Positions 1-64,000 of a stretch of DNA of 64,000 nucleotides are shown here, one piece after another. The position numbers and the translations under genes are program-made. How positions within the stretch are numbered: the first letter of the stretch is position 1; each line of letters begins with the position of its first letter. The notes under the pieces were generated by a model. It saw nothing but the letters and a program-made list of their open reading frames with translations. It was not told the origin of the DNA and searched no databases. The DNA lies in the NCBI GenBank assembly GCA_038064595.1, contig JBBTSV010000009.1, forward strand, positions 8,769-72,768, given 5' to 3'. The DNA is from Patescibacteria group bacterium. Its GTDB lineage: Bacteria > Patescibacteriota > Minisyncoccia > Phycocordibacterales > Phycocordibacteraceae.

Positions 1-267
1 GTTGAGCTCTTGGAACGTGGGGTAGAGCTTGGCCAGCTCCTCGAGCTCAGTCGGACAAATAAAGGTGAAGTCAGCAGGATAGAAGACGAGTACTGTCCAC
101 TTGCCACGCAGCTTCGAGAAACTCATGGTGTGTATCGCACCCTTGTGATACACCTCAAATTCAAAATCGGGAGCAGACTCCCCCACCTTCACCAAGGAGA
201 GGTGGTCGTGCACAAAGTCGTGGAACTCACCACAGTGTTCACAATAGTTGCTCTTGGTCTCTTTCAT
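1..267 (-). CDS. Peroxiredoxin (AhpC/TSA family), N-terminal 89 aa; gene continues past window start
   Basis: Reverse-strand translation from ATG at 265-267 reads MKETKSNYCEHCGEFHDFVHDHLSLVKVGESAPDFEFEVYHKGAIHTMSFSKLRGKWTVLVFYPADFTFICPTELEEL. The FTF(I/V)CPTE motif is the Prx peroxidatic-Cys motif. ORF is open to the window edge. Confidence 0.7.
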   Translation of the reverse strand, partial: MKETKSNYCEHCGEFHDFVHDHLSLVKVGESAPDFEFEVYHKGAIHTMSFSKLRGKWTVLVFYPADFTFICPTELEELAKLYPTFQELN

Positions 268-313
268 ACAAATGGAGTTTTTATTGATAAGGTGTAAAAC
301 TAGTCTACACGGT

Positions 314-1180
314 ATGATGCGCAACGCCAAATCGCTCAAAATCCTCTGTATCGCCGGGCCGACCGCTTCGGGTAAGTCTCCGCGCGCGGTCGAGGAGGCG
401 CTTCTGCGCGAGGGCGAGATTATCTCGGTCGATTCACGCCAAGTCTACCGCGGGCTCGACATCGGGACCGAGAAGATCACTACCGAGGAGATGCGAGACG
501 TGCCGCACCACCTGATCGACATTCGTGAGGTACACGAGCCCTACTCTGCCGGCGACTTCGTCGCTGATGCGACGCGCCTAATTGAGGAAATCTCGGCGCG
601 CGGCAAGCTGCCGATCTTGGTAGGCGGAACGCACTTTTACTTTGACGCACTCCTCTTAGGGCTCCCTGCGGTAGAGGGTGATCCGATGCTGCGCGCAGAA
701 CTTGAAAAGCTCTCGACCGAGGAGCTTTTTGCGCGCGTCCGCTCCGCGGACGCGCGCAGAGCGAGCGAACTCGACCCCAAAAATCGTCGGCGCCTCATTC
801 GTGCGCTCGAAATAATCGCCTCCCTCGGCAGCGTCCCGTCCCGCGCTGTACCTACGCCCCCTTTTGGAACAAGGTTTAACCTTGTTGAATGGATCGTGAT
901 TGACCCCTCGAGAGAGGAGTTGCGGCCGCGCATTGACGCCCGGCTTGAGGCCGCGCTTGCGCGCGGCCTCGTCGACGAAGTGCGTCGTGTGCGCGAGCAG
1001 GTCGGCGACGCGCGCCTCAACGAGCTCGGGCTTGAGTATAAAATCGTAGGTGAATATCTGCGTAATGAGCGCAGTGAGGAGTCGCTCCTCCCCGCTCTCT
1101 CGAGCAAGCTCTGGCAGTATGCGCGTCGCCAGAAAGCCTGGCTGCGCAAACTCCAACTTGGGGGTCCGACCCCCAAGTAA
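314..1180 (+). CDS. miaA: tRNA dimethylallyltransferase
   Basis: ILCIAGPTASGKS P-loop, DSRQVYRGLDIGTEKIT, HHLIDI, GGTHFY: the canonical MiaA motif order. Start is taken at the internal MM just before the P-loop. The C-terminal LGGPTPK plus stop codon is encoded by the P1 palindrome. Confidence 0.85.
   Translation: MMRNAKSLKILCIAGPTASGKSPRAVEEALLREGEIISVDSRQVYRGLDIGTEKITTEEMRDVPHHLIDIREVHEPYSAGDFVADATRLIEEISARGKLPILVGGTHFYFDALLLGLPAVEGDPMLRAELEKLSTEELFARVRSADARRASELDPKNRRRLIRALEIIASLGSVPSRAVPTPPFGTRFNLVEWIVIDPSREELRPRIDARLEAALARGLVDEVRRVREQVGDARLNELGLEYKIVGEYLRNERSEESLLPALSSKLWQYARRQKAWLRKLQLGGPTPK
1157..1177. repeat. P1 palindromic element copy a (CTTGGGGGTCCGACCCCCAAG) forming the miaA 3' end and stop
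   Basis: Perfect 21-nt palindrome, identical to copies at 2350, 45442 and 57947. Confidence 0.9.
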
Positions 1181-1215
1181 ACGAATCGCCCCTCGCGGAG
1201 CAATCCGCGAGGGGG

Positions 1216-1485
1216 CTAGACCCTCTTGTCGATCTGAATCAGCAAGTCGTCGATCTGCTTTTTCATCACCTCAAAACGCTGTTTGGTGTCGGCCTGCGCC
1301 GCAAACTCCTGTTCGAGGGGCTCCAGGATGGTCTGCAGTATGCAGACGAGCTCTCGGAGCTTTTCTGTTCGCCTTCCTCTCATGGGTTGGTTGACCCATA
1401 CCAGGTTCTGAACATCGAGCTCCGCGACCGCGAAATTAACCGCGACCAGAGACTCGATGTGGATTAGGCAGTCCTTTGTCATCAT
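1216..1485 (-). CDS. Hypothetical small protein (89 aa)
   Basis: ORF starting MMTKDCLIHIESLVAV..., with an AAAGGAG Shine-Dalgarno sequence 5 nt upstream of the ATG on the minus strand (plus-strand ctccttt at 1491-1497). No recognisable family. Confidence 0.45.
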   Translation of the reverse strand: MMTKDCLIHIESLVAVNFAVAELDVQNLVWVNQPMRGRRTEKLRELVCILQTILEPLEQEFAAQADTKQRFEVMKKQIDDLLIQIDKRV

Positions 1486-1537
1486 GGTGCTCCTTTCGAG
1501 CATTGTTGGATCCGCTGTTTGTATAGCACAGGAGAAG

Positions 1538-1572
1538 TATAAAAACAAAAGGCCCGTCACAATCGACGGGCC
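1538..1572 (-). terminator. Intrinsic terminator (GGCCCGTC-acaatc-GACGGGCC followed by a T-tract on the minus strand)
   Basis: Perfect 8-bp GC-rich stem with a 6-nt loop, followed on the minus strand by TTTTGTTTTTAT. Confidence 0.75.
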
Positions 1573-1831
1573 TGGGCGGGGACGAGAACGATTGGTTTTG
1601 GGGACTACTTCCCCGGGGCTCCTCTGGCTGCCCATCGTTCTCGCCCCCGACTTACATTGCATCCACGCCAGAGGTGGATGGCTGCACGCCTCACTCGGCG
1701 TCCCGCGTCTACACAGCTCAAGAGCGGGTCGAGGCCTCACACAGACCTCGGAAGGGCTTGTTGGCTTATTACTCCTATCTCCACACCGGGAGAGACAGAG
1801 GAGCGGCTAAGCTCTGAAGGCAAACAAGCTA
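1546..1831 (-). ncRNA. Candidate structured ncRNA or riboswitch-like leader (about 290 nt), identity unknown
   Basis: Bounded by a TTGACA-16-TATACT promoter and a perfect intrinsic terminator on the minus strand. No credible ORF. Internal long-range complementarity (GGGGACGAGAACGAT at 1577-1591 with ATCGTTCTCGCCCCC at 1636-1650) and a nested hairpin GGGGA-ctact-TCCCC. No match recognised by eye to the tmRNA, RNase P, SRP or 6S consensus. Confidence 0.35.
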
Positions 1832-1836
1832 GTTCA

Positions 1837-1864
1837 AGTATACACTCCCCCACCCTTTTGTCAA
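1837..1864 (-). promoter_or_regulatory. Sigma-70-like promoter, TTGACA-16 nt-TATACT, minus strand
   Basis: Plus-strand tgtcaa at about 1859-1864 and agtata at about 1837-1842 give a perfect -35 and a 5/6 -10 on the minus strand. Confidence 0.55.
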
Positions 1865-1976
1865 CCCCCGTAAGTGGTTCTCCCCATCTGGCCCGCAAAA
1901 CGCAGTGCGCTGCTGCTGGTATGATATATCATACCTTTTTTCCCTGATCGACTTAGAGACCTACGATGTCCGTAGG
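1859..1976 (-). repeat. Promoter-containing repeated module, copy A (about 118 bp; includes the GGTATGATATATCATACC palindrome and a TACGATGTCCGTA motif)
   Basis: Near-identical to 44621-44737 from the -35 TTGAC through gcgttttgcg-gtgcgctgctgctggtatgatatatcatacctttt-ccctgatcgacttag-gac-tacgatgtcc. Confidence 0.8.
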
Positions 1977-2038
1977 TGGGAGTTATAAACACACAAGCCC
2001 ACACGGGGTGGGCTTGTTTTCGGCGCGAGAAGGGGCGA

Positions 2039-2263
2039 TCAATCGGCTGCTGCCTCTCCCACACGCTTGGCAAGCATGGCCAGATATTTCTGGTTGCCCG
2101 TGCCGCGGTTGTGGTCGAAGAAGATGCCGCATGCAGTGCAGCACTCGACCATCCCGATCTCGTACTGCCCACTGCCGCAGTTGGGGCACGGCGGCTTCGC
2201 CGTATCGAGCGGCGCGACGAGGGCCGCCAAGGCTGGCGGCACATTTGAAAACGGTGGTGGCAT
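2039..2263 (-). CDS. Putative zinc-ribbon small protein (74 aa)
   Basis: MPPPFSNV...CPNCGSGQYEIGMVECCTACGIFFD gives a CxxC-18-CxxC arrangement. AAGAAAGG Shine-Dalgarno sequence 8 nt upstream of the ATG on the minus strand. Confidence 0.4.
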   Translation of the reverse strand: MPPPFSNVPPALAALVAPLDTAKPPCPNCGSGQYEIGMVECCTACGIFFDHNRGTGNQKYLAMLAKRVGEAAAD

Positions 2264-2345
2264 GAAAGGACCTTTCTTGTTGTCAGGAGACATTCCCGAC
2301 CCAGACTCAAAGCTACCCTCCCTCCCCCACCCCGTCAAGAATTCC

Positions 2346-2374
2346 CCAACTTGGGGGTCCGACCCCCAAGTTGG
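2346..2374. repeat. P1 palindromic element copy b (extended 29-nt palindrome CCAACTTGGGGGTCCGACCCCCAAGTTGG), intergenic
   Basis: Perfect palindrome, immediately followed by GGGACTTACGATGTCCGTA, which supplies the stop codon of the next gene. Confidence 0.9.
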
Positions 2375-2377
2375 GAC

Positions 2378-2806
2378 TTACGATGTCCGTAGATTGCCGT
2401 TGCGGGATTTGAGGTACTTCCAGCCGATGAGGAGGAAAGAGACGACAGTCAGAACCTGCGCGGCGAGCCGCGCCGCGTCGTCTCGGTAGAATGGATAGAG
2501 ATCCATGAACCCGCCAGACGTGACGGGATTTGAGGCGATGAAAATAATCGAGAGTGGCACCGCCCACACTGCCAGCTTGAGCCAGGAGTTAAAAATGGGT
2601 CGGGAAATCAGGACCAAAATAATCGTGAGAGGTAGGAGGTAGAGAGAAAAATTATAGAATGGGTTTGTAAAGTACTGGTAGATATGGCTGACCCAATTGC
2701 TATAACATACTCCGTATGAATACATACACCAATAACTAAAGTGGGCAAATCCGACGCCAACCAGTGCGATGACGAGTGGCACACTCTGCATGAGTTTGTT
2801 TTTCAT
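2378..2806 (-). CDS. Hypothetical polytopic membrane protein (142 aa)
   Basis: Several hydrophobic helices, no recognisable family. The stop codon lies within the ACGATGTCCGTA motif. Confidence 0.5.
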   Translation of the reverse strand: MKNKLMQSVPLVIALVGVGFAHFSYWCMYSYGVCYSNWVSHIYQYFTNPFYNFSLYLLPLTIILVLISRPIFNSWLKLAVWAVPLSIIFIASNPVTSGGFMDLYPFYRDDAARLAAQVLTVVSFLLIGWKYLKSRNGNLRTS

Positions 2807-2812
2807 TTTTGG

Positions 2813-5800
2813 TCAAAAGAGTTTTTTGAATGCAGTCCAGAGTCCATACGCACCATTATAGACTGCCGCGCCCACCTTCTTGAGCCATGACTGTTGAGAG
2901 ACTGCGTCAAGAGCTGATGCTGTCTGCGGGACATTCACTGGTGCCTTTTTCACTGTCGTAGTAGCCACTGTTACTGTCTTCTTGGTTTGAGCTACCTTCT
3001 TAGTAGTCGTGCTCGTAGCGGGGGGATGAGTGATAACGGGGCTCAGAGCCACTGTCGCTGTCGTCGTAGCGATAACAGGAATGGAGATGGCGCCAGCGCC
3101 TCCGCCAGAGCTTGCCTCTGGTACTGGAGGGGCTTGAGCTGGAGGCTCGTAGCTCACGGTCTCACCGGCCTTAAAGCCAATCAAGAGATCCTCTCTCCCA
3201 TCTCCGTCCTCATCCACCCGGAGCGTAGAGGCTGTGTCGAGGCCGCCGGAGATGTTGAGTCTCACGCTCGTTTTGGGAGTCACGGGGACGTCTGCGATGC
3301 TGCTTGAGGTGGCCACCACCCCACCCACGCTCTCCTCAATGTCGAGTGTGAAGGTCCCAGTATCTTGACCATACAACGTGAGTTCATATCGGCCACTCTC
3401 GGGTACGATGAGGTATTTAAGCTCGCCGAGCTCTCCGTAGGTCGAGCTTGGGATGTCTTCTGTGACCGACCCGTCGACAGCAAGGCCGGTGATATTGCCG
3501 AGTGAGTCTGTGGCCTGGAGAGTGAGTGGTGAGTGGAGGAAAAAGATGAGTTTCTTTTCGGAGGTGGATTCTGGTTGAGTAACAGTGATGAAGTTTGGCA
3601 AAGGATCAGAACCCTCCCTAATACTGTTTTGAATAAAATCCTTTAGCAAAGGTATCTCAAAAAGATTTTTGTGATCAAATTTTGTTTTAGTGCCGGGAAT
3701 GTTATTGATCTTTGCCAAATCAACCCAATACCTCTTCACGGCTGTGCTGGAGGCCATCATGATCGCGCTCGGGACGGTGACGGTACCATCGCCGTCTTCG
3801 ACAAAGATGGGCTTGTAGAGACGCTTTGACTTCCCGGGAGGAGAGTAGAAATTGATCCCTGCGAGTGTGTCGATGCCCCACCCGGCGATCTGATCGACTT
3901 TTATGCCGTCTGGCGGGGTCCAGAAGTCGAGTGCCGCGTGCTGCCTATTTGCGTAGTCAATCAGATCGGCATTAAGAATCTCTGCAGACTTGACGTCTTT
4001 TTCTTCCGGCTTCTCTCGCCCACCCTCCTTGGCGAGAAGAAAGTCGGCGAGCGCGACACGGTTTGCTATCGTTGCGCCATATGCTGCAAACTCTTTGGTG
4101 TACCCATTTCCTGAAAAGCGTATGACCGGGTGCGCTGCATCTCCCATAGTGCTCTCAAGGTAGTACTCCGACGGGAGGAGGTGGTATGCCATAGGCGCAT
4201 TCTGTGCGAGCGCCCGAGCGGTCGCTTCGTGCACAATCGAGAACCCGAGAAACGAGATGCCTTGGTTGTATCCGTACAAAAGCGCCCCGATGCTCTCCGG
4301 GGCGCCGCTCTGCGGCGCCCCGACCATAATCACCTTGTCCACCAGCGTGGGAGCTGCACTCCCGAGCTTTTTCAAGAGCGCCTTGGCAAGAAGACCGCCA
4401 TTGCTGTGCGCGACAATTGTCACCTTTCCGCTCTTCGATGAGGCGGCGAGCCGACGTAACTCCTGCAGTACATACGGAGTCGATGTGGCTCGCAAGTCTC
4501 CGGAGTAGTAGATGCGGCCATCTTTATTGTTCCCATAGGCGAGAATGTCGTCGAGAGAAAGTCGCCAATCATAGGCGATCGGCTCCCAGTCGTTGATAGT
4601 CCCATCGGCTTTGAGCGCATCCATCTGTGCGACGAGCGAGTCGTAGATCTTCCCGCCGAAGGGGATCTCTTCTATCACATCGCGCTCTTTTGCGTAAATA
4701 TCAAAACGCGCGCTCGTGCCGTCGGCGTTGAGATAGAGGTCTTTCATATCCGTATCACCCGCAGGTTCCCAAAGCTTCTCCGTCCCGCCATCATAATCAG
4801 GACGATAGAGCCGGCTCCCCTCTATACCGGGCAGAAAGAGAACATTTGAGAAGCCTGAGGTCGCCACGCCCCACGACGTAAGCCAAGGTGAGAACTGGAC
4901 CGTACTTCCCGTGACATACTCGACTGCGTTACCCGTGCCGCCAAGATTATCCGGGTCGTTATAAGGGCCACTCACATCGCCCCAGAAATTGTCGGTGGCA
5001 TCGATCGTTGCGGCGACATGTACCACAAGCCCTCCTGAGGTGTTGTCCGCGATCTTGTTCTGCGAGAGCGTATACAAAGAATTTGTTCCGTACGTGCTTA
5101 TACCCGTGTCATTCTGCGTAATTTCAGTATTGGTAAGCGCCAGTTCATTCGAAAATTCAGGCCTCGACCCGTAATCGGCGACCCCCGCTCCGTACGGAAA
5201 CTCAGAAATAATCGAGTCTCGCATTTCTATTTTCCCACCGTTAAAGGTAACGAGCGCGTCCCCCGTGCCCCCGATCATGCGCACCCCAGTAAGCGCGAGG
5301 CGTGCATCAGCAACTTCTATCGCGTCAAAAGCATCGGTATTGGTTATAGTCGCATCCTGTACGGTGAGTGACGACTGATCGTAGACCGCTAGGGCTGGTC
5401 CGTCTGAGATGGTATCGAACCGCGCATCGCGCATTTCAATAGAGCTCTGGACAAAGGTCATGACCGCTCCAGAGCTGTCAGAAATAGAACGTATCGTTGA
5501 GCTTGCCACACGAGCGCTACTGCCCACGTATACCGCAATAACTTGAGAGGAAACACCCTCAGCAAGAAAGTCAGAGATTGATGCGTGGCTGTTCTGGTAG
5601 ATCTGGATGCCGAAGTCCACGTTGTGCAGCGTGACCTGTGCAAGTGTCGCAGTACTCCCATAGCTAAGCTCGACCGCGGCATCTAAGATACGCTCAAAAC
5701 GGGCACGCTCAAGAAAAAGAGTTCCTCCTGATACAAGGATCCCACGATCGCTATCCTTCACAACAGAGTCAGAAAAGGTGAGTGGGTTCTTGCTGTCGTC

Positions 5801-6169
5801 ACGGAGAGTAGAGAGGTGTTCAAATTCAACCCACCGAAACGTTGACGAAAGACTCCCTGCGTCGAGATGCAGTGACCATGACCCGCTCGGTGCCGTAAGT
5901 GCGATGGGCGCGTCTTCTGTTCCTTGTGCACTGATCGCGCCGTGCACCTTCAAGCTGCTCCCAGGGGCAAAGTGTACGACAACCTCCGGCTCAATTGAGA
6001 GTGTGACACCCGCACCAATCGACACCACACCCTCAACAAGGTACGGACTTCCCTCTTTGGTCCATGTCGTCGATTCTGAAATAGATTCAGCGACCAGAGT
6101 GTCAGCAAAAGCGGTACCTGCGCTTAAGAAAAAAACGCAGACGATGCCGGTGCATATTGCCGCCTTCAT
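2813..6169 (-). CDS. Large secreted protein (1118 aa): signal peptide, parallel beta-helix-like repeats, lipase/esterase-like alpha/beta-hydrolase segment, Pro/Thr-rich stalk
   Basis: N-terminal MKAAICTGIVCVFFLSAGTAFA signal peptide. Repetitive Ser/Thr/Asp/Gly beta-helix-like segments. VTIVAHSNGGLLAKALL GXSXG-type nucleophile elbow. C-terminal PPAQAPPVPE...TTTATVALSP low-complexity stalk. Confidence 0.8.
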   Translation of the reverse strand: MKAAICTGIVCVFFLSAGTAFADTLVAESISESTTWTKEGSPYLVEGVVSIGAGVTLSIEPEVVVHFAPGSSLKVHGAISAQGTEDAPIALTAPSGSWSLHLDAGSLSSTFRWVEFEHLSTLRDDSKNPLTFSDSVVKDSDRGILVSGGTLFLERARFERILDAAVELSYGSTATLAQVTLHNVDFGIQIYQNSHASISDFLAEGVSSQVIAVYVGSSARVASSTIRSISDSSGAVMTFVQSSIEMRDARFDTISDGPALAVYDQSSLTVQDATITNTDAFDAIEVADARLALTGVRMIGGTGDALVTFNGGKIEMRDSIISEFPYGAGVADYGSRPEFSNELALTNTEITQNDTGISTYGTNSLYTLSQNKIADNTSGGLVVHVAATIDATDNFWGDVSGPYNDPDNLGGTGNAVEYVTGSTVQFSPWLTSWGVATSGFSNVLFLPGIEGSRLYRPDYDGGTEKLWEPAGDTDMKDLYLNADGTSARFDIYAKERDVIEEIPFGGKIYDSLVAQMDALKADGTINDWEPIAYDWRLSLDDILAYGNNKDGRIYYSGDLRATSTPYVLQELRRLAASSKSGKVTIVAHSNGGLLAKALLKKLGSAAPTLVDKVIMVGAPQSGAPESIGALLYGYNQGISFLGFSIVHEATARALAQNAPMAYHLLPSEYYLESTMGDAAHPVIRFSGNGYTKEFAAYGATIANRVALADFLLAKEGGREKPEEKDVKSAEILNADLIDYANRQHAALDFWTPPDGIKVDQIAGWGIDTLAGINFYSPPGKSKRLYKPIFVEDGDGTVTVPSAIMMASSTAVKRYWVDLAKINNIPGTKTKFDHKNLFEIPLLKDFIQNSIREGSDPLPNFITVTQPESTSEKKLIFFLHSPLTLQATDSLGNITGLAVDGSVTEDIPSSTYGELGELKYLIVPESGRYELTLYGQDTGTFTLDIEESVGGVVATSSSIADVPVTPKTSVRLNISGGLDTASTLRVDEDGDGREDLLIGFKAGETVSYEPPAQAPPVPEASSGGGAGAISIPVIATTTATVALSPVITHPPATSTTTKKVAQTKKTVTVATTTVKKAPVNVPQTASALDAVSQQSWLKKVGAAVYNGAYGLWTAFKKLF

Positions 6170-6208
6170 AGGAAAGGGGGTATGCCACTATGGTATCATC
6201 TCCACATC

Positions 6209-7879
6209 ATGGGTACATCAGTGGAAGATCTGAAAGAATCGTTGCAGGGGGTGATGAGGGGGGAGGTGAAGGATGACGAGGCGAGCCGTAGAGCGGCGAG
6301 CCGAGATACCTCGCTCTTTGAGCGGATGCCGTCGCTCGTGGTCTGCCCTGCTGATGCGGAGGACGTGAGCGCGGTGGTGAAGGAGGTGCGGCGCGCCCGC
6401 GAAGCGGGCGCGGAGATCTCTCTCACTGCTCGTGCCGGAGGTACCGACATGTCGGGCGGCCCACTGACTACCAGTGTGGTCCTCTCACTCACCCAACACC
6501 TGAATCACATTGCCGAGGTTGGCAACGACTACGCGATAACTGAACCGGGAGTGTATTATCGCGACTTCGAGAAAGCGACCCTCGAGAAGGGTCTCATCCT
6601 CCCCTCCTACCCCGCGAGCCGCGAGATCGCTGCAATGGGCGGTATCGTCGCCAACAACTCCGCCGGCGAGCGTACGCTTGAGTATGGACAAACCGAGCGG
6701 TATATCGAGGAGATGGATGTCGTCCTCTCTGACGGCTCGACGGCCCACTTTGGCCCCCTCACCCCTACCGAGCTCGAAGAGAAAAAGGGCCTCCAGAATC
6801 TTGAGGGGGAGATCTACCGCACTATGGACACTCTCCTTGCCGAGAACGCTGCCTTAATAGAGGAGAAACGCCCCAAGGTGTCCAAGAATGCGGCCGGTTA
6901 TGGCCTCTGGCGCGTCAAGGATCCTGCCACCGGCACTTTCAACCTCGCCCAACTTATCTGCGGCTCGCAGGGCACCCTCGCGCTCTGGACGAAGGCAAAG
7001 CTCTCGCTCGTAAAGCCTAAGGAGCATCGCGCGATGCTCGTCATCTTTCTCCATGAGATGGGGCTCCTCCCTGAAATCGTACAGCGCGTCCTCCCACACA
7101 ACCCGGAGTCATTTGAGTCCTACGACGACCACACCTTCACGCTCGCGGTGAAGTTTCTCCCCCAGGTGCTCTCTCAAATGGGCTTTATCAAGGCAGCCAA
7201 GCTCGGGATAGATTTTCTCCCTGAAGCGGCGATGGTCGCCACCGGCGGGGTGCCGAAGATGATCCTCATGGCCGAGTTCTCCGATGACACGATCGAGGCG
7301 GCTGACGCGCGCGCCGAGGCGGCGCGCGTCGCTCTCGTCGACCTCAACCTCCAGATGAAAATCGAAAAGGATGAGAAGGAGTCGGAGAAGTATTGGATCG
7401 TTCGTCGCGAGAGCTTCAACCTGCTCCGTAAAAATGTCCACGGGCTCCACACAGCACCCTTCATCGACGACTTTGTCGTCCCACCCACAAGCTACTCTGA
7501 ATTTTTGCCAAAATTGAATGCGCTTCTCGCTGAGTACTCCTCTCACTTCATCTACACCGTCGCGGGACACGTGGGTAACGGCAACTTCCATATCATCCCG
7601 CTCATGGATCTCACCAAAGAAGAGAATCGCCAGGTGATCCTCGATCTCGCGCCGCGCGTCTACGAGCTGGTGATTAAAGAAGGCGGCACCACCACCGGCG
7701 AGCACAACGACGGCATTATCCGCACCCCGTATCTCCCGATGCTCTTTGGCGAAGAGATGGTCGCGCTCTTTGAAAAGACGAAGAAAGTCTTTGACCCGCT
7801 CAACATTTTTAATCCTGGGAAAAAGGTCGGGGGCGTCTTCGAAGATATAAAAAGAGACATGCTGAAATCAGTGACTTGA
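6209..7879 (+). CDS. FAD-linked oxidase (GlcD / D-lactate dehydrogenase family)
   Basis: FAD-binding PCMH-like N-terminal domain (VVCPADAEDVSAVVKEVRRAREAGAEISLTARAGGTDMSGGP) and a C-terminal FAD-oxidase_C-like region. Start taken at the internal MGTSVEDL; the ORF extends to 6182. Confidence 0.7.
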   Translation: MGTSVEDLKESLQGVMRGEVKDDEASRRAASRDTSLFERMPSLVVCPADAEDVSAVVKEVRRAREAGAEISLTARAGGTDMSGGPLTTSVVLSLTQHLNHIAEVGNDYAITEPGVYYRDFEKATLEKGLILPSYPASREIAAMGGIVANNSAGERTLEYGQTERYIEEMDVVLSDGSTAHFGPLTPTELEEKKGLQNLEGEIYRTMDTLLAENAALIEEKRPKVSKNAAGYGLWRVKDPATGTFNLAQLICGSQGTLALWTKAKLSLVKPKEHRAMLVIFLHEMGLLPEIVQRVLPHNPESFESYDDHTFTLAVKFLPQVLSQMGFIKAAKLGIDFLPEAAMVATGGVPKMILMAEFSDDTIEAADARAEAARVALVDLNLQMKIEKDEKESEKYWIVRRESFNLLRKNVHGLHTAPFIDDFVVPPTSYSEFLPKLNALLAEYSSHFIYTVAGHVGNGNFHIIPLMDLTKEENRQVILDLAPRVYELVIKEGGTTTGEHNDGIIRTPYLPMLFGEEMVALFEKTKKVFDPLNIFNPGKKVGGVFEDIKRDMLKSVT

Positions 7880-8570
7880 AACAGCAAAGGCGCCCGTAGG
7901 CGCCTTTGATTTTGTGCATCGCGTCGATACATCAGTGCGCGGCTGCCCGCGCAATAATGCTCTCTGCAAGCCGGGGGGTGAGCTCAAGGAGTAGCAGCCG
8001 CGCGCGCATACTCTGCGAACGCATGAGTAGGTCGATGTTCTGCGGATGCAGCGCACACGACTGACACACACGACACGGGAGGGTGCACTCACTGCCGGGA
8101 CAGCTTGGGGAGGATATTTCCTCGCCCACCGGGAGCCTTTTGGTCGCAGCCATACTACGACCTCAACCCTGAACGTTGCCCGCGCTCTGCGGGTGCACGT
8201 TCCAGGCACTCCTGCCGCAGACGCGCGCCATATCGTGGCTTCTCGGCGAGAAGCCCGAGTCGGCGTTTGCGTCGCTCTGCCCGTGCCTGCTCAAAGAGCT
8301 CCGGTTCTTGGACCTCCAGCGGCTCGCTGGGAGGAACGTAGTCAAACACATGGTTCCGCATCTCACACTCCTTGGTTGTTGTTGTCCGAGCCCTCGGTAT
8401 GGGCTCGACGTTTTTGATACTACGCCTTCATTCTAAAAAGACAATCCGCTGTGCACAGAGCACAGAGTCTGCTACTATACTCCGCATATGAAACGCGCTT
8501 TCGCCATCGTTATTGTCGTCCTCCTTGTGCTCGGGATGATCGGGAGTCTCCTGCCAACCTTTTTTATTAG

Positions 8571-9794
8571 CTAATTAGGGGGCGCGACCACGACGCTAAT
8601 CGAGGCTGGGTCTTGTGGGAATGACTTACGCCAAAAGGGTCGCAGGATAAGAACTGCGCGCTTCACCTCTGGATAGTTAGTGAGGGCGACTTCAGCTGCC
8701 GAGCGAGTTTTACCGGCAACAGCAGCAGCGATGGTGGTGGGGTCAACTGTATATTCAAGTGCAGCGGTTCCTGAAAGCGCAAAGGTAAATGAGGGGACAT
8801 TTGGCTCTGGAAGATTCGGCGCAGTGAGACGAACCGCGCTCGTAGGCAAGAGAGTGAGCGCGCCACCTTGATACCCCAATCCAAGGACTGATCCTGCAAT
8901 AGCTTCTGCAAGAAGCGCGTTGGGGAAAACGACTGCCGTCACCGTCCCCTGCTCCTTCACATCAACCATGCCGGCCGTCGCTGAAGGAGTGGAGCTTAAA
9001 CTCTCAAAGGTCGTGGTCGCAGCACCTTCAAGCAGAACATACCCTTCTGGCACTTGTTCCTGAATACTCGTAAGGAGGTCTGGGGTGAGCGCTTTCACGA
9101 GCGCGTTGCGCGTCTCTTTCTCAAGTACGGCATCAACGACCGGCTCAACCCCTGAAGAACCACCCGTCATCGCATTCGTCGAACGTGCATACACTTGAGT
9201 CGCTTGAGGTGTGCCAGCAAAGCCGGGTACCGTAAACGAGGTTGGTCCAACGTTATACGTACTTCCTGGTTTGTCAGCCGTCACCTTGACTGAAATGGAT
9301 CCTGGTTTGGCAGTACTCCCTCCCGGGACAGTGATAGCTGACTTGATACGGAAGATGAGACCTGCCGTTGTCGCAAAGCGGGTATTCGCGACGAGGTGTT
9401 GTGCCTTCATCTGTGTGTTGTAGACCGTGATTGTTCCTGACGCACTCGTCGAGACCTCCTTGGTTCCGTTTCCTTTGACGCTCTGGGTCGCGATTTTTTG
9501 TGCGGTGATGATCTCATACGGGAGCGTGCCGGTGCTCTGCGTTGCGGTAAAAGAACTCTGGACCGCAGCCGACGCTGTGCTCGGCGTAATCTGTATCTTG
9601 GCACTCGAGAAGTAGAAGAGAGCACCGACTGAGGCACCGACCACGATGAGCACCGTAAAGAAGGTGATGAAAGGGAAGCGTGGGGAACGATCGATCGGCC
9701 GGGGCGGGATGCGACCTCCGGGGGTGGCTATATCAGTCATGGTATCAAACTCTTTTCGACGTGAGGGAGGGGTAATATCGTTTAGTGTGCGCAT
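8571..9794 (-). CDS. Single-pass membrane-anchored protein downstream of the PilM/FtsA-like gene, possibly a pilus or divisome partner
   Basis: Short Pro-rich cytoplasmic N-terminus, one transmembrane helix (FPFITFFTVLIVVGASVGALFYF), about 330-aa Thr/Ser/Ala-rich ectodomain. Confidence 0.5.
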   Translation of the reverse strand: MRTLNDITPPSRRKEFDTMTDIATPGGRIPPRPIDRSPRFPFITFFTVLIVVGASVGALFYFSSAKIQITPSTASAAVQSSFTATQSTGTLPYEIITAQKIATQSVKGNGTKEVSTSASGTITVYNTQMKAQHLVANTRFATTAGLIFRIKSAITVPGGSTAKPGSISVKVTADKPGSTYNVGPTSFTVPGFAGTPQATQVYARSTNAMTGGSSGVEPVVDAVLEKETRNALVKALTPDLLTSIQEQVPEGYVLLEGAATTTFESLSSTPSATAGMVDVKEQGTVTAVVFPNALLAEAIAGSVLGLGYQGGALTLLPTSAVRLTAPNLPEPNVPSFTFALSGTAALEYTVDPTTIAAAVAGKTRSAAEVALTNYPEVKRAVLILRPFWRKSFPQDPASISVVVAPPN

Positions 9795-9834
9795 ATGGTG
9801 GTAGTATAGCAGTTTTTATTCCGCCACCACCCTC

Positions 9835-10863
9835 TTAGGGTGTGCTCTGATTTTTCCAGTACAGCGTCATGAGAAGCATGAGGAGGTCGGCCGGGCTCGT
9901 CGTCGACTGTTGGACAAAATTGGCAAGCTGGCCGGCAACGACCGGGACCACCGTCGGGGGGCTATCAGAGAGCCAGAGGTCGCCGAGTTTAGCGGCCGCG
10001 AGCGCCTCTTGGAGACCAAATATCTCTGGCTCCCGAGCAAGAAGAAAGATCGTTCGTGGGAGCGGGAACTGGCGCGCAAGCTCCGCAAGCTCGGTCCGAA
10101 TCTGCTGAACCCACCCCTCGACGGTGGCAATGTTTTCAGTCACCTGTGAGTGCGCCATAAAGAGGTCACGTCGCACGAGCGCGATCGAGGTGAGTGGCTC
10201 GGTCACGTCAAAGATGAGTGCGTCGCGCTCGTGCGGGAAAACCGTGCGGATCACCTGATAGCGGAGCGAGCTGCCTGCAATCGGATACACATTCTTAGTA
10301 TGATAGGCGTGTTCGAGTGTGGTGATGATTGCGTTGGCAATCGACTCGTCAATAAGCGACGTGAGGATCACGATCTCCGCACGATGTACCTCTTTGTCGT
10401 ATGGATCTTTAGTCTCATAGCCGTTCAGAATGGTGCCGATCACGCTCTCGTCGACCAGTATTTTGCCGGTCGGTTTCGCTTGCGTTTTCTCGAGCACACT
10501 CGCGACGAGTCGCCTCGAGAAGACAAAGGGTTTCTGCTCCTCCAGGTACTCACTCCGGACAAAGGTGCGCTGCCAGGGTGCGTCGACCGAGACAAGAATA
10601 GCGTCTGCGCTCCCTCGGCCGGTAAGCCGCAAGAGCGCCGGCGCACCGTCTCGGATGAGCACTTCATCGAGCTCTGTGAGTGCACGGACAACTGCCTCCT
10701 GCTCCAGCTCTCCATCACGGAACTCAATCTGTACCCGCGTCGTGTAGACGAGCTGCGGGAGCACGTCTGCGGGAAAGTGGGCGTAGCCGCCCGTGACCGA
10801 GCGTGCGCCAACGTCGATCAACACCACCGACTCACCGGTATGCCGCTTTCCAAACAAGCTCAT
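9835..10863 (-). CDS. Actin-like (ASKHA) ATPase, PilM/FtsA family
   Basis: N-terminal VVLIDVGARSVTGGY phosphate-1-like motif and overall length about 340 aa, consistent with PilM/FtsA. The assignment between the two is not resolved. Confidence 0.45.
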   Translation of the reverse strand: MSLFGKRHTGESVVLIDVGARSVTGGYAHFPADVLPQLVYTTRVQIEFRDGELEQEAVVRALTELDEVLIRDGAPALLRLTGRGSADAILVSVDAPWQRTFVRSEYLEEQKPFVFSRRLVASVLEKTQAKPTGKILVDESVIGTILNGYETKDPYDKEVHRAEIVILTSLIDESIANAIITTLEHAYHTKNVYPIAGSSLRYQVIRTVFPHERDALIFDVTEPLTSIALVRRDLFMAHSQVTENIATVEGWVQQIRTELAELARQFPLPRTIFLLAREPEIFGLQEALAAAKLGDLWLSDSPPTVVPVVAGQLANFVQQSTTSPADLLMLLMTLYWKNQSTP

Positions 10864-10914
10864 CCCTTTATTCTAGCACTTCCGCTCTGCACTAAACTCC
10901 CTGTGCGTGCGTAC

Positions 10915-12732
10915 TCACTGCAAAACGGCTTTGATGCGCCGCACCCCCGCTGACGACGCTTCTTCTTTCACGATTTTAAACTGCGCACCACCCTCACCAA
11001 GCTCGCGCGTGTTGGAGACGTGTGGTCCACCACAAAACTCTATCGAAAATGCGCTCTCAAGGGGTCCCACCGAATACACCGAGACGGTCTCGGGGTAGGT
11101 GGCGCCAAACTCGTGTTCCGCCCCGAGCTTCTCTGCCTCCTCCTTCTTCATGTCGGTGCGCACCACCGGAATAGCCTCCATTATCTTCTCGTTCACGATT
11201 TCTTCTACCTTCTTGATTTGTTCGGAAGTCATTTTCGATCCGTACGAGAAATCGATACGCAGGCGCTCACTGGTGATATTGCTCCCCCTCTGGTGCACCT
11301 CGGGGCCGAGCACCATCTGGAGCGCCTTCAGGAGGAGGTGGTGCGCCGTGTGGTAGCGCACCGTCTCTACCGCGTGGTCAGCGAGCCCGCCGGCAAACTT
11401 CTGCGCGGCACCCGCCCGCGAGAGCGCCTGGTGCTCCGCCATCTTCTGCTTCACGTCTTCAAAGTCTATCCCCGCGCCGCGCTCCGCAGCGATCTCGGCC
11501 GTGAGCTCGACTGGAAAGCCGTAGGTGGTGAAGAGCATAAAGGCATCAATGTTTTCTCCCATCTTCTCAAGTTCGCGCATACCATTTGAGAGCGTCTTTC
11601 TGAATTGCTGTTCCTCTTTCTCAAGCTCCTCTTTGATAGTCTGCGCGGCCGCGTGCACAAACGGATACTGCGCAACGTACGCGGCGCCAAAGCCTTCGGC
11701 AACCTCGGCCAAGACGGCATCTTTGATCCCGAGCTTGTCGGCCTCGCGTATCGAGCGACGAATCAGGCGTCTAAGCACATAGCCCTGTTCGGCATTACTC
11801 GGCCGGATCCCCGACGCGATCATGAAGGTCGCTGCGCGCACGTGATCAAGGACGATCCTAAACGACCTTGTATCTGCGCCACCATTTTCGACAAGGTTTA
11901 ACCTTGTTTCGTAGGACTTTCCTGATCGCTGTTCTAGCACAGTGCGTGCTTGGTCGAATACGTCGGTGAGAAAGACGTCTGGGTTGTTGCGTGTCGCGGC
12001 CGTCATGCGCTCGAGCCCGCCGCCAAAGTCGACATTCTGCTTCGGCAATTTAGCGAATCCATCTGCCGTCTTGATGTATTCCATAAAGACCGAGTTGCCG
12101 ATCTCCATGAAGCGCCCACAGTCGCAGTTGGGGTGACACGCTTCGCCAAAGGCGCTGTCGTGTGGCGTCTGGAAGTCAAAAAAGAGTTCAGAATCGGGAC
12201 CGCCCGGCTCGCCCACAGGCATTTTGTCGGGAGTGCCGGAGCGGCTCCACCAATTCTTCTTGGCATCGTAGAAGAGAATGTGGTCGTCGGGCATGCCGAT
12301 CTGCTTCCAGATCTCAGCGGCCTCGGTATCCTTGGGTAGGCCGAGCGCTTCGTCGCCTAGGAAGCAGGTGACCCAGAGTCGCTCCTTGGGCAGCCCGAGC
12401 TCACTAGTGACAAACTCATAGACCCACGGGAGCTGCTCTTTTTTAAAATAATCACCGAGGCTCCAATTGCCGAGCATCTCAAAAAAGGTTGTGTGGCGAT
12501 TATCGCCCACCTCCTCGATGTCGCCGGCGCGGAACGAGAGCTGCGAGTCGACCAGCCGCGTGCCTAGGGCGTGCGGCTGGCCGAGGAGGTATGGCACCAA
12601 GGGCTGCATCCCCGAGCTCGTGAAGAGCGTGGTCGGGTCATTCTCGGGCACGATGGGCGCCGACGGTATCACCGCGTGCCCCCTTGCAGCAAAAAACGCT
12701 AAATATTTCTCCCGCACTTCGTTCACGGTCAT
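10915..12732 (-). CDS. alaS: Alanine--tRNA ligase, short form (605 aa, no C-Ala domain)
   Basis: MTVNEVREKYLAFFAARGHAVIPSAPIVPENDPTTLFTSSGMQPLVPYLLG AlaRS N-terminal signature, plus an editing domain with a Cys/His cluster near the end. Confidence 0.9.
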   Translation of the reverse strand: MTVNEVREKYLAFFAARGHAVIPSAPIVPENDPTTLFTSSGMQPLVPYLLGQPHALGTRLVDSQLSFRAGDIEEVGDNRHTTFFEMLGNWSLGDYFKKEQLPWVYEFVTSELGLPKERLWVTCFLGDEALGLPKDTEAAEIWKQIGMPDDHILFYDAKKNWWSRSGTPDKMPVGEPGGPDSELFFDFQTPHDSAFGEACHPNCDCGRFMEIGNSVFMEYIKTADGFAKLPKQNVDFGGGLERMTAATRNNPDVFLTDVFDQARTVLEQRSGKSYETRLNLVENGGADTRSFRIVLDHVRAATFMIASGIRPSNAEQGYVLRRLIRRSIREADKLGIKDAVLAEVAEGFGAAYVAQYPFVHAAAQTIKEELEKEEQQFRKTLSNGMRELEKMGENIDAFMLFTTYGFPVELTAEIAAERGAGIDFEDVKQKMAEHQALSRAGAAQKFAGGLADHAVETVRYHTAHHLLLKALQMVLGPEVHQRGSNITSERLRIDFSYGSKMTSEQIKKVEEIVNEKIMEAIPVVRTDMKKEEAEKLGAEHEFGATYPETVSVYSVGPLESAFSIEFCGGPHVSNTRELGEGGAQFKIVKEEASSAGVRRIKAVLQ

Positions 12733-12809
12733 ATGTAGAGAGAGTACCGCACTCATATAAAAAGCAGAAGCCCCATTGCTGGAGCTTCGCGGTCGTGCCG
12801 AACGGTTGG

Positions 12810-13343
12810 TCAGTGGCGCCGGACGAAGTTGGGGACCAGAAGAAGGTTGGCCGTCCCAAATTCGTTTTCGAACGCATGAAAGACATGCGTCCTGACTCCG
12901 TCGTCCCACCAATACTGCACACAGAAGAGAGCGACCGGTCTTTTCGGATCGCCCGTCGGGGTGAAGCAGTGGAGCGAGAAACTCCCGCTCAGATCTCGGA
13001 TCACCTGCGCTGGCCCCGTCTCCTCGAGGTGCGCCAAGACGGCTTCGACCTGCGACAAGGTCAGCGTGTGCCCCAACGCAATCAGCAGGGTGCCGAGTGC
13101 ACGCTCGGTGAGCCTATCACCCCGACCGAGTCCAAGAAGTGCAGCGGCGGCGTTGCGATCATTCCACTTCTCGCCGTCGTCCCAGGCAAACACCGTGACC
13201 AGCGTCAGCGGCGTCGCTGGCTGCATGATTGGTAACCACCGGTCGATGTCGGCGTCCCTACTAGCGACCTGATCAAAGCAGGTGAGCGTAGTCTTCTCCG
13301 CGGTGGGGCTCACGGGGATGTGACCCGCGATCCTAAGATCCAT
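12810..13343 (-). CDS. Hypothetical protein (177 aa)
   Basis: ORF only; no recognisable motifs. Confidence 0.35.
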   Translation of the reverse strand: MDLRIAGHIPVSPTAEKTTLTCFDQVASRDADIDRWLPIMQPATPLTLVTVFAWDDGEKWNDRNAAAALLGLGRGDRLTERALGTLLIALGHTLTLSQVEAVLAHLEETGPAQVIRDLSGSFSLHCFTPTGDPKRPVALFCVQYWWDDGVRTHVFHAFENEFGTANLLLVPNFVRRH

Positions 13344-13490
13344 TTCAATCTCCTTTGGGGTGGGGCCGCGGACGCGGCAGAAGCGAACGGGATTGTGCTT
13401 CTGGACGCATTATATAATAAAACTTTAAACTTGCAATTCTCCTCTTTTCTCTGATTTCCCTTCGATTCCCTTTCGGTATACGATGCAGAT

Positions 13491-15467
13491 ATGAAAAAGG
13501 ATTGGGGATTTGATACGCGCGATATTGATACCACGATGCGGCCGCAGGATGATTTTTATAAGTATGTGAACGGCGGGTGGTTGAACAAGAATCCGATACC
13601 GGCTGAAGAGTCGAGTTGGGGGTCATTCCGTATTTTGCGCTACGAGACCGAGAAGCAGCTGAAGCAGATTGTGACAAAGCTCGTTGCGCAGCCCCGACGC
13701 CGGGGGGTCGGGGCCCCGACCGATGCGTCGGGGCTCGTGCGTGACTTGTACCGCTCGGGGCTCGACATGCCGGCGCGTAACCGCGCCGGCCTCGCGCCGC
13801 TTAAGTCGTGGCTCGAGAGGATTGAGAAAATCAGGGATGTGAAGTCACTCGTCACCACCCTCGCCCACTTCGAGAAGATCGGTGGGGGCGGCCCGTGGGG
13901 CCTCATGGTTGATCAAGACATGAAGGACAGCCGGAAGTATGTGGTCTATGTACACCAGAGCGGGCTGGGGATGCCCGACCGCGACTACTACCTGAAGGAC
14001 GATGCCGAGTCCAAGCGGGTGCGGAGCGCCTATGAGAAGCATCTCGACGCGATTTTCATACTTTCGGGCGTGACGCGTGCTGAAGCCAAGAAGAAGCGCG
14101 ATGTTGTGATGCAGATCGAGAACGCGATTGCAAAGATCTCAATGAGCAAAGAGGAGCTGCGGGATGTGGATAAGACGTATCACAAGATGACCGTGCGGGC
14201 GCTTGCGAGCCTCTCGCCCGCCGTCGACTGGCAGAGCTACTTCAAAATCGTCGGCACGGGCACGCTACGTGAGGTCATCGTCATGCAGCCCACATTTATC
14301 AAGGCTGCTGCTGCCCTCTTGAAGAAGTTCTCGATCGAGGAATGGCAGACCTACCTCACCTGGCACCTCGTCGGCGGCGCCGCGAGCTACCTAGGGGAGA
14401 GATTTGAGAAACAGAACTTTGCCTTCTACGGCACCGTTCTCTCGGGCGTGAAGGTGATGAAGCCCGCGTGGCGCCGCGCACTCTCTACGGTCAACGGCTG
14501 CCTCGGCGAGGTCCTCGGGCAGCTCTATGTCAAAGCGTACTTTAGCCCACGCGCAAAGAAAGAGATCGAGACAGTCGTCACAGATCTCTTCAGAGCCTAC
14601 GAAAATCGGATCAAGAATCTCGACTGGATGAGTGTCGCGACCAAGAAAAAAGCACTCGTGAAGCTCTCGCAGGTGACGCGCAAGCTCGGCTACCCAGACA
14701 AGTGGAAGAGCTACAAGGGTCTCGTTATCCGACCCGACGACTACTTTGGCAATATTCTGCGTGCGTCACTCAAGGAACACGCACGGATGATGCGTCGGCT
14801 CCAGAAGCCGGTCGACCGTAAGGAGTGGTTCATGACCCCGCAGACCGTGAATGCCTACTGTAGCTTTGGCCTCAATGATGTCGTCTTCCCTGCCGCTATC
14901 CTCCAGCCGCCCTTCTTCAATGTCGATGCTGACGACGCGGTCAACTACGGCTCGATCGGCTCGGTCATAGGACACGAGATCACGCACGGCTTTGACGATC
15001 AGGGTTCCAAGTTTGACGGCTACGGCAACCGCACCACCTGGTGGACCCCGATCGACCGCAAACGATTTGAGAAAAAAGCGCACGTACTGGTCGAGCAGTT
15101 TAATCGCTACCGCGTCGCCGGCGGACTCAGGGTGAACGGCGAGCTCACGCTCGGCGAGAATATTGCCGACCTCGGTGGTGCGTCAATCGCCTTTGACGCC
15201 TATCAGCTCCGGCTGAAGAAAACGGGACGCAAGGATATTGACGATCTGACGCCCGAACAGCGATTCTTTATGAGCTTCGCCCTTTTTGAGCGCGAGAACC
15301 GCCGCAAGGAGGCGCAGATGACGCAGGTGCTCACCGATCCGCACTCGCCCGGCCAATTCCGCATCAACGGTCCCGCGTCAAACCTCCACGAGTTCTATGA
15401 AGCGTTTGGGGTCAAAAAGGGTGATGCGCTCTTTCGTGAGTCGTCAAAGCGTGCGAAGATTTGGTAA
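13491..15467 (+). CDS. M13-family zinc metallopeptidase (PepO / neprilysin-like)
   Basis: HEITHGFDD zinc-binding HExxH, ENIADLGG, NAYC motifs. Carries an in-frame E2 palindromic insertion near the N-terminus (RRGVGAPTDASGL). Confidence 0.9.
   Translation: MKKDWGFDTRDIDTTMRPQDDFYKYVNGGWLNKNPIPAEESSWGSFRILRYETEKQLKQIVTKLVAQPRRRGVGAPTDASGLVRDLYRSGLDMPARNRAGLAPLKSWLERIEKIRDVKSLVTTLAHFEKIGGGGPWGLMVDQDMKDSRKYVVYVHQSGLGMPDRDYYLKDDAESKRVRSAYEKHLDAIFILSGVTRAEAKKKRDVVMQIENAIAKISMSKEELRDVDKTYHKMTVRALASLSPAVDWQSYFKIVGTGTLREVIVMQPTFIKAAAALLKKFSIEEWQTYLTWHLVGGAASYLGERFEKQNFAFYGTVLSGVKVMKPAWRRALSTVNGCLGEVLGQLYVKAYFSPRAKKEIETVVTDLFRAYENRIKNLDWMSVATKKKALVKLSQVTRKLGYPDKWKSYKGLVIRPDDYFGNILRASLKEHARMMRRLQKPVDRKEWFMTPQTVNAYCSFGLNDVVFPAAILQPPFFNVDADDAVNYGSIGSVIGHEITHGFDDQGSKFDGYGNRTTWWTPIDRKRFEKKAHVLVEQFNRYRVAGGLRVNGELTLGENIADLGGASIAFDAYQLRLKKTGRKDIDDLTPEQRFFMSFALFERENRRKEAQMTQVLTDPHSPGQFRINGPASNLHEFYEAFGVKKGDALFRESSKRAKIW
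13691..13734. repeat. E2 nested-palindrome element copy 1 (CCCGACGC...GCGTCGGG), in frame in the peptidase gene
   Basis: gccccgacgccggggggtcggggccccgaccgatgcgtcggggc: outer arms CCCGACGC/GCGTCGGG, inner arms TCGGGG/CCCCGA. Confidence 0.85.
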
Positions 15468-15469
15468 TC

Positions 15470-15844
15470 ATGTCCAACACCACCGACGCGGTTATCGCCT
15501 TTGACTTCGACGGCGTCATTGCCTCGTACCAGGGCTTTATCTCTCATGCTGACGTTCAGCCACCGAATCCGGAAGTGGTAAAAACAATGCAGCTCCTGCG
15601 CGAGAAAGGATGCAAAATTATGATTCACTCCACCCGCGGCAATGACTTTCTCGCGCACTACTGCGAGCAGTTCTCACTTCCCGTCGACTACATCAATCGT
15701 CGCCCTGATCTGGTTGGCGAGAACCCCGGTAAGCCCATCGCCTTTGTGTATATCGATGATCACGCGCTCTGCTATCGAGGTCAAAACGCCGAGGACCTTG
15801 TCGACGAGGTAGTCAACTTCAAGCCCTACTGGCGCGACGCGTAA
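15470..15844 (+). CDS. Small HAD-superfamily phosphatase-like protein
   Basis: N-terminal IAFDFDGVIA with the DxDG(T/V) motif I of HAD hydrolases. Confidence 0.55.
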   Translation: MSNTTDAVIAFDFDGVIASYQGFISHADVQPPNPEVVKTMQLLREKGCKIMIHSTRGNDFLAHYCEQFSLPVDYINRRPDLVGENPGKPIAFVYIDDHALCYRGQNAEDLVDEVVNFKPYWRDA

Positions 15845-15898
15845 CTTTATACACTACTCATTGCTCGACCAGCTAACTGGGTTGCTATACTACTTTCA

Positions 15899-16369
15899 AT
15901 GAGTCCTGACTTACTTCAGTGGGCCACGATCCTCTTTAAAGAGCGGGGCGGGACATACGAGACCCTCAGCGCTGAACTGCTCAAGACCGGATATACCCGT
16001 AAGGACATCGATGCGGTATACGACGAGATGGTGCGGCTTGGGCACGCGCTCCCTCCTCCTCCCGCACCAGAAAAGCATATGCCCACGAGTGCTCAGAGCA
16101 CCCCAAGCGCGCCGCACGCGCCGACCTCACCAGAAGAAGTTCAGGCACACGTTGACGAGGCACGCGTTGTCGATGAAGAGGTGCACACCCGCATCTCAAA
16201 GCCTGTCGCGTTTCTCATACTTGGCATCATCCTAGCTCTTGTCGCTTCACTCTTCGGCACCTACTGGTACGCAAAAAATAATCCGCAAGGTTCCCTCGCT
16301 GCGGCCATAAACAAAATAGCCGTCACTCTCTACCTCAACCCGCCCTTCTCGCAAACCCCGGCGCCCTAG
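15899..16369 (+). CDS. Hypothetical protein with C-terminal transmembrane helix
   Basis: ORF with a Pro-rich linker and a single C-terminal hydrophobic helix. Confidence 0.35.
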   Translation: MSPDLLQWATILFKERGGTYETLSAELLKTGYTRKDIDAVYDEMVRLGHALPPPPAPEKHMPTSAQSTPSAPHAPTSPEEVQAHVDEARVVDEEVHTRISKPVAFLILGIILALVASLFGTYWYAKNNPQGSLAAAINKIAVTLYLNPPFSQTPAP

Positions 16370-16383
16370 CACTTGTTAAAGCA

Positions 16384-16408
16384 CGAGGGGCCCCGGTGGG
16401 GCCCCTCG
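16384..16408. terminator. Bidirectional hairpin terminator between convergent genes (CGAGGGGCCCC-ggt-GGGGCCCCTCG)
   Basis: Perfect 11-bp GC stem with a 3-nt loop. Confidence 0.6.
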
Positions 16409-16411
16409 AAT

Positions 16412-16786
16412 TCATCGCCTCTGCGGGGGAAACCTCGCGAAATGCTCGAACACATGGGCGAGCACGCCCAGAGTCAGAAGCATCCCGATGATTGCCGTCC
16501 AGGCGACCGGTGAGGTCGGTGAGGTATGGTAGGAGAACACTGCCCCCACCACCAAACCCACAGGGACGAGTCCAGCCACCACCGCGATCTCCGGAAGAGC
16601 CGGCCCCTCTTCGTTCTTACCGATATCGGCCAGAAGTGAGAGGAGTAGGCTCATGCCCGAAAACGGCATGGAAAGCCGCCAGAGCCAGTCGCCTGCCTCA
16701 AGCGACATGCTCGCCCACACTCCTCCAACGAGAAACGACACCCCCGTCATAAGGAGGCCCCCGTGAAAGATCTTCTCTGCCTTCAT
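16412..16786 (-). CDS. Hypothetical membrane protein
   Basis: Four predicted hydrophobic helices; start taken at the internal MKAEKIF. Confidence 0.4.
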   Translation of the reverse strand: MKAEKIFHGGLLMTGVSFLVGGVWASMSLEAGDWLWRLSMPFSGMSLLLSLLADIGKNEEGPALPEIAVVAGLVPVGLVVGAVFSYHTSPTSPVAWTAIIGMLLTLGVLAHVFEHFARFPPQRR

Positions 16787-16829
16787 GTGACCTCCTTGTC
16801 GAAGTGAAAGCAGGTTGACTGTATAGCGC

Positions 16830-17522
16830 CTACGAGATCCAGTCAATCGGGGTCTCGCCGTGAGCCTCCAGATAACCGTTCACTTTTTTAAAATGGCCAT
16901 TGCCGAAGAAACCCGATGCGGCCGAGAAGGGTGAGGGGTGCGCGGATTCAAGCACCAGGTGTTTAGTGCGGTCAATATGCGCGCCCTTGGCGCGAGCATA
17001 GTTGCCCCACAGCATGAAGACGAGGCGCGTGCGCTCCTCGGAAAGCGTGCGGATAACTGCATCGGTAAACTGCTCCCATCCTTGATTCTGATGCGAGCCA
17101 GCCGTGTGTGCCCGCACGGTGAGAGTTGCATTGAGAAGTAAGACCCCCTGCCTCGCCCACCGCGTGAGATCTCCTCCGCGATTGATGGACACTACGTGTC
17201 CATCAATCGCGCCGTATTCATCTGCAATTTCTTTGAAAATGTTTTGAAGTGAGGGCGGGGTCGCGACCCCCTCATCGACCGCGAAGCAGAGACCGTTGGC
17301 CTGATGCGCCCCATGGTAGGGGTCTTGGCCGAGAATAACGACCTTCACCTGCTCAAAGGGGCAAAGATCAAACGCTCTGAAGATATTCTTGGGCGCGGGA
17401 TACACCACTCCCTCCTGGTATTCTTTTTTTACAAAACTGGTCAGCACTGTGAAATATTCTTTTTCAAATTCACCAGAGAGCTTCTCCTTCCACGTTTTCT
17501 CAATCTTCACCTCCATAAACAT
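16830..17522 (-). CDS. ung: Uracil-DNA glycosylase (family 1)
   Basis: VVILGQDPYHGAHQANGLCFAV (GQDPY water-activating loop) and HPSPFSA near the C-terminus. The start codon overlaps the upstream gene's stop as TAATG, inside a REP. Confidence 0.9.
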   Translation of the reverse strand: MFMEVKIEKTWKEKLSGEFEKEYFTVLTSFVKKEYQEGVVYPAPKNIFRAFDLCPFEQVKVVILGQDPYHGAHQANGLCFAVDEGVATPPSLQNIFKEIADEYGAIDGHVVSINRGGDLTRWARQGVLLLNATLTVRAHTAGSHQNQGWEQFTDAVIRTLSEERTRLVFMLWGNYARAKGAHIDRTKHLVLESAHPSPFSAASGFFGNGHFKKVNGYLEAHGETPIDWIS

Positions 17523-17547
17523 TAGGACACTGGGTGTCCTAACTTTT
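17520..17547. repeat. REP palindrome copy R1 (TTAGGACAC-TGG-GTGTCCTAA)
   Basis: Same palindrome flanks the RAYT gene at 48662, 49338 and 49391. Here it encodes the last eight residues and the stop codon of the MGMT-like gene. Confidence 0.85.
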
Positions 17548-17791
17548 CTGCGTCGAGGAGCTTTCTTTTTACGTCAGGTCCGCCGCGGTTATACTCGCCG
17601 ATCTGTCCATCGCTCCGAACAACGCGGTGGCACGGCACCGTGGGGTCATAATTGTTTTTCATCACGGTGCCCACAGCGCGCGCGGCGCCTGGGTGCCCGA
17701 TGGCGCGCGCCACCTCGCTGTAACTCTTGGTCTGCCCTTTGGGAATCTGGCGCACGGCATCGCGCACGCGGTCGGCAAAGCTGCTCCTCAT
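17522..17791 (-). CDS. Methylated-DNA--protein-cysteine methyltransferase-like (Ogt/Ada C-terminal-domain only, 89 aa)
   Basis: HPGAARAVGTVMKNNYDPTVPCHRVV, with the PCHRV active-site motif. Start taken at the internal MRSSFADR. Confidence 0.7.
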   Translation of the reverse strand: MRSSFADRVRDAVRQIPKGQTKSYSEVARAIGHPGAARAVGTVMKNNYDPTVPCHRVVRSDGQIGEYNRGGPDVKRKLLDAEKLGHPVS

Positions 17792-17792
17792 A

Positions 17793-18656
17793 TTATTTCT
17801 TTCCCGACGCTTCGGTCGGGACCCCGACCCCTTGGCGTCGGGGCTTATTCTTCGCATGCAGTGCTTGAAGCGCTTTCCCGGCTGCCTCACGGTAAGTGCA
17901 ATGCTCGCAGGGGCCGCCGCCAAAGGAGGTTCCTATCTTAGGGATCTCGTCACTCATGAGCATTGCCTTTAGGTCATACACCGCCCCCTCGACCCATGCA
18001 TCGCTTCCGGTATACGCTATGAGTTCGACGTCAAACTCGAGCTTCCCGTCAAAAGCCTCGGCATCTGCCTTCCCGTTCACGTAGACAAAGTAGGCCGTCG
18101 GCGAAACGCTGAAGCCATTTTTGCGAAAGAGCCACTGATAGATCTCGAGCTGGCGCTTGTACGCATCGTAAAGGTCGTCCTCGGTTGAAGGGCCGACCTT
18201 CTTACTGGTCGCTTTATAGTCGGCGATGATGAGCTCGCCGGTGGGCGTCACCCAGACGTCGTCGATCCCTCCGCGCACAAGAATGTTAGTCGGCTCATGG
18301 AGATGGCTTATCCCGCGCCGGAGCGCATCACGCCACTCCTCCATCCGCTCGTCAGCAAAAGGGACAGCATCGAGCCCGTATTTCTGGAGCAAAGGATGTC
18401 TGGTCTTGTGGGCGCGATGGATGTCAAACTCACGCTTCAGGAGCTCATCGACCGCGTTGTTGAGAGTGAAAGAAGGCATCGAGGGGCGCTTCACCCCGAG
18501 CCGCATATCGAGGTAGGCACAGCGCGGACACTCGACAAAGAGGTCGATCTTGGAGCGACTCACCTTAAAGGGCTCCGGTGAAGCGGGGTCAAAGGTACTG
18601 CTTTTGCGGGTGAAGGCCATGTTAGGAAAGGGTGAGCGCGTCGGTGAAGTATGCAT
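17793..18656 (-). CDS. PD-(D/E)XK nuclease, Cas4/RecB-like with four Cys (putative Fe-S cluster)
   Basis: N-terminal FVECPRCAYL, IADYKATSK (D-x-K), C-terminal GGGPCEHCTYREA. The C-terminal tail RRQGVGVPTEASGKK is encoded by E2 element copy 2. Confidence 0.65.
   Translation of the reverse strand: MHTSPTRSPFPNMAFTRKSSTFDPASPEPFKVSRSKIDLFVECPRCAYLDMRLGVKRPSMPSFTLNNAVDELLKREFDIHRAHKTRHPLLQKYGLDAVPFADERMEEWRDALRRGISHLHEPTNILVRGGIDDVWVTPTGELIIADYKATSKKVGPSTEDDLYDAYKRQLEIYQWLFRKNGFSVSPTAYFVYVNGKADAEAFDGKLEFDVELIAYTGSDAWVEGAVYDLKAMLMSDEIPKIGTSFGGGPCEHCTYREAAGKALQALHAKNKPRRQGVGVPTEASGKK
17802..17844. repeat. E2 nested-palindrome element copy 2, forming the C-terminal tail of the Cas4-like gene
   Basis: tcccgacgcttcggtcgggaccccgaccccttggcgtcggggc. 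Confidence 0.85.
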
Positions 18657-20484
18657 CGTACCACGCCGCGAGCATCATGAGGATAAAAATCTTGCGGGCG
18701 TTGTTACGCGCGCCTGAGACGTGGTCCTGGATGAGCTTGCGCACGATAGTCATATCAAAATGCTGCGCGAGAAAGGGGTGGTTCACCAGAGGTCCCTGCC
18801 AGTCGGTGCGTTCCTTGAGCCACGCGGCAAGCGGGATCGGGAAGCCGAGCTTTTTCCGCTTCTGGGTGGTCGGCGGGACAAAGGCCTTGGCGGCCTTGCG
18901 CAAGAGGTACTTGGCATTCTCTACCGTGCCGTCCTGATAGCGTAGACGATCAGGGATCGTACGGGCAAAGTTGGCCACCTTCATGTCGAGAAAGGGAACC
19001 CGCAGCTCAAGCGAGTGCGCCATGGTCATCTTGTCGGCCTTCGCGAGGATATCGCCGGGGAGCCAGAGGTGCATATCGGCATACTGCATCTGGGTCGGCT
19101 CTGACCATCTCTGGACCTTCGCATAGAACGGATGCAGGTCGATACGTTTGTGAGGTGTACCCTTCCAGATCTTCCGTGCATCAGCGTCAGAAAAGATGTA
19201 GGCGTTCCCGATATAGCGTTCCGCGAGCGGCTTGCCGTAGCGCTTTAGAAAGTTGAGGCCGCGCAGAGAAAACGGGAGGCGGCCAAGCCAGAGCAACGGG
19301 ACGCGCAGCAGTGCCGGTAAACGTGCGAACGTGGCAAAGGAGTAGGGCTCGCGGTAAATCCCGTACCCGCCAAAGAGTTCGTCTGCTCCCTCGCCGGAGA
19401 GCACCACCTTCACGTGCTTGTGTGCCTCGCGCGCGAGGAAGTAGAGTGCGATGGCGGCCGGGTCAGCCACCGGCTCGTCAAAGTGCCACGCAATCTTCGG
19501 TAACATTTTGAAATATTCATCGGGGTCAAGCACGATCTCCGTGTGCGTTGTGTGAAGTGCGTCAGACTGCTCGCGCGCCTCGGCAAACTCATTGATCTCT
19601 TTTGACCCGATGGTGAAGGTCTTCAACTCTCCGGTGGGGTGCACCGCGCGGATGGCACCCACGATCAGCGCGCTATCGACGCCGCCGGAGAGGAAGGCTC
19701 CCAGCGGCACGTCGCTGATAAGATGATGTGCGACCGAGTCCTGTAGAATCTCCTCCAGCTCTTTGGTCGCTGTTCCCTCCTCCATGTGCCCATTCTCTTC
19801 AAAGCGATAATCCCAGTAGGTGGTGGCCTCGGCCTTACCGCTCGCCGCGTCGATCATGAGGTAGGTCGCCGGTGGGAGACGGTAGATCCCCTTGAAGAGA
19901 GTCTCGGGGAGCGGGTTGTACTGAAATGAGAGGTATTGGTAAATCGCCGCTTCATTCACCACCTTCTCAAAACCAGGATAGGTGAGTAAGCTCTTCACCT
20001 CCGAGCCGAGCGCACGTATCTTTCCTTCTTGTTCCAAGTAGTAGAGCGGCTTAATGCCAAAGGGGTCGCGCGCCGCCATCACCGTACCCTTTTTCATATC
20101 GTAGAGAAAGAAGGTGAACATCCCGCGCAGGAGCTTGACCACATCGGCGCCGCGCTCCTCGTACAGGTGGAGAATGACCTCCGTGTCACTCTCGGTCTTA
20201 AAGGTGTGTCCGCGCTCGAGGAGGCCGGTGCGGAGCTCGCGGTAGTTGTAGATTTCGCCATTGAAGACGATGAGGAGTGAACCGTCTTGTGAAGTGATCG
20301 GTTGCTTGCCGCCCGCAACGTCGATGATACTCAAGCGCCGCATCCCGAGCGCGACCGCCGGGTCAACGAAGGTGCCGCTATCGTCGGGGCCACGGTGTAT
20401 AATGCGCTCCAGCATCAGATCAAGCGCCTCCTGGGCCCCCTTTTTGCCCCCCACGGGGTGAATGATGCCAGCAATACCACACAT
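18622..20484 (-). CDS. asnB: Asparagine synthetase (glutamine-hydrolysing)
   Basis: MCGIAGI N-terminal nucleophile Cys; SGGVDS PP-loop motif (FLSGGVDSALIV). Confidence 0.9.
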   Translation of the reverse strand: MCGIAGIIHPVGGKKGAQEALDLMLERIIHRGPDDSGTFVDPAVALGMRRLSIIDVAGGKQPITSQDGSLLIVFNGEIYNYRELRTGLLERGHTFKTESDTEVILHLYEERGADVVKLLRGMFTFFLYDMKKGTVMAARDPFGIKPLYYLEQEGKIRALGSEVKSLLTYPGFEKVVNEAAIYQYLSFQYNPLPETLFKGIYRLPPATYLMIDAASGKAEATTYWDYRFEENGHMEEGTATKELEEILQDSVAHHLISDVPLGAFLSGGVDSALIVGAIRAVHPTGELKTFTIGSKEINEFAEAREQSDALHTTHTEIVLDPDEYFKMLPKIAWHFDEPVADPAAIALYFLAREAHKHVKVVLSGEGADELFGGYGIYREPYSFATFARLPALLRVPLLWLGRLPFSLRGLNFLKRYGKPLAERYIGNAYIFSDADARKIWKGTPHKRIDLHPFYAKVQRWSEPTQMQYADMHLWLPGDILAKADKMTMAHSLELRVPFLDMKVANFARTIPDRLRYQDGTVENAKYLLRKAAKAFVPPTTQKRKKLGFPIPLAAWLKERTDWQGPLVNHPFLAQHFDMTIVRKLIQDHVSGARNNARKIFILMMLAAWYDAYFTDALTLS

Positions 20485-20504
20485 ATTGAACTACTATACC
20501 ACGC

Positions 20505-21782
20505 ATGGAAAAACTCCTTAAAACGGCCAAGAAATTCATCCCGCACTGGCTTTTTACTACCCTCCAGCCGGCCTATCACTACCTCCTCGCCGCGGTCGGT
20601 GCGGTGCGCTTTGGGTTCCCGTCACGGAAACTCTGTGTGGTCGGCGTCACCGGAACCAATGGCAAGACAACAACGGCTACCCTGCTCTATCGCGTCGCAA
20701 CTGCGCTTGGTTATAAGGCAGGTCTTATTTCTACCGTGGAGAACATTATTGCGGGCACCGTGGTTCCCACTAACCACACGACCCCCGACCCGATCTCGCT
20801 CAACAGAACCTTGCGAGACATGGTTGACGCAGGCTGCACTCACGTCTTTATGGAGGTGTCATCACACGCACTGCATCAGAACCGTGTGATGGGCGTACGA
20901 TTTGCTGGAGGGATATTTACCAATATCACACACGACCATCTCGACTATCACAAAACTTTTGAGAACTATTTTCGGGCAAAGAAAAAATTCTTTGAGATGC
21001 TCCCCAAGGGCGCCTTTGCTCTCTCCAACACCGACGCGAAGCACGGAGACACGATGCTTGAACACATCGACGCCACGCCCTACTCGTACGGCTTCCAAGG
21101 GAGCGAGAACTTCCATGGTGAAATAGTGGAGGTTAGCGTTCATGGATTGCGCCTTGTCTTTAATGGCGTCGCGGTGAGTGCCAAACTCCTCGGCACCTTC
21201 AATGCCTACAATCTTCTCGCGGTGTGGAGCGCGTGCCAGTTACTCGGTTTCGACGGAGAGAAGGTCACGGAAATTTTGAAAGATATAGAACCCCCGACGG
21301 GACGCTTTGAGCACTTCATGTCGCCCTTGGGCGTGATGGTGATCGTTGACTACGCCCACACGCCTGACGCTCTAGAGAACGTGCTCCGCACGATACGAAC
21401 CTCGTTTACAGGTGCACGAGTGATTTCTATCTTTGGGTGCGGCGGTGATCGCGACCCGATGAAGCGTAAACTGATGGGAGAGATTGGCACACGACTCTCC
21501 GACATCGCCATATTCACCTCCGACAATCCGCGAAGCGAGGATCCCGAAAAGATTCTTGACCAGATGGAGAGCACGCTCTCCGAGGCAGAGCGAGAGAAAG
21601 TGACTCGCATCGCCGATCGTCGTGCGGCGATCGCGCACGCGCTGGAAATAGCTCGCAAGGGCGAAATCGTGCTGTGCGCCGGCAAGGGGCACGAAGACTA
21701 TCAGGAGATCAGGGGCGAGAGGCACCACTTCAACGACGCTGAAGAGTTCAAGAAGCTTTTTGTAAAGAACGTAGGCCCGTAA
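20505..21782 (+). CDS. murE: UDP-N-acetylmuramoyl-tripeptide synthetase (MurE-like Mur ligase)
   Basis: VVGVTGTNGKTTTATLL P-loop, DNPRSEDP motif, three-domain Mur ligase length. Confidence 0.8.
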   Translation: MEKLLKTAKKFIPHWLFTTLQPAYHYLLAAVGAVRFGFPSRKLCVVGVTGTNGKTTTATLLYRVATALGYKAGLISTVENIIAGTVVPTNHTTPDPISLNRTLRDMVDAGCTHVFMEVSSHALHQNRVMGVRFAGGIFTNITHDHLDYHKTFENYFRAKKKFFEMLPKGAFALSNTDAKHGDTMLEHIDATPYSYGFQGSENFHGEIVEVSVHGLRLVFNGVAVSAKLLGTFNAYNLLAVWSACQLLGFDGEKVTEILKDIEPPTGRFEHFMSPLGVMVIVDYAHTPDALENVLRTIRTSFTGARVISIFGCGGDRDPMKRKLMGEIGTRLSDIAIFTSDNPRSEDPEKILDQMESTLSEAEREKVTRIADRRAAIAHALEIARKGEIVLCAGKGHEDYQEIRGERHHFNDAEEFKKLFVKNVGP

Positions 21783-21809
21783 AGATAAGCTGAAATATAT
21801 GGCGAGTAA

Positions 21810-22649
21810 CTAGCCCTCGAGGAGGCTGGTTGCTTCGGCGAGAATTTCGCCGACCCGTTCACTCGAGAGGTGGAGTACATCGAGACGCGTCCGATCTTCA
21901 ACCAATTCGTCGACCGCGATGGTTCCATGCTCAATCAACATCCGCTTCTCGGCGAGTGAGAAATTCGTGAGCGCAGTTATGGGATAGACTTTTGTGCGAG
22001 ACATCTGCATGTACAGTGTGTTGTCGAGAGGATACCCCCACCCCAAGAGCTCAACTCCCGAGCACTGTGCATAGGCAATCGCCTCCGAAGTAAATTTAGT
22101 ATTGGTGACGAGCATGCCACGATCAATCGGACACTCACGTTTTGTTGGATCGCATGAAAAAATATCGTCAAAACGACTCTTGACATACAGGGCGACCTTG
22201 AGGTCAGTCTTATACCCCGGATCATTATGGTACTTCAGCTCGGCCGCAAGAAATGTGTTTTGGTCTGGATGCGACGCGTAAAAATCAACTTCATGGGCGA
22301 CACACTTCCCTTGGATTATTTTTCGTGTCTCGACCTGCCAGCCCTCTTTTTTAAAAAGGTGAGAGATGAAATCTTCAAATGGGTGTCCTGTCGGCCCAAG
22401 CTCAAGAAGCGCACGGCGGAGCGCGTAGCGGGCGGCGACGGGGCGCGCTTCCCTCCGCAGAAGGGCAAACGCGCGAGAATAAATCTCTCGTGAGGACGCG
22501 CCCGGCAAAACGGTTGTGGTGATAGCACGAGCGATACGTTCAGCGGTATGTGCGCCAGCCCCCGCGCGCTCAAGTGAGACAATGAGCCGTGTTGGATCAA
22601 ACACCTCGTGTGTCCCGTCGGCCTTGACGATGGTAGGAGGTGGGATCAT
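21810..22649 (-). CDS. ATP-cone domain fused to a restriction-endonuclease-like (Mrr-cat-type) domain
   Basis: N-terminal ATP-cone-like IVKADGTHEVFDPTRLIVSLERAG...AERIA. C-terminal region with DFYASHPDQNTFLAAELKYHN, which looks like a PD-(D/E)XK-type D...E-x-K. Confidence 0.5.
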   Translation of the reverse strand: MIPPPTIVKADGTHEVFDPTRLIVSLERAGAGAHTAERIARAITTTVLPGASSREIYSRAFALLRREARPVAARYALRRALLELGPTGHPFEDFISHLFKKEGWQVETRKIIQGKCVAHEVDFYASHPDQNTFLAAELKYHNDPGYKTDLKVALYVKSRFDDIFSCDPTKRECPIDRGMLVTNTKFTSEAIAYAQCSGVELLGWGYPLDNTLYMQMSRTKVYPITALTNFSLAEKRMLIEHGTIAVDELVEDRTRLDVLHLSSERVGEILAEATSLLEG

Positions 22650-23062
22650 GAGCGTGTAGTGCTTGCCGTGACACCGTTGACGGTCACGGTTATCGGCAGC
22701 TCGGCGGGCGCCGCAAGCGTGGTCGAAAAAGAGACTGTCGTAGGGAGTTGGAGACACACTCCCGTATCAGAGGATACGGTAAGGGCAACCTCGATGCTCT
22801 CTGGACTCGTTGAGGCCCCGCGGAGGTATGCCGCAGCGACAATGGTCGTACAAACGGTTGGTACCTCAAGCGAGCCTGAGAGCGTGTGCTGTCCTTTTTG
22901 ATAACTATCGCGAAGCGACACGACTGGGATTATTAGTGCAGCCTGTTTCTCGTCAGAAGGGGGGATGATGTCGCGCGTTGTGTGCGGAACTGAAATCACA
23001 AACCCGCCGACGATAATAACTGCGATGATGGTCGCTGCGACCCATAGTCGTCTCTGATTCAT
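22646..23062 (-). CDS. Hypothetical membrane-anchored or secreted protein (138 aa)
   Basis: N-terminal transmembrane or signal-anchor segment (LWVAATIIAVIIVGGFVI), followed by a Ser/Thr-rich segment. Confidence 0.4.
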   Translation of the reverse strand: MNQRRLWVAATIIAVIIVGGFVISVPHTTRDIIPPSDEKQAALIIPVVSLRDSYQKGQHTLSGSLEVPTVCTTIVAAAYLRGASTSPESIEVALTVSSDTGVCLQLPTTVSFSTTLAAPAELPITVTVNGVTASTTRS

Positions 23063-23994
23063 GCGGTAATAATACCACCACCCGCGAGCATTCCACGAGC
23101 GGTAAAGAAAACAATCGACTGACCCGGCGTTGGGAGTTCAGGGAGTGTGGTGAGTGCACCAAACGTGTCTCCCTTCACGTGGCCCGCAGAGCGCGGGCCA
23201 CGATAGCGATACTGTGCATCGACCACTTCTTGTGGGTCGGTGAACCAGTTCGCATCGCGGAAGCGGATCGCGGTCACCGTTGATGCGCGCGTCTTGGACA
23301 CCTGCACTTCTCCGGTCTCGACATCCTTACCAACCACATACCACGGCCCCCCTGTCCGAGGGATGCGCTGACCGATGGTGTATAAAAGCGCTGGGTTATC
23401 ACTCCCCAATTCAGCGCGCAAGAACTCTTCAACCGAGACGCTCCCTAGAAAACAGACACCCTGACTATCCTTTTTTTCTGCAACGGGAAGATTGAACTTC
23501 TGTGCAAGCTCACGCACTTTTTCTTTCTCCATCTGGCCGACCGGAAAGAGTGTCGCCTCAAGAACTTCTTTCGGCACTGCCCAGAGAAAGTAACTCTGAT
23601 CTTTCTCACCGGAGCGATAGTGGCCCATCGCGATAGCATCGGCACCCTGTGCCATCGCATAGTGATAGAATGCGCCAAACTTCACTTCCTTATTGCACAT
23701 CACGTCTGGATTGGGAGTACGGCCAGCGCGATACTCGCGCAGCAAGTAATCGATGACACCTTTCTTATATTCTGCACTCGCGTCAAGCGTGAGGAACGGG
23801 ATCTGGAGACGTGCCGCAACGCGCATCGCATCGCGACGCTCCTCTGCCCAGCTGCAGGGCATGCCGGGCGGGTACCAGCCCTTGATAAACACGCCAGTCA
23901 CGTGCGCTCCCGCCTCCTGAAGAAGTGCGGCAGACACCGCCGAGTCCACCCCTCCCGAGAGCCCCACGTATATCTCCTTTCCTTTCACATCCAT
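23059..23994 (-). CDS. mnmA: tRNA-specific 2-thiouridylase
   Basis: IYVGLSGGVDSAVSAALL PP-loop; catalytic Cys-containing motifs of MnmA. Confidence 0.9.
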   Translation of the reverse strand: MDVKGKEIYVGLSGGVDSAVSAALLQEAGAHVTGVFIKGWYPPGMPCSWAEERRDAMRVAARLQIPFLTLDASAEYKKGVIDYLLREYRAGRTPNPDVMCNKEVKFGAFYHYAMAQGADAIAMGHYRSGEKDQSYFLWAVPKEVLEATLFPVGQMEKEKVRELAQKFNLPVAEKKDSQGVCFLGSVSVEEFLRAELGSDNPALLYTIGQRIPRTGGPWYVVGKDVETGEVQVSKTRASTVTAIRFRDANWFTDPQEVVDAQYRYRGPRSAGHVKGDTFGALTTLPELPTPGQSIVFFTARGMLAGGGIITA

Positions 23995-24026
23995 TGAGAC
24001 ATCTAATCATGCTTCCCGTTTGGTAG

Positions 24027-24986
24027 CTATCGTGAGAGATATTTGGCTTGATTGGCCTGGTGGCCTGCGTAAGTAGCGGCGTAACGCATCACGCCGTCGC
24101 GGTCGGTGAGGTAGTAGAGGTAGGGGGTTTTCGTCGGGTGGAGCGCCGCCTCGATGCTCTCAAGTCCTGGGTTACAGATGGGTCCCGGCGGGAGCCCCCG
24201 ATAGAGGTAGGTGTTATACGGTGAGTCGACTTTGAGGTCCTCATACGAGGGCGAGTATGTGGGGCGCGCAAAAATATACCCAAAGACAGCGTCGACCTGA
24301 AGCGGCATGTCAATCAAGAGGCGGCGCCAGAGAATCCCGGAGATGACGCGCTTGGTCTCAAGGGTGCGCGCCTCCCGCTCAAGGAGCGACGCCATGATGA
24401 CAATGTCGGAAAGGCGGCGACCCGACGCGCGAATCTCGGCGGCATAGGGCGCGATCTTGGCGTCGAAGGTGGTGCGCATTGCCTGTACCACGGAATCTGC
24501 ATCAGCTCCGGGCGGGAAAATATAGGTATCGGGAAAGAGGTATCCCTCATACTCTTTTCCTGCCACCCTCACCTCTTCAGCAGAGATCTCCGGAAGCGCA
24601 TCGGCAACTCGGTCCGCGATCTCACGCACCGTGAGTCCTTCAAAGATCGTGATTCGTGCAGGGGGTATCCCGTAGTCGCCGTGTCCAAGTCGCCACGCAA
24701 TCAAGAGGCTACTCTGCGGTTTTGAAAAGTTGTAGGCCCCCGCCTGCACGGTCGTAGCCGACCCAAAGAGACGAAGCACATAGGGGAAGAGGCTCTCATG
24801 GCGAATGAGGCGGGCGGCAGCGAGCTTCTGTGCAATTACCGGAGCGGGATCCCCTTTTTTAACGACAAAGATCTCTCCCGTAGGGAACGCAGTCGGCGAC
24901 CCAAAGAGATACGCATAGCTCAACAGGCAGAAAAGAACGACCACGCCCGCTACCGCCCACCGCTTGTGTCCTAGAATGTGCCGCAT
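24027..24986 (-). CDS. mltG: Endolytic murein transglycosylase (YceG/MltG)
   Basis: N-terminal transmembrane helix; YceG-like domain with C-terminal YLYYLTDRDG...YAATYAGHQAN. Confidence 0.85.
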   Translation of the reverse strand: MRHILGHKRWAVAGVVVLFCLLSYAYLFGSPTAFPTGEIFVVKKGDPAPVIAQKLAAARLIRHESLFPYVLRLFGSATTVQAGAYNFSKPQSSLLIAWRLGHGDYGIPPARITIFEGLTVREIADRVADALPEISAEEVRVAGKEYEGYLFPDTYIFPPGADADSVVQAMRTTFDAKIAPYAAEIRASGRRLSDIVIMASLLEREARTLETKRVISGILWRRLLIDMPLQVDAVFGYIFARPTYSPSYEDLKVDSPYNTYLYRGLPPGPICNPGLESIEAALHPTKTPYLYYLTDRDGVMRYAATYAGHQANQAKYLSR

Positions 24987-24995
24987 GCCCGTGTA

Positions 24996-26405
24996 TTAAA
25001 TAGGGAGATCGGTTGGTGCGTCGCCGGTTGCCGAATGGACGCGATTAAGCCCCGGCGTCTCCACCGAGCGCGAGGGGATATGAAAAATGGTCGCAAGCTC
25101 TTCGGTACTCATCACCATAAGTTCATGCATTTTGAGCCCACCCTCAAAAAAGGGGTCGTAAAAGAATTGCCGGCGACGGTACGCCTCAACAAGCTCGTGC
25201 CGGAATTCATTCTTACGCTTCTCGACGCCGATTTCCCACGGATAATCGTCAAATTTTTTCATCCAGTTGGTCGAATTGATACCGTTCCACCCCTCGGTCG
25301 AGAAAGGCTTGAAGAGTGCGATCATATGCGCAATGGTAGGACCGTAGAAATTCTCGGGGCGGGCGAGATAGATGCAGCGCGCACCGACATCAAAACCCAG
25401 TTTGGAGACATTCCGGTCAATAGCAGCCATCTTCTCAAGTTGTCCCTTTGTCGGGTTCGGGAATCCAGGGCGTTCCTCTCCTGTCACAATGTCGATATAG
25501 GTATCACGAGTCGTTTCTCGAATTTTCATTATGAGCTCCTTGGCCTGATCCTTCCAGGTGTAGACCTTTCCTTCGGTATTGAGCTTCCCGTATTTCTCGC
25601 CCTTGTGGGCGCGAATAACAAACTGGAGCCAGAGATACTCCCCTTTTCCGACTGACGCCATAAACTCGATGAGGTTAGCGAGCGGGTCCGTCTGTTCCGG
25701 CTCTTTCTGAACCTTATCGAGCCCATACTCAACGTACGTTTTAATAGGAAGCGCGTCGTTGTCGGCGGTGTGTTTAAAATCACAGCCCCAGATGCTCCAT
25801 TCATGAGACGGTGCATTCAGCATGCGGGTGTAGTCGGGTGCCTCGATGATCTGCATCCCGGGGTACTGTGCGTAGAGCTGGCTCTCGACGAGGCGTCGAA
25901 GCTCTGCGCGTCCCCAGATAAAGAAATGTACTTCACCTTCAAATGAGGCTATCTCGAGTGAGAAGTAGGGGCGGATGCCTCCCTGGAAGCGCTGCCACCA
26001 CGTCGACTCCCCGCCCGTGAGGTGAAGGGTCGAGAGAAAGGCCTCCATAGCAAGCGGGGTCTTGACTAGGGTGCGCGGCGGCTTGAGCTCAAGAAGGATG
26101 TAGTTCTTCTTGGCAATAAATTCTGAGCGTTTCAAGATATACCACAGATGGTACGCACTCCCGACCAGAAGGATAGGGAGCCACATGGGTGCGAGCCAGA
26201 ACGCTATCGCCAGTGCCTCTGACACCGTCGCAGGCATAAAAACAAATGCCATGAGGAGTACCGAGAGACCGAGGAGCAGAACCGGCCATTTCTCAAAACG
26301 GAGGCCAATCCGGTTATTAAGGTCTTTTTGTATCGCCTCAAGCTGGTGCAGAAATAACATGGATGACTCCAGTATATCAAACAAAGTGCGGTGCCCACCG
26401 GGCAC
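24996..26405 (-). CDS. Hypothetical membrane protein (469 aa; two N-terminal transmembrane helices plus a large soluble domain)
   Basis: ORF with clear hydrophobic helices and good coding periodicity; no recognisable family by eye. Confidence 0.5.
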   Translation of the reverse strand: MPGGHRTLFDILESSMLFLHQLEAIQKDLNNRIGLRFEKWPVLLLGLSVLLMAFVFMPATVSEALAIAFWLAPMWLPILLVGSAYHLWYILKRSEFIAKKNYILLELKPPRTLVKTPLAMEAFLSTLHLTGGESTWWQRFQGGIRPYFSLEIASFEGEVHFFIWGRAELRRLVESQLYAQYPGMQIIEAPDYTRMLNAPSHEWSIWGCDFKHTADNDALPIKTYVEYGLDKVQKEPEQTDPLANLIEFMASVGKGEYLWLQFVIRAHKGEKYGKLNTEGKVYTWKDQAKELIMKIRETTRDTYIDIVTGEERPGFPNPTKGQLEKMAAIDRNVSKLGFDVGARCIYLARPENFYGPTIAHMIALFKPFSTEGWNGINSTNWMKKFDDYPWEIGVEKRKNEFRHELVEAYRRRQFFYDPFFEGGLKMHELMVMSTEELATIFHIPSRSVETPGLNRVHSATGDAPTDLPI

Positions 26406-26432
26406 CGCACTTTGTGTGTCGATATTAGATAT

Positions 26433-27512
26433 CTAAACTGCGACGTAGCGTCCGTCCTTGAGACGTTTGAAATAGCGTGCGTCGTTGAGGTTGACCAAGA
26501 TGGTGTTGTCCTTCACAAACCGTGCACGCTTCACCTGATGAATAATTTCATCCTTTTTCATCGGGCCATTACTCGCCAGTGTCTCGCGGATCACATCGCG
26601 CACGACGCCGGGCTTGTAGCCCCACTCGGTGAGTGCGTAGAGTCCTCGGCCCACGAGTACAAACCGGGGATCCTTGATGAGCTCGTTGTGGGTCGTCGCA
26701 ATGTGCGCCTTCTTGGAGAAGAGCGAGCCGATGGTCTTGGCAACGGTGGAGAAGTGCATCGGTTCGCCATGGCGCTTCACGGCGAGATAGGCATAGTCAC
26801 GGATACCCTTGATGCGAATCGCTGGAGCTGACGCGCGCCCCCACTCAGCGAGCGGATTATTCCCGATGTGCTTTGAGAGTGAGAGCCACCGCTTGAGCAC
26901 CTCTTCATTCTTATACGCATCATTAACCTCTTTGAGTTCCTCGAGAAAACGGTCGAGGAGATCACCCTCGGAGAGGACCTCGTCATCAGAAAGCGAAGCG
27001 TAGAGACGCGAGAGCGCGTCGTGAATATGCTTTGCCGTTGCCTTATCGACGTGCCAGCGGGCAAAAAATTCATTTGTCTCGCGCTCGCGATAAAATGCTG
27101 AATCGAGCATCAAGAAAAAGCGGAAACGGTTGCGCGTCTTCTCGTCTTTCCCAAGAAGCGCGAGCAGCACCTCTTCAGGAACGATTGCGCCAAGCGCGTC
27201 GATGTACGCCGCGAGCTCCGTGAATGAGGCTGCCGCCTCTTTAAACGCCTTGCTCGCACGGACGGCGTCAAGACCTGCGGCCTCGATCTGGCGAACACGC
27301 TCACGGGTCACCCCTGCGTGGTCACCGATCGCCTCAAGAGTTTCGCGGGTCGCCGTGGTACCAAGCCCAAAACGGCGTGTGAGTACTTCGCGTGCCCGAG
27401 TCGGCGCGGCCGCGAGGAGACGCTTGACCAGTGCTGCACTGTCAAACGAAAACGAGGCGGGCGAAGCCGTCTTGGCGGGCATGGGCCGTTTCGATTTAGC
27501 GACCTTCTTCAT
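26433..27512 (-). CDS. Sigma-70 region-4-like HTH protein (359 aa)
   Basis: N-terminal REVLTRRFGLGTTATRETLEAIGDHAGVTRERVRQIEAAGLDAVR, which is canonical sigma-70 region 4. The rest is unassigned. Confidence 0.5.
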   Translation of the reverse strand: MKKVAKSKRPMPAKTASPASFSFDSAALVKRLLAAAPTRAREVLTRRFGLGTTATRETLEAIGDHAGVTRERVRQIEAAGLDAVRASKAFKEAAASFTELAAYIDALGAIVPEEVLLALLGKDEKTRNRFRFFLMLDSAFYRERETNEFFARWHVDKATAKHIHDALSRLYASLSDDEVLSEGDLLDRFLEELKEVNDAYKNEEVLKRWLSLSKHIGNNPLAEWGRASAPAIRIKGIRDYAYLAVKRHGEPMHFSTVAKTIGSLFSKKAHIATTHNELIKDPRFVLVGRGLYALTEWGYKPGVVRDVIRETLASNGPMKKDEIIHQVKRARFVKDNTILVNLNDARYFKRLKDGRYVAV

Positions 27513-27707
27513 GTGGTCTAATATATACCAAATCCCTTACAAGACGTCAATAGGCCGGTTTTTACCCCACCACCCGTATCCACAGGGACTTGCAAAAAGG
27601 GTACATTTCTGGCATATTGTGGTTACTCGCAGAGTATTCGAGCTTCGCTCGGTCGTATACGACCGCAAGTGTTCAGTTTCGGCGAGATTAACCGGTTAGA
27701 TCTACAC

Positions 27708-28073
27708 ATGGACAATCAGCAGGCAGCAGTTCAGGGAAACAAGCTCTACGTAGGCGGTATTCCCTACCGCTCGACCGAGGACGACCTTAAGAAGGCCTTT
27801 GGTGAGGCCGGAAACGTCGTTTCCGCGAGCATTATTAGCGACCGCATGACAGGTCGTTCACGTGGCTTCGGCTTCGTTGAAATGGCATCTGAAGCGGAAG
27901 CTCAAGCAGCTATCGACCGCTGGGATGGCAAAGAGATGGATGGGCGCACGCTCTCCGTCTCCTTTGCTCGCCCGCAAGGTGATCGTCCTCCGCGCCGCGA
28001 CGGCGGTTTTGGGGGCGGTGATCGTGGTGGTTTCGGTGGTGGTCAAGGCGGCTATGGCCGCGGTGGGTACTAA
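27708..28073 (+). CDS. RRM-type RNA-binding protein with Gly-rich (RGG) tail
   Basis: RNP-2 LYVGGIPY and RNP-1 RGFGFVEM motifs; C-terminal GGFGGGDRGGFGGGQGGYGRGGY. Confidence 0.85.
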   Translation: MDNQQAAVQGNKLYVGGIPYRSTEDDLKKAFGEAGNVVSASIISDRMTGRSRGFGFVEMASEAEAQAAIDRWDGKEMDGRTLSVSFARPQGDRPPRRDGGFGGGDRGGFGGGQGGYGRGGY

Positions 28074-28084
28074 CTCACGCCCCA

Positions 28085-28130
28085 CAAAACAGTCCCGCCC
28101 GTTCATAAAGAACGGGCGGGACTGTTTTGT
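28085..28130 (+). terminator. Long perfect hairpin terminator after the RRM gene
   Basis: CACAAAACAGTCCCGCCCGTTC-ataaa-GAACGGGCGGGACTGTTTTGTG, a 22-bp perfect stem. Confidence 0.6.
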
Positions 28131-28144
28131 GGTAGCGTCTCTCT

Positions 28145-29014
28145 ATGACCAAGGACGAGCTGTGGCTCCTCACTGAAAAATACGGCGGCGCACTTTCTCC
28201 CGCATACGAAGCCGACCGCGCCCGGCTCGCCTCTGGCGAGCCGCTGGCCTACGTCATCGGCTGGCAACCTTTTCTCGGTCTCAAAATATATCTCGACTCC
28301 CACCCTCTCATTCCCCGACCAGAAACGGAGTGGTGGGTCGACGCACTGCTGCGAGAGCCGAGTCGGGGCGTTCCCGAGAAGAGAGTCCCGCAGCGCGTCG
28401 GCGCGAGGGGAGGCGATTTTTCAGCAGAAAAAGACGCCGCTCTCCTCGAGGGAACACTCGACGAGGCGCCACTGAAATTTCTCGACCTCTGCGCCGGATC
28501 GGGCGCGATAGGGTGTGCAGCATTGAAGCTGACTGACGCCGACATCTATTTTGGCGAGATCGACCCGGCGCACCAAGCAACGATTGAGAAAAATGTCCGT
28601 GAGAATGATCTCGACGCGTCGCGTGCACATATTAAAATCGGTGATCTCTTTGAGCCCTTTGGTGACATGCGTTTCGACATCATCGCCTGTAACCCGCCAT
28701 ACATTCCTACGGAGCGAGTGCTCGAGAAAAGCGTTGCCGACTACGAGCCCGCGCTCGCGCTCCGCTCGGGCAACGACGGACTCGACCTGATCCGTCGTAT
28801 CGCCACCGAGCTCCGACAGCACCTCACTCCTGCCGGAGTTGCCTGGATCGAGTGCGACAGCGCGCACGCGGCAGCTCCGACGCCCAGAGGGGGCGGAGCC
28901 CCGATCACAAGCGTCGGGGCCGCGTGCGCGCTGTTCACCTCCGCAGGCTTCTCTGCCACGATACGCACCGACCAGTACAAAGTACCCCGAGTGATTGTAG
29001 TATCATTCTCGTAA
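28145..29014 (+). CDS. prmC: Release-factor glutamine N5-methyltransferase (PrmC/HemK)
   Basis: DIIACNPPYIP (NPPY) motif, SAM-binding DLCAGSGAIG. Contains low-complexity insertions and an in-frame E2 element near the C-terminus. Confidence 0.8.
   Translation: MTKDELWLLTEKYGGALSPAYEADRARLASGEPLAYVIGWQPFLGLKIYLDSHPLIPRPETEWWVDALLREPSRGVPEKRVPQRVGARGGDFSAEKDAALLEGTLDEAPLKFLDLCAGSGAIGCAALKLTDADIYFGEIDPAHQATIEKNVRENDLDASRAHIKIGDLFEPFGDMRFDIIACNPPYIPTERVLEKSVADYEPALALRSGNDGLDLIRRIATELRQHLTPAGVAWIECDSAHAAAPTPRGGGAPITSVGAACALFTSAGFSATIRTDQYKVPRVIVVSFS
28873..28920. repeat. E2 nested-palindrome element copy 3, in frame in prmC
   Basis: gctccgacgcccagagggggcggagccccgatcacaagcgtcggggcc. Confidence 0.8.
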
Positions 29015-29274
29015 TGCCTGGACAGCCACTCCAACCCTTTGCGCCGCCGAACATGATTCTCGGTAACCTGCCCGGCGGCCTCACGTCAGGCATGCTCATA
29101 ACCTGGGGCTGGTACGCTGTGTGCGCCTTTTGGGTCGTCTACACGCTCGTCGCGATCTACCACTGGATCAAATATTCCCACGCATCTTGGGTTATGGTTC
29201 CTGCAATCGCACTCCACCTCCTAGTCTCGTCCTCTCTTATCGTCTATGCTTTTACGGGCATCTGGTATCTATGA
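29014..29274 (+). CDS. Small membrane protein (86 aa)
   Basis: Start ATG overlaps the prmC stop (TAATG); two hydrophobic helices; stop overlaps the next start (ATGA). Confidence 0.4.
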   Translation: MPGQPLQPFAPPNMILGNLPGGLTSGMLITWGWYAVCAFWVVYTLVAIYHWIKYSHASWVMVPAIALHLLVSSSLIVYAFTGIWYL

Positions 29275-29816
29275 AAGAATTTGAACTCGAACCGGGAGAG
29301 TTTGTCGTGGAGCAGCTCCGCAAACATTGGCTCCTCTTTGTGGGTGAGCTCTTGCCCTTTGCCATCCTCGCCGCCCTCCCTTTTGCGATCCCCAAACTCC
29401 TCCCCCTTGCACCACCACTCGCCTCTTTTTCAGTGTATTTCGACTACAGCACGGCGGGTGGGCGGGTCCTCTTGGGGATCTGGCTCCTTGTCACCTGGAC
29501 AAGCGCATGGGGCGCCTTTACCCGCTACTTCCTTAACGTGTGGGTGCTCACGAGCCAGAGGATCGTCAATATTAAGCAACGCCAATTCTTCTCGCGCGCC
29601 GTATCGAGCCTCTTCCTCTCCCGCGTCCAAGACGTGACCACCACAGTCGAAGGGGTCCTCTCCTCTTTTCTCAATATCGGCGATATAAAAGTGCAGTCTG
29701 CTGGTGAGGAGATCGAGTTTGTTATGCGCGGTATCCCCCGCCCAGAGTCTATGCGTGATTTGATCCTTAAGTATGTCCCTGAGGAGGATGAACAGAAACC
29801 AGCTGATCGGCAGTAA
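29271..29816 (+). CDS. Membrane protein with bacterial PH-like (YdbT/bPH_2-like) domain
   Basis: Two transmembrane helices followed by a region resembling DUF304/bPH_2 (SQRIVNIKQRQFFSRAVSSLFLSRVQDVTTTVEGVLSSFLNIGDIKVQSAG). Confidence 0.5.
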   Translation: MKEFELEPGEFVVEQLRKHWLLFVGELLPFAILAALPFAIPKLLPLAPPLASFSVYFDYSTAGGRVLLGIWLLVTWTSAWGAFTRYFLNVWVLTSQRIVNIKQRQFFSRAVSSLFLSRVQDVTTTVEGVLSSFLNIGDIKVQSAGEEIEFVMRGIPRPESMRDLILKYVPEEDEQKPADRQ

Positions 29817-29841
29817 GGGAGAGACGTGATAAAATCACGTC

Positions 29842-31077
29842 ATGAGCGAGCCTCTTTCTACCGACTCCTATAAAGGCGTCCGCGACTTCTACCCCAAGGA
29901 CTGGGCGCGGCTTTCCGCGCTCTTCACCCGTGTGCGCGAAACGCTTGCACGCTGGGGCTATGAAGAATACAACGCCTCCCCGCTCGAGCGTGCCGAACTC
30001 TATGAGGCCAAAACATCAGAAGAGATCGTGGGCGAGCAGACGTACACCTTCACCGACCGCGGCGACCGGCGCGTGACACTTCGACCCGAGATGACCCCCA
30101 CCCTTGCGCGCATGGTGGCCGGCAAGCGTCGCGAGATGCCCTTCCCGCTTCGCTGGTTCTCGATCGGCAACCGCTTCCGCTATGAGCGTCCACAGAAGGG
30201 ACGCCTCCGTGAGTTTTACCAAGTCGACGTTGACCTTGTTGGGCTCCCTGAGGGCGAGGCCGACCTTGAGATTATCCAGCTTGCCTCGGCACTCGTGCGC
30301 GACTGCGGTGCTGCTGAAAAAGATTTTGTGATACGCGTGAACTCACGCACCCTTCTCAACGCTGCGTGTAAGGCCGCAGGGTTACAAGGCGATGCGGTGC
30401 GCTCCTATCTCCATCTCTTGGACAAGCGCGCGAAGATGACCCCCGAGGCCTTCACCGCCGCGCGCGAGACTATCACAACAAAAGATCCTCTTACCTTCAT
30501 TAAGACAGATGAGATGGAGACGTTTGTCGCGACGCTGAAAGCACGTGGAGTGAGCAATGTTGTGTTTGACTCCGGAATCACGCGCGGCTTCGACTATTAC
30601 ACCGGGCTCGTTTTTGAGGTCTTCGACACGAGCCTTGAGAATCCGCGCGCACTCTTTGGCGGTGGCCGCTACGACCAGCTCGTCGCACTCTTTGGCGGTG
30701 AGCCTATCCCTGCGGTGGGCTTCGCCTTTGGCGATGTCGTTTTCGCTGACTTCCTCGAGACGCATGACCTCACGCTTCCCGCCAGCACAGCGCGCCCCCA
30801 GCTCTACCTGGGCACCCCCATCGAGAGCGATATCCCCGCGACACAAGCGTTTGCCCAGACACTGCGCGCAGAGGGTGTGCGCGTCTTCGTGAATCTCACC
30901 CAGAAGTCGCTCGGAGAGCAGATCAGGGATGCCGTGAAGCGCGAGATTCCCTTCTTCATCGCCTACGGCGCCGACGAGATCGCGAACAATACCGTGCGGA
31001 TGAAAATCCTCGCGACGAGCGAGGAAGAGGAGCTCTCTATCACCAATATCGCCGCGCGTCTGCACGCGGAAAGCTAA
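29842..31077 (+). CDS. hisS: Histidine--tRNA ligase
   Basis: GVRDFYP, class II aaRS motifs, FGGGRYD motif 3 region, and a C-terminal anticodon-binding domain. Confidence 0.9.
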   Translation: MSEPLSTDSYKGVRDFYPKDWARLSALFTRVRETLARWGYEEYNASPLERAELYEAKTSEEIVGEQTYTFTDRGDRRVTLRPEMTPTLARMVAGKRREMPFPLRWFSIGNRFRYERPQKGRLREFYQVDVDLVGLPEGEADLEIIQLASALVRDCGAAEKDFVIRVNSRTLLNAACKAAGLQGDAVRSYLHLLDKRAKMTPEAFTAARETITTKDPLTFIKTDEMETFVATLKARGVSNVVFDSGITRGFDYYTGLVFEVFDTSLENPRALFGGGRYDQLVALFGGEPIPAVGFAFGDVVFADFLETHDLTLPASTARPQLYLGTPIESDIPATQAFAQTLRAEGVRVFVNLTQKSLGEQIRDAVKREIPFFIAYGADEIANNTVRMKILATSEEEELSITNIAARLHAES

Positions 31078-31078
31078 C

Positions 31079-31660
31079 ATGCGCGCTATCACCTTTGACA
31101 TTGAATCTATATCGGACTCGATGGTGCGTGGCCGCGTCGACGTGAACGAGCAGGAGCTCATCGTGATCGCTACCCATGACTCCGAAACCGACGCCTACAC
31201 TTCCTACTTTCGTGAAGACCTGCCCAAGCTCTGGCCGATACTCGAGCATGCCGACATGCTGATTGGTTTTAATTCTGACTTCTTCGACATCCCGCTGCTC
31301 AACCGCTACTACCCCGGCGACCTCTCCCATATCCGCTCACTCGACCTCCTCGCGGAGGTGCAGAAAGTGCTCGGCCGCCGCATCCGGCTCCAGTCGCTCG
31401 CTGAAGCGACGCTGGGGAGAGGGAAAAAGGGGGATGGGCTGAAGGCACAGGACTGGTGGCGCGAGGGCAAACGCGACAAGGTCGCCGAATACTGCATTGA
31501 AGACGTGCGACTTACGCGCGAGCTCTATGACTACGCGCGTAAAAACGGTGTTCTTAAATTTAAGGATTTGCGCGATATTCGCGACATCAAGCTCGACACG
31601 AGCCGTTGGGAGGAGCAGCGCATGAACGCACCTACCCTAACTCACGCGCTACAACTATGA
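31079..31660 (+). CDS. DEDD-type 3'-5' exonuclease
   Basis: Exo I ITFDIES, Exo II FNSDFFDIPLL and Exo III YCIEDVRLT motifs in the canonical order. Confidence 0.55.
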   Translation: MRAITFDIESISDSMVRGRVDVNEQELIVIATHDSETDAYTSYFREDLPKLWPILEHADMLIGFNSDFFDIPLLNRYYPGDLSHIRSLDLLAEVQKVLGRRIRLQSLAEATLGRGKKGDGLKAQDWWREGKRDKVAEYCIEDVRLTRELYDYARKNGVLKFKDLRDIRDIKLDTSRWEEQRMNAPTLTHALQL

Positions 31661-32322
31661 AAACCTCCTCTATCCCCCTTGCGATTGTGGCTGGTGGCAT
31701 CATCATCGCCGGTGCGATCTATCTCGCTGCGCCTCGTGGTCCCGTAGCGACTGAAGACGGGGACCCGCGTCTGGTCCGACCCGTGACGAGTGCAGACCAC
31801 ATACTCGGCAACCCCACCGCACAAGCCTTTATTATCGAGTACTCCGATATCGCCTGCGACTTTTGCAAAGACTTCCACACCACCATGCGCCAGCTCATGA
31901 CTAGTGAGAGCGCGTCAGGAAAAGTAGCGTGGGTCTTCCGACACTTCCCGCTCACCGAGATACACCCCACCGCTCTCTCGCTTGCGCGCGCCACAGAGTG
32001 TGCCGCGAGTGTCGGGGGGAATGAAATGTTCTGGAAATTTACTGACGCGCTCTACGCCAAACAGCCGGTCGACCCGAGCACGCTCGGGAGCCTTGCGAGT
32101 TCAGTCGGCATCTCGGGCACTGCCTTCGCGAGCTGCTACGCAACCGCCTCGTCAACCATCGAGGCACGCATTCAAGCTGATCGCCAAAATGCGCTCGACA
32201 TTGGCGCACAAGGAACGCCTTATTCGCTCATCGTCGTCCCGGGCAAAGCACCGGTGGTCGTCGACGGCGCCTACCCCTACGACAGCCTGAAGCTCCTGCT
32301 CGACAACGCCCTCTCAAATTAA
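31657..32322 (+). CDS. DsbA-family thiol:disulfide oxidoreductase (membrane-anchored)
   Basis: N-terminal transmembrane helix; thioredoxin-fold CxxC as DIACDFCKDF. Confidence 0.7.
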   Translation: MKTSSIPLAIVAGGIIIAGAIYLAAPRGPVATEDGDPRLVRPVTSADHILGNPTAQAFIIEYSDIACDFCKDFHTTMRQLMTSESASGKVAWVFRHFPLTEIHPTALSLARATECAASVGGNEMFWKFTDALYAKQPVDPSTLGSLASSVGISGTAFASCYATASSTIEARIQADRQNALDIGAQGTPYSLIVVPGKAPVVVDGAYPYDSLKLLLDNALSN

Positions 32323-32363
32323 AGCGCGAAGGCTGTAAGCGATTTTTAGGGCTCCGCAGCGCA

Positions 32364-33209
32364 CTACTCCTCGCCGATTAAACCAAGTCGGTAGAGCTCA
32401 AAAGAGTGGTCGCCCTCGAACATGTCGGAGGGGTTGGGGAGATAGGTACGTGCGCGCATGATCTCAGCCGTTGCTTCTTCAAGGAGACGATGGAAGACGT
32501 TGAAGTCTTCAGCGTGCTCCTTAAAGTCAATCGCGTAGCGCCGCATCTGTGGGCTGCTGTCCGCATTTTTGGTCTTCTTGCACTCGTAGACGATAAATTG
32601 ACGCACCGGCTTATTGAAGAGCTCCCGCACCGTGTAGTAGTTAAATATCGCCTGAATAATAAAGAGTGTCTTGACCGCCCCGCCCTTACTAAACGCGGCG
32701 ACGAACTTATGATCGACGATATCTACCGCGCCCTCCTCCAGCTTCGACGCGACCACGAGATCAGAGACCGCCTTCAAGGGGAGCGAGAGTCCGGTGACCT
32801 CGACCACCCCCTTCACCTCGACCCCGAGCACCGTATGGCGTGGTGGACGCGCGAGGTAATAACCGATCGCACGTAGATACTCTATCTCCATTAATTTCCG
32901 TTTCTCCTTCTGTGCACGCATCGACTTAGCCTTCCCGAAATTGATTTCAAAGTCGGCAATGGCGCGTAGATACTCGAGCCCGCGCGCTATCGCGAGCTCC
33001 TTGGGCACGCCACTATAAAAATGCTCGAGCGCGTAGTGCCCTGCGCTACCCACCGCCGAGGCGGGGGTGCGCGGGGTGTCGTAGATCTCCTCGACATAGC
33101 GCGCGTACCACGCAAGTGGGTTGCGTAAAAACGCCATCAAGCTCGAGTGGCTCCAGTGCTTAATCGGCGCCTTCTTCCGCTTCCCCACCTGTTTTCTCTT
33201 TTTCTGCAT
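32364..33209 (-). CDS. PD-(D/E)XK nuclease (RecB/Cas4-like PDDEXK_1 type, no Cys cluster)
   Basis: N-terminal WSHSSLMAFLRNPLAWY, like the SxSxL..F..CP..Y motif. Catalytic region GAVDIVDHKF (D-x-D-x-K). Confidence 0.6.
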   Translation of the reverse strand: MQKKRKQVGKRKKAPIKHWSHSSLMAFLRNPLAWYARYVEEIYDTPRTPASAVGSAGHYALEHFYSGVPKELAIARGLEYLRAIADFEINFGKAKSMRAQKEKRKLMEIEYLRAIGYYLARPPRHTVLGVEVKGVVEVTGLSLPLKAVSDLVVASKLEEGAVDIVDHKFVAAFSKGGAVKTLFIIQAIFNYYTVRELFNKPVRQFIVYECKKTKNADSSPQMRRYAIDFKEHAEDFNVFHRLLEEATAEIMRARTYLPNPSDMFEGDHSFELYRLGLIGEE

Positions 33210-33228
33210 ATTTTTAGTTTAGTATAGA

Positions 33229-33273
33229 CTATCCAAGCTTTGTCCCTATAGAGACATATCTTGGATACCTCTC
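33229..33273. promoter_or_regulatory. 45-nt operator/promoter-like element copy 1 (TATCCAAG-N22-CTTGGATA), about 20 bp upstream of the nuclease gene
   Basis: ctatccaagctttgtccctatagagacatatcttggatacctc, near-identical to the copy at 33878. Confidence 0.55.
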
Positions 33274-33857
33274 TATTCTGGAGGGAGGTCAAAGTGTTCC
33301 CGGAGATGCGCATCTCGCTCCAACCGCTCTACGATCATGTACAACACATCTGCTCCTACACGAAAGCTCGCTTTAACGAGCGCAATGAGATCCTCACAGT
33401 CATATGGGTAGATCCATACACTGTCCTGTAGTCGAACAAACCCGTACTCCTGCATAAAACGACGGAGACTTACGCGTATACCCTTACGTCGCTCCGGAAT
33501 ATCAAAGATGACCACCCGCCACCGCCTATCCCAGCGTCTTTTCTTATTGCTTACCTTCTTTTCAAGTTCCATCTTGACCACAAGCTCCCCTTTTTCAGTT
33601 ATGCGCGCCACACGCCTCCCCCTCACTTCACTAAATTCTATAAGCCCGCGGGCAGCAAGACGTCCGAGCGCCGACTTTGTTTGATAATTAAACCGTGCAC
33701 CTTTCTTGTATCCGGGAAAGTACTCAATCAGACGAAGGGCGTTCGGTATCGCTACCGCCGTCATCACCACACCCCCGACAACCACCGCGGCAAGGAGTGC
33801 TTGTTGAAATGTACCCAGTCGCCGTTCGCGTCGTGCAACTCGCTCAAGATTCCCCAT
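33273..33857 (-). CDS. PaaX-like regulator: N-terminal transmembrane helix, winged HTH, and a Cas2/VapD-like fold domain
   Basis: wHTH SALGRLAARGLIEFSEVRGRRVARITEKGEL. Next comes WRVVIFDIPERRKGIRVSLRRFMQEYGFVRLQDSVWIYP. This mirrors the PaaX GKWLLLLSEG...LIWQGFGALAPSLMA segment and the Cas2 beta1-alpha1 pattern, with Asp on beta1. Confidence 0.5.
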   Translation of the reverse strand: MGNLERVARRERRLGTFQQALLAAVVVGGVVMTAVAIPNALRLIEYFPGYKKGARFNYQTKSALGRLAARGLIEFSEVRGRRVARITEKGELVVKMELEKKVSNKKRRWDRRWRVVIFDIPERRKGIRVSLRRFMQEYGFVRLQDSVWIYPYDCEDLIALVKASFRVGADVLYMIVERLERDAHLREHFDLPPE

Positions 33858-33877
33858 TCATTTCAGGCTAGCACATC

Positions 33878-33922
33878 ACTATCCAAGCTTTGTACCTATA
33901 GAGACATAGTGTGGATACCTCC
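33878..33922. promoter_or_regulatory. 45-nt operator/promoter-like element copy 2, about 20 bp upstream of the PaaX-like gene
   Basis: cactatccaagctttgtacctatagagacatagtgtggatacctcc. Confidence 0.55.
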
Positions 33923-34141
33923 TTTGTAAAAGACGGTCCGCGTGGTGACACGCGAACCGAAGCATTTGGATCTGGGCACTGATGACTCCTATTCACCCGG
34001 TCCATCTTCCGGTTCAACAGGAGCCTTGCACACTGCGTACAGCATTCCCTTATGGGAATGCTTTCCTCGATCCTCATTGGCTGTTTCCGCTTTTTCGATC
34101 ACTCTATCGTTGGATTTTTTGCAGTTCACCAAAGCAGAGAT

Positions 34142-35461
34142 CTAGTAACTCTTCAGATGGCGGGCTTTGTTGTGGGTGCGGATTTTCTCAAGCGCTTTTG
34201 CCTCGATCTGGCGGATGCGCTCTCGCGTGACGCCGAACTCTCTACCCACCTCTTCAAGCGTGTGGTAAATACCGTCCATAAGTCCATGGCGCATCTCAAG
34301 GATCCTGCGCTCCTTAGGCGAGAGATCATTCAAGATCTGACGCACCTGCTCAGAGAGAATGCGCTCTGACGACTCTTGTACTGGTGAGGGGATTTTGTCG
34401 TCGGGAATAAAGTCGCCCAGTGTGGACTTCTCATCATCATCGGAGCCAACCGGATTCTCCAAAGAGAGTGTATCTTGGTTAATCTTCTCGATTTGATAAA
34501 TCTTCTCCGGCTCAACGCCCATCTCAACTGCGATTTCTTCAGCCTGCGGATCACGCCCAAGAACCTGTGCGAGACGGCGCGAGACCTGCTTATACTTGGC
34601 GATCGTCTCCACCATATGCACGGGGATACGGATCGTGCGGCTTTGATCAGCGAGCGCGCGCGTGATCGCCTGGCGGATCCACCACGTCGCGTAGGTGGAG
34701 AACTTGTACCCCTTCTTCCAGTCAAACTTGTCCACCGCACGGAAGAGTCCCAAATTCCCTTCTTGAATAAGATCAAGGAGAGTGAGGTCTGGGCTACGGC
34801 CGACATACTTCTTGGCAATCGAGACCACGAGACGCAGGTTGCTGCGCGCGAGGATGTTGCGTGCTTCGGCGTCACTCTTCTCGATACGCTTGGCGAGCTC
34901 ACGCTCCTCAGCGGCAGTGAGGAGCGGGTACTGCCCAATCTCACGGAGATAGATCTGGATAGAATCGTAGCCGGTGGAGTGCCGGTCTTTAATGTTGCGT
35001 GTTGCGAGGTATTCGTCAGCGGCATCTTCAAGCATGCCGCCCTCGAGCACGTCTACACCGGCGATAGCAAAACGTTCGTACAGCGACTCGAGGAAGTTGA
35101 CATCCTCTTCAACATGCGGAAATGATTTTAGAATCTCGTTATAGGTGACATAGCCGCGCTCCTTTCCCTTCTCAATAAGTGCTTCAGCCGAGAGTGCTTT
35201 CTGTGCGCCGGCTTTTGCCTTTGCACCACGCACAGCAGCGCGCACCACCTGCTTCTTGGAGACCTTGTGCGTGGTCACTTTTTTGGCCTTCTTCTTGGCA
35301 GGCACGCGCTTCTTAACCGATTTTTTGATCGGCTTTCTGGTACGTTTTGTTGCTTTGGGATGAGACGTGGCCCTCTTCTTTTTGGTAGCGGATTTTTTGG
35401 TCATAAATAAAATAGGTCGGTCAACCGCCGAGCACAGAAAGACGTGCAGAGAGTGTGGCAC
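34142..35461 (-). CDS. rpoD: RNA polymerase sigma factor (sigma-70 family, primary)
   Basis: Region 1.2/2 [16 protein letters not shown], region 2.4 [14 protein letters not shown], region 4; Lys-rich N-terminus. Confidence 0.9.
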
Positions 35462-37106
35462 ACCGCTGCTGCGCCTCCGTGATGCGGAGTAAGTTGTTGG
35501 CCGTTTCGGCTCTCCGTAATTGTGCTACTGCGTCCTCATACGCCTCGCGGATCACCGCTTCTTCAAAGGCGCGGAGAAGCTCATCTCCCGCATGCTCGTC
35601 CGGACCTTCGCCCACCATTTCTTCAGCATGAAATATGGCGGCCTCCGGAGGCGAGTCAGACGGGAAGATTTCAGCCTCGGTAATTCGACAATACTCTGAT
35701 TTGACGTGCTCTGCAAGCGGTGTTTCGGGGTACGCGTGGACAAGCGCGCGCAGTAGTTCATCGCGTGTCTCACGCGCGGTACGCGTGACACCAATCTCCG
35801 ACTGAGCCCCCACCTCTCCAGTAGAGACGGGCATGCGTGGGACTCGTTTCAATGACTCCCGCACCGCTTCACTGCTCACTCCCAAGGTGCGCGCGGTCAC
35901 TTGGATAAAGTGATCCCGTTCCATCGGACTCGGGAGCGCGATCAGGAGCGGGAGCACGATAGCCTCCACCTTACGCAAGAGCCGGTGAGAGTCGTGTTCA
36001 CTCTCGGCAAGCTCGGCGAGGAAGAACTCGATAATCGGCTGCGCCGCGAGCACGCGCTTGGTGAACTCTTTGGGATCTTCGTGCACGAGATCGGCCGGAT
36101 CCTTGCCCTTAGGCAAACGTGCTGCCTTGACCCGCAGCCCGGCAGCGAGCGCGAGTGTGGCTGAGCGCGCCGTGGCGGAGAGCCCGGCCGGGTCCGCATC
36201 AAGCACGAGCATGAGGTTCTCACTAAAGCGCTTCATAAGTCGCAGGTGCTGCTCCGTAAGCGCAGTGCCCGAGAGCGCGACCGCGCTTGAGAAGCCGGCC
36301 TGATGCGCCAAGAGCACGTCCATCTGCCCTTCAACCAGCATCACGAAGCCCCGGGTCCGGATTGCATCTTTAGCACGATCAAGCCCAAAGAGAAGCTCCG
36401 ATTTGTGATAGAGCTCGGTCTCCGGACTGTTCAGATATTTCGCCGGTTCATCGGCAGAAAGTGCCCGCCCTGTGAAAGCGACCACCCGCCCCGCGCTGTC
36501 ACGAATTGGGAACATGAGTCGATTGCGGAAGCGATCATAGTAGGTGCCCGGCTTGCCGTCGGCCTCCTTCACGAGCCCGGCAGAAAGCAGCTCTTCGAGT
36601 GTGAAGCCTTTAGCGGAAAGCGCTTCTAGGAGCGCGCGCCACTCTGCCGGCGCAAAGCCAAGCCGCCACTCTTTTATCGTTTCGGCAGTGAGCCCCCGTG
36701 TATGGGCATAGGCTTCCGCCGTGCTCCCCGAAAACTGTCCGGCATACCACTCGCTCGCGGTACTCATCACAGCATACAGCCGTTCTTTTTTAGTCGAATC
36801 TTCTCGCGGACCACCTTGGTATGTTTCAATCACCACGCCGGCTTTCTCAGCGAGAATCTTGAGCGCACCCTTGAAGTCGACCCCTTCGATTTTCTCGATG
36901 AATGAGAACCCATCCCCGCCGAGCCCACAGCCAAAGCAGTGCCACGTCCCCCGCTCTGGAGAAACATGGAAGCTGGGCGTCTTCTCTTTATGAAAGGGGC
37001 AGAGCCCTCTCACCGACTTTCCCGCCCGCACAAGCTTCACGTACGGACTGACGATGTCCGTAATCGAGAGACGCTCCTTGATGAGAGCGACCGTGTCTTG
37101 TGCCAT
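35421..37106 (-). CDS. dnaG: DNA primase
   Basis: Zinc ribbon [13 protein letters not shown]...[10 protein letters not shown]; TOPRIM region with MLVEGQMDV. Confidence 0.9.
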
Positions 37107-37109
37107 AGA

Positions 37110-40100
37110 CTAGAGCGCGCGGGTGGTGCGGGTGGTGCTGGTGTAATCCGTCTGAGCAGGTGCTGGACGTGACGCCTGGAGATTTTTGATGTGAGCAAAC
37201 TTCTTCGATCCCATGAAGCCCGTACCTGCAGGTATGAGACGGCCGAGAATCACGTTCTCCTTGAGGCCGCGGAGACGATCTACCGAGCCGCGCAGCGCAG
37301 CATTGATGAGGATTTTGGTGGTCTGTTCGAAGGAAGCGGCCGAGAGGAATGACCGGCGCGAGAGGGCACTCTCCTTAATGCCCAACACGATATCGTGTGC
37401 CGTGGGCGGCATCTTGTTGGCATCATTCATCTCCTTAACTGCCTTCGCAAACTCCCAGTCTTCGACGACATCGCCGATCGAGTAGTCCGTGTCGCCGGCG
37501 TCCGTGATCTTTACGCGAGAGAACATCTGCTTCACCACCACCTCGAGGTGCTTACGGGAGACGGAGGCACCCTGAAGCTCATAGATCTTGGACGCTTCAG
37601 CGATGATGTATTCCTGAACCATCGCGCGGCCCGCATAGTCGAAGAGCTCGTCAAGATCAGCAGAACCGTCGGTGAGAATCTGACCCTTCTTGACTTCATC
37701 GCCCTCCTTCACCAAGGGAACGCGTGGATATGGCGCGAGATACTCGTACGCGGAACCATCCTTCTTACCCTGACCCGCTGTCGGTGCAACCACGATAACC
37801 TTCTCGCGACCCTCTTCCTTAATTTCAGAGACGATGCCGTCTGACTTAGAGACCACGGCCGGGTTCTTCGGCGCGCGCTTCTCAAACACTTCCTCCACGC
37901 GCGGGAGACCGCTCGTGATGTCACCGCCGACTGATGCCACGCCGCCGGCGTGGAAGGTGCGCATCGTGAGCTGCGTACCCGGCTCACCGATCGCTTGAGC
38001 AGCGACTGTCCCCACTGCCTCACCGAGATCAACGGGTTCTTGGGTGGTGAGATCCATACCATAGCAGGTCTGGCAGATGCCATAGCGCGTCTCACACGAC
38101 ATAGGCGAGCGTGCGACTACCGACGAAACCGATGAAGCGGCAAGCTTTTCTGCGTCTGCAATCGAGAGATAGTGTCCGGCGGTAAAGAGCGCTCCGCTCT
38201 CGTCCTTGACTTCTTCAGCAAGCACGCGCCCCCGGAGCGCTTCAGCGTAGTTAATCTGGATACCCGAAGCACTGACCCGATTAATCTTCACGCCTCGTTT
38301 CGTTCCACAATCGATCTCGGTCACAATCGAGTCTTGCGCGACGTCAAAGAGGCGGCGCGTGAGGTAGCCCGCCTTTGCCGTGCCGAGTGCGGTGTCAGTG
38401 AGACCTTTGCGCGCTCCGTGCGTTGACATGAAGTACTCGATGGGGTTGAGTCCTTCGATCATTGAGGAGATAATTGGCACTTCGATCGTTTCGCCCGCTG
38501 TGTTCTGGATGAGACCCTTCATACCGGCCATCTGGGTGAGGTTACCCAAGGTACCGCGCGCACCCGACTTCACCATGTCGGCCACCGAACCCATCGGATC
38601 AAGCTCCGCCGCCACTTTTTCCTCAACGAGCTGCTTCGCACCCTGCCACGTCTCGATCGCCATGCGACGCTTCTCCTCTTCAGAGAGGAGGCCGTTTTGA
38701 TAATCCTCCTGAATTTTCACCACCTTAGCCGCAGCTTCGGTAATAATGTCTGACTTTGCTTCAGGCACTGATACGTCATCTATTGACCACGAGATACCTG
38801 AGCGGGTTGCGTAGTCGAAGCCGAAGCGCTTCACCTTGTTGACGATATCGGGCACCGCATCGAGTCCATACCGAGCAATACAATCCGTGACAATACGAGC
38901 GAGCACCTTCTTGGTGATGGTCTCGTTCACAAACGGGTAATCCGCGGGGAGCACGGTGTTGAAGAGGAGCCGTCCGACCGTTGTTTCAAACGGACGTCCG
39001 TCAAACATCTTGTACTTCTCCTTCCCTGTAACTGGCAACACCTTGATCTTGGCGCGCAGGTCGATCGCGTTATATTCTGACGCGAGGATCGCGGAATTCG
39101 GTGACGAGAAATGCTTCCCTTCTCCCGTGAGACCATCGACCGCCTTCGTAAGCCAGTAGACGCCGAGAATGATGTCGAGTGGCTTCCCCGTGAGCACAAT
39201 CATGTCGCCGGAACCTGGCTTGAGGATATTTTTGTTGGCGCTCATGATGTGAGCTGCTTCCCACTGTGCCTCGTCAGAGAGCGGTACGTGCACGGCCATT
39301 TGGTCGCCGTCGAAGTCGGCATTAAACGCGTTACAGACGAGTGGGTGAAGCTGGATTGCGTCTCCTTCAATGAGGCGGGGGCGAAATGCTTGTATGCCTT
39401 GACGGTGGAGCGTCGGGGCGCGGTTGAGGAGGACATACTTGCCAGCAATAGCCTCTTCAAGCAACTCCCATACCTCTGCAACACCGTCTTCAATAAGACG
39501 ACCTGCGCCGCGTATGTTGAATGCAAGCTCGCGCGAAAGCAGGCCGGCGATGACAAACGGGCGGAAGAGCTCGAGCGCCATGTGCTTGGGGAGTCCGCAC
39601 TCATCAAGCTCGAGGTCGGGACCAACAACAATCACTGAGCGACCAGAGTAGTCAACGCGCTTACCGAGGAGATTCTGACGGAAGTAACCCTGCTTCCCTT
39701 TCAGGTAGTCAGCGAGGGACTTCAGCGGGCGACGCTGCGCCATGGTCATTGCGCCAGCAGCGGCACCACTCTTCCTGATCGAGTTGTCGAGCAAAGCGTC
39801 GACCGCCTCCTGGAGAATGCGCTTTTCATTTCGGAGGATCACCTCCGGCGCATGGATGTCAATCAGCTTCTTGAGACGATTGTTGCGGTTGATCACGCGA
39901 CGATAGAGGTCGTTCACGTCACTTGTTGCATGGCGACCGCCCTCAAGCGCGACCATCGGCCGCAGTGCCGGTGGGATCACCGGGATGCGTGTGAGGAAGA
40001 GCCACTCGGGACGGACGCCTGAAGCGATGAGCCCCGCAATAAGCGAGAGGCGCTTCGCGAGTTTCTCGCGCTCGGCCGCGCCTGCGTGCTCATAACGCGC

Positions 40101-40820
40101 CGCAAGCGTTTTCTCGAGTTCTTTCAGATCAAGTTTGCAGAAAATATCATAAATGGCCTCCGCGCCGATGCGTGCCTCAAAGAGACCGCCGTATTTGACC
40201 GAGAAGCGGTGGTACTCAAGCTCGTCGAGCACTCTGCCGATTACCATACCGTCAATCTCTGTCTTGGTGATGGTCATTTTCTCCTTGAGTGCATCACGCT
40301 CTTTGTCGCTCTCGAGCGACTTGTACTTTGACTTATATTCACTCTCGAGCTCAGAGAGAAGGCGCTTTTTCTCCTCTTCTGCAATCCTCGTCACGATGTA
40401 GCCGGCAAAGTAGACGACTTTTTCAATATCGGTGGCCGACGCTCCAAGCAGAAGTGCCATGCGACTCGGGACTGAACGAAGAAACCAAATGTGAGCGACG
40501 GGCGTACAGAGCTCGATGTGGCCCATGCGCTCGCGACGAACGATCGAGCGAGTGATCTCGACCCCACACTTGTCACAGACAATGCCTTTGTAGCGGATGC
40601 CTTTGTACTTACCGCAGTAACACTCATAGTCCTTTTCGGGACCAAAGATTTTCTCGTCAAAGAGTCCGTGCTTCTCCGAGCGCTGGGTGCGGTAGTTGAT
40701 GGTCTCCGGCTTGGTGACCTCTCCTGACGACCAAGCGAGAATACGCTCGGGAGATGCGAGAGCGAGGCGCAGTCCATTCCACGTATCACGCGGAGGAAGT
40801 TTGCGGGGGGTGAATGCCAT
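37110..40820 (-). CDS. rpoC: DNA-directed RNA polymerase subunit beta-prime
   Basis: NADFDGDQMAVH catalytic motif, zinc-binding Cys clusters, full length 1236 aa. Confidence 0.95.
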   Translation of the reverse strand: MAFTPRKLPPRDTWNGLRLALASPERILAWSSGEVTKPETINYRTQRSEKHGLFDEKIFGPEKDYECYCGKYKGIRYKGIVCDKCGVEITRSIVRRERMGHIELCTPVAHIWFLRSVPSRMALLLGASATDIEKVVYFAGYIVTRIAEEEKKRLLSELESEYKSKYKSLESDKERDALKEKMTITKTEIDGMVIGRVLDELEYHRFSVKYGGLFEARIGAEAIYDIFCKLDLKELEKTLAARYEHAGAAEREKLAKRLSLIAGLIASGVRPEWLFLTRIPVIPPALRPMVALEGGRHATSDVNDLYRRVINRNNRLKKLIDIHAPEVILRNEKRILQEAVDALLDNSIRKSGAAAGAMTMAQRRPLKSLADYLKGKQGYFRQNLLGKRVDYSGRSVIVVGPDLELDECGLPKHMALELFRPFVIAGLLSRELAFNIRGAGRLIEDGVAEVWELLEEAIAGKYVLLNRAPTLHRQGIQAFRPRLIEGDAIQLHPLVCNAFNADFDGDQMAVHVPLSDEAQWEAAHIMSANKNILKPGSGDMIVLTGKPLDIILGVYWLTKAVDGLTGEGKHFSSPNSAILASEYNAIDLRAKIKVLPVTGKEKYKMFDGRPFETTVGRLLFNTVLPADYPFVNETITKKVLARIVTDCIARYGLDAVPDIVNKVKRFGFDYATRSGISWSIDDVSVPEAKSDIITEAAAKVVKIQEDYQNGLLSEEEKRRMAIETWQGAKQLVEEKVAAELDPMGSVADMVKSGARGTLGNLTQMAGMKGLIQNTAGETIEVPIISSMIEGLNPIEYFMSTHGARKGLTDTALGTAKAGYLTRRLFDVAQDSIVTEIDCGTKRGVKINRVSASGIQINYAEALRGRVLAEEVKDESGALFTAGHYLSIADAEKLAASSVSSVVARSPMSCETRYGICQTCYGMDLTTQEPVDLGEAVGTVAAQAIGEPGTQLTMRTFHAGGVASVGGDITSGLPRVEEVFEKRAPKNPAVVSKSDGIVSEIKEEGREKVIVVAPTAGQGKKDGSAYEYLAPYPRVPLVKEGDEVKKGQILTDGSADLDELFDYAGRAMVQEYIIAEASKIYELQGASVSRKHLEVVVKQMFSRVKITDAGDTDYSIGDVVEDWEFAKAVKEMNDANKMPPTAHDIVLGIKESALSRRSFLSAASFEQTTKILINAALRGSVDRLRGLKENVILGRLIPAGTGFMGSKKFAHIKNLQASRPAPAQTDYTSTTRTTRAL

Positions 40821-40846
40821 GGTGGTGAAATTAGAAATGGATAGGA

Positions 40847-43800
40847 CTACTCAGCATCTGGCTCGGGTGGCAGGTTGAGTGGCTCAACATCAAGCGCGAG
40901 GCCGCGGATCTGATTGGTAAGAACCGCAAAGGACGCCGGCGTGCCTGAGTGACTAATCGGCTCGCCCTTCACAATAGCGTCAAAGGCTGCCGAACGGCCC
41001 TGAATATCGTCAGACTTGATGGTGAGCATTTCGCGGAGTGTGTACGCTGCGCCATACCCAAGCAGCGCCCACACTTCCATTTCACCAAAACGTTGCCCAC
41101 CGTTCTGTGCTTTACCGCCCAAGGGCTGTTGGGTGATAAGACTGTAGGGACCAATCGAGCGCATGTGGATCTTGTCTTCAACCATGTGATGGAGCTTCAA
41201 GATGTACATGTACCCAACCGCGATATGTTGTGCAAAGGCCGCACCCGTCCGTCCGTCAAAGAGCTGCATCTTACCGCCGCGATCAAAGCCCGCAGCTTCA
41301 AGCTCGTTACGGATCTCGTCAGGTGTCGCCCCAGCAAACGGCGGAACTACCGCTTGGTACCCTAGGGTGTGAGCAGCAAGCCCGAGGTGCATCTCGAGGA
41401 TTTGGCCGAGATTCATACGGCTCGGGACGCCAAGCGGGGTGAGAATGAGGTCGATTGGGTTCCCGTCTTTATCAAACGGCATATCGGCGATCGGGAGCAC
41501 TCGTGAGATCACTCCCTTGTTTCCGTGGCGACCTGCGAGCTTGTCACCCACTGAGACGTTGCGCACCTGCGCCACCGTCACCACAATCTTCTTGATGACA
41601 CCGCTCTCAAGCTGGTCTCCCTTCTCGCGTGAGAAGACCCGCACACCGATAGTACGTCCCCGCTTGCCTCCCTCCATGCGAAGACTGGTGTCCTTTACGT
41701 CCTTCGCCTTATCACCAAAGATGCTGCGCAGGAGGCGCTCCTCGGGCGTGAGCTGGGTCTCGCCCTTCGGCGTCACCTTACCGACGAGGATGTCACCTGG
41801 ACGTACCTCTGCACCAATGCGGATCACGCCCTCTTCATCAAGATTTTTGAGACGGAGCTCACCGACATTTGGAATATCGTGCGTCGTGGTCTCCGGACCG
41901 AGCTTGGTGTCGCGTACGACACACTCGAAATCTTCAATGTGCACGGTAGTAAACTTGGCTTCCTCCACGAGACGCTCTGAGATAATGATGGCATCCTCAT
42001 AGTTGGCACCACTCCAGCTCATGAAGGCAACGCGCACATTCTGACCGAGCGCGAGCTGACCATGATCGGTCGAGGAGTTATCGGCGAGCACATCACCTTT
42101 CTTGATCGTATCTCCAAGCACCACAGACGGGCGTTGCATGAAGGTTGAGTTCTGGTTGGTCTGGGTCAAGCCCTGGAGGCGATATTCTTTCTTTTTCCCC
42201 TCTTTGTTCTCGACGACAACCTTGCGCGCATCGACGTAGGAGACGGTACCGGACTCTGTGGCGACCACCAAGCGACCGGTACTCATTGCAGCGTGCTCCT
42301 CAATACCCGTCGCCACGAGCGGCGCTTCAGGAATGAGCACAGGAGTTGCCTGCTTTTGCATGTTAGAGCCCATCAGAGCACGGTTTGCGTCGTCGTGATC
42401 AACAAATGGGATCATGCAGGTTGCGATACTAAACATTTGATAGGTTGACGCGTCCATAAGCGTGATCTGTTCACGCGACACAATAATAGGGTCACCCTTG
42501 AAGCGCGCCTCGACCCGATCAGTGATGATCCGGTGTTGCTCGTCGAGCTGGGTCGCGCCGTGCGCAATGAGTTCAAGCTCTTCGTCGAGCGCGTTGAGAT
42601 ACACAATCTCTTCTGTCACTTTCCCGTTCTTCACCTTGGCGTATGGAGTCTCAATAACGCCAAAGTCATTGGTACGCGCGTGGGTCGCCAGGCGCAAAAT
42701 GAGACCAATGTTTTGTCCTTCTGGGGTGTGGATGGGACACAGGCGACCGTAGTGAGAAGGGTGCACGTCACGCACCTCAAAGCCTGCACGCTCGCGCGTG
42801 AGACCGCCCGGCCCGAGCGCGGAGAGGGTGCGCATATTCTCGAGCTCCGCGAGAATATTCTGCTGATCCATAAACTGCGAGAGTTGGTTAGCCGTGAAGA
42901 ACTCATGCACCGACGCGTGGAACGGGCGCGGATTCACAAGTGCCATCGGGAGTGTGGTCTCGCTCTCGATTGTCGACATGCGGTCTTGGATGTTGCGCTT
43001 CATGCGGCTCATGCCGACCCGCATGCGCGCCTGTAAGAGCTCGCCGACAAAGCGTACGCGACGGAACCCAAGGTGATCGATGTCATCTGGGCGCGCATGC
43101 GGGTCGGCATTGAGCTTCGTAATCTCTGAAATGATGCGGACGAAGTCAGCGAGCGTGAGGACACGCTTCTCGAGTGCTTTCTCGGTGGTGGGGAGACCAA
43201 AGCGAGAGTTAAGACGGTGACGCCCCACCTTACCGAGGTCGTAACGTTCAGCCGAGAAGAGCGACTGAACGAAGTTCTTTGCGTTTTCAGGGGTCGCGAG
43301 ATCGCCATCGCGCATACGGCGATGGATCTCGATATACGCTTCCTCAACCGACTTCGCCTCCTCATGCTCAAGAGTCGCCTTAATAGCGGCAAGTGCGAGC
43401 GGGTCGTTGGCAAAGTGCTTAGTGACCGCCTCGCCCACGCCACCACCAAAGACCGTGAGGAGTTCAGTGATTGGAAACTTGCGCTTACGATCGATCTTCA
43501 CAAAGATCGCGCCATCTGCTTCAGAGTCAAACTCGATCCATACCCCGCGAAGCGGGATGATCTTAGCGCCAAAGAAGGGCTTCCCGCGCAAGAGTTCAGA
43601 AACAAAAAATACCCCAAAGCTTCGTGCAAGCTGTGGGACAATCGCACGCTCCACCCCCGAAACGATGAATGAGCCGTGTGGCGTCATCATCGGCATGTCA
43701 GCAAGGAAGATCTCCTGTGACTTCTCCGAGCCGAGCGTCTTATTAATGAGCTTCACGGTCGCTTTGACTGGAGCCTCATAGGTGCGCATATTCTGACGCG

Positions 43801-44026
43801 CGAAATCCTCATCATACTTTGGCTCACCCACTTCAAACTTCTCAAACTGGAGTTCAAACTTTTTACCCGAGTAGTCGGTAATAGGCGAGAACTCACGGAA
43901 CAATTCCGCGAGACCGTCCTTAAGCAACCAGTCGAAGGAGCCACGCTGGTGGCCGACGAGGTCAGGGAACGACACCTTGGGAGCCCGGTACGCACCAAAG
44001 GTCTTCTGCACGAGGTTCTTGCGCAT
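40847..44026 (-). CDS. rpoB: DNA-directed RNA polymerase subunit beta
   Basis: Conserved GRHGNKGV, rifampicin-region and fork-loop motifs; length 1059 aa. Confidence 0.95.
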   Translation of the reverse strand: MRKNLVQKTFGAYRAPKVSFPDLVGHQRGSFDWLLKDGLAELFREFSPITDYSGKKFELQFEKFEVGEPKYDEDFARQNMRTYEAPVKATVKLINKTLGSEKSQEIFLADMPMMTPHGSFIVSGVERAIVPQLARSFGVFFVSELLRGKPFFGAKIIPLRGVWIEFDSEADGAIFVKIDRKRKFPITELLTVFGGGVGEAVTKHFANDPLALAAIKATLEHEEAKSVEEAYIEIHRRMRDGDLATPENAKNFVQSLFSAERYDLGKVGRHRLNSRFGLPTTEKALEKRVLTLADFVRIISEITKLNADPHARPDDIDHLGFRRVRFVGELLQARMRVGMSRMKRNIQDRMSTIESETTLPMALVNPRPFHASVHEFFTANQLSQFMDQQNILAELENMRTLSALGPGGLTRERAGFEVRDVHPSHYGRLCPIHTPEGQNIGLILRLATHARTNDFGVIETPYAKVKNGKVTEEIVYLNALDEELELIAHGATQLDEQHRIITDRVEARFKGDPIIVSREQITLMDASTYQMFSIATCMIPFVDHDDANRALMGSNMQKQATPVLIPEAPLVATGIEEHAAMSTGRLVVATESGTVSYVDARKVVVENKEGKKKEYRLQGLTQTNQNSTFMQRPSVVLGDTIKKGDVLADNSSTDHGQLALGQNVRVAFMSWSGANYEDAIIISERLVEEAKFTTVHIEDFECVVRDTKLGPETTTHDIPNVGELRLKNLDEEGVIRIGAEVRPGDILVGKVTPKGETQLTPEERLLRSIFGDKAKDVKDTSLRMEGGKRGRTIGVRVFSREKGDQLESGVIKKIVVTVAQVRNVSVGDKLAGRHGNKGVISRVLPIADMPFDKDGNPIDLILTPLGVPSRMNLGQILEMHLGLAAHTLGYQAVVPPFAGATPDEIRNELEAAGFDRGGKMQLFDGRTGAAFAQHIAVGYMYILKLHHMVEDKIHMRSIGPYSLITQQPLGGKAQNGGQRFGEMEVWALLGYGAAYTLREMLTIKSDDIQGRSAAFDAIVKGEPISHSGTPASFAVLTNQIRGLALDVEPLNLPPEPDAE

Positions 44027-44222
44027 GTGAGTTTTGCGTGAAGTAATAATTTCTCTATATATAAATGCGAACGCACGAAGGACTTCCCTCGCTTGTGCGT
44101 TTCTTCAGTTCCCGCTATAAATCTTGCTCACCCCCTCACATCGTAACTCAGTCGTATCTTGTATCAGCAGAGTACCACCCCTACTCCACCCATGCAACCC
44201 CCTATGGGGATAAGCAAAACCC

Positions 44223-44528
44223 CTACTTCTCGCCTGTCTTTGCGTCGTCCGACCCGGATTGAAAATCTTCAACCGAGAACGGGCTCTTCATGCCTGGCGT
44301 CCAGTCCTCGACTTTGATTTCCCCATCAGTCTTTTCATACTCACCTACGTTATAGGCAATGAGTTGGGAGAATCGCTTCATATGTTCGGGAGTAAATGCA
44401 AAGACTTGCGCATTCGCCCCAGACAGTATTGCTAGTAGGATTGTCTTACCAGCATTGCCACGCATCACTGCCACATTGGTGTCGTCTGCAAACTGCTTCG
44501 GCGCACTTCTCCAAAATTGTTCATTCAT
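44223..44528 (-). CDS. Hypothetical small protein (101 aa) downstream of repeated promoter module copy B
   Basis: ORF from the internal ATG (MNEQFWRSAPKQ...), because the predicted transcription start of module B lies downstream of the longer ORF's start. Contains a P-loop-like GNAGKT but has no assignable family. Confidence 0.3.
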   Translation of the reverse strand: MNEQFWRSAPKQFADDTNVAVMRGNAGKTILLAILSGANAQVFAFTPEHMKRFSQLIAYNVGEYEKTDGEIKVEDWTPGMKSPFSVEDFQSGSDDAKTGEK

Positions 44529-44595
44529 ATATATCAATTGGCTGATAACTCGATCTGCCGAAATCACATACGTCCTCGTACGATTTGACCTTACT

Positions 44596-44737
44596 ACTAT
44601 CACCTTTTACTGCACCCCGCGTCAACCTCTGCGCAATGGTTCACACCCCCTTGGCTCGCAAAACGCGGTGCGCTGCTGCTGGTATGATATATCATACCTT
44701 TTCCCTGATCGACTTAGGGACTTACGATGTCCCTATA
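44596..44737 (-). repeat. Promoter-containing repeated module, copy B
   Basis: Shares the -35 TTGAC, gaacca, gcgttttgcg, GGTATGATATATCATACC palindrome and GGGACTTACGATGTCC motif with copy A at 1859-1976. Confidence 0.8.
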
Positions 44738-45025
44738 AAAGCGCACCGCCCCGGGTGGGGCGGCGTGGCGCACAAGGTCGATCACCGTTTAGTCTTCTTA
44801 TTGTTCGGCGTGACCGACTTCTTGGCACGGCTCTTTGCCGCTGCGAAATCACCAACGTAGACGCTGACGAGGCGACGCACGCCCGAATCAGGATGATTCA
44901 TCTTGTCGAACATCCTCGCCTCGTGTGCGAGTGAAGGAACTCCTTTTGCCATGGCGAACTCCTTTGGTTGACACGTCTGGGCCTGCGAACAGGCTTGGGG
45001 ATTAGTTTACCACTCAAAACGCGAA

Positions 45026-45694
45026 TTATTTCTTCTCGCGCCACTTTTCAATCTCGGCGTGGTGGCCGGTTTGGAGGACTTTTGGCACGCGATAATTCTT
45101 CTTTTTGTATGAAATAGTTTCTGGCCGGGTGTAGACGGCACTTGACGCGACGCGACGCTCCTCGACGGAGGCGTCCTTACCGAGAACGCCCGGGAGCCGG
45201 CGCGTCACCGCGTCGACTACCGCGAGCGCCGGTAATTCCCCACCCGTGTAGACCGCCTCGCCCACGGCATACTCCTTCACTGGCGCGAGGGTCTTGAGGA
45301 TTTTCTTGGCGCGCTCATCGATCCCCTCGTAGCGGCCGCATACGAGGATCACGTCGCTATACTTTTTTATAAGCGCGTCAGCGTCTTTATTGGTGAACTG
45401 CTTCGCGCTCGGGCTGAACCACACAATCACCGATTTCTTCAACTTGGGGGTCCGACCCCCAAGTGATTTCTGAACGGCTTTGACTACGGGAAGCGCCATC
45501 ATCACCATCCCGGGGCCCCCGCCGTAGGGCTTTTCATCTACTTTCTTGTAGCTCCCTGCAGGGCCCGCGACGAAGTCGCGGGGGTTCTGATACTTCACCA
45601 CTATCTTCTTCTCCTTACGCGCACGTCCGATAATCGACGCGCCCAAATATGCGTCGCACGCTTCTTCAAAAAGAGTGACGAGATGGAATCTCAC
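45026..45694 (-). CDS. trmD: tRNA (guanine37-N1)-methyltransferase
   Basis: SPOUT-fold TrmD motifs (VILVCGRYEGIDERA, GGELPALAVVDAV). Contains an in-frame 21-nt P1 palindrome encoding LGGRTPK. Confidence 0.85.
   Translation of the reverse strand: MRFHLVTLFEEACDAYLGASIIGRARKEKKIVVKYQNPRDFVAGPAGSYKKVDEKPYGGGPGMVMMALPVVKAVQKSLGGRTPKLKKSVIVWFSPSAKQFTNKDADALIKKYSDVILVCGRYEGIDERAKKILKTLAPVKEYAVGEAVYTGGELPALAVVDAVTRRLPGVLGKDASVEERRVASSAVYTRPETISYKKKNYRVPKVLQTGHHAEIEKWREKK
45442..45462. repeat. P1 palindromic element copy c, in frame inside trmD
   Basis: cttgggggtccgacccccaag. Confidence 0.9.
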
Positions 45695-46011
45695 AGCGAG
45701 AGTTCGTCGACCACTTGGTCGACGGTCTTATGCTCGGAAGTAGTCGGGATCTCGCGCTTGCCGCCCACCGGCTCGTTGATCTTGAGGCTGACGCGCGCAT
45801 TGTGCTTCATGCCAAAAACGCGCAGAAGCGGGCGCAGTGCCAGCGTGGCGAGCTTGCCGTCTTTTCCAATAATCCGACCCATGTCGTCGGGGTGGACCGT
45901 AAGGGTGAGGAGGACGCCCAGGTTGTCGGCCGTGCGCTCGATCACTACCGCCTCAGGGTGGTCAACGAGTGCCTTGATGACATAGTCGAGAAATGCATGT
46001 TCCGGTTCCAT
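45691..46011 (-). CDS. KH-domain RNA-binding protein (YlqC-like)
   Basis: GRIIGKDGK GXXG loop of the KH fold; conserved position between rpsP and trmD. Confidence 0.75.
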   Translation of the reverse strand: MEPEHAFLDYVIKALVDHPEAVVIERTADNLGVLLTLTVHPDDMGRIIGKDGKLATLALRPLLRVFGMKHNARVSLKINEPVGGKREIPTTSEHKTVDQVVDELSL

Positions 46012-46044
46012 ATTGAGAATAGTAGCACCGCCTGTAGCGGTGTT

Positions 46045-46533
46045 TTATGCAGCAGGAGTTTCCTCTGCAACCGGCGTGACCTCTGGTGCAGGTTCTGCCT
46101 CTGCGACGACTTCAGCCTCAGTCGGCATTTCTACCGGAGCTTCAGCGGCAGGAGCTTCCTCAACTGCCGGTGCTTCTGCGGCGACCTTCTCTGCAGCAGT
46201 AGCGTCAGCAACGGCCTTGGCCGCCGCTGCCTCCTCGGCGATCTTTGCCTCATTCTTCTGCGGACTCTTCTTGGGAAGGACATTCACCTTCTTGCCCGCA
46301 ATCACCCCCTTGTTCACTAGGAGATTGTGGATCGAGTCGGTCGGCTGGGCCCCTTTGCTGATCCAGTGCTTGACCTGCTCCTCGTCGAGGGTGAGCGCCT
46401 TGCTGCGCGGATTGTAGGTACCGAGGAGCTCGACGATATTGCCCGCCTTGGCAGCGCGCTCTTTCTCGAGGACGACAATGCGAAACGCCGGATCATTGGT
46501 CCGGCCGATGCGCTGGAATCGAATCATCAACAT
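46045..46533 (-). CDS. rpsP: 30S ribosomal protein S16 with about 80-aa Ala/Glu/Pro-rich C-terminal extension
   Basis: MLMIRFQRIGRTNDPAFRIVV...LGTYNPR S16 signature. C-terminal tail AAEKVAAEAPAVEEAPAAEAPVE... Confidence 0.85.
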   Translation of the reverse strand: MLMIRFQRIGRTNDPAFRIVVLEKERAAKAGNIVELLGTYNPRSKALTLDEEQVKHWISKGAQPTDSIHNLLVNKGVIAGKKVNVLPKKSPQKNEAKIAEEAAAAKAVADATAAEKVAAEAPAVEEAPAAEAPVEMPTEAEVVAEAEPAPEVTPVAEETPAA

Positions 46534-46580
46534 GAGAGCGACTATAGCAGAAGGCGCATAATATTGCTAGAGTACGGGAA

Positions 46581-48581
46581 ATGTCGGCAGACGCATCTCT
46601 CGAAGGCCCCATCGTCATGACCCGCAAGGGCTTTGGCTTCTTCCCCTTGGGCGACGATCAAGAAGACCTCCTGATCCCGCCGGAGTGGACCGGCCACGCG
46701 CTCTCAGGCGACGTGGTCAAGGTCGAGCGTGTCGGGACCTATCAAGACCCTTCAGGCCGGATGGCTCCGAGGGAGGCTGGGAAGGTGGTCGAGATCGTCT
46801 CGCGCGCTCGAGAGACATTTGTCGGCACTCTTATTGCCCCGACGCCAGAAGTCGGGGTCCCGACCGAAGCGTCGGGAAAGAGTGAGATCACATTGCTCCA
46901 GTGTGACTATAAGAAGATGTATGTGCCGATTGTCATACTCGACCGCGGTGATGCACCGCTCGGCTACAAGGTGCTTGTGCGCCTGGTAAGCTGGGAGGCC
47001 GACAAAGCGTATCCCCTCGGCGAGATTGAAGAAGTGATCGGCCCCGCAGGAAATCATGAGACCGAGATGCGCTCGCTCGCACTTGGGCAGGGGTTCAGGA
47101 GCGACTTCCCTCCTGGCGTCGTCACAGCAGCACGGGATCTCGAGATGCGCGGTCGGCAGATGCTCGCGGACGAAGCCGAGAATCCCAAACGACGTGATTT
47201 TAGAAAAGTACCGACCTGCACCATCGACCCCTTTGATGCCAAAGACTTTGACGATGCCCTCTCGGTGCAGACCTTGCCCGATGGAAACATTGAAGTGGGC
47301 GTGCACATCGCCGACGTCTCCTTTTTTGTGAAGCCCGGCAACGAGCTCGACAAAGAGGCGCGTGAACGGGCCACGAGTGTCTACCTCGTCGACCGCACGA
47401 TCCCGATGCTCCCCCACATTCTCTCCACCGACCTCTGTTCACTCAATCCCAATGAAGATCGTCTGTCGGTCTCGGCAGTGTTCACGCTCGATACGGATGC
47501 AAACATTGTGAATGAATGGTTCGGCGAAACGGTGATTCACTCTGATAAACGCTTCACGTATGAGAATGCACAAGAGGTGCTCGATGCCGGAAAAGGCGAG
47601 CTTCATGCTGAACTCTCGCTCCTCTACGACCTCTCGAAGAAGATCCGCACGCGCCGCCAAGAGAAGGGGGCGATCGAGTTCGACACCGCTGAAGTCAAAA
47701 TCGAACTCGATGAGACGGGTAAACCAATCGCAATAAAACTCAAAGAGCGCAAAGCGACCAATCTCCTCATTGAAGATTTTATGCTCCTTGCCAACGAGGC
47801 CGTCGCCAAGCACTTGAATAAGCTCACCCGTAACGGCGGCCCCCACTTCGCCTCGCTCTACCGTATCCACGACGAGCCGGACTCTGACCGCATCGAGAAC
47901 CTCGCACACCTCCTGCGCGTCATGGGCTATCACCTGAAAACTGCCGGCGGCAAGGTCACCGGCGCAGAACTGAACAAACTCATGGAGTCGGTCAAGGGCA
48001 CGCCCGAGGAATACCTGGTCAAGACCGCGACCCTGCGCTCGATGAGTAAGGCGGTCTACACGACCCGCAACATTGGCCACTTTGGTCTGGCGTTTGAGTT
48101 CTATACTCACTTCACCTCCCCGATCCGTCGTTATCCCGACCTTATCATCCACCGCTTGGTGAAGGCGCACAGCGGCGGCGACCCTATCACGCCCGCGGAG
48201 ATGCAGGAGTTTGACCGGCTCGCGGTGCACGCCTCGGAGCGCGAGGTGGCGGCCGCCGACGCCGAACGTGATTCTATCAAGATGAAGCAGGTTGAATTTC
48301 TCGCGGAACATATCGGCGAGACCTTTGACGCCGTGATCTCGGGCGTGACCGAGCGCGGCCTCTACGTAGAAGAGCAGACCACCCACGCCGACGGCATGAT
48401 CAACATCCGCGTCCTCGGCGAGCTCCCGGATCAGGTGGGTGATTACTTCGACTTCGAAGAAAAACAGTACAGGCTCGTCGGCCGTCGGACCAAGAAGAGC
48501 TACCGTCTCGGCGACCCCATCCGCGTGAAGCTCATCGCCGCCCGTATTGCCGAAAAAGAGCTCGACTTCCTCCCCGCCTAA
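46581..48581 (+). CDS. rnr: Ribonuclease R (RNB family 3'-5' exoribonuclease)
   Basis: Cold-shock-like N-terminus; RNB catalytic motifs (DPFDAKDFDDALS, GHFGLAFEFYTHFTSPIRRYPDL); C-terminal S1 domain. In-frame E2 element near the N-terminus (EVGVPTEASGKS). Confidence 0.9.
   Translation: MSADASLEGPIVMTRKGFGFFPLGDDQEDLLIPPEWTGHALSGDVVKVERVGTYQDPSGRMAPREAGKVVEIVSRARETFVGTLIAPTPEVGVPTEASGKSEITLLQCDYKKMYVPIVILDRGDAPLGYKVLVRLVSWEADKAYPLGEIEEVIGPAGNHETEMRSLALGQGFRSDFPPGVVTAARDLEMRGRQMLADEAENPKRRDFRKVPTCTIDPFDAKDFDDALSVQTLPDGNIEVGVHIADVSFFVKPGNELDKEARERATSVYLVDRTIPMLPHILSTDLCSLNPNEDRLSVSAVFTLDTDANIVNEWFGETVIHSDKRFTYENAQEVLDAGKGELHAELSLLYDLSKKIRTRRQEKGAIEFDTAEVKIELDETGKPIAIKLKERKATNLLIEDFMLLANEAVAKHLNKLTRNGGPHFASLYRIHDEPDSDRIENLAHLLRVMGYHLKTAGGKVTGAELNKLMESVKGTPEEYLVKTATLRSMSKAVYTTRNIGHFGLAFEFYTHFTSPIRRYPDLIIHRLVKAHSGGDPITPAEMQEFDRLAVHASEREVAAADAERDSIKMKQVEFLAEHIGETFDAVISGVTERGLYVEEQTTHADGMINIRVLGELPDQVGDYFDFEEKQYRLVGRRTKKSYRLGDPIRVKLIAARIAEKELDFLPA
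46838..46877. repeat. E2 nested-palindrome element copy 4, in frame in rnr
   Basis: ccccgacgccagaagtcggggtcccgaccgaagcgtcggg. Confidence 0.8.
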
Positions 48582-48582
48582 T

Positions 48583-48603
48583 TACGGACATCGTAAGTCC
48601 GTA
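48583..48603. repeat. TACGGAC-atcgtaa-GTCCGTA stem-loop motif (fourth copy of the ACGATGTCCGTA family)
   Basis: 7-bp inverted arms; related copies at 1958, 2373 and 44717. Confidence 0.6.
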
Positions 48604-48645
48604 TATTTACTTCGCCACGGCGACGGCTTCGTCGAACTTGACGGA
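48600..48645 (-). other. Duplicated remnant of the smc 3' end (encodes LSVKFDEAVAVAK plus stop), a direct repeat of 49752-49797
   Basis: cggcgacggcttcgtcgaacttgacggagag is shared between the two sites. Both encode the identical SMC C-terminal peptide with a few silent differences. Confidence 0.7.
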
Positions 48646-48661
48646 GAGCAGTCTCCGCCCA

Positions 48662-48688
48662 AAGTTAGGACACCCAGTGTCCTAACTT
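48662..48688. repeat. REP palindrome R2 (AAGTTAGGACAC-CCA-GTGTCCTAACTT)
   Basis: Perfect palindrome; contains the RAYT stop codon. Confidence 0.9.
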
Positions 48689-49329
48689 TCTATCTCATCC
48701 GCTCTTGATGCGAGGTCTGGATTTGAAATGATTTCCTCTATAGTTTGTTCATATTCGCTTGGCATTCCGAGCACAGGAGAAATCTCATTGGACTCGATAA
48801 TTGAAGGAAAATTATGATTACCAAAATAGTCGAGATGACTACTCCACCGATAATTTTGCAAAGCAGTCAGAGCACCTGATACATCCTGTACCTCTCCTTT
48901 TCTCCATTCGGGATGCGTATAGTCAAGCGGGTTCAAATGAATATAGAACGGGATGTAAAGGAAGTGGGCGTCTCGCTCAATGAGCACTTTACGGTATTTG
49001 CCTTGCCACAAGACACCCGATCGCTCGTATCGCCTATTAAAGTATTTTGTGTACCCCATATTCATCTTGTGCATGAACATTGAAATTCCGTTTTCGACCC
49101 TTTCTGATACCAAGAGATGATAGTGATTTTTCATCAGACAGAAAGCATGAATATCAATGAGCCGCTCGCGTTTACGGTGCTCGTCCTTCCGTTCATTCAA
49201 AATATAATTCGGTACGGGATGTACGTCATTGAGAACGAATAAATCATGGGTAAACCTCACTCTGTCTTGATCGTCCATAACAACGTCTCGTTTATCGACT
49301 CCGCGCCCAATCAGATGCCAAAAGTTCAT
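48682..49329 (-). CDS. REP-associated tyrosine transposase (RAYT; IS200/IS605 TnpA-like HUH-Y1)
   Basis: HUH motif in CLMKNHYHLLV and a downstream catalytic Tyr region (YTKYFNRRY), about 215 aa. Flanked on both sides by the same palindrome, which is the classic REP-RAYT arrangement. Confidence 0.8.
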   Translation of the reverse strand: MNFWHLIGRGVDKRDVVMDDQDRVRFTHDLFVLNDVHPVPNYILNERKDEHRKRERLIDIHAFCLMKNHYHLLVSERVENGISMFMHKMNMGYTKYFNRRYERSGVLWQGKYRKVLIERDAHFLYIPFYIHLNPLDYTHPEWRKGEVQDVSGALTALQNYRWSSHLDYFGNHNFPSIIESNEISPVLGMPSEYEQTIEEIISNPDLASRADEIES

Positions 49330-49337
49330 AGCTCTAT

Positions 49338-49359
49338 GTTAGGACACCCAGTGTCCTAG
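49338..49359. repeat. REP palindrome R3
   Basis: gttaggacacccagtgtcctag, immediately upstream of the RAYT start codon. Confidence 0.85.
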
Positions 49360-49390
49360 TTTTTGTCCTATCCCCTGTTTACCATTTCTG

Positions 49391-49420
49391 AAAGTTAGGA
49401 CACTGGGTGTCCTAACTTTC
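49391..49420. repeat. REP palindrome R4 (inverted relative to R3; forms a REPIN-like doublet with a 31-nt spacer)
   Basis: aaagttaggacactgggtgtcctaactttc. Confidence 0.9.
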
Positions 49421-49422
49421 AG

Positions 49423-49749
49423 TTACTCAATGACAAAATCGAGTTGTATTTCTGGGATGCCGAGAGACTTCCCATACTCAACCGCGTCATGCCAGGTCGA
49501 TTTATTGGAGTATAAAATCTCAAACGTTTTGTCCTTAAATACTACGAGCACTTTGTCGTGGCCCGGCTCCCAAAAATGCACGTACCACTTCCCACCTTTA
49601 AGATAGGAGCCAAATTCGGCCGCGAGGTTCTCGCTTATACTTACTTTGTGCACTATCCAATCCCCACTGTGCCACGTCTTTAAAATCTGTACGTTATCGA
49701 GCACACCTCTATCGCTCAAACTATTCTCAATTACCGTGCCCGTAAGCAT
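49423..49749 (-). CDS. Hypothetical protein (108 aa) carried inside the REP/RAYT module
   Basis: ORF MLTGTVIENSLSD...KWYVHFWEPGHDKVLVVF..., no known family. Its stop abuts REP R4 and its start abuts the smc stop. Confidence 0.4.
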   Translation of the reverse strand: MLTGTVIENSLSDRGVLDNVQILKTWHSGDWIVHKVSISENLAAEFGSYLKGGKWYVHFWEPGHDKVLVVFKDKTFEILYSNKSTWHDAVEYGKSLGIPEIQLDFVIE

Positions 49750-49750
49750 G

Positions 49751-51967
49751 CTATTTCGCGACGGCGACGGCTTCGTCGAACTTGACGGAGAGAAGCTTAC
49801 TGACGCCGTCTGAACCCATGGTCACGCCGTAGAGGATACTGGTGCGGCTCATGGTCTCGCGGTTATGGGTGATTACAATCAGCTGACTCTTCTGCGCCAA
49901 GTTTTCGATCATGTCGCCGTAGCGGCGGCTGTTGGCCTCGTCGAGCGCCGCGTCGGTCTCGTCGAGGATGAGGAAGGGCGGCGGGTTGACCTGGCTCATG
50001 GCGAAGATGAGTGCGATCGAGGTGAGCGCGCGCTCACCACCTGAAAGCTGCATGAGTGAGCGCACCTTCTTCTTGGGTAGATTGACCGCAATCTCGATGC
50101 CCGCGCGCTCCTTCTTTTCTTCTGCTCCACTCTCGAGCTCGGTCTCATCGAGATCGTCAAGTACTTCCACTTCTTCAGGCTCTTCGAGCGTGAGGCGTGC
50201 GTTCCCGCCACCGAACATAAGCGCAAAATATTCACTAAAGGAGGCATTCACCTTTGCTAACCCTTCTGAGAAATGCTTAGCTAGTTCCGTATCCAAGTCG
50301 GTGATGAGTCCGCGCAGGCTCGCGGCAGACTTCGCGAGATCGTCGAGCTCACTCGCGAGGAATGTCTCGCGCTCTGACACTTCTTTATGCTCCTGACGAA
50401 TCTCTTCACCGGTACCCCCCGCTTCTTCAAGGCGGATCTTGAGGCGCTCAAGACCGCGCTGACGGTCTTCTTGTGCCTTACGCTCTTCTTCTGGCACACG
50501 CTCAAGCGGCGTGTACGAGAGCGCCGCAATGCCCGCGATCGCGAGTACCTCGCTCTTATTGCGCTCGAGCGTCTCCACAAGAAGCGTGAGTTCATATTCT
50601 CGTGCTTCATACTTGGCTATCATCCCTTCCTCATGCGCCTTTGACTGCGCTGCGTCGAGGATTCGACGGCGGATCTCACGCCCCGTTTCTTCAAGCACTA
50701 TCATCCCTTCTCTCGCGCGGGCGCGCGCAAGCTCGGCTTCTTCAAGAGCGCGAGAGGTTTGGGTAAATTTTTCTGCAAGCTCGGTCTGTTCACGTTCAAG
50801 CTTGTGTACCGCATCTTCTTCATCAGAGAGCCGCTCACTGTTTGGCGATCCATGCCGTGTAAAGAAAAAACGAATTGCACGAGTAATTGCGTCGAGTGCC
50901 GCACGTAACGACTCGACGGTCCCCCCTGCGTTCGCCGACTGCGTCTCCACTTCTGCGCGTAGCGACTCAAGCTCCTCACGCGCGACCTTGGCATATGGCT
51001 CACGCGCAACCGCTGCTGCACGACGCTTCACTTCAGCAAGTGCACCTTCAACACGACCCGTCTCCCGTGAGAGTGTGGCGCGCGCGCTTGAGAGCTCGGA
51101 GACCTCGCGCTCTGCTCTGCGCAGTACCTCAGTACGCGATATCGTCTCCTTGTCTGCCGACTTGGGGTCGGCGACCAGATCAAGCTCCGCGCTCACGGCC
51201 GCGAGTCGCTCCTTGGCATGCGCAAGCGCGACTGCTGCTGCCTGCTTCTCTCTCACTACATAGGCATCTTCGATAGAGAAGTATGTTTGTGCAAGACTCG
51301 TGAGCTCGCTCCGGAGCGCGTCTGAACGCTCAAGCTTCTTAACTTGACCTTCCAAGAAGCGCAGATGCGGTGCGAGCTCGCGACGGAGTGAGTTCACTTG
51401 GACAATGTTGTCCTCCGTCTTCTCGAGCTTACGCGTGGCCTCCTGCTTTTTAAACTCATACACTTTGAGCCCAAGCGCGTCCTCGAGCATCGCGCGGCGA
51501 TCTCGCGCTGACGCGAGCAGGATCCGGTCTGCCTCGCCTTGAGAAATAATGTGGTGACTCGTGTCGCCGATGTTCGCCCCCGCAAGCAACTCCTCGATAT
51601 CACGCAGTCGGACTCGAGAACCATTAATCGAATACTCGCTCGTCCCATCACGGAAGACAACGCGCTCGATCGCCACTTCGTCAAAATCGATTTTGAAAAT
51701 GCGTCGCGCATTATCGAAGACGACCACCACTGATGCACGGTTTGCGCGAGACGCCGTGTGGGAACCGTTGAAGATAAGATCCTCCGCGCGCTTGCCGCGC
51801 ATGCTCTTCATCGACTGCTCGCCAAGCGCAAAGCGAAATGCTTCGGCGACATTACTTTTGCCGGAACCATTCGGCCCTACGATCGCCGTAGTCGCACTCG
51901 AAAAGTCGAGTACCGTTTTCTTGGCAAAGGATTTAAACCCAACGATCTCAAGTCGCTTTAACATCAC
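49751..51967 (-). CDS. smc: SMC-like chromosome segregation ATPase, short form (738 aa)
   Basis: Walker A VGPNGSGKSN, coiled coils, ABC signature LSGGERALTSIAL, Walker B/D-loop ILDETDAALD. Confidence 0.75.
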   Translation of the reverse strand: MMLKRLEIVGFKSFAKKTVLDFSSATTAIVGPNGSGKSNVAEAFRFALGEQSMKSMRGKRAEDLIFNGSHTASRANRASVVVVFDNARRIFKIDFDEVAIERVVFRDGTSEYSINGSRVRLRDIEELLAGANIGDTSHHIISQGEADRILLASARDRRAMLEDALGLKVYEFKKQEATRKLEKTEDNIVQVNSLRRELAPHLRFLEGQVKKLERSDALRSELTSLAQTYFSIEDAYVVREKQAAAVALAHAKERLAAVSAELDLVADPKSADKETISRTEVLRRAEREVSELSSARATLSRETGRVEGALAEVKRRAAAVAREPYAKVAREELESLRAEVETQSANAGGTVESLRAALDAITRAIRFFFTRHGSPNSERLSDEEDAVHKLEREQTELAEKFTQTSRALEEAELARARAREGMIVLEETGREIRRRILDAAQSKAHEEGMIAKYEAREYELTLLVETLERNKSEVLAIAGIAALSYTPLERVPEEERKAQEDRQRGLERLKIRLEEAGGTGEEIRQEHKEVSERETFLASELDDLAKSAASLRGLITDLDTELAKHFSEGLAKVNASFSEYFALMFGGGNARLTLEEPEEVEVLDDLDETELESGAEEKKERAGIEIAVNLPKKKVRSLMQLSGGERALTSIALIFAMSQVNPPPFLILDETDAALDEANSRRYGDMIENLAQKSQLIVITHNRETMSRTSILYGVTMGSDGVSKLLSVKFDEAVAVAK

Positions 51968-51994
51968 TCACTATTGTAGCAAATGTCTGTGGCA

Positions 51995-52687
51995 CTACGC
52001 CCACGCAAGTGTGGCAAGTCCCGCCTCGGCAGCAGCCTGCTCGGCCTCCTGCTTGCTCTGCCCGTTGCCGCGCGCAATCTCCTTCTCACCGATAAAGACG
52101 CCGACCGTGAAGAGCTTGGCGTGGTCGGGACCCTCCTCTGAAATCGTTTCGTAGGTGGGAGTGATGCCCTTCTTCTCCTGCGCAAGCTCCTGAAAGCGGC
52201 TTTTCGCGTCTTGGTAAGAACGCAGGGCGATGATGTCATCAATTTTTCCAAAAAGATTCTTCGCGATAAATGATTCGGCCTCCCCAAAGCCTTGGTCAAG
52301 ATACAATGCGCCGATGATCGCCTCAAATGCATCAGCAAGGATCACGTCGCGCGCGCGGCCGGTATCTTTCGCTTCGCCCTTCGACAATAGAAGAAATTCA
52401 TTGATCCCAAGTGCTTGAGCGCTCTCGGCGAGCGAGACTGTGTTCACGAGCGCGGCACGGTAGCTGGTGAGCTCGCCCTCTGGCTTGGCCGGATATTTTT
52501 TATAGAGAAAGTCGGTCGCGGCGAGCTCCAAAACCGCGTCGCCGAGAAACTCGAGTCGCTCATTATGAGCTCCCGAATAATCGCGATGTTCGTTGAGATA
52601 GGAGCGGTGCGTCAGCGCCTCGACCAAGAGGGCGGGGTTGATAAATGTGAGACCGAGCTTCTCTGCACAGAGGGAGACGTCAGGCAT
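51995..52687 (-). CDS. rnc: Ribonuclease III
   Basis: NERLEFLGDAVLE RNase III signature; C-terminal dsRBD. Confidence 0.9.
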   Translation of the reverse strand: MPDVSLCAEKLGLTFINPALLVEALTHRSYLNEHRDYSGAHNERLEFLGDAVLELAATDFLYKKYPAKPEGELTSYRAALVNTVSLAESAQALGINEFLLLSKGEAKDTGRARDVILADAFEAIIGALYLDQGFGEAESFIAKNLFGKIDDIIALRSYQDAKSRFQELAQEKKGITPTYETISEEGPDHAKLFTVGVFIGEKEIARGNGQSKQEAEQAAAEAGLATLAWA

Positions 52688-52719
52688 ATCAAGCTAGTAT
52701 GCCGCAGACAGACGAGAAA

Positions 52720-53646
52720 TCAATGCCCCGACTTACTCGACTTATCGAGAAGCTTCTGAACTGCGTTCGTCACGATCGGCAGCATGTCGTCGTAAAAATT
52801 GAGATCAATGATGTCTTGAAGGCGGAACCATTTGGCGTCGTCGAGCCCTCCCTTGCCTTGCTGGAGCTGAAGCGGCTCAAAGGCTGAGTGTGCAAGAAAG
52901 TAGACCACACGCTTACGGTACTTCCCGCGCTCAGGGTGTGACGCGGTGTACTCATTTTCACCGATCTTCTCCTCGATTGTAATATCGAGCCCGATCTCCT
53001 CTTTAATTTCCCGCACCGTGCCCTGCTCAGCGGTCTCGTTCTCGATTGCCGGATTGTCGCCAATTTTACCCTTTGAGAGTGTCCAGTGGCCAAATACGTC
53101 GTGCACGAGCGCAAGATAAATCTGACCCTCGTGTTTAGCGTAGACCACCGCACCACCAAGCTGCTGCAAAGGAAGATCTTCATACCGCTTCTTCTGTTTG
53201 TTCTTTCCTTGATCTTCTTTGCCCGGTTCACCGAGCTCCTTATAGACGGCGCCAAGGACTCCGTTCACGAAGCGTCCGCTTGAATCACCACCGAAGGTTT
53301 TGGCGAGTTCGATCGCCTCGTTGATCGCCACCTTAGCCGGCACCTGGGTCCGATCGGCAAAGAGAAGCTCAAAGAGCCCCAGCCGGAGAATGTTGCGGTC
53401 GACGGGAGCAATACGGTCAAGTGGCCACTCGGGAGCGGCCTTCTCGATCACGAGATCAATGTCTTGTTGCTTTGCGAGCACGCCGTGAAGGAGGCCGTCC
53501 ACAAACGATCGATCAATATCATCGCCCCCAAACTCGACAATATTACGCTCGAGAATGGCTTTGGCTTCTTCAAGAGAAGCGTGCGTCGTATCCCACTCAA
53601 ACAGTGTTTGGAGAACAACGGAGCGTGCGAGATGTCGGTTCGCCAT
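52720..53646 (-). CDS. nusB: NusB-like antitermination domain fused to a Nudix hydrolase domain
   Basis: N-terminal about 150 aa carrying NusB signatures (ARSVVLQTLFEWD..., RIAPVDRNILRLGLFELLF, INEAIELAKTFGGDSSGRFVNGVL). C-terminal Nudix box GKIGDNPAIENETAEQGTVREIKEEIGLDI (Gx5Ex7REUxEExGU). Confidence 0.75.
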   Translation of the reverse strand: MANRHLARSVVLQTLFEWDTTHASLEEAKAILERNIVEFGGDDIDRSFVDGLLHGVLAKQQDIDLVIEKAAPEWPLDRIAPVDRNILRLGLFELLFADRTQVPAKVAINEAIELAKTFGGDSSGRFVNGVLGAVYKELGEPGKEDQGKNKQKKRYEDLPLQQLGGAVVYAKHEGQIYLALVHDVFGHWTLSKGKIGDNPAIENETAEQGTVREIKEEIGLDITIEEKIGENEYTASHPERGKYRKRVVYFLAHSAFEPLQLQQGKGGLDDAKWFRLQDIIDLNFYDDMLPIVTNAVQKLLDKSSKSGH

Positions 53647-53813
53647 GGAAAGATCTGTACTTGGAGTATATCAGTAAAAAGAGATGCGCAAACGCACAAT
53701 GTGTAAAAGCGCGCACCTTTGTTTATTGAGGGAGCTCCGCAGCGCTGGCGCGAGGCCGAGCAAATTTTCAGCAGAAAATTATGCGTCTCCCGAAAGAGAC
53801 AAAGGTGCGGCGC

Positions 53814-54170
53814 TTAAACCCCGCCGCCGAAACCTGAACGTGCCTTGGGGCGCCCACCGGTCGAGACCTTGCCCGTCACTCCCTTACCGAGCTTCGCCTC
53901 TGCGTTGGCGTGCTCATCGTGGGCATGATCGTGCGCATGCGGCGCGACCGGCGCCGTCGAAGGGCCCTTCACCTTCTCTTTGCCCGAGACCTTTGCCACG
54001 CGCGCCGGCGCGATCTGCTTGCCGCGATACATGCCGGTCGCTTCGTCGAGACGGTGCGGGAGACGGGTGTTACCGCTCTCCTTGTCCTTGACGACTTTCG
54101 TCGCCGTGAGGGCGTGGTGAGAGCGGCGGTTGTTGGTGTGGCCACGGGTGTGGCGCATGCGGATTGACAT
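53814..54170 (-). CDS. rpmF: 50S ribosomal protein bL32 with His-rich C-terminal extension
   Basis: NRRSHHALTATKVVKDKESGNTRLPHRLDEATGMYRGKQI matches the bL32 pattern (R.HDAL.A...D..SGE..L.HH....G.YRG..V). Start taken at the internal MSIRMRHTRG. C-terminal APHAHDHAHDEHANAE extension. Confidence 0.55.
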   Translation of the reverse strand: MSIRMRHTRGHTNNRRSHHALTATKVVKDKESGNTRLPHRLDEATGMYRGKQIAPARVAKVSGKEKVKGPSTAPVAPHAHDHAHDEHANAEAKLGKGVTGKVSTGGRPKARSGFGGGV

Positions 54171-54867
54171 ACGCCCTACCCTACCATGCCTGCGTAAAAT
54201 TGGAAAGCGCCGGCCCGTTGTGGTGGGTCGGCGCTGTCTCGGGCGGCGCTTGTGGCGCCTCACCCGTTTGGCGAAGCCTGCTGCTTCGCGGACTTCACGG
54301 CGTAGATGGCCGCGAAGACCGGATGCGGCTCGTGAATCGGCACCGGTGGGCGTTGCGGGAACTGCAGGGGTACCCCCTGTTTCTCGGGGGTAGGAGTTCT
54401 CGACTCCTTCTTTTTCATGTGTTTCTCCTAGGTTTTTTCCTTCTTTGCATCCAACCACCCGGCTGGACACAAGCTGATAGTATAGTCTTATTTGTATATG
54501 AAATCAAGGCTTTCTCGTGACGGGTGTGGAAATCAAAACGCCGCCCGGGTGTGGCGGCGTTTCGTGGGCGGCCCTTGTGGGGCCTAGCGACGAAGATCGC
54601 AGTGGAGTGCCTGCCCCGGGTTCACCGGCGCGTGGCGGATGCTGCAACAGACGGTCTCTCCGTGCGGCGTCGGGTCGATGACCCGAGCACCCACGCACGG
54701 CCGCCCATTGATCACGCACGACCCAAAGTCGTGCAGTTTCAGTAGGTCGACGGTCGCCGATAGCGTGCCGTTGTCGTTCTGCTGCGGAATCAGTAGTTCT
54801 GAACGCATATCCTCACTCCTCAGTGTTCCTGCCATTTTGTGATGGGACCCCATCACAAGCCTCCACA

Positions 54868-55467
54868 CTACCCCTGCCCCTTTGGCAAATCAAGGTGGAT
54901 GAAAGTGCGGCGGTGGATAGCTGATAGGCCGTATTTTTTAAGTGCTTCATAGTGCGCCGCGGTACCATACCCCTTGTGTTGCTCAAGGCCGTAGTGCGGA
55001 TACTCTTTTGCGAGCTCCACCATGAGTCTGTCGCGCGTCACCTTGGCCACTATTGAGGCGAGCGATATGAGCGGCACGAGCTCGTCGCCGTTAATAATCG
55101 TCTCTTGCGCATATTCACTCGGCGCGCGTAGCGCGCCGTCAAGTAGCACGTGCACCAACGCGCTGTCTGGTGCAAGTGCGCTCACGCCGCGCGCGAGCGC
55201 GCGGCGCACTGCAGTCGCTATCCCCTCCTCATCTATCGCTGCGGCACTCTCGATCTCAACACGAAACTGCGCGTCGCCTTTGGCGACGCGTTCTTCAAGC
55301 ATCGTAAAAAGTGCCTCGCGTTTCTTTTCTGAAAGCTTCTTCGAGTCCCGCACGCCCGGGAACTCCTTCGCGACGTCGAAGCCTTCTGGCACCATCACGA
55401 CCCCCACGGCCACCGGCCCTGCCAAGGGGCCCCTCCCCGCCTCATCTGCCCCCAGGAGAAACTGCAT
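54868..55467 (-). CDS. rnhB: Ribonuclease HII
   Basis: GADEAGRGPLAGPV N-terminal motif with the catalytic DE. Confidence 0.85.
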   Translation of the reverse strand: MQFLLGADEAGRGPLAGPVAVGVVMVPEGFDVAKEFPGVRDSKKLSEKKREALFTMLEERVAKGDAQFRVEIESAAAIDEEGIATAVRRALARGVSALAPDSALVHVLLDGALRAPSEYAQETIINGDELVPLISLASIVAKVTRDRLMVELAKEYPHYGLEQHKGYGTAAHYEALKKYGLSAIHRRTFIHLDLPKGQG

Positions 55468-55490
55468 GAGAAAAGTATATACTGGAGCCT

Positions 55491-58004
55491 ATGGCCGCGC
55501 GATTTATTCATCTCCATACTCACAGCCACTACTCCTTCCTCCAGGCGCTGCCAAAAATTGATGAGCTCGTGGAGAAGGCGGTCGCAGAGGGGATGGACGC
55601 CCTCGCACTCACCGACGCTGGCAACATGCACGGCGCGATTGATTTCTACAAGGCCGCCACCAAGGCCGGGATTAAACCGATCCTTGGCGTCGATGCGTAC
55701 CTCGCTCCCCGCTCGCGCCACGATCGCGACCCACAGGTGGACAGCAAACGCTCGCGCATCGTGCTCCTTGCAGAAAATAATACGGGCTACACCAATCTCC
55801 TCGCGCTCGTGACACAATCGTGGACGGAGGGGTTCTATGAGCGCCCGCGCCTCGATAAAGAGCTCTTACGCGCGCATGCCACAGGCGTGATCGCGGTGAT
55901 CCCCTCATTTGCAGGCGATGTCGCCCAACACCTGCGCGCCGGCGACCCTGCCGGCGCGGCCGCTGCCATCGCAGAATATAAAACTATATTTGGTGTGGAG
56001 AATCTCTTTCTTGAGATCACGCACCACCCCAAGGTCGCTGGACACGAGGTACTGATGAAAAAAATAGTCGCGCTCGCGAGAGAAACGAAAACCCCGCTCC
56101 TCGCCCAGCACGATGTCTACTACCTCTCTCCCGACGATCGCGCGGCGACCGAGATCATGCGTCGTATCCAGCACGGCGAGCGCGGGAGAAATGAAGATGA
56201 AGACTTCTCCTTTATTAGTGACGCAACAGCGCGTTCTTTTTTCAAAGACCTCCCCGACGCGATCGAGAACTCTGGAAGAATCGCCGACCGCTGCAGCCTC
56301 TCTTTTGAGCTCGGCAAGTGGACCTTTCCTGCAGTACCCGTCTCACCCGGATTTGCCGACCATAATGAAGAGCTACGCGCCAAAGCATTTGCCGGGATCA
56401 GAGCACGCAGCCTTGAGGAGACGAAGGAGGTCGTCGACCGCATCGAGTACGAGTTGAAAATTATTATCGACAAAGGGTTCGCGGTGTACTACCTGATCGT
56501 CGCCGACCTCCTCGGCTTTGCGCGCCGCTCCGGTATTCTCACTACCACGCGAGGCTCCGCCGCAGGGAGCCTTGTCGCCTATCTCATTGGTGTGACCAAC
56601 GTGAACCCGCTTTTCTATAAACTCCCTTTTGAACGCTTCCTCAACCCCGAGCGCCCCAAGGCGCCAGACATCGACATGGACATAGCCGACAATCGTCGTG
56701 ACGAGATGATCGCCTATACCAAGCAGAAGTACGGCGAGGATCACGTCGCTCAGATCGGCACCTTCGGCACTATGATGGCGCGTGCCGCGGTGCGCGATGT
56801 CTCACGGGCGCTCGGTCACGCGTACGCGACCGGTGACCGGATCGCTAAACTCATCCCGATGGGCTCACAGGGATTCCCGATGACCATTGATCACGCTCTC
56901 GATCTTGAACCAGATTTGAAAGTGCTCTACGACGAAGACGACGACGCGCACGAGATTCTTGACCTCGCGAAACGTATTGAGGGGTGTGTACGTCACGTCG
57001 GCGTCCATGCGGCCGGTGTGGTGGTCGCCCCGACCCCTCTCATTAATTGGACACCCATCCAGCCCGACCCAAAGGGCACCGGCAAGCTCATCACTCAGTA
57101 CGACATGTACTCGATCACCGACGAGTATGGCGGGGTCGGACTGCTCAAATTCGACTTCCTCGGGATTAAGAACTTGGCGATTCTCGCCGACGCTGTCTTG
57201 CGGGTGAAAGAGACTCGCGGGATCGATGTTGATATCGAAAATGTCCCCATCGACGACACCAAGACGTATGAAATGCTGGCGCGCGGCGAGACTGAGGGCA
57301 CGTTTCAGTTAAACGGCTCAGGTATGACGCGCTGGCTTAAAGAGCTTCGCCCTTCGACTATCCACGACATCAACGCCATGGTTGCGCTCTACCGACCCGG
57401 ACCGATGGAAACAATCCCTCAGTATATTGAGCGTAAACATAGCCCAAAACTCATCCGCTTCGTTGACCCACGGATGAAAGACTATCTTGATTTCTCGTAC
57501 GGCTTGCTCGTGTATCAAGATGACGTGCTCCTTACCGCGATCACTCTTGCGGGCTACTCCTGGCTTGAGGCCGACCAGCTCCGCAAAGCGATGGGCAAAA
57601 AAATTCCAAAAGTGATGCGGGCTGAAAAAGAGAAGCTCCTCAAGGGGTTTATAGAATATGGAAAGCTCACTCCTGAAAAAGCTGAGAAACTCTGGTCGCT
57701 CATCGAGCCCTTTGCTGCCTACGGCTTTAACAAGGCACACGCCGCAAGCTATGGTAAGGTCGCCTACCAGACCGCGTATATGAAGGCAAATTACCCTGTC
57801 GAATATCTCTGCGCACTTCTCACTGCCGAGTCGGGCGACACCGAACAGGTCGCTGTTTTTGTCGGGGAAGCGAAGCGTATGGGTATCTCCGTCCTCCCGC
57901 CAGACGTCAACGAGAGCGGGAGCGACTTCACGGTGGTGCAGCGTGACTTGGGGGTCGGACCCCCAAGTTGGGGGAGGCCATCCGTTTCGGTTTGTCTTCT
58001 ATAA
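55491..58004 (+). CDS. dnaE: DNA polymerase III alpha subunit, N-terminal 837 aa (PHP, palm and fingers); frame broken at a P1 palindrome
   Basis: PHP motif FIHLHTHSHYSFLQA; DnaE catalytic-region length. The ORF ends 37 nt after a P1 element and the downstream ORF continues the protein in another frame. Confidence 0.85.
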   Translation: MAARFIHLHTHSHYSFLQALPKIDELVEKAVAEGMDALALTDAGNMHGAIDFYKAATKAGIKPILGVDAYLAPRSRHDRDPQVDSKRSRIVLLAENNTGYTNLLALVTQSWTEGFYERPRLDKELLRAHATGVIAVIPSFAGDVAQHLRAGDPAGAAAAIAEYKTIFGVENLFLEITHHPKVAGHEVLMKKIVALARETKTPLLAQHDVYYLSPDDRAATEIMRRIQHGERGRNEDEDFSFISDATARSFFKDLPDAIENSGRIADRCSLSFELGKWTFPAVPVSPGFADHNEELRAKAFAGIRARSLEETKEVVDRIEYELKIIIDKGFAVYYLIVADLLGFARRSGILTTTRGSAAGSLVAYLIGVTNVNPLFYKLPFERFLNPERPKAPDIDMDIADNRRDEMIAYTKQKYGEDHVAQIGTFGTMMARAAVRDVSRALGHAYATGDRIAKLIPMGSQGFPMTIDHALDLEPDLKVLYDEDDDAHEILDLAKRIEGCVRHVGVHAAGVVVAPTPLINWTPIQPDPKGTGKLITQYDMYSITDEYGGVGLLKFDFLGIKNLAILADAVLRVKETRGIDVDIENVPIDDTKTYEMLARGETEGTFQLNGSGMTRWLKELRPSTIHDINAMVALYRPGPMETIPQYIERKHSPKLIRFVDPRMKDYLDFSYGLLVYQDDVLLTAITLAGYSWLEADQLRKAMGKKIPKVMRAEKEKLLKGFIEYGKLTPEKAEKLWSLIEPFAAYGFNKAHAASYGKVAYQTAYMKANYPVEYLCALLTAESGDTEQVAVFVGEAKRMGISVLPPDVNESGSDFTVVQRDLGVGPPSWGRPSVSVCLL
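57947..57967. repeat. P1 palindromic element copy d inside dnaE (net 20-nt insertion flanked by direct TTGGGGG repeats)
   Basis: gacTTGGGGGtcggacccccaagTTGGGGGaggcc. Confidence 0.9.
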
Positions 58005-58699
58005 AAAATTTCGGCGAGGGGATCTCGGAAGCGATTATCGCCGAGCGTAAAGCGCACGGCTCCTACGCCTCGCTCTCCGACTTTCTCGCGCGTGTGGGCT
58101 CCAAAAATTTAAATCGTAAATCGCTCGAATCACTGATTAGGTGTGGTGCGCTCGACTCTCTCACCACCGCCACCCACAAACGCGGAACGCTTCTTGAGAA
58201 CATTGAGACCTTGCTTTCCTTCCATCGCGAGGCGACTGCGATCGCTCCTCAAGATTCGCTCTTCGGCACACTCATGGCACCACCACCACTCACGCTCCCC
58301 GAGGGTGCTGCGACGTCACTCACCGACAAACTTATGTGGGAGAAGGAACTCCTCGGGATCTACGTGAGCGGGCATCCGCTCGACGCACACGCGGCTCTCA
58401 CCCAGAAAGCAGTCCTCTCTATAGCAAAGATTAAAGAAGAAATGCAGCCGGGACTCCTCCTGATTCTCCCGGTCCTCCTCACCACCGTGCGCAGTATCCT
58501 CACCAAGAGCGGAGAGAAGATGGTCTTTCTCACGGTTGAAGATAAGAGTGGGTCCATTGAGGCGGTCGTCTTCCCGAGGCTCCTGAAGGAACATGCGCGC
58601 ATTCTCACCCCGGGCGCGTGCCTCCTGATTAAAGGCAAGGTCTCGGTGCGCAACGGCGAGCCCTCGCTCGCTATCGAGGAGCTGAAGCTGCTTTCCTAG
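57968..58699 (+). CDS. dnaE: DNA polymerase III alpha subunit, C-terminal part (HhH, OB region), in a different frame from the N-terminal part
   Basis: Begins LGEAIRFGLSSIKNFGEGISEAII, the conserved DnaE IRFGL.AIK.(V/F)G segment that normally follows ...DFTVV... Confidence 0.8.
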   Translation: MGEAIRFGLSSIKNFGEGISEAIIAERKAHGSYASLSDFLARVGSKNLNRKSLESLIRCGALDSLTTATHKRGTLLENIETLLSFHREATAIAPQDSLFGTLMAPPPLTLPEGAATSLTDKLMWEKELLGIYVSGHPLDAHAALTQKAVLSIAKIKEEMQPGLLLILPVLLTTVRSILTKSGEKMVFLTVEDKSGSIEAVVFPRLLKEHARILTPGACLLIKGKVSVRNGEPSLAIEELKLLS

Positions 58700-58718
58700 T
58701 GTGGTATATTCTCGATAT

Positions 58719-59960
58719 ATGGATACCCCTGCCCCCAAAGAGAATGATCACAAAAAGCTCGGCCGCGAGCTCGACCTCTTCGCCTTCTCTGACGCGGTGG
58801 GCAAAGGACTCCCCCTCTTCACCCCCAAAGGTTCGGTGATCCGCCGTGAACTCGAGCGCTTTATCGTTGACGAAGAGATCCGCCGCGGTTACCTACATGT
58901 TTACACCCCTGATATTGCCAAGATCGATTTGTATAAAAAGAGTGGACACTACCCACACTACAAGGACTCTATGTATGCACCGATAGAGATCGACGACGAA
59001 CAATTCATGCTTCGCCCGATGACCTGCCCGCATCACTTTGAACTCTACCTTCGTAAACCAGTGAGCTACCGAGAGTTGCCGATGCGCATCGCCGAGCTCG
59101 CCCAACTCTATCGCTATGAACAGTCCGGTGAGCTTATGGGGCTCCAGAGAGTCCGCACCTTCTGCCTCGCTGATGCTCACATCATATGTGCAAACGACGA
59201 GCAGGCCGTGCAAGAAGTGGCCGGAGCGCTCGACCTCATCGAATACGTCGCCAGTGTGTTTGGTCTCGCCTACGGTACTGATTATCGTTATCGACTCTCA
59301 CTCGGGGATCGTACGAATACAGAAAAATATGTAAAAAATGACGCGGCGTGGGAAAAGAGTGAAGATCTTCTGCGTAAACTTCTCGTGCAACGTGGCAAAG
59401 ATTTTATCGAAGCAAAAGATGAGGCAGCGTTCTATGGTCCAAAGATTGATATCCAAATGAAGAATGTGAACGGCAAAGAGGATACTGCCTTCACAGTCCA
59501 ATATGACTTTCATTTCCCTGTTCAATTTGATCTCACCTATATGGGTGAAGATGGCGAGAAACACCGCGCCGTCGTCGTTCACCGTTCTTCAATTGGTGCT
59601 ATCGAACGTATCATGGCCTTCTTGATTGAGAAATATGCCGGTGCCTTCCCGCTCTGGCTCTCGCCGGTGCAGGTGAAGGTCCTCTCCATATCTGAAAAGC
59701 ATGCGGCGTATGCAAGGCAGGTGGTGGACGCGCTTAAGGGCGCGCGTATCCGCGCAGAACTCGACAACTCGAACGAGTCACTCGGAAAGAAGATCCGCAG
59801 CGGCAAAGAGGAGAAAGTTCCCTACCTCCTCGTCGTGGGCGATAAAGAAGCGGATACTCAAACAGTGTCCGTCGAAAGTCGTGACCACGGCAAGCTCGAG
59901 AGCTCTGCGATCGCCGCCTTCATCGCACGCGCGTCTGAAGAGATTACGCGCCGAGCGTAA
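58719..59960 (+). CDS. thrS: Threonine--tRNA ligase, short form (catalytic plus anticodon-binding domains only)
   Basis: Class II motifs (FMLRPMTCPHHFELY, RVRTFCLADAHIIC, GAIERIMAFLIEKY). Lacks the N-terminal TGS/editing domains. Confidence 0.85.
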   Translation: MDTPAPKENDHKKLGRELDLFAFSDAVGKGLPLFTPKGSVIRRELERFIVDEEIRRGYLHVYTPDIAKIDLYKKSGHYPHYKDSMYAPIEIDDEQFMLRPMTCPHHFELYLRKPVSYRELPMRIAELAQLYRYEQSGELMGLQRVRTFCLADAHIICANDEQAVQEVAGALDLIEYVASVFGLAYGTDYRYRLSLGDRTNTEKYVKNDAAWEKSEDLLRKLLVQRGKDFIEAKDEAAFYGPKIDIQMKNVNGKEDTAFTVQYDFHFPVQFDLTYMGEDGEKHRAVVVHRSSIGAIERIMAFLIEKYAGAFPLWLSPVQVKVLSISEKHAAYARQVVDALKGARIRAELDNSNESLGKKIRSGKEEKVPYLLVVGDKEADTQTVSVESRDHGKLESSAIAAFIARASEEITRRA

Positions 59961-59967
59961 AAAATGA

Positions 59968-59995
59968 TGGACATGATGGACACGTAGTGTCCATC
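59968..59995. terminator. Hairpin terminator between convergent genes (GATGGACAC-gta-GTGTCCATC); core resembles the REP palindrome
   Basis: 9-bp perfect stem; the adjacent AAAAGTTAGG resembles the REP flank. Confidence 0.5.
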
Positions 59996-60000
59996 AAAAG

Positions 60001-63000
60001 TTAGGCTCCGAGGACGGCGAGGGCGCGGGCGAGGGCGAGCTTCGCACCGGTCACGCCCGTTGAATAACTTGAGTCAATCGCATTACTCAAAGAAGAGATA
60101 AGCTTCTCCAGGGTCGGAGTGTCGAGGCGAGCTGTGAGCCGCGCAATGTCGGGCGCACAGGGCGTGCCGTCAACACGCGCGCGGTACGCGTCATCGAGGA
60201 GACATGCGGTGGCCGAGAGAAGCTCTTCTGCAGCTCCTCCTCCCCGTACTTCTTGACGCAGCCCCGCGAAGACCGCCGTGCGATCACCCTCAATAAGCGC
60301 AGCGACAAAGCCGCGCACTGATGCCGGGGCCGCACTCTCTGGTACCAACGCTACTGCTGGGGTCTCCGCAACAACCGGCTCTACGTTCTCGTAGATCGGC
60401 TCTACATTTTCATATATTGGCTCAACATTCTGGTGTTCCTTCGCCGCCGCCGCGCTCGCATGACGACGAGAGAGACCTTTCACAATATCGTCGATCGAAA
60501 GCGATCCTCCTTCAGCAAACGACTTAAAGCCGTCATAGGTCGAGTAGGTACGAGGTGCGTCTGACGCGGGTGGAGGTGTGTGTTGAGGTTGAGGCGTTGG
60601 AGCCGGCGAAGCAGAGGCGGCAAGAGCCACGGTAGGAGCTGACTCAGATGAATTAAGAACGGTGTGAATCCGAGCACCAAACATGCGGAATTGGCGATTC
60701 GTAAAGGGTACTGCCCGGAAGAGAATAAGATAGGCAACCGCAAGCGCCCACATGATAAGCGCTAGCCAATAGAGCGTCGTTCCGAGGGGTCCGAGAGAGA
60801 GACCAGTCTGTGGAATCTGCGCGAGGTAGAGGTACGCAAGCGACTGTGCTTGTGGAAATACTGCAAGACTCACTGTGGGTGGCGGCGCACTGCCACCGCC
60901 ACCGCCACTAGGCGGCGGTTGCCCACAGTTTCCGCTACAACCACCGCCGCCACCCGACGAGTCAACAATGAGTGCTGTCGAACAGGTGACGGTTTGCCCG
61001 TTCGTCCCTGTGAACGTGCCCACATAGGTGTACGTCTGTGCGTTGGTCGGCGAAACTCTTGTCGAACTCGGGATAGTGGTGGTCGCGCCGATACCGTTAT
61101 CTATCGTTACACTTTGGACATTAGTGCCGCCCCACGAAAGGGTCGCGCTGCCACCGGTCGTATAGCGCGTTGGCGAGAGGCTCATCGTACAGGTCGGCGC
61201 GGGCGGAGTGGTCGTCACCGTGACAGTTGCCGAGCATACTGCTGATGCACCCGAGGCGCCGGTTACCGTACCGGTATACGTTGTCGTTGTAGTCGGAGTG
61301 GTCGATGTCGCACCTGACACTATCGAGGTCACTGCACCGATCCCTTGGTTAATCGAGAAGGCAGTAGCGTTGCTGGTATTCCACGAAAGAGTCGAGGTTG
61401 CACCCTGCTGAATTGCGGCCGGGGTCGCCGTGAGGGTACAGGTCGGTGCCGGAGGAGTAACTGAGACCGTCACCGTATCCGCACACGTCACAGTACCGCC
61501 CGGACCCGTTGCGGTGCCGCTATAGATGGTGGTCGCGGTTGGTGTGACCGAGCGAGAACCGCCCGCAAGAGGAGTCACTGATCCCACACCACGATCGATA
61601 GTGAATGAGGTGGTGTTGGTGGTGGTCCACGCGAGACTGGAGGCAGTGCCTTCGACAATCGTCTTGGGAGACGCGGTGAGGGTGCAGGTGGGGGCGGGGT
61701 GGTCAGTAACGGCCACGGTGTCAGCACAGGTATTGGTCAACCCATTTGCTCCGGTCACGGTGCCGGTGTACGTGGTCGTCACGCTCGGTGAGACCGAGCG
61801 GGAACCGCCAACAACGGGGGTCACAGAACCAATCCCCTGGCTGAGGGAGATGGATGTCGCATTGGTCGTCGTCCATGCAAGTGAAGAAGCTGCGCCGTTG
61901 AGTATGGATGCGGGAGACGCCGTGAGGGTACAGCTCGGGACCGGCACTGCCGTCACCGTCACGGTGGCGGTACATGGTGTGGAACCTCCCGGACCCGTTG
62001 CGGTGCCGCTATAGATGGTCGTCGTTGAGGGTGAGACCGAACGAGAGCCGGCAGCGACTGGCGTCACCGAACCAACGGCGTGATCAATGACAAATGAGGT
62101 GGCGTTGGTGGTAGTCCACTCAAGTGAAGATGCCGAACCGGTTTGAATGATGGAGGGAGATGCGGTGAGGGTGCAGGTGGGTGCGGGAGGGGGTGTCACC
62201 GTGATCGTTCTGCTGCAGGTATCTGAACCGCCTGCGCCCGTCACGGTGCCGGTGTACGTGGTCGTCACGCTCGGTGAGACCGAGCGAGAACCACCAATAA
62301 CGGGTGTCACGGAGCCAATCCCCTGATTGAGGGAGATGGATGTCGCATTTGCCGTGTCCCAGGAGAGGGTGGTTGAGGATCCGGCTTCAATGGAGAGCGC
62401 TGATGCAGTGAGTACGCACGTGGGAGGAGGAGGTGGAGGAAGTGGCGTCACCGTCACCGTATCCGCACACGTCACAGTACCGCCCGGACCCGTTGCGGTG
62501 CCGCTATAGATGGTGGTCGCGGTTGGTGTGACCGAGCGAGAACCGCCCGCAAGAGGAGTCACTGATCCCACACCACGATCGATAGTGAATGAGGTGGTGT
62601 TGGTGGTGGTCCACGCGAGACTGGAGGCAGTGCCTTCGACAATCGTCTTGGGAGACGCGGTGAGGGTGCAGGTGGGGGCGGGGTGGTCAGTAACGGCCAC
62701 GGTGTCAGCACAGGTATTGGTCAACCCATTTGCTCCGGTCACGGTGCCGGTGTACGTGGTCGTCACGCTCGGTGAGACCGAGCGGGAACCGCCAACAACG
62801 GGGGTCACAGAACCAATCCCCTGGCTGAGGGAGATGGATGTCGCATTGGTCGTCGTCCATGCAAGTGAAGAAGCTGCGCCGTTGAGTATGGATGCGGGAG
62901 ACGCCGTGAGGGTACAGCTCGGGACCGGCACTGCCGTCACCGTCACGGTGGCGGTACATGGTGTGGAACCTCCCGGACCCGTTGCGGTGCCGCTATAGAT

Positions 63001-64000
63001 GGTCGTCGTTGAGGGTGAGACCGAACGAGAGCCGGCAGCGACTGGCGTCACCGAACCAACGGCGTGATCAATGACAAATGAGGTGGCGTTGGTGGTAGTC
63101 CACTCAAGTGAAGATGCCGAACCGGTTTGAATGATGGAGGGAGATGCGGTGAGGGTGCAGGTGGGTGCGGGAGGGGGTGTCACCGTGATCGTTCTGCTGC
63201 AGGTATCTGAACCGCCTGCGCCCGTCACGGTGCCGGTGTACGTGGTCGTCACGCTCGGTGAGACCGAGCGAGAACCACCAATAACGGGTGTCACGGAGCC
63301 AATCCCCTGATTGAGGGAGATGGATGTCGCATTTGCCGTGTCCCAGGAGAGGGTGGTTGAGGATCCGGCTTCAATGGAGAGCGCTGAGGCGTTCAGCACA
63401 CAGGTGGGTGCGGGAGCGGGCGGAGGCGGGGCCGTCACGGTGATCGTTGCGACGCAAGAATTTGAACCGAAAGCGCCGACCGCGGTACCCGTGTAGGTGG
63501 TCGTAACGGTGGGCGAAACCGTTTGTGAACCGGATCCCGTGAGAAAGAGACCGACTATTTTATCGATAAAGAAGAGGGTGGAGTTGGTCGTCGTCCACGA
63601 GAGCACAGCGCTCGATCCCTCCTCTATGGTCGTAGGAGATGCGGTAAACGTACAGGACGGATCCGGAGAAGGAAACGCGCACCCGCCAAGGTAGGTAACG
63701 TCCCAGGTGCAGCTGTTGCGCGTCCATGACGCCATACCAACGGTAGCGCCAGCAGGGATACCGTACTGACCAGCCCAGTCGGCGCAGGCGACTGGATCTT
63801 GTGGAATCTCGTTTGGTACGCACGCCGGAGGTGGCTCGGTGCAGCCGCCCGTGTACGTTACGTCCCAGGTGCAGCTATTGCGCGTCCAAGAAGCCATGCC
63901 GACCGTGGCGTTCGCTGGGATACCGTACTGACCAGCCCAGTCGGAACACGCAACTGGCTCTTGTGTGATTTCAGTTGGTACGCACGCCGGAGGTGGCTCG
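60001..64000 (-). CDS. Giant cell-surface protein with tandem Ig-like repeats, 5'-partial (over 1330 aa in window)
   Basis: At least 12 repeats of about 95 aa (TCTLTASP..I..G.SS.L.WTTTNATS..I..G.GSVTP..GGSRSVSP..TTTY.GT.TG.GG...C..T.TVT). Three N-terminal MASWTRNSCTWDVTY modules. Gly-rich linker, one transmembrane helix (LGPLGTTLYWLALIMWALAVAYLILF), and a roughly 340-aa cytoplasmic tail containing an NVEPIYE x3 repeat. The ORF is open at the window end. Confidence 0.85.
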   Translation of the reverse strand, partial: EPPPACVPTEITQEPVACSDWAGQYGIPANATVGMASWTRNSCTWDVTYTGGCTEPPPACVPNEIPQDPVACADWAGQYGIPAGATVGMASWTRNSCTWDVTYLGGCAFPSPDPSCTFTASPTTIEEGSSAVLSWTTTNSTLFFIDKIVGLFLTGSGSQTVSPTVTTTYTGTAVGAFGSNSCVATITVTAPPPPAPAPTCVLNASALSIEAGSSTTLSWDTANATSISLNQGIGSVTPVIGGSRSVSPSVTTTYTGTVTGAGGSDTCSRTITVTPPPAPTCTLTASPSIIQTGSASSLEWTTTNATSFVIDHAVGSVTPVAAGSRSVSPSTTTIYSGTATGPGGSTPCTATVTVTAVPVPSCTLTASPASILNGAASSLAWTTTNATSISLSQGIGSVTPVVGGSRSVSPSVTTTYTGTVTGANGLTNTCADTVAVTDHPAPTCTLTASPKTIVEGTASSLAWTTTNTTSFTIDRGVGSVTPLAGGSRSVTPTATTIYSGTATGPGGTVTCADTVTVTPLPPPPPPTCVLTASALSIEAGSSTTLSWDTANATSISLNQGIGSVTPVIGGSRSVSPSVTTTYTGTVTGAGGSDTCSRTITVTPPPAPTCTLTASPSIIQTGSASSLEWTTTNATSFVIDHAVGSVTPVAAGSRSVSPSTTTIYSGTATGPGGSTPCTATVTVTAVPVPSCTLTASPASILNGAASSLAWTTTNATSISLSQGIGSVTPVVGGSRSVSPSVTTTYTGTVTGANGLTNTCADTVAVTDHPAPTCTLTASPKTIVEGTASSLAWTTTNTTSFTIDRGVGSVTPLAGGSRSVTPTATTIYSGTATGPGGTVTCADTVTVSVTPPAPTCTLTATPAAIQQGATSTLSWNTSNATAFSINQGIGAVTSIVSGATSTTPTTTTTYTGTVTGASGASAVCSATVTVTTTPPAPTCTMSLSPTRYTTGGSATLSWGGTNVQSVTIDNGIGATTTIPSSTRVSPTNAQTYTYVGTFTGTNGQTVTCSTALIVDSSGGGGGCSGNCGQPPPSGGGGGSAPPPTVSLAVFPQAQSLAYLYLAQIPQTGLSLGPLGTTLYWLALIMWALAVAYLILFRAVPFTNRQFRMFGARIHTVLNSSESAPTVALAASASPAPTPQPQHTPPPASDAPRTYSTYDGFKSFAEGGSLSIDDIVKGLSRRHASAAAAKEHQNVEPIYENVEPIYENVEPVVAETPAVALVPESAAPASVRGFVAALIEGDRTAVFAGLRQEVRGGGAAEELLSATACLLDDAYRARVDGTPCAPDIARLTARLDTPTLEKLISSLSNAIDSSYSTGVTGAKLALARALAVLGA
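61468..63435. repeat. Perfect tandem duplication (2 x 984 bp, identical over about 930 bp) inside the giant surface-protein gene
   Basis: 61468-62400 is identical to 62452-63384; the encoded 162-aa and 84-aa alternative-frame ORFs are also identical. Confidence 0.9.

Follow-up and report, generated by a model that had tools for sequence, protein, structure and literature searches.

The window, a 64,000-nucleotide stretch of contig JBBTSV010000009.1 (assembly GCA_038064595.1) from a Patescibacteria group bacterium, carries a dnaE gene that starts at position 55491 and whose reading frame breaks off at a palindrome of 23 nt (57946-57968), the remainder being read in the next frame. The first open reading frame, 55491..58004, encodes 837 amino acids and its translation ends in DFTVVQRDLGVGPPSWGRPSVSVCLL*, and the next frame is open from 57947 to 58699 and reads LGGRTPKLGEAIRFGLSSIKNFGEG... 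in translation. The codons across the junction are GTG CAG CGT GAC TTG GGG GTC GGA CCC CCA AGT TGG GGG AGG CCA, and the heptamer TTGGGGG occurs twice, at 57948-57954 and at 57968-57974. An earlier note on this DNA had described a dnaE frame that is broken at the palindrome and continues in the next frame, with a 20-nt, non-triplet gap between the two TTGGGGG repeats. Both features are present in the window as described, and deletion of the 20 nt restores the reading ...QRDLGEAIRFG.... The features of this locus, together with those of the repeat families discussed below, are collected in Table 1.

Table 1. Positions in the window of the two parts of dnaE, the palindromes and the transposase gene.
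Feature	Position	Strand	Remarks
P1 copy that supplies the final codons of miaA (...KLQLGGPTPK); the TAA stop overlaps the end of the copy	1156..1178	+	Pfam IPPT
Longest P1 copy, a 31-nt palindrome with 15-nt arms, CCCAACTTGGGGGTC-C-GACCCCCAAGTTGGG	2345..2375		intergenic
P1 copy inside trmD, in frame, encoding S-LGGRTPKL-KK	45442..45464	-	Pfam tRNA_m1G_MT
P2, second palindrome family, TTAGGACAC-NNN-GTGTCCTAA	48665, 49339, 49395		flanks the Y1 gene of the window
Y1 (HUH) transposase gene, RAYT-like	48682..49329	-	Pfam Y1_Tnp, 36.7 bits vs a cut-off of 23
dnaE 5' part: PHP, polymerase core, fingers, start of HhH; ends ...DFTVVQRDLG	55491..57953	+	ORF list, translation
Single P1 unit left, ACTTGGGGGTC-G-GACCCCCAAGT	57946..57968		perfect 11-nt arms
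Junction without the 25 nt (CAACTTGGGGGTCCGACCCCCAAGT, or equivalent register), compared with all other assemblies	57968..57969		
Second TTGGGGG, the 'landing site' of the earlier note	57968..57975	+	within the extended right arm AAGTTGGG
dnaE 3' part: remainder of HhH, QDSLF beta-clamp-type motif, OB fold	57974..58699	+	translations

We compared the window with assembled contigs from three Logan runs, two ENA assemblies and one NCBI MAG, all from the same groundwater population. Outside the dnaE site these assemblies were 100% identical to the window, and at the site they carried 25 extra bases. The distance between two anchors was thus 125 nt in every other assembly spanning the site vs 100 nt in the window, and among the assemblies of this population that span the site the 20-nt form was seen in the window only. 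Elsewhere the insert is 45 nt long and in frame, and it consists of two inverted palindrome copies with a CA spacer, copy 1 being followed by CA and then by ACTTGGGGGTC-C-GACCCCCAAGT. A clean pair crosses the site in L009 and L071 (Logan SRR32696710) and in L073 (Logan SRR32696712, where the junction is crossed in frame), and the 125-nt distance is also found in L070 (ENA ERZ1292619) and in L007 and L069 (ERZ1292625). In L011 and L074 (SRR32696708) and in L008 and L072 (GCA_964356635.1) the contigs break at the site, yet both copies are visible. Over 7887 nt, the sole difference between L009 and the window is one 25-nt gap at the dnaE junction. An intact DnaE of 1077 amino acids was called in L009, L070 and L071, which represent two datasets (Logan SRR32696710 and ENA ERZ1292619); in these contigs the 3' part, which the window reads in the frame open from 57947, follows the 5' part without a break. 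The intact protein of L009 matches Pfam PHP, DNA_pol3_alpha, DNA_pol3_finger and HHH_6 as well as an OB fold. The dnaE frame of the window is therefore broken because 25 nt are missing at the junction, and the comparison of sequences suggests that the P1 unit left in the window is copy 1 of the inverted pair at the real locus.

The same in-frame pair is present at the same codon of dnaE in the MAG P6-10 (DLGVGPPSSLGGPTPKSGEAIRFG), a different species in which the gene has ~74% nucleotide identity. Both 23-nt units are identical between the dnaE pairs of P6-10 and of the window population and the spacer alone differs; P6-10 has AAGTCGGG where the window has its second TTGGGGG. An alignment to the Pol III alpha of Thermus aquaticus (PDB 2hpi) places the insertion site at the turn that joins DFKVV to GEEILFG. 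At this very hairpin, 22 of the 40 closest DnaE cluster representatives carry inserts, some of which are other palindrome pairs, and in homologues without an insert the basal loop reads DFTVVADGTAIRFG. Palindrome pairs were also detected with a custom script in L076-L078. The pair would lengthen DnaE by 15 residues (LGVGPPSQLGGPTPK), which lie at a beta-hairpin tip where the HhH/beta-binding domain begins.

The 19-nt core of the palindrome, which we call P1, occurs at four sites in the 64-kb window vs 0.01 expected from shuffles, and P1 is therefore a true repeat family and not a product of chance. Two of the four sites lie inside genes and one forms the last codons of a gene. The ends of P1 read ACTT...AAGT, with variable bases beyond them, and all six frames of P1 are free of stop codons. 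The trmD copy is identical in six other assemblies and the same site is occupied in P6-10; comparison of filled and empty sites showed an empty site in the trmD orthologue of L122 and a different palindrome, with GTAG...CTAC, in L121. The 31-nt copy lies just 3' of a minus-strand ORF (2378..2806) and carries the same arm extension as the second TTGGGGG of dnaE. In a FAD-oxidase gene, a P1 site is filled in P6-10 and empty in the window. At least 12 copies are present on four contigs of P6-10, and P1 was also found on further Hainich contigs of matching coverage (L087, L102). Besides the dnaE pairs of this population and of P6-10, there are P1 pairs in L042 (6068/6094) and in L089 (5699/5725). 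About 20 of 51 metagenomic copies lie within open frames of at least 200 codons, an open frame not being a proven gene. A scan of GTDB species representatives for the P1 core returned mostly single copies, in Amycolatopsis and other actinomycetes, and the window's own genome was not among the matches; no Rfam family matched the window at the gathering threshold. As a separate observation, the ATG-start version of ThrRS is found in a gene-position collection, and the 419-aa GTG-start version is not on record there.

P1 directly flanks Y1-transposase genes in L027, L080, L099 and L110, and sometimes it also lies in frame within the gene. The Y1 protein of the window is 37% identical to the product of the P1-flanked RAYT-like gene of L027. 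Both proteins score above the Pfam Y1_Tnp gathering cut-off, the Y1 sequences show NHYHLL/NHFHLI and YIHLNP/YVNLN motifs, and the best NCBIfam match is NF047646 (REP-associated tyrosine transposase), with 41 and 23.5 bits vs a cut-off of 80. A PDB sequence search with the window Y1 protein gave spurious RpoC matches only. Neither the window, whose only Y1 gene is flanked by P2, nor the few other contigs of the same genome that we examined yielded a P1-flanked RAYT. Because P1 flanks RAYT-like Y1 genes in relatives, we infer that P1 is most likely mobilised by a RAYT-like Y1 transposase, which would act on single-stranded hairpin DNA and so spread the family.

In P1, Patescibacteria (CPR) have a dispersed palindrome family of the REP/REPIN-like kind, whose copies are often in frame within genes. 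P1 resembles the REP/REPIN-RAYT systems (Nunvar 2010; Bertels & Rainey 2011, PMC3116915, PMC3337134) in being a short dispersed palindrome of ~23-31 nt, in forming, like REPINs, inverted pairs whose two copies are separated by a short spacer and which are predicted to fold into a single long hairpin, in the flanking of Y1 (HUH) genes by the same palindrome in the four contigs named above, and in having copies that adjoin or overlap stop codons, as at miaA. Unlike described REPs, P1 carries no GTAG or CGTC tag, its palindrome is perfect rather than imperfect, and a large share of its copies are in frame inside genes, whereas REPs are mainly intergenic; furthermore, the Patescibacteria Y1 proteins are only distant relatives of the curated RAYTs. 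Patescibacteria are unmentioned in the RAYT/REPIN papers of the literature searched. Rickettsia palindromic elements (RPE), reportedly described by Ogata and colleagues in 2000, are in-frame palindromic inserts in genes. Like these and like intragenic REPs, P1 copies keep the frame in dnaE and trmD, where there are homologues without the insert. In-frame intragenic REP dimers, dnaE included, are already described in other phyla: Di Nocera et al. (2013, PMC3733652) report in-frame palindromic REPs in functional genes, often as dimers and many of them in replication and repair genes, and name a REP inside dnaE of R. conorii. Compared with the 20-30 residues given there for intragenic REP dimers, a P1 pair adds 15, and RPE-1 is also longer; the occupation of the same dnaE and trmD sites by different palindromes across lineages has no counterpart in the passages of PMC3733652 consulted.

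The dnaE pair is predicted to fold into a 22-bp hairpin (-31 kcal/mol, z = -7.1), and several assemblies show signs of difficulty at this site. Clusters of substitution errors lie immediately 3' of the pair in L007, L008 and L070, Illumina adapter read-through is seen at the site in L011, and contigs end inside the pair in L008, L010, L011, L072 and L074 and in contigs 21 and 39 of P6-10. It has been previously reported that inverted repeats are a trigger of sequence-specific Illumina errors (PMC3141275). We consider it highly likely that the real genome has an intact dnaE with the in-frame 45-nt pair and that the window has lost one 25-nt unit, an artefact being the likeliest cause. The real insert would then be ACTTGGGGGTC-G-GACCCCCAAGT, CA, ACTTGGGGGTC-C-GACCCCCAAGT, a REPIN-like pair, and one 25-nt unit would have been dropped between the two GACCCCCAAGT repeats, which would shift the frame in the window. 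The loss most likely arose when the very stable hairpin passed through library preparation, sequencing or assembly; if real, it would be no more than a minor deletion allele. One point speaks against an artefact: simple de Bruijn collapse should not yield the exact junction of the window, and therefore some reads or a polishing step must support the window form. The window form could stem from a minority allele that truly carries the deletion, or from PCR that skipped the hairpin. Since exactly one 25-nt unit is absent from the window, bypass, frameshift and pseudogene are all unnecessary as explanations.

The earlier note had offered sequencing error, pseudogene and translational bypass as options for the split gene. 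The first stands as an artefact or a non-representative consensus, whereas the intact 1077-aa DnaE in ERZ1292619 and SRR32696710 argues against the other two. A real deletion allele in part of the population, formed by slippage or by excision of one REP unit, would make dnaE a null or pseudogene, or would split it into two polypeptides of 837 and ~243 amino acids, the second from a TTG start that is available at 57968. A hairpin between the direct repeats CCCCCAAGT...CCCCCAAGT is a classic slippage substrate, and the window junction does require some supporting sequence; however, the 20-nt form is absent from all other datasets compared, the window is otherwise identical to contigs with the intact form, and a look-up in the gene-position collection returned no record of the 837-aa truncated product. 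In addition, dnaE is the sole replicative polymerase gene seen in the window, and a frameshifted version of it should not reach consensus. We therefore regard such an allele as the origin of the 20-nt form to be quite improbable. Weaker still is a homopolymer miscall of 1 nt in the G5 or C5 run of an element that is truly 21 nt long and in frame, as the earlier note had also proposed. Such runs are present, but the comparison of L009 with the window and the anchor distances refute this reading, as the other assemblies differ by 25 nt and not by 1, and the G5 and C5 runs are equal in length in all clean copies; we give it practically no weight.

Recoding would take the form of a ribosomal hop from GGG 57951-57953 to GGG 57971-57973, or of a -1 slip on G5 giving DLGGRTPKLGEA, and it would predict a joined peptide ...VVQRDLGEAIRF... 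or ...DLGGRTPKLGEA.... Programmed bypass in T4 gene 60 involves a nascent-peptide signal as well as a take-off codon with a stop immediately downstream of it, and the byp elements of Magnusiomyces capitatus mitochondria are mobile palindromic inserts in coding sequence. In the window, and there only, matched codons likewise flank a GC-rich, hairpin-forming insert in an essential gene; the -1 frame is moreover open from 57947, and the LGGRTPKL peptide read there is the same as the in-frame peptide of trmD. The likeness to gene 60 seen by the earlier note thus holds for the matched TTG GGG codons and the hairpin, but the gap is not a stable feature of dnaE: it is absent from the other assemblies of the same organism and from the sister species, all of which have an ordinary in-frame 45-nt insert. 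Furthermore, unlike in gene 60, the take-off codon in the window is followed by GTC and not by a stop, and the 'landing' repeat is the element's own arm. Read from the sequences, the take-off codons correspond to the left arm of copy 1 and the landing codons to the right arm of copy 2 in its extended form (AAGTTGGG), and the TTG GGG match is intrinsic to the palindromic element. Recoding at this site is accordingly very hard to sustain, and loss of one unit as an artefact is the reading we prefer.

The dnaE and TrmD positions hold perfect palindromes in many Paceibacteria-like lineages, and different palindromes occupy these same two sites, the dnaE hairpin and the trmD loop, in different lineages. 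The 23-nt units are identical between species in which the flanking gene sequence is 20-26% diverged, and the arm variants between lineages are compensatory (GGGGG/CCCCC, GGAAG/CTTCC, GGAGG/CCTCC, GGCGG/CCGCC). Identical units in diverged genes, together with compensatory arms, could mean that the hairpin is selected as DNA or RNA in essential genes or that units are replaced in concert by a RAYT at fixed target sites, and P1-type palindromes would then be more than selfish DNA that is tolerated; such a scenario, with the 25-nt unit serving as a reversible frameshift switch of dnaE, seems to us unlikely. Homogenisation of all copies of a genome to one variant was unsupported, as dnaE of L076 is of the GGAAG type and trmD of P0126 encodes an apparent P1-type LGGRTPKL peptide, the two genes being placed on one contig from equal length only (26,859 nt).

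Neither 'pseudogene' nor 'recoding site' is an appropriate label for the split dnaE of the window. The locus illustrates how pairs of palindromic repeats damage short-read MAGs, in which they shift frames, create false stop codons and break contigs, and annotators of CPR genomes should expect such corruption wherever these pairs occur. Patescibacteria seem commonly to carry REP/REPIN-like repeats together with RAYT-like transposases, the repeats lying in frame inside essential genes, and this bears both on the tolerance of mobile DNA in very small genomes and on the origin of lineage-specific loop insertions in CPR proteins.

In the window, dnaE breaks at a junction reading GTG CAG CGT GAC TTG GGG GTC GGA CCC CCA AGT TGG GGG AGG CCA TCC ... 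TAA, in which TTGGGGG is present twice (57948 and 57968). The end of the ORF, its continuation in the next frame, the palindrome and the TTGGGGG repeats, as described in the earlier note, were all confirmed for the window. The palindrome belongs to a 23-nt family, P1, whose 19-nt core has four sites in the window compared to 0.01 expected from shuffles. An exact-protein look-up found no record of the 837-aa truncated DnaE.

Repeats and genes discussed in the text (window coordinates)
Feature	Position	Strand	Details
P1 at miaA 3' end	1158 (core site)		Forms final codons; stop codon overlaps P1 end
~90-nt repeat, two copies	1882-1971; 44646-44732		Inverted orientation, 91% identity; short-ORF or intergenic regions
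18-nt perfect palindrome GGTATGATATATCATACC	1918-1935; 44681-44698		One per ~90-nt repeat copy
P1, 31-nt version	2351 (core site)		Intergenic
P2, lone copy TTAGGACACTGGGTGTCCTAA	17522-17542		Exactly between two minus-strand ORFs
P1 in trmD	45444 (core site)		In frame, S-LGGRTPKL-KK; identical in 6 other assemblies; same site in P6-10
smc-like 3'-end duplication cgacggcgacggcttcgtcgaacttgacggagag	48612-48650; 49757-49795		
P2 palindromes TTAGGACAC-NNN-GTGTCCTAA	48665; 49339; 49395		Flank Y1 gene
Y1 gene	48682..49329	minus	Pfam Y1_Tnp above cut-off
108-aa ORF	49423..49749	minus	No Pfam match
RNase HII gene	54868..55467		Look-up query
dnaE ORF, 5' part	55491..58004		837 aa; C-terminal end DFTVVQRDLGVGPPSWGRPSVSVCLL, then stop
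dnaE continuation, next frame	open 57947 to 58699		Encodes LGGRTPKLGEAIRFGLSSIKNFGEG...
P1 in dnaE, ACTTGGGGGTC-G-GACCCCCAAGT	57946-57968 (core site 57948)		Perfect, 11-nt arms
ThrRS gene	58719..59960		Look-up query
1298-aa ORF	60001-63897		No Pfam match

Exact-protein look-up of the neighboring RNase HII, ThrRS and TrmD led us to this locus in further assemblies. The retrieved assemblies represent the window's own population, from Hainich groundwater well H41, and comprise 140-kb contigs of ENA ERZ1292625 and ERZ1292619, the NCBI MAG GCA_964356635.1, and Logan assemblies SRR32696708, SRR32696710, SRR32696712, ERR3858120 and ERR3858121. They are 100% identical to the window across kilobases; over 7887 nt, an SRR32696710 contig (L009) differs from it solely by one 25-nt gap. 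At the junction, SRR32696710 (L009, L071) and SRR32696712 (L073) read GAC TTG GGG GTC GGA CCC CCA AGT CAA CTT GGG GGT CCG ACC CCC AAG TTG GGG GAG GCC: two palindrome copies with a CA spacer between them, mutually inverted since the first has centre G and the second centre C. This 45-nt insert is in frame and encodes DLGVGPPSQLGGPTPKLGEA. In both ENA contigs the distance between anchors is 125 nt compared to 100 nt in the window, and an intact 1077-aa DnaE (PHP, polymerase, finger, HhH and OB domains) was called in ERZ1292619 (L070) and SRR32696710 (L009, L071). The 20-nt form of the insert was seen in no dataset compared except the window.

The window sequence equals the pair less one 25-nt period, between two GACCCCCAAGT repeats. 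The pair folds into a perfect 22-bp hairpin (-31 kcal/mol as single-stranded DNA; z = -7.1 against shuffles). Just 3' of it, both ENA contigs carry clusters of substitution errors, one of which creates a TAG in ERZ1292625 (L007, L069) and splits the gene call into 844 and 201 aa. Contigs of GCA_964356635.1 (L008, L072) and SRR32696708 (L011, L074) break at the pair with both copies still visible; the L011 sequence finishes with Illumina adapter, and another contig, L010, stops right at the midpoint of copy 1. Inverted repeats have been documented to set off runs of Illumina miscalls (PMC3141275), which fits these error clusters and contig ends. The 25-nt unit could have been lost when a polymerase skipped the hairpin, or when the repeats collapsed during consensus building.

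Taken together, the dnaE break in the window is almost certainly a consensus error. The earlier note had offered sequencing error in the form of a 1-nt indel, a pseudogene, or translational bypass; the error stands, with a different cause, as the other assemblies put the loss at 25 nt rather than 1 nt. With an intact DnaE called in the same population, a pseudogene is not needed, and that reading falls on the evidence of the other assemblies; the proposed search for a second intact dnaE or polC, run within the 64-kb window, found none. Nor is bypass needed: the likeness to T4 gene 60 and the yeast-mitochondrial byps is geometric only and confined to the window, whereas the non-triplet gap that defines such systems is absent from the real gene, with its 45-nt in-frame insert. 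The 20-nt form might instead be a real minority deletion allele, although we regard this as very improbable; a frameshifted dnaE is unlikely as the consensus of a living population, and this gene is the only dnaE seen. As a consensus error, the split dnaE is a warning for MAG annotation.

Scanning GTDB species representatives for the P1 core, among whose matches the window's own genome was absent, we found a relative of a different species, the MAG Patescibacteria P6-10. Its dnaE, about 74% identical to that of the window in nucleotides, carries at the same codon position GAC TTGGGGGTCGGACCCCCAAGT TC ACTTGGGGGTCCGACCCCCAAG TCG GGA GAA, which reads DLGVGPPSSLGGPTPKSGEAIRFG in frame. Both 23-nt units match those of the window population exactly, and the difference is confined to the spacer. 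This assembly also breaks at the pair: contig 21 (L028) stops and contig 39 (L039) begins there, and of these two ends one has the spacer as GTTCAC and the other as its reverse complement GTGAAC. Either part of the population has an inverted spacer, or the difference arose in assembly because the 48-nt palindrome is nearly perfect.

Alignment to PDB 2hpi placed the insert at the turn between DFKVV and GEEILFG of Thermus aquaticus Pol III alpha. Among the 40 closest DnaE cluster representatives, this turn has 6-8 residues in 18, and 22 carry 6-39 extra residues at exactly the same turn, with at least 10 insert sequence types. Three of the inserts are other palindromes at the DNA level: a pair of ACTTGGAAGTC-S-GACTTCCAAGT (L076), a pair of ACTTGGAGGCC-W-GGCCTCCAAGT (L077) and a 43-nt palindrome (L078). 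The trmD loop is similar, holding P1 in the window and P6-10, ACTTGGCGGT-GAA-ACCGCCAAGT in L120, TGTAGGACGTC-G-GACGTCCTACA of the GTAG type in L121, and an empty site in L122. Judged from these sequences, the DnaE turn appears to be an insertion hot spot, and the trmD loop likewise. At both sites, the arms differ in a compensatory manner that preserves palindromy. This may stem from replacement, from selection for a hairpin, or from insertions that recurred at permissive or targeted sites. The L076 DnaE (GCA_041642995.1) also has a second lineage-specific insert, STPTSEVGVPTESVG, at codons near 320, encoded by two short hairpins of a different repeat type (CCCCGAC...GTCGGGG and TCCCGAC...GTCGGGA).

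P1 is free of stop codons in all six frames, and encodes LGV(G/R)PPS, LGG(R/P)TPK or TWGSDPQ depending on frame and orientation. In P6-10, a FAD-linked oxidase gene carries an in-frame copy where the window orthologue (6182..7879) has an empty site, and a further P1 pair lies inside a 240-codon frame. A scan of metagenome contigs returned 51 copies at 41 loci. About 20 of the 51 fall within open frames of 200 codons or more, among them a PHP-domain pair in the dnaE of a different organism (L089) and a copy in a trmD (L101); an open frame is no proof of a gene.

A 261-aa Y1-transposase gene in P6-10 (L027) has flanking P1 copies and two in-frame copies inside, and P1 directly adjoins homologous Y1 genes in L080, L099 and L110. 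The window's Y1 protein is 37% identical to that of L027, and its best NCBIfam match is REP-associated tyrosine transposase, under the model's cut-off. P1 flanking Y1 genes in relatives, and a second palindrome family, P2, flanking the window's Y1 gene, give a REP-RAYT-like arrangement. The RAYT-like genes of L027 (2233-3018) and L099 (6703-7380), on different contigs, both hold in-frame P1 (LGGRTPKL and LGGPTPKL), positioned alike; P1 has thus entered the gene presumed to encode its own transposase. The window's Y1 gene and the 108-aa ORF occupy a 1.1-kb insert (48612-49795). Its bounds are marked by P2 palindromes and also by a stretch of about 40 nt from the 3' end of an smc-like gene, duplicated in direct orientation. 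The TTA/TAA ends of the lone P2 copy can act as a stop codon, a role described for the palindrome ends of GTAG REPs.

Elsewhere in the window, the ~90-nt repeat had no Rfam match, and no Rfam family, tRNA included, reached gathering score across 1-64000. Within the 1298-aa ORF, a 938-nt segment is perfectly duplicated in tandem (about 61512-62450 and 62450-63387), alongside older copies that are 75-77% identical; Logan contigs stop there at 61495, and ENA contigs are called very differently (394 aa). This region is probably another spot of unreliable assembly.

Rickettsia RPEs are the classic case of in-frame palindromic inserts. In-frame intragenic REPs and REP dimers have also been described, many of them in replication and repair genes and one inside Rickettsia conorii dnaE, according to Di Nocera et al. 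2013 (PMC3733652). The inverted P1 pairs fit how REPINs are defined (PMC3337134). P1 lacks a GTAG or CGTC tag and is frequently intragenic, and we therefore place it among REP/REPIN-like elements without claiming proven membership. In-frame REPs are thus already known; the RAYT/REPIN papers of the literature searched make no mention of the host phylum here, Patescibacteria. The residual value of the finding is a REP/REPIN-like family within essential genes of CPR bacteria.
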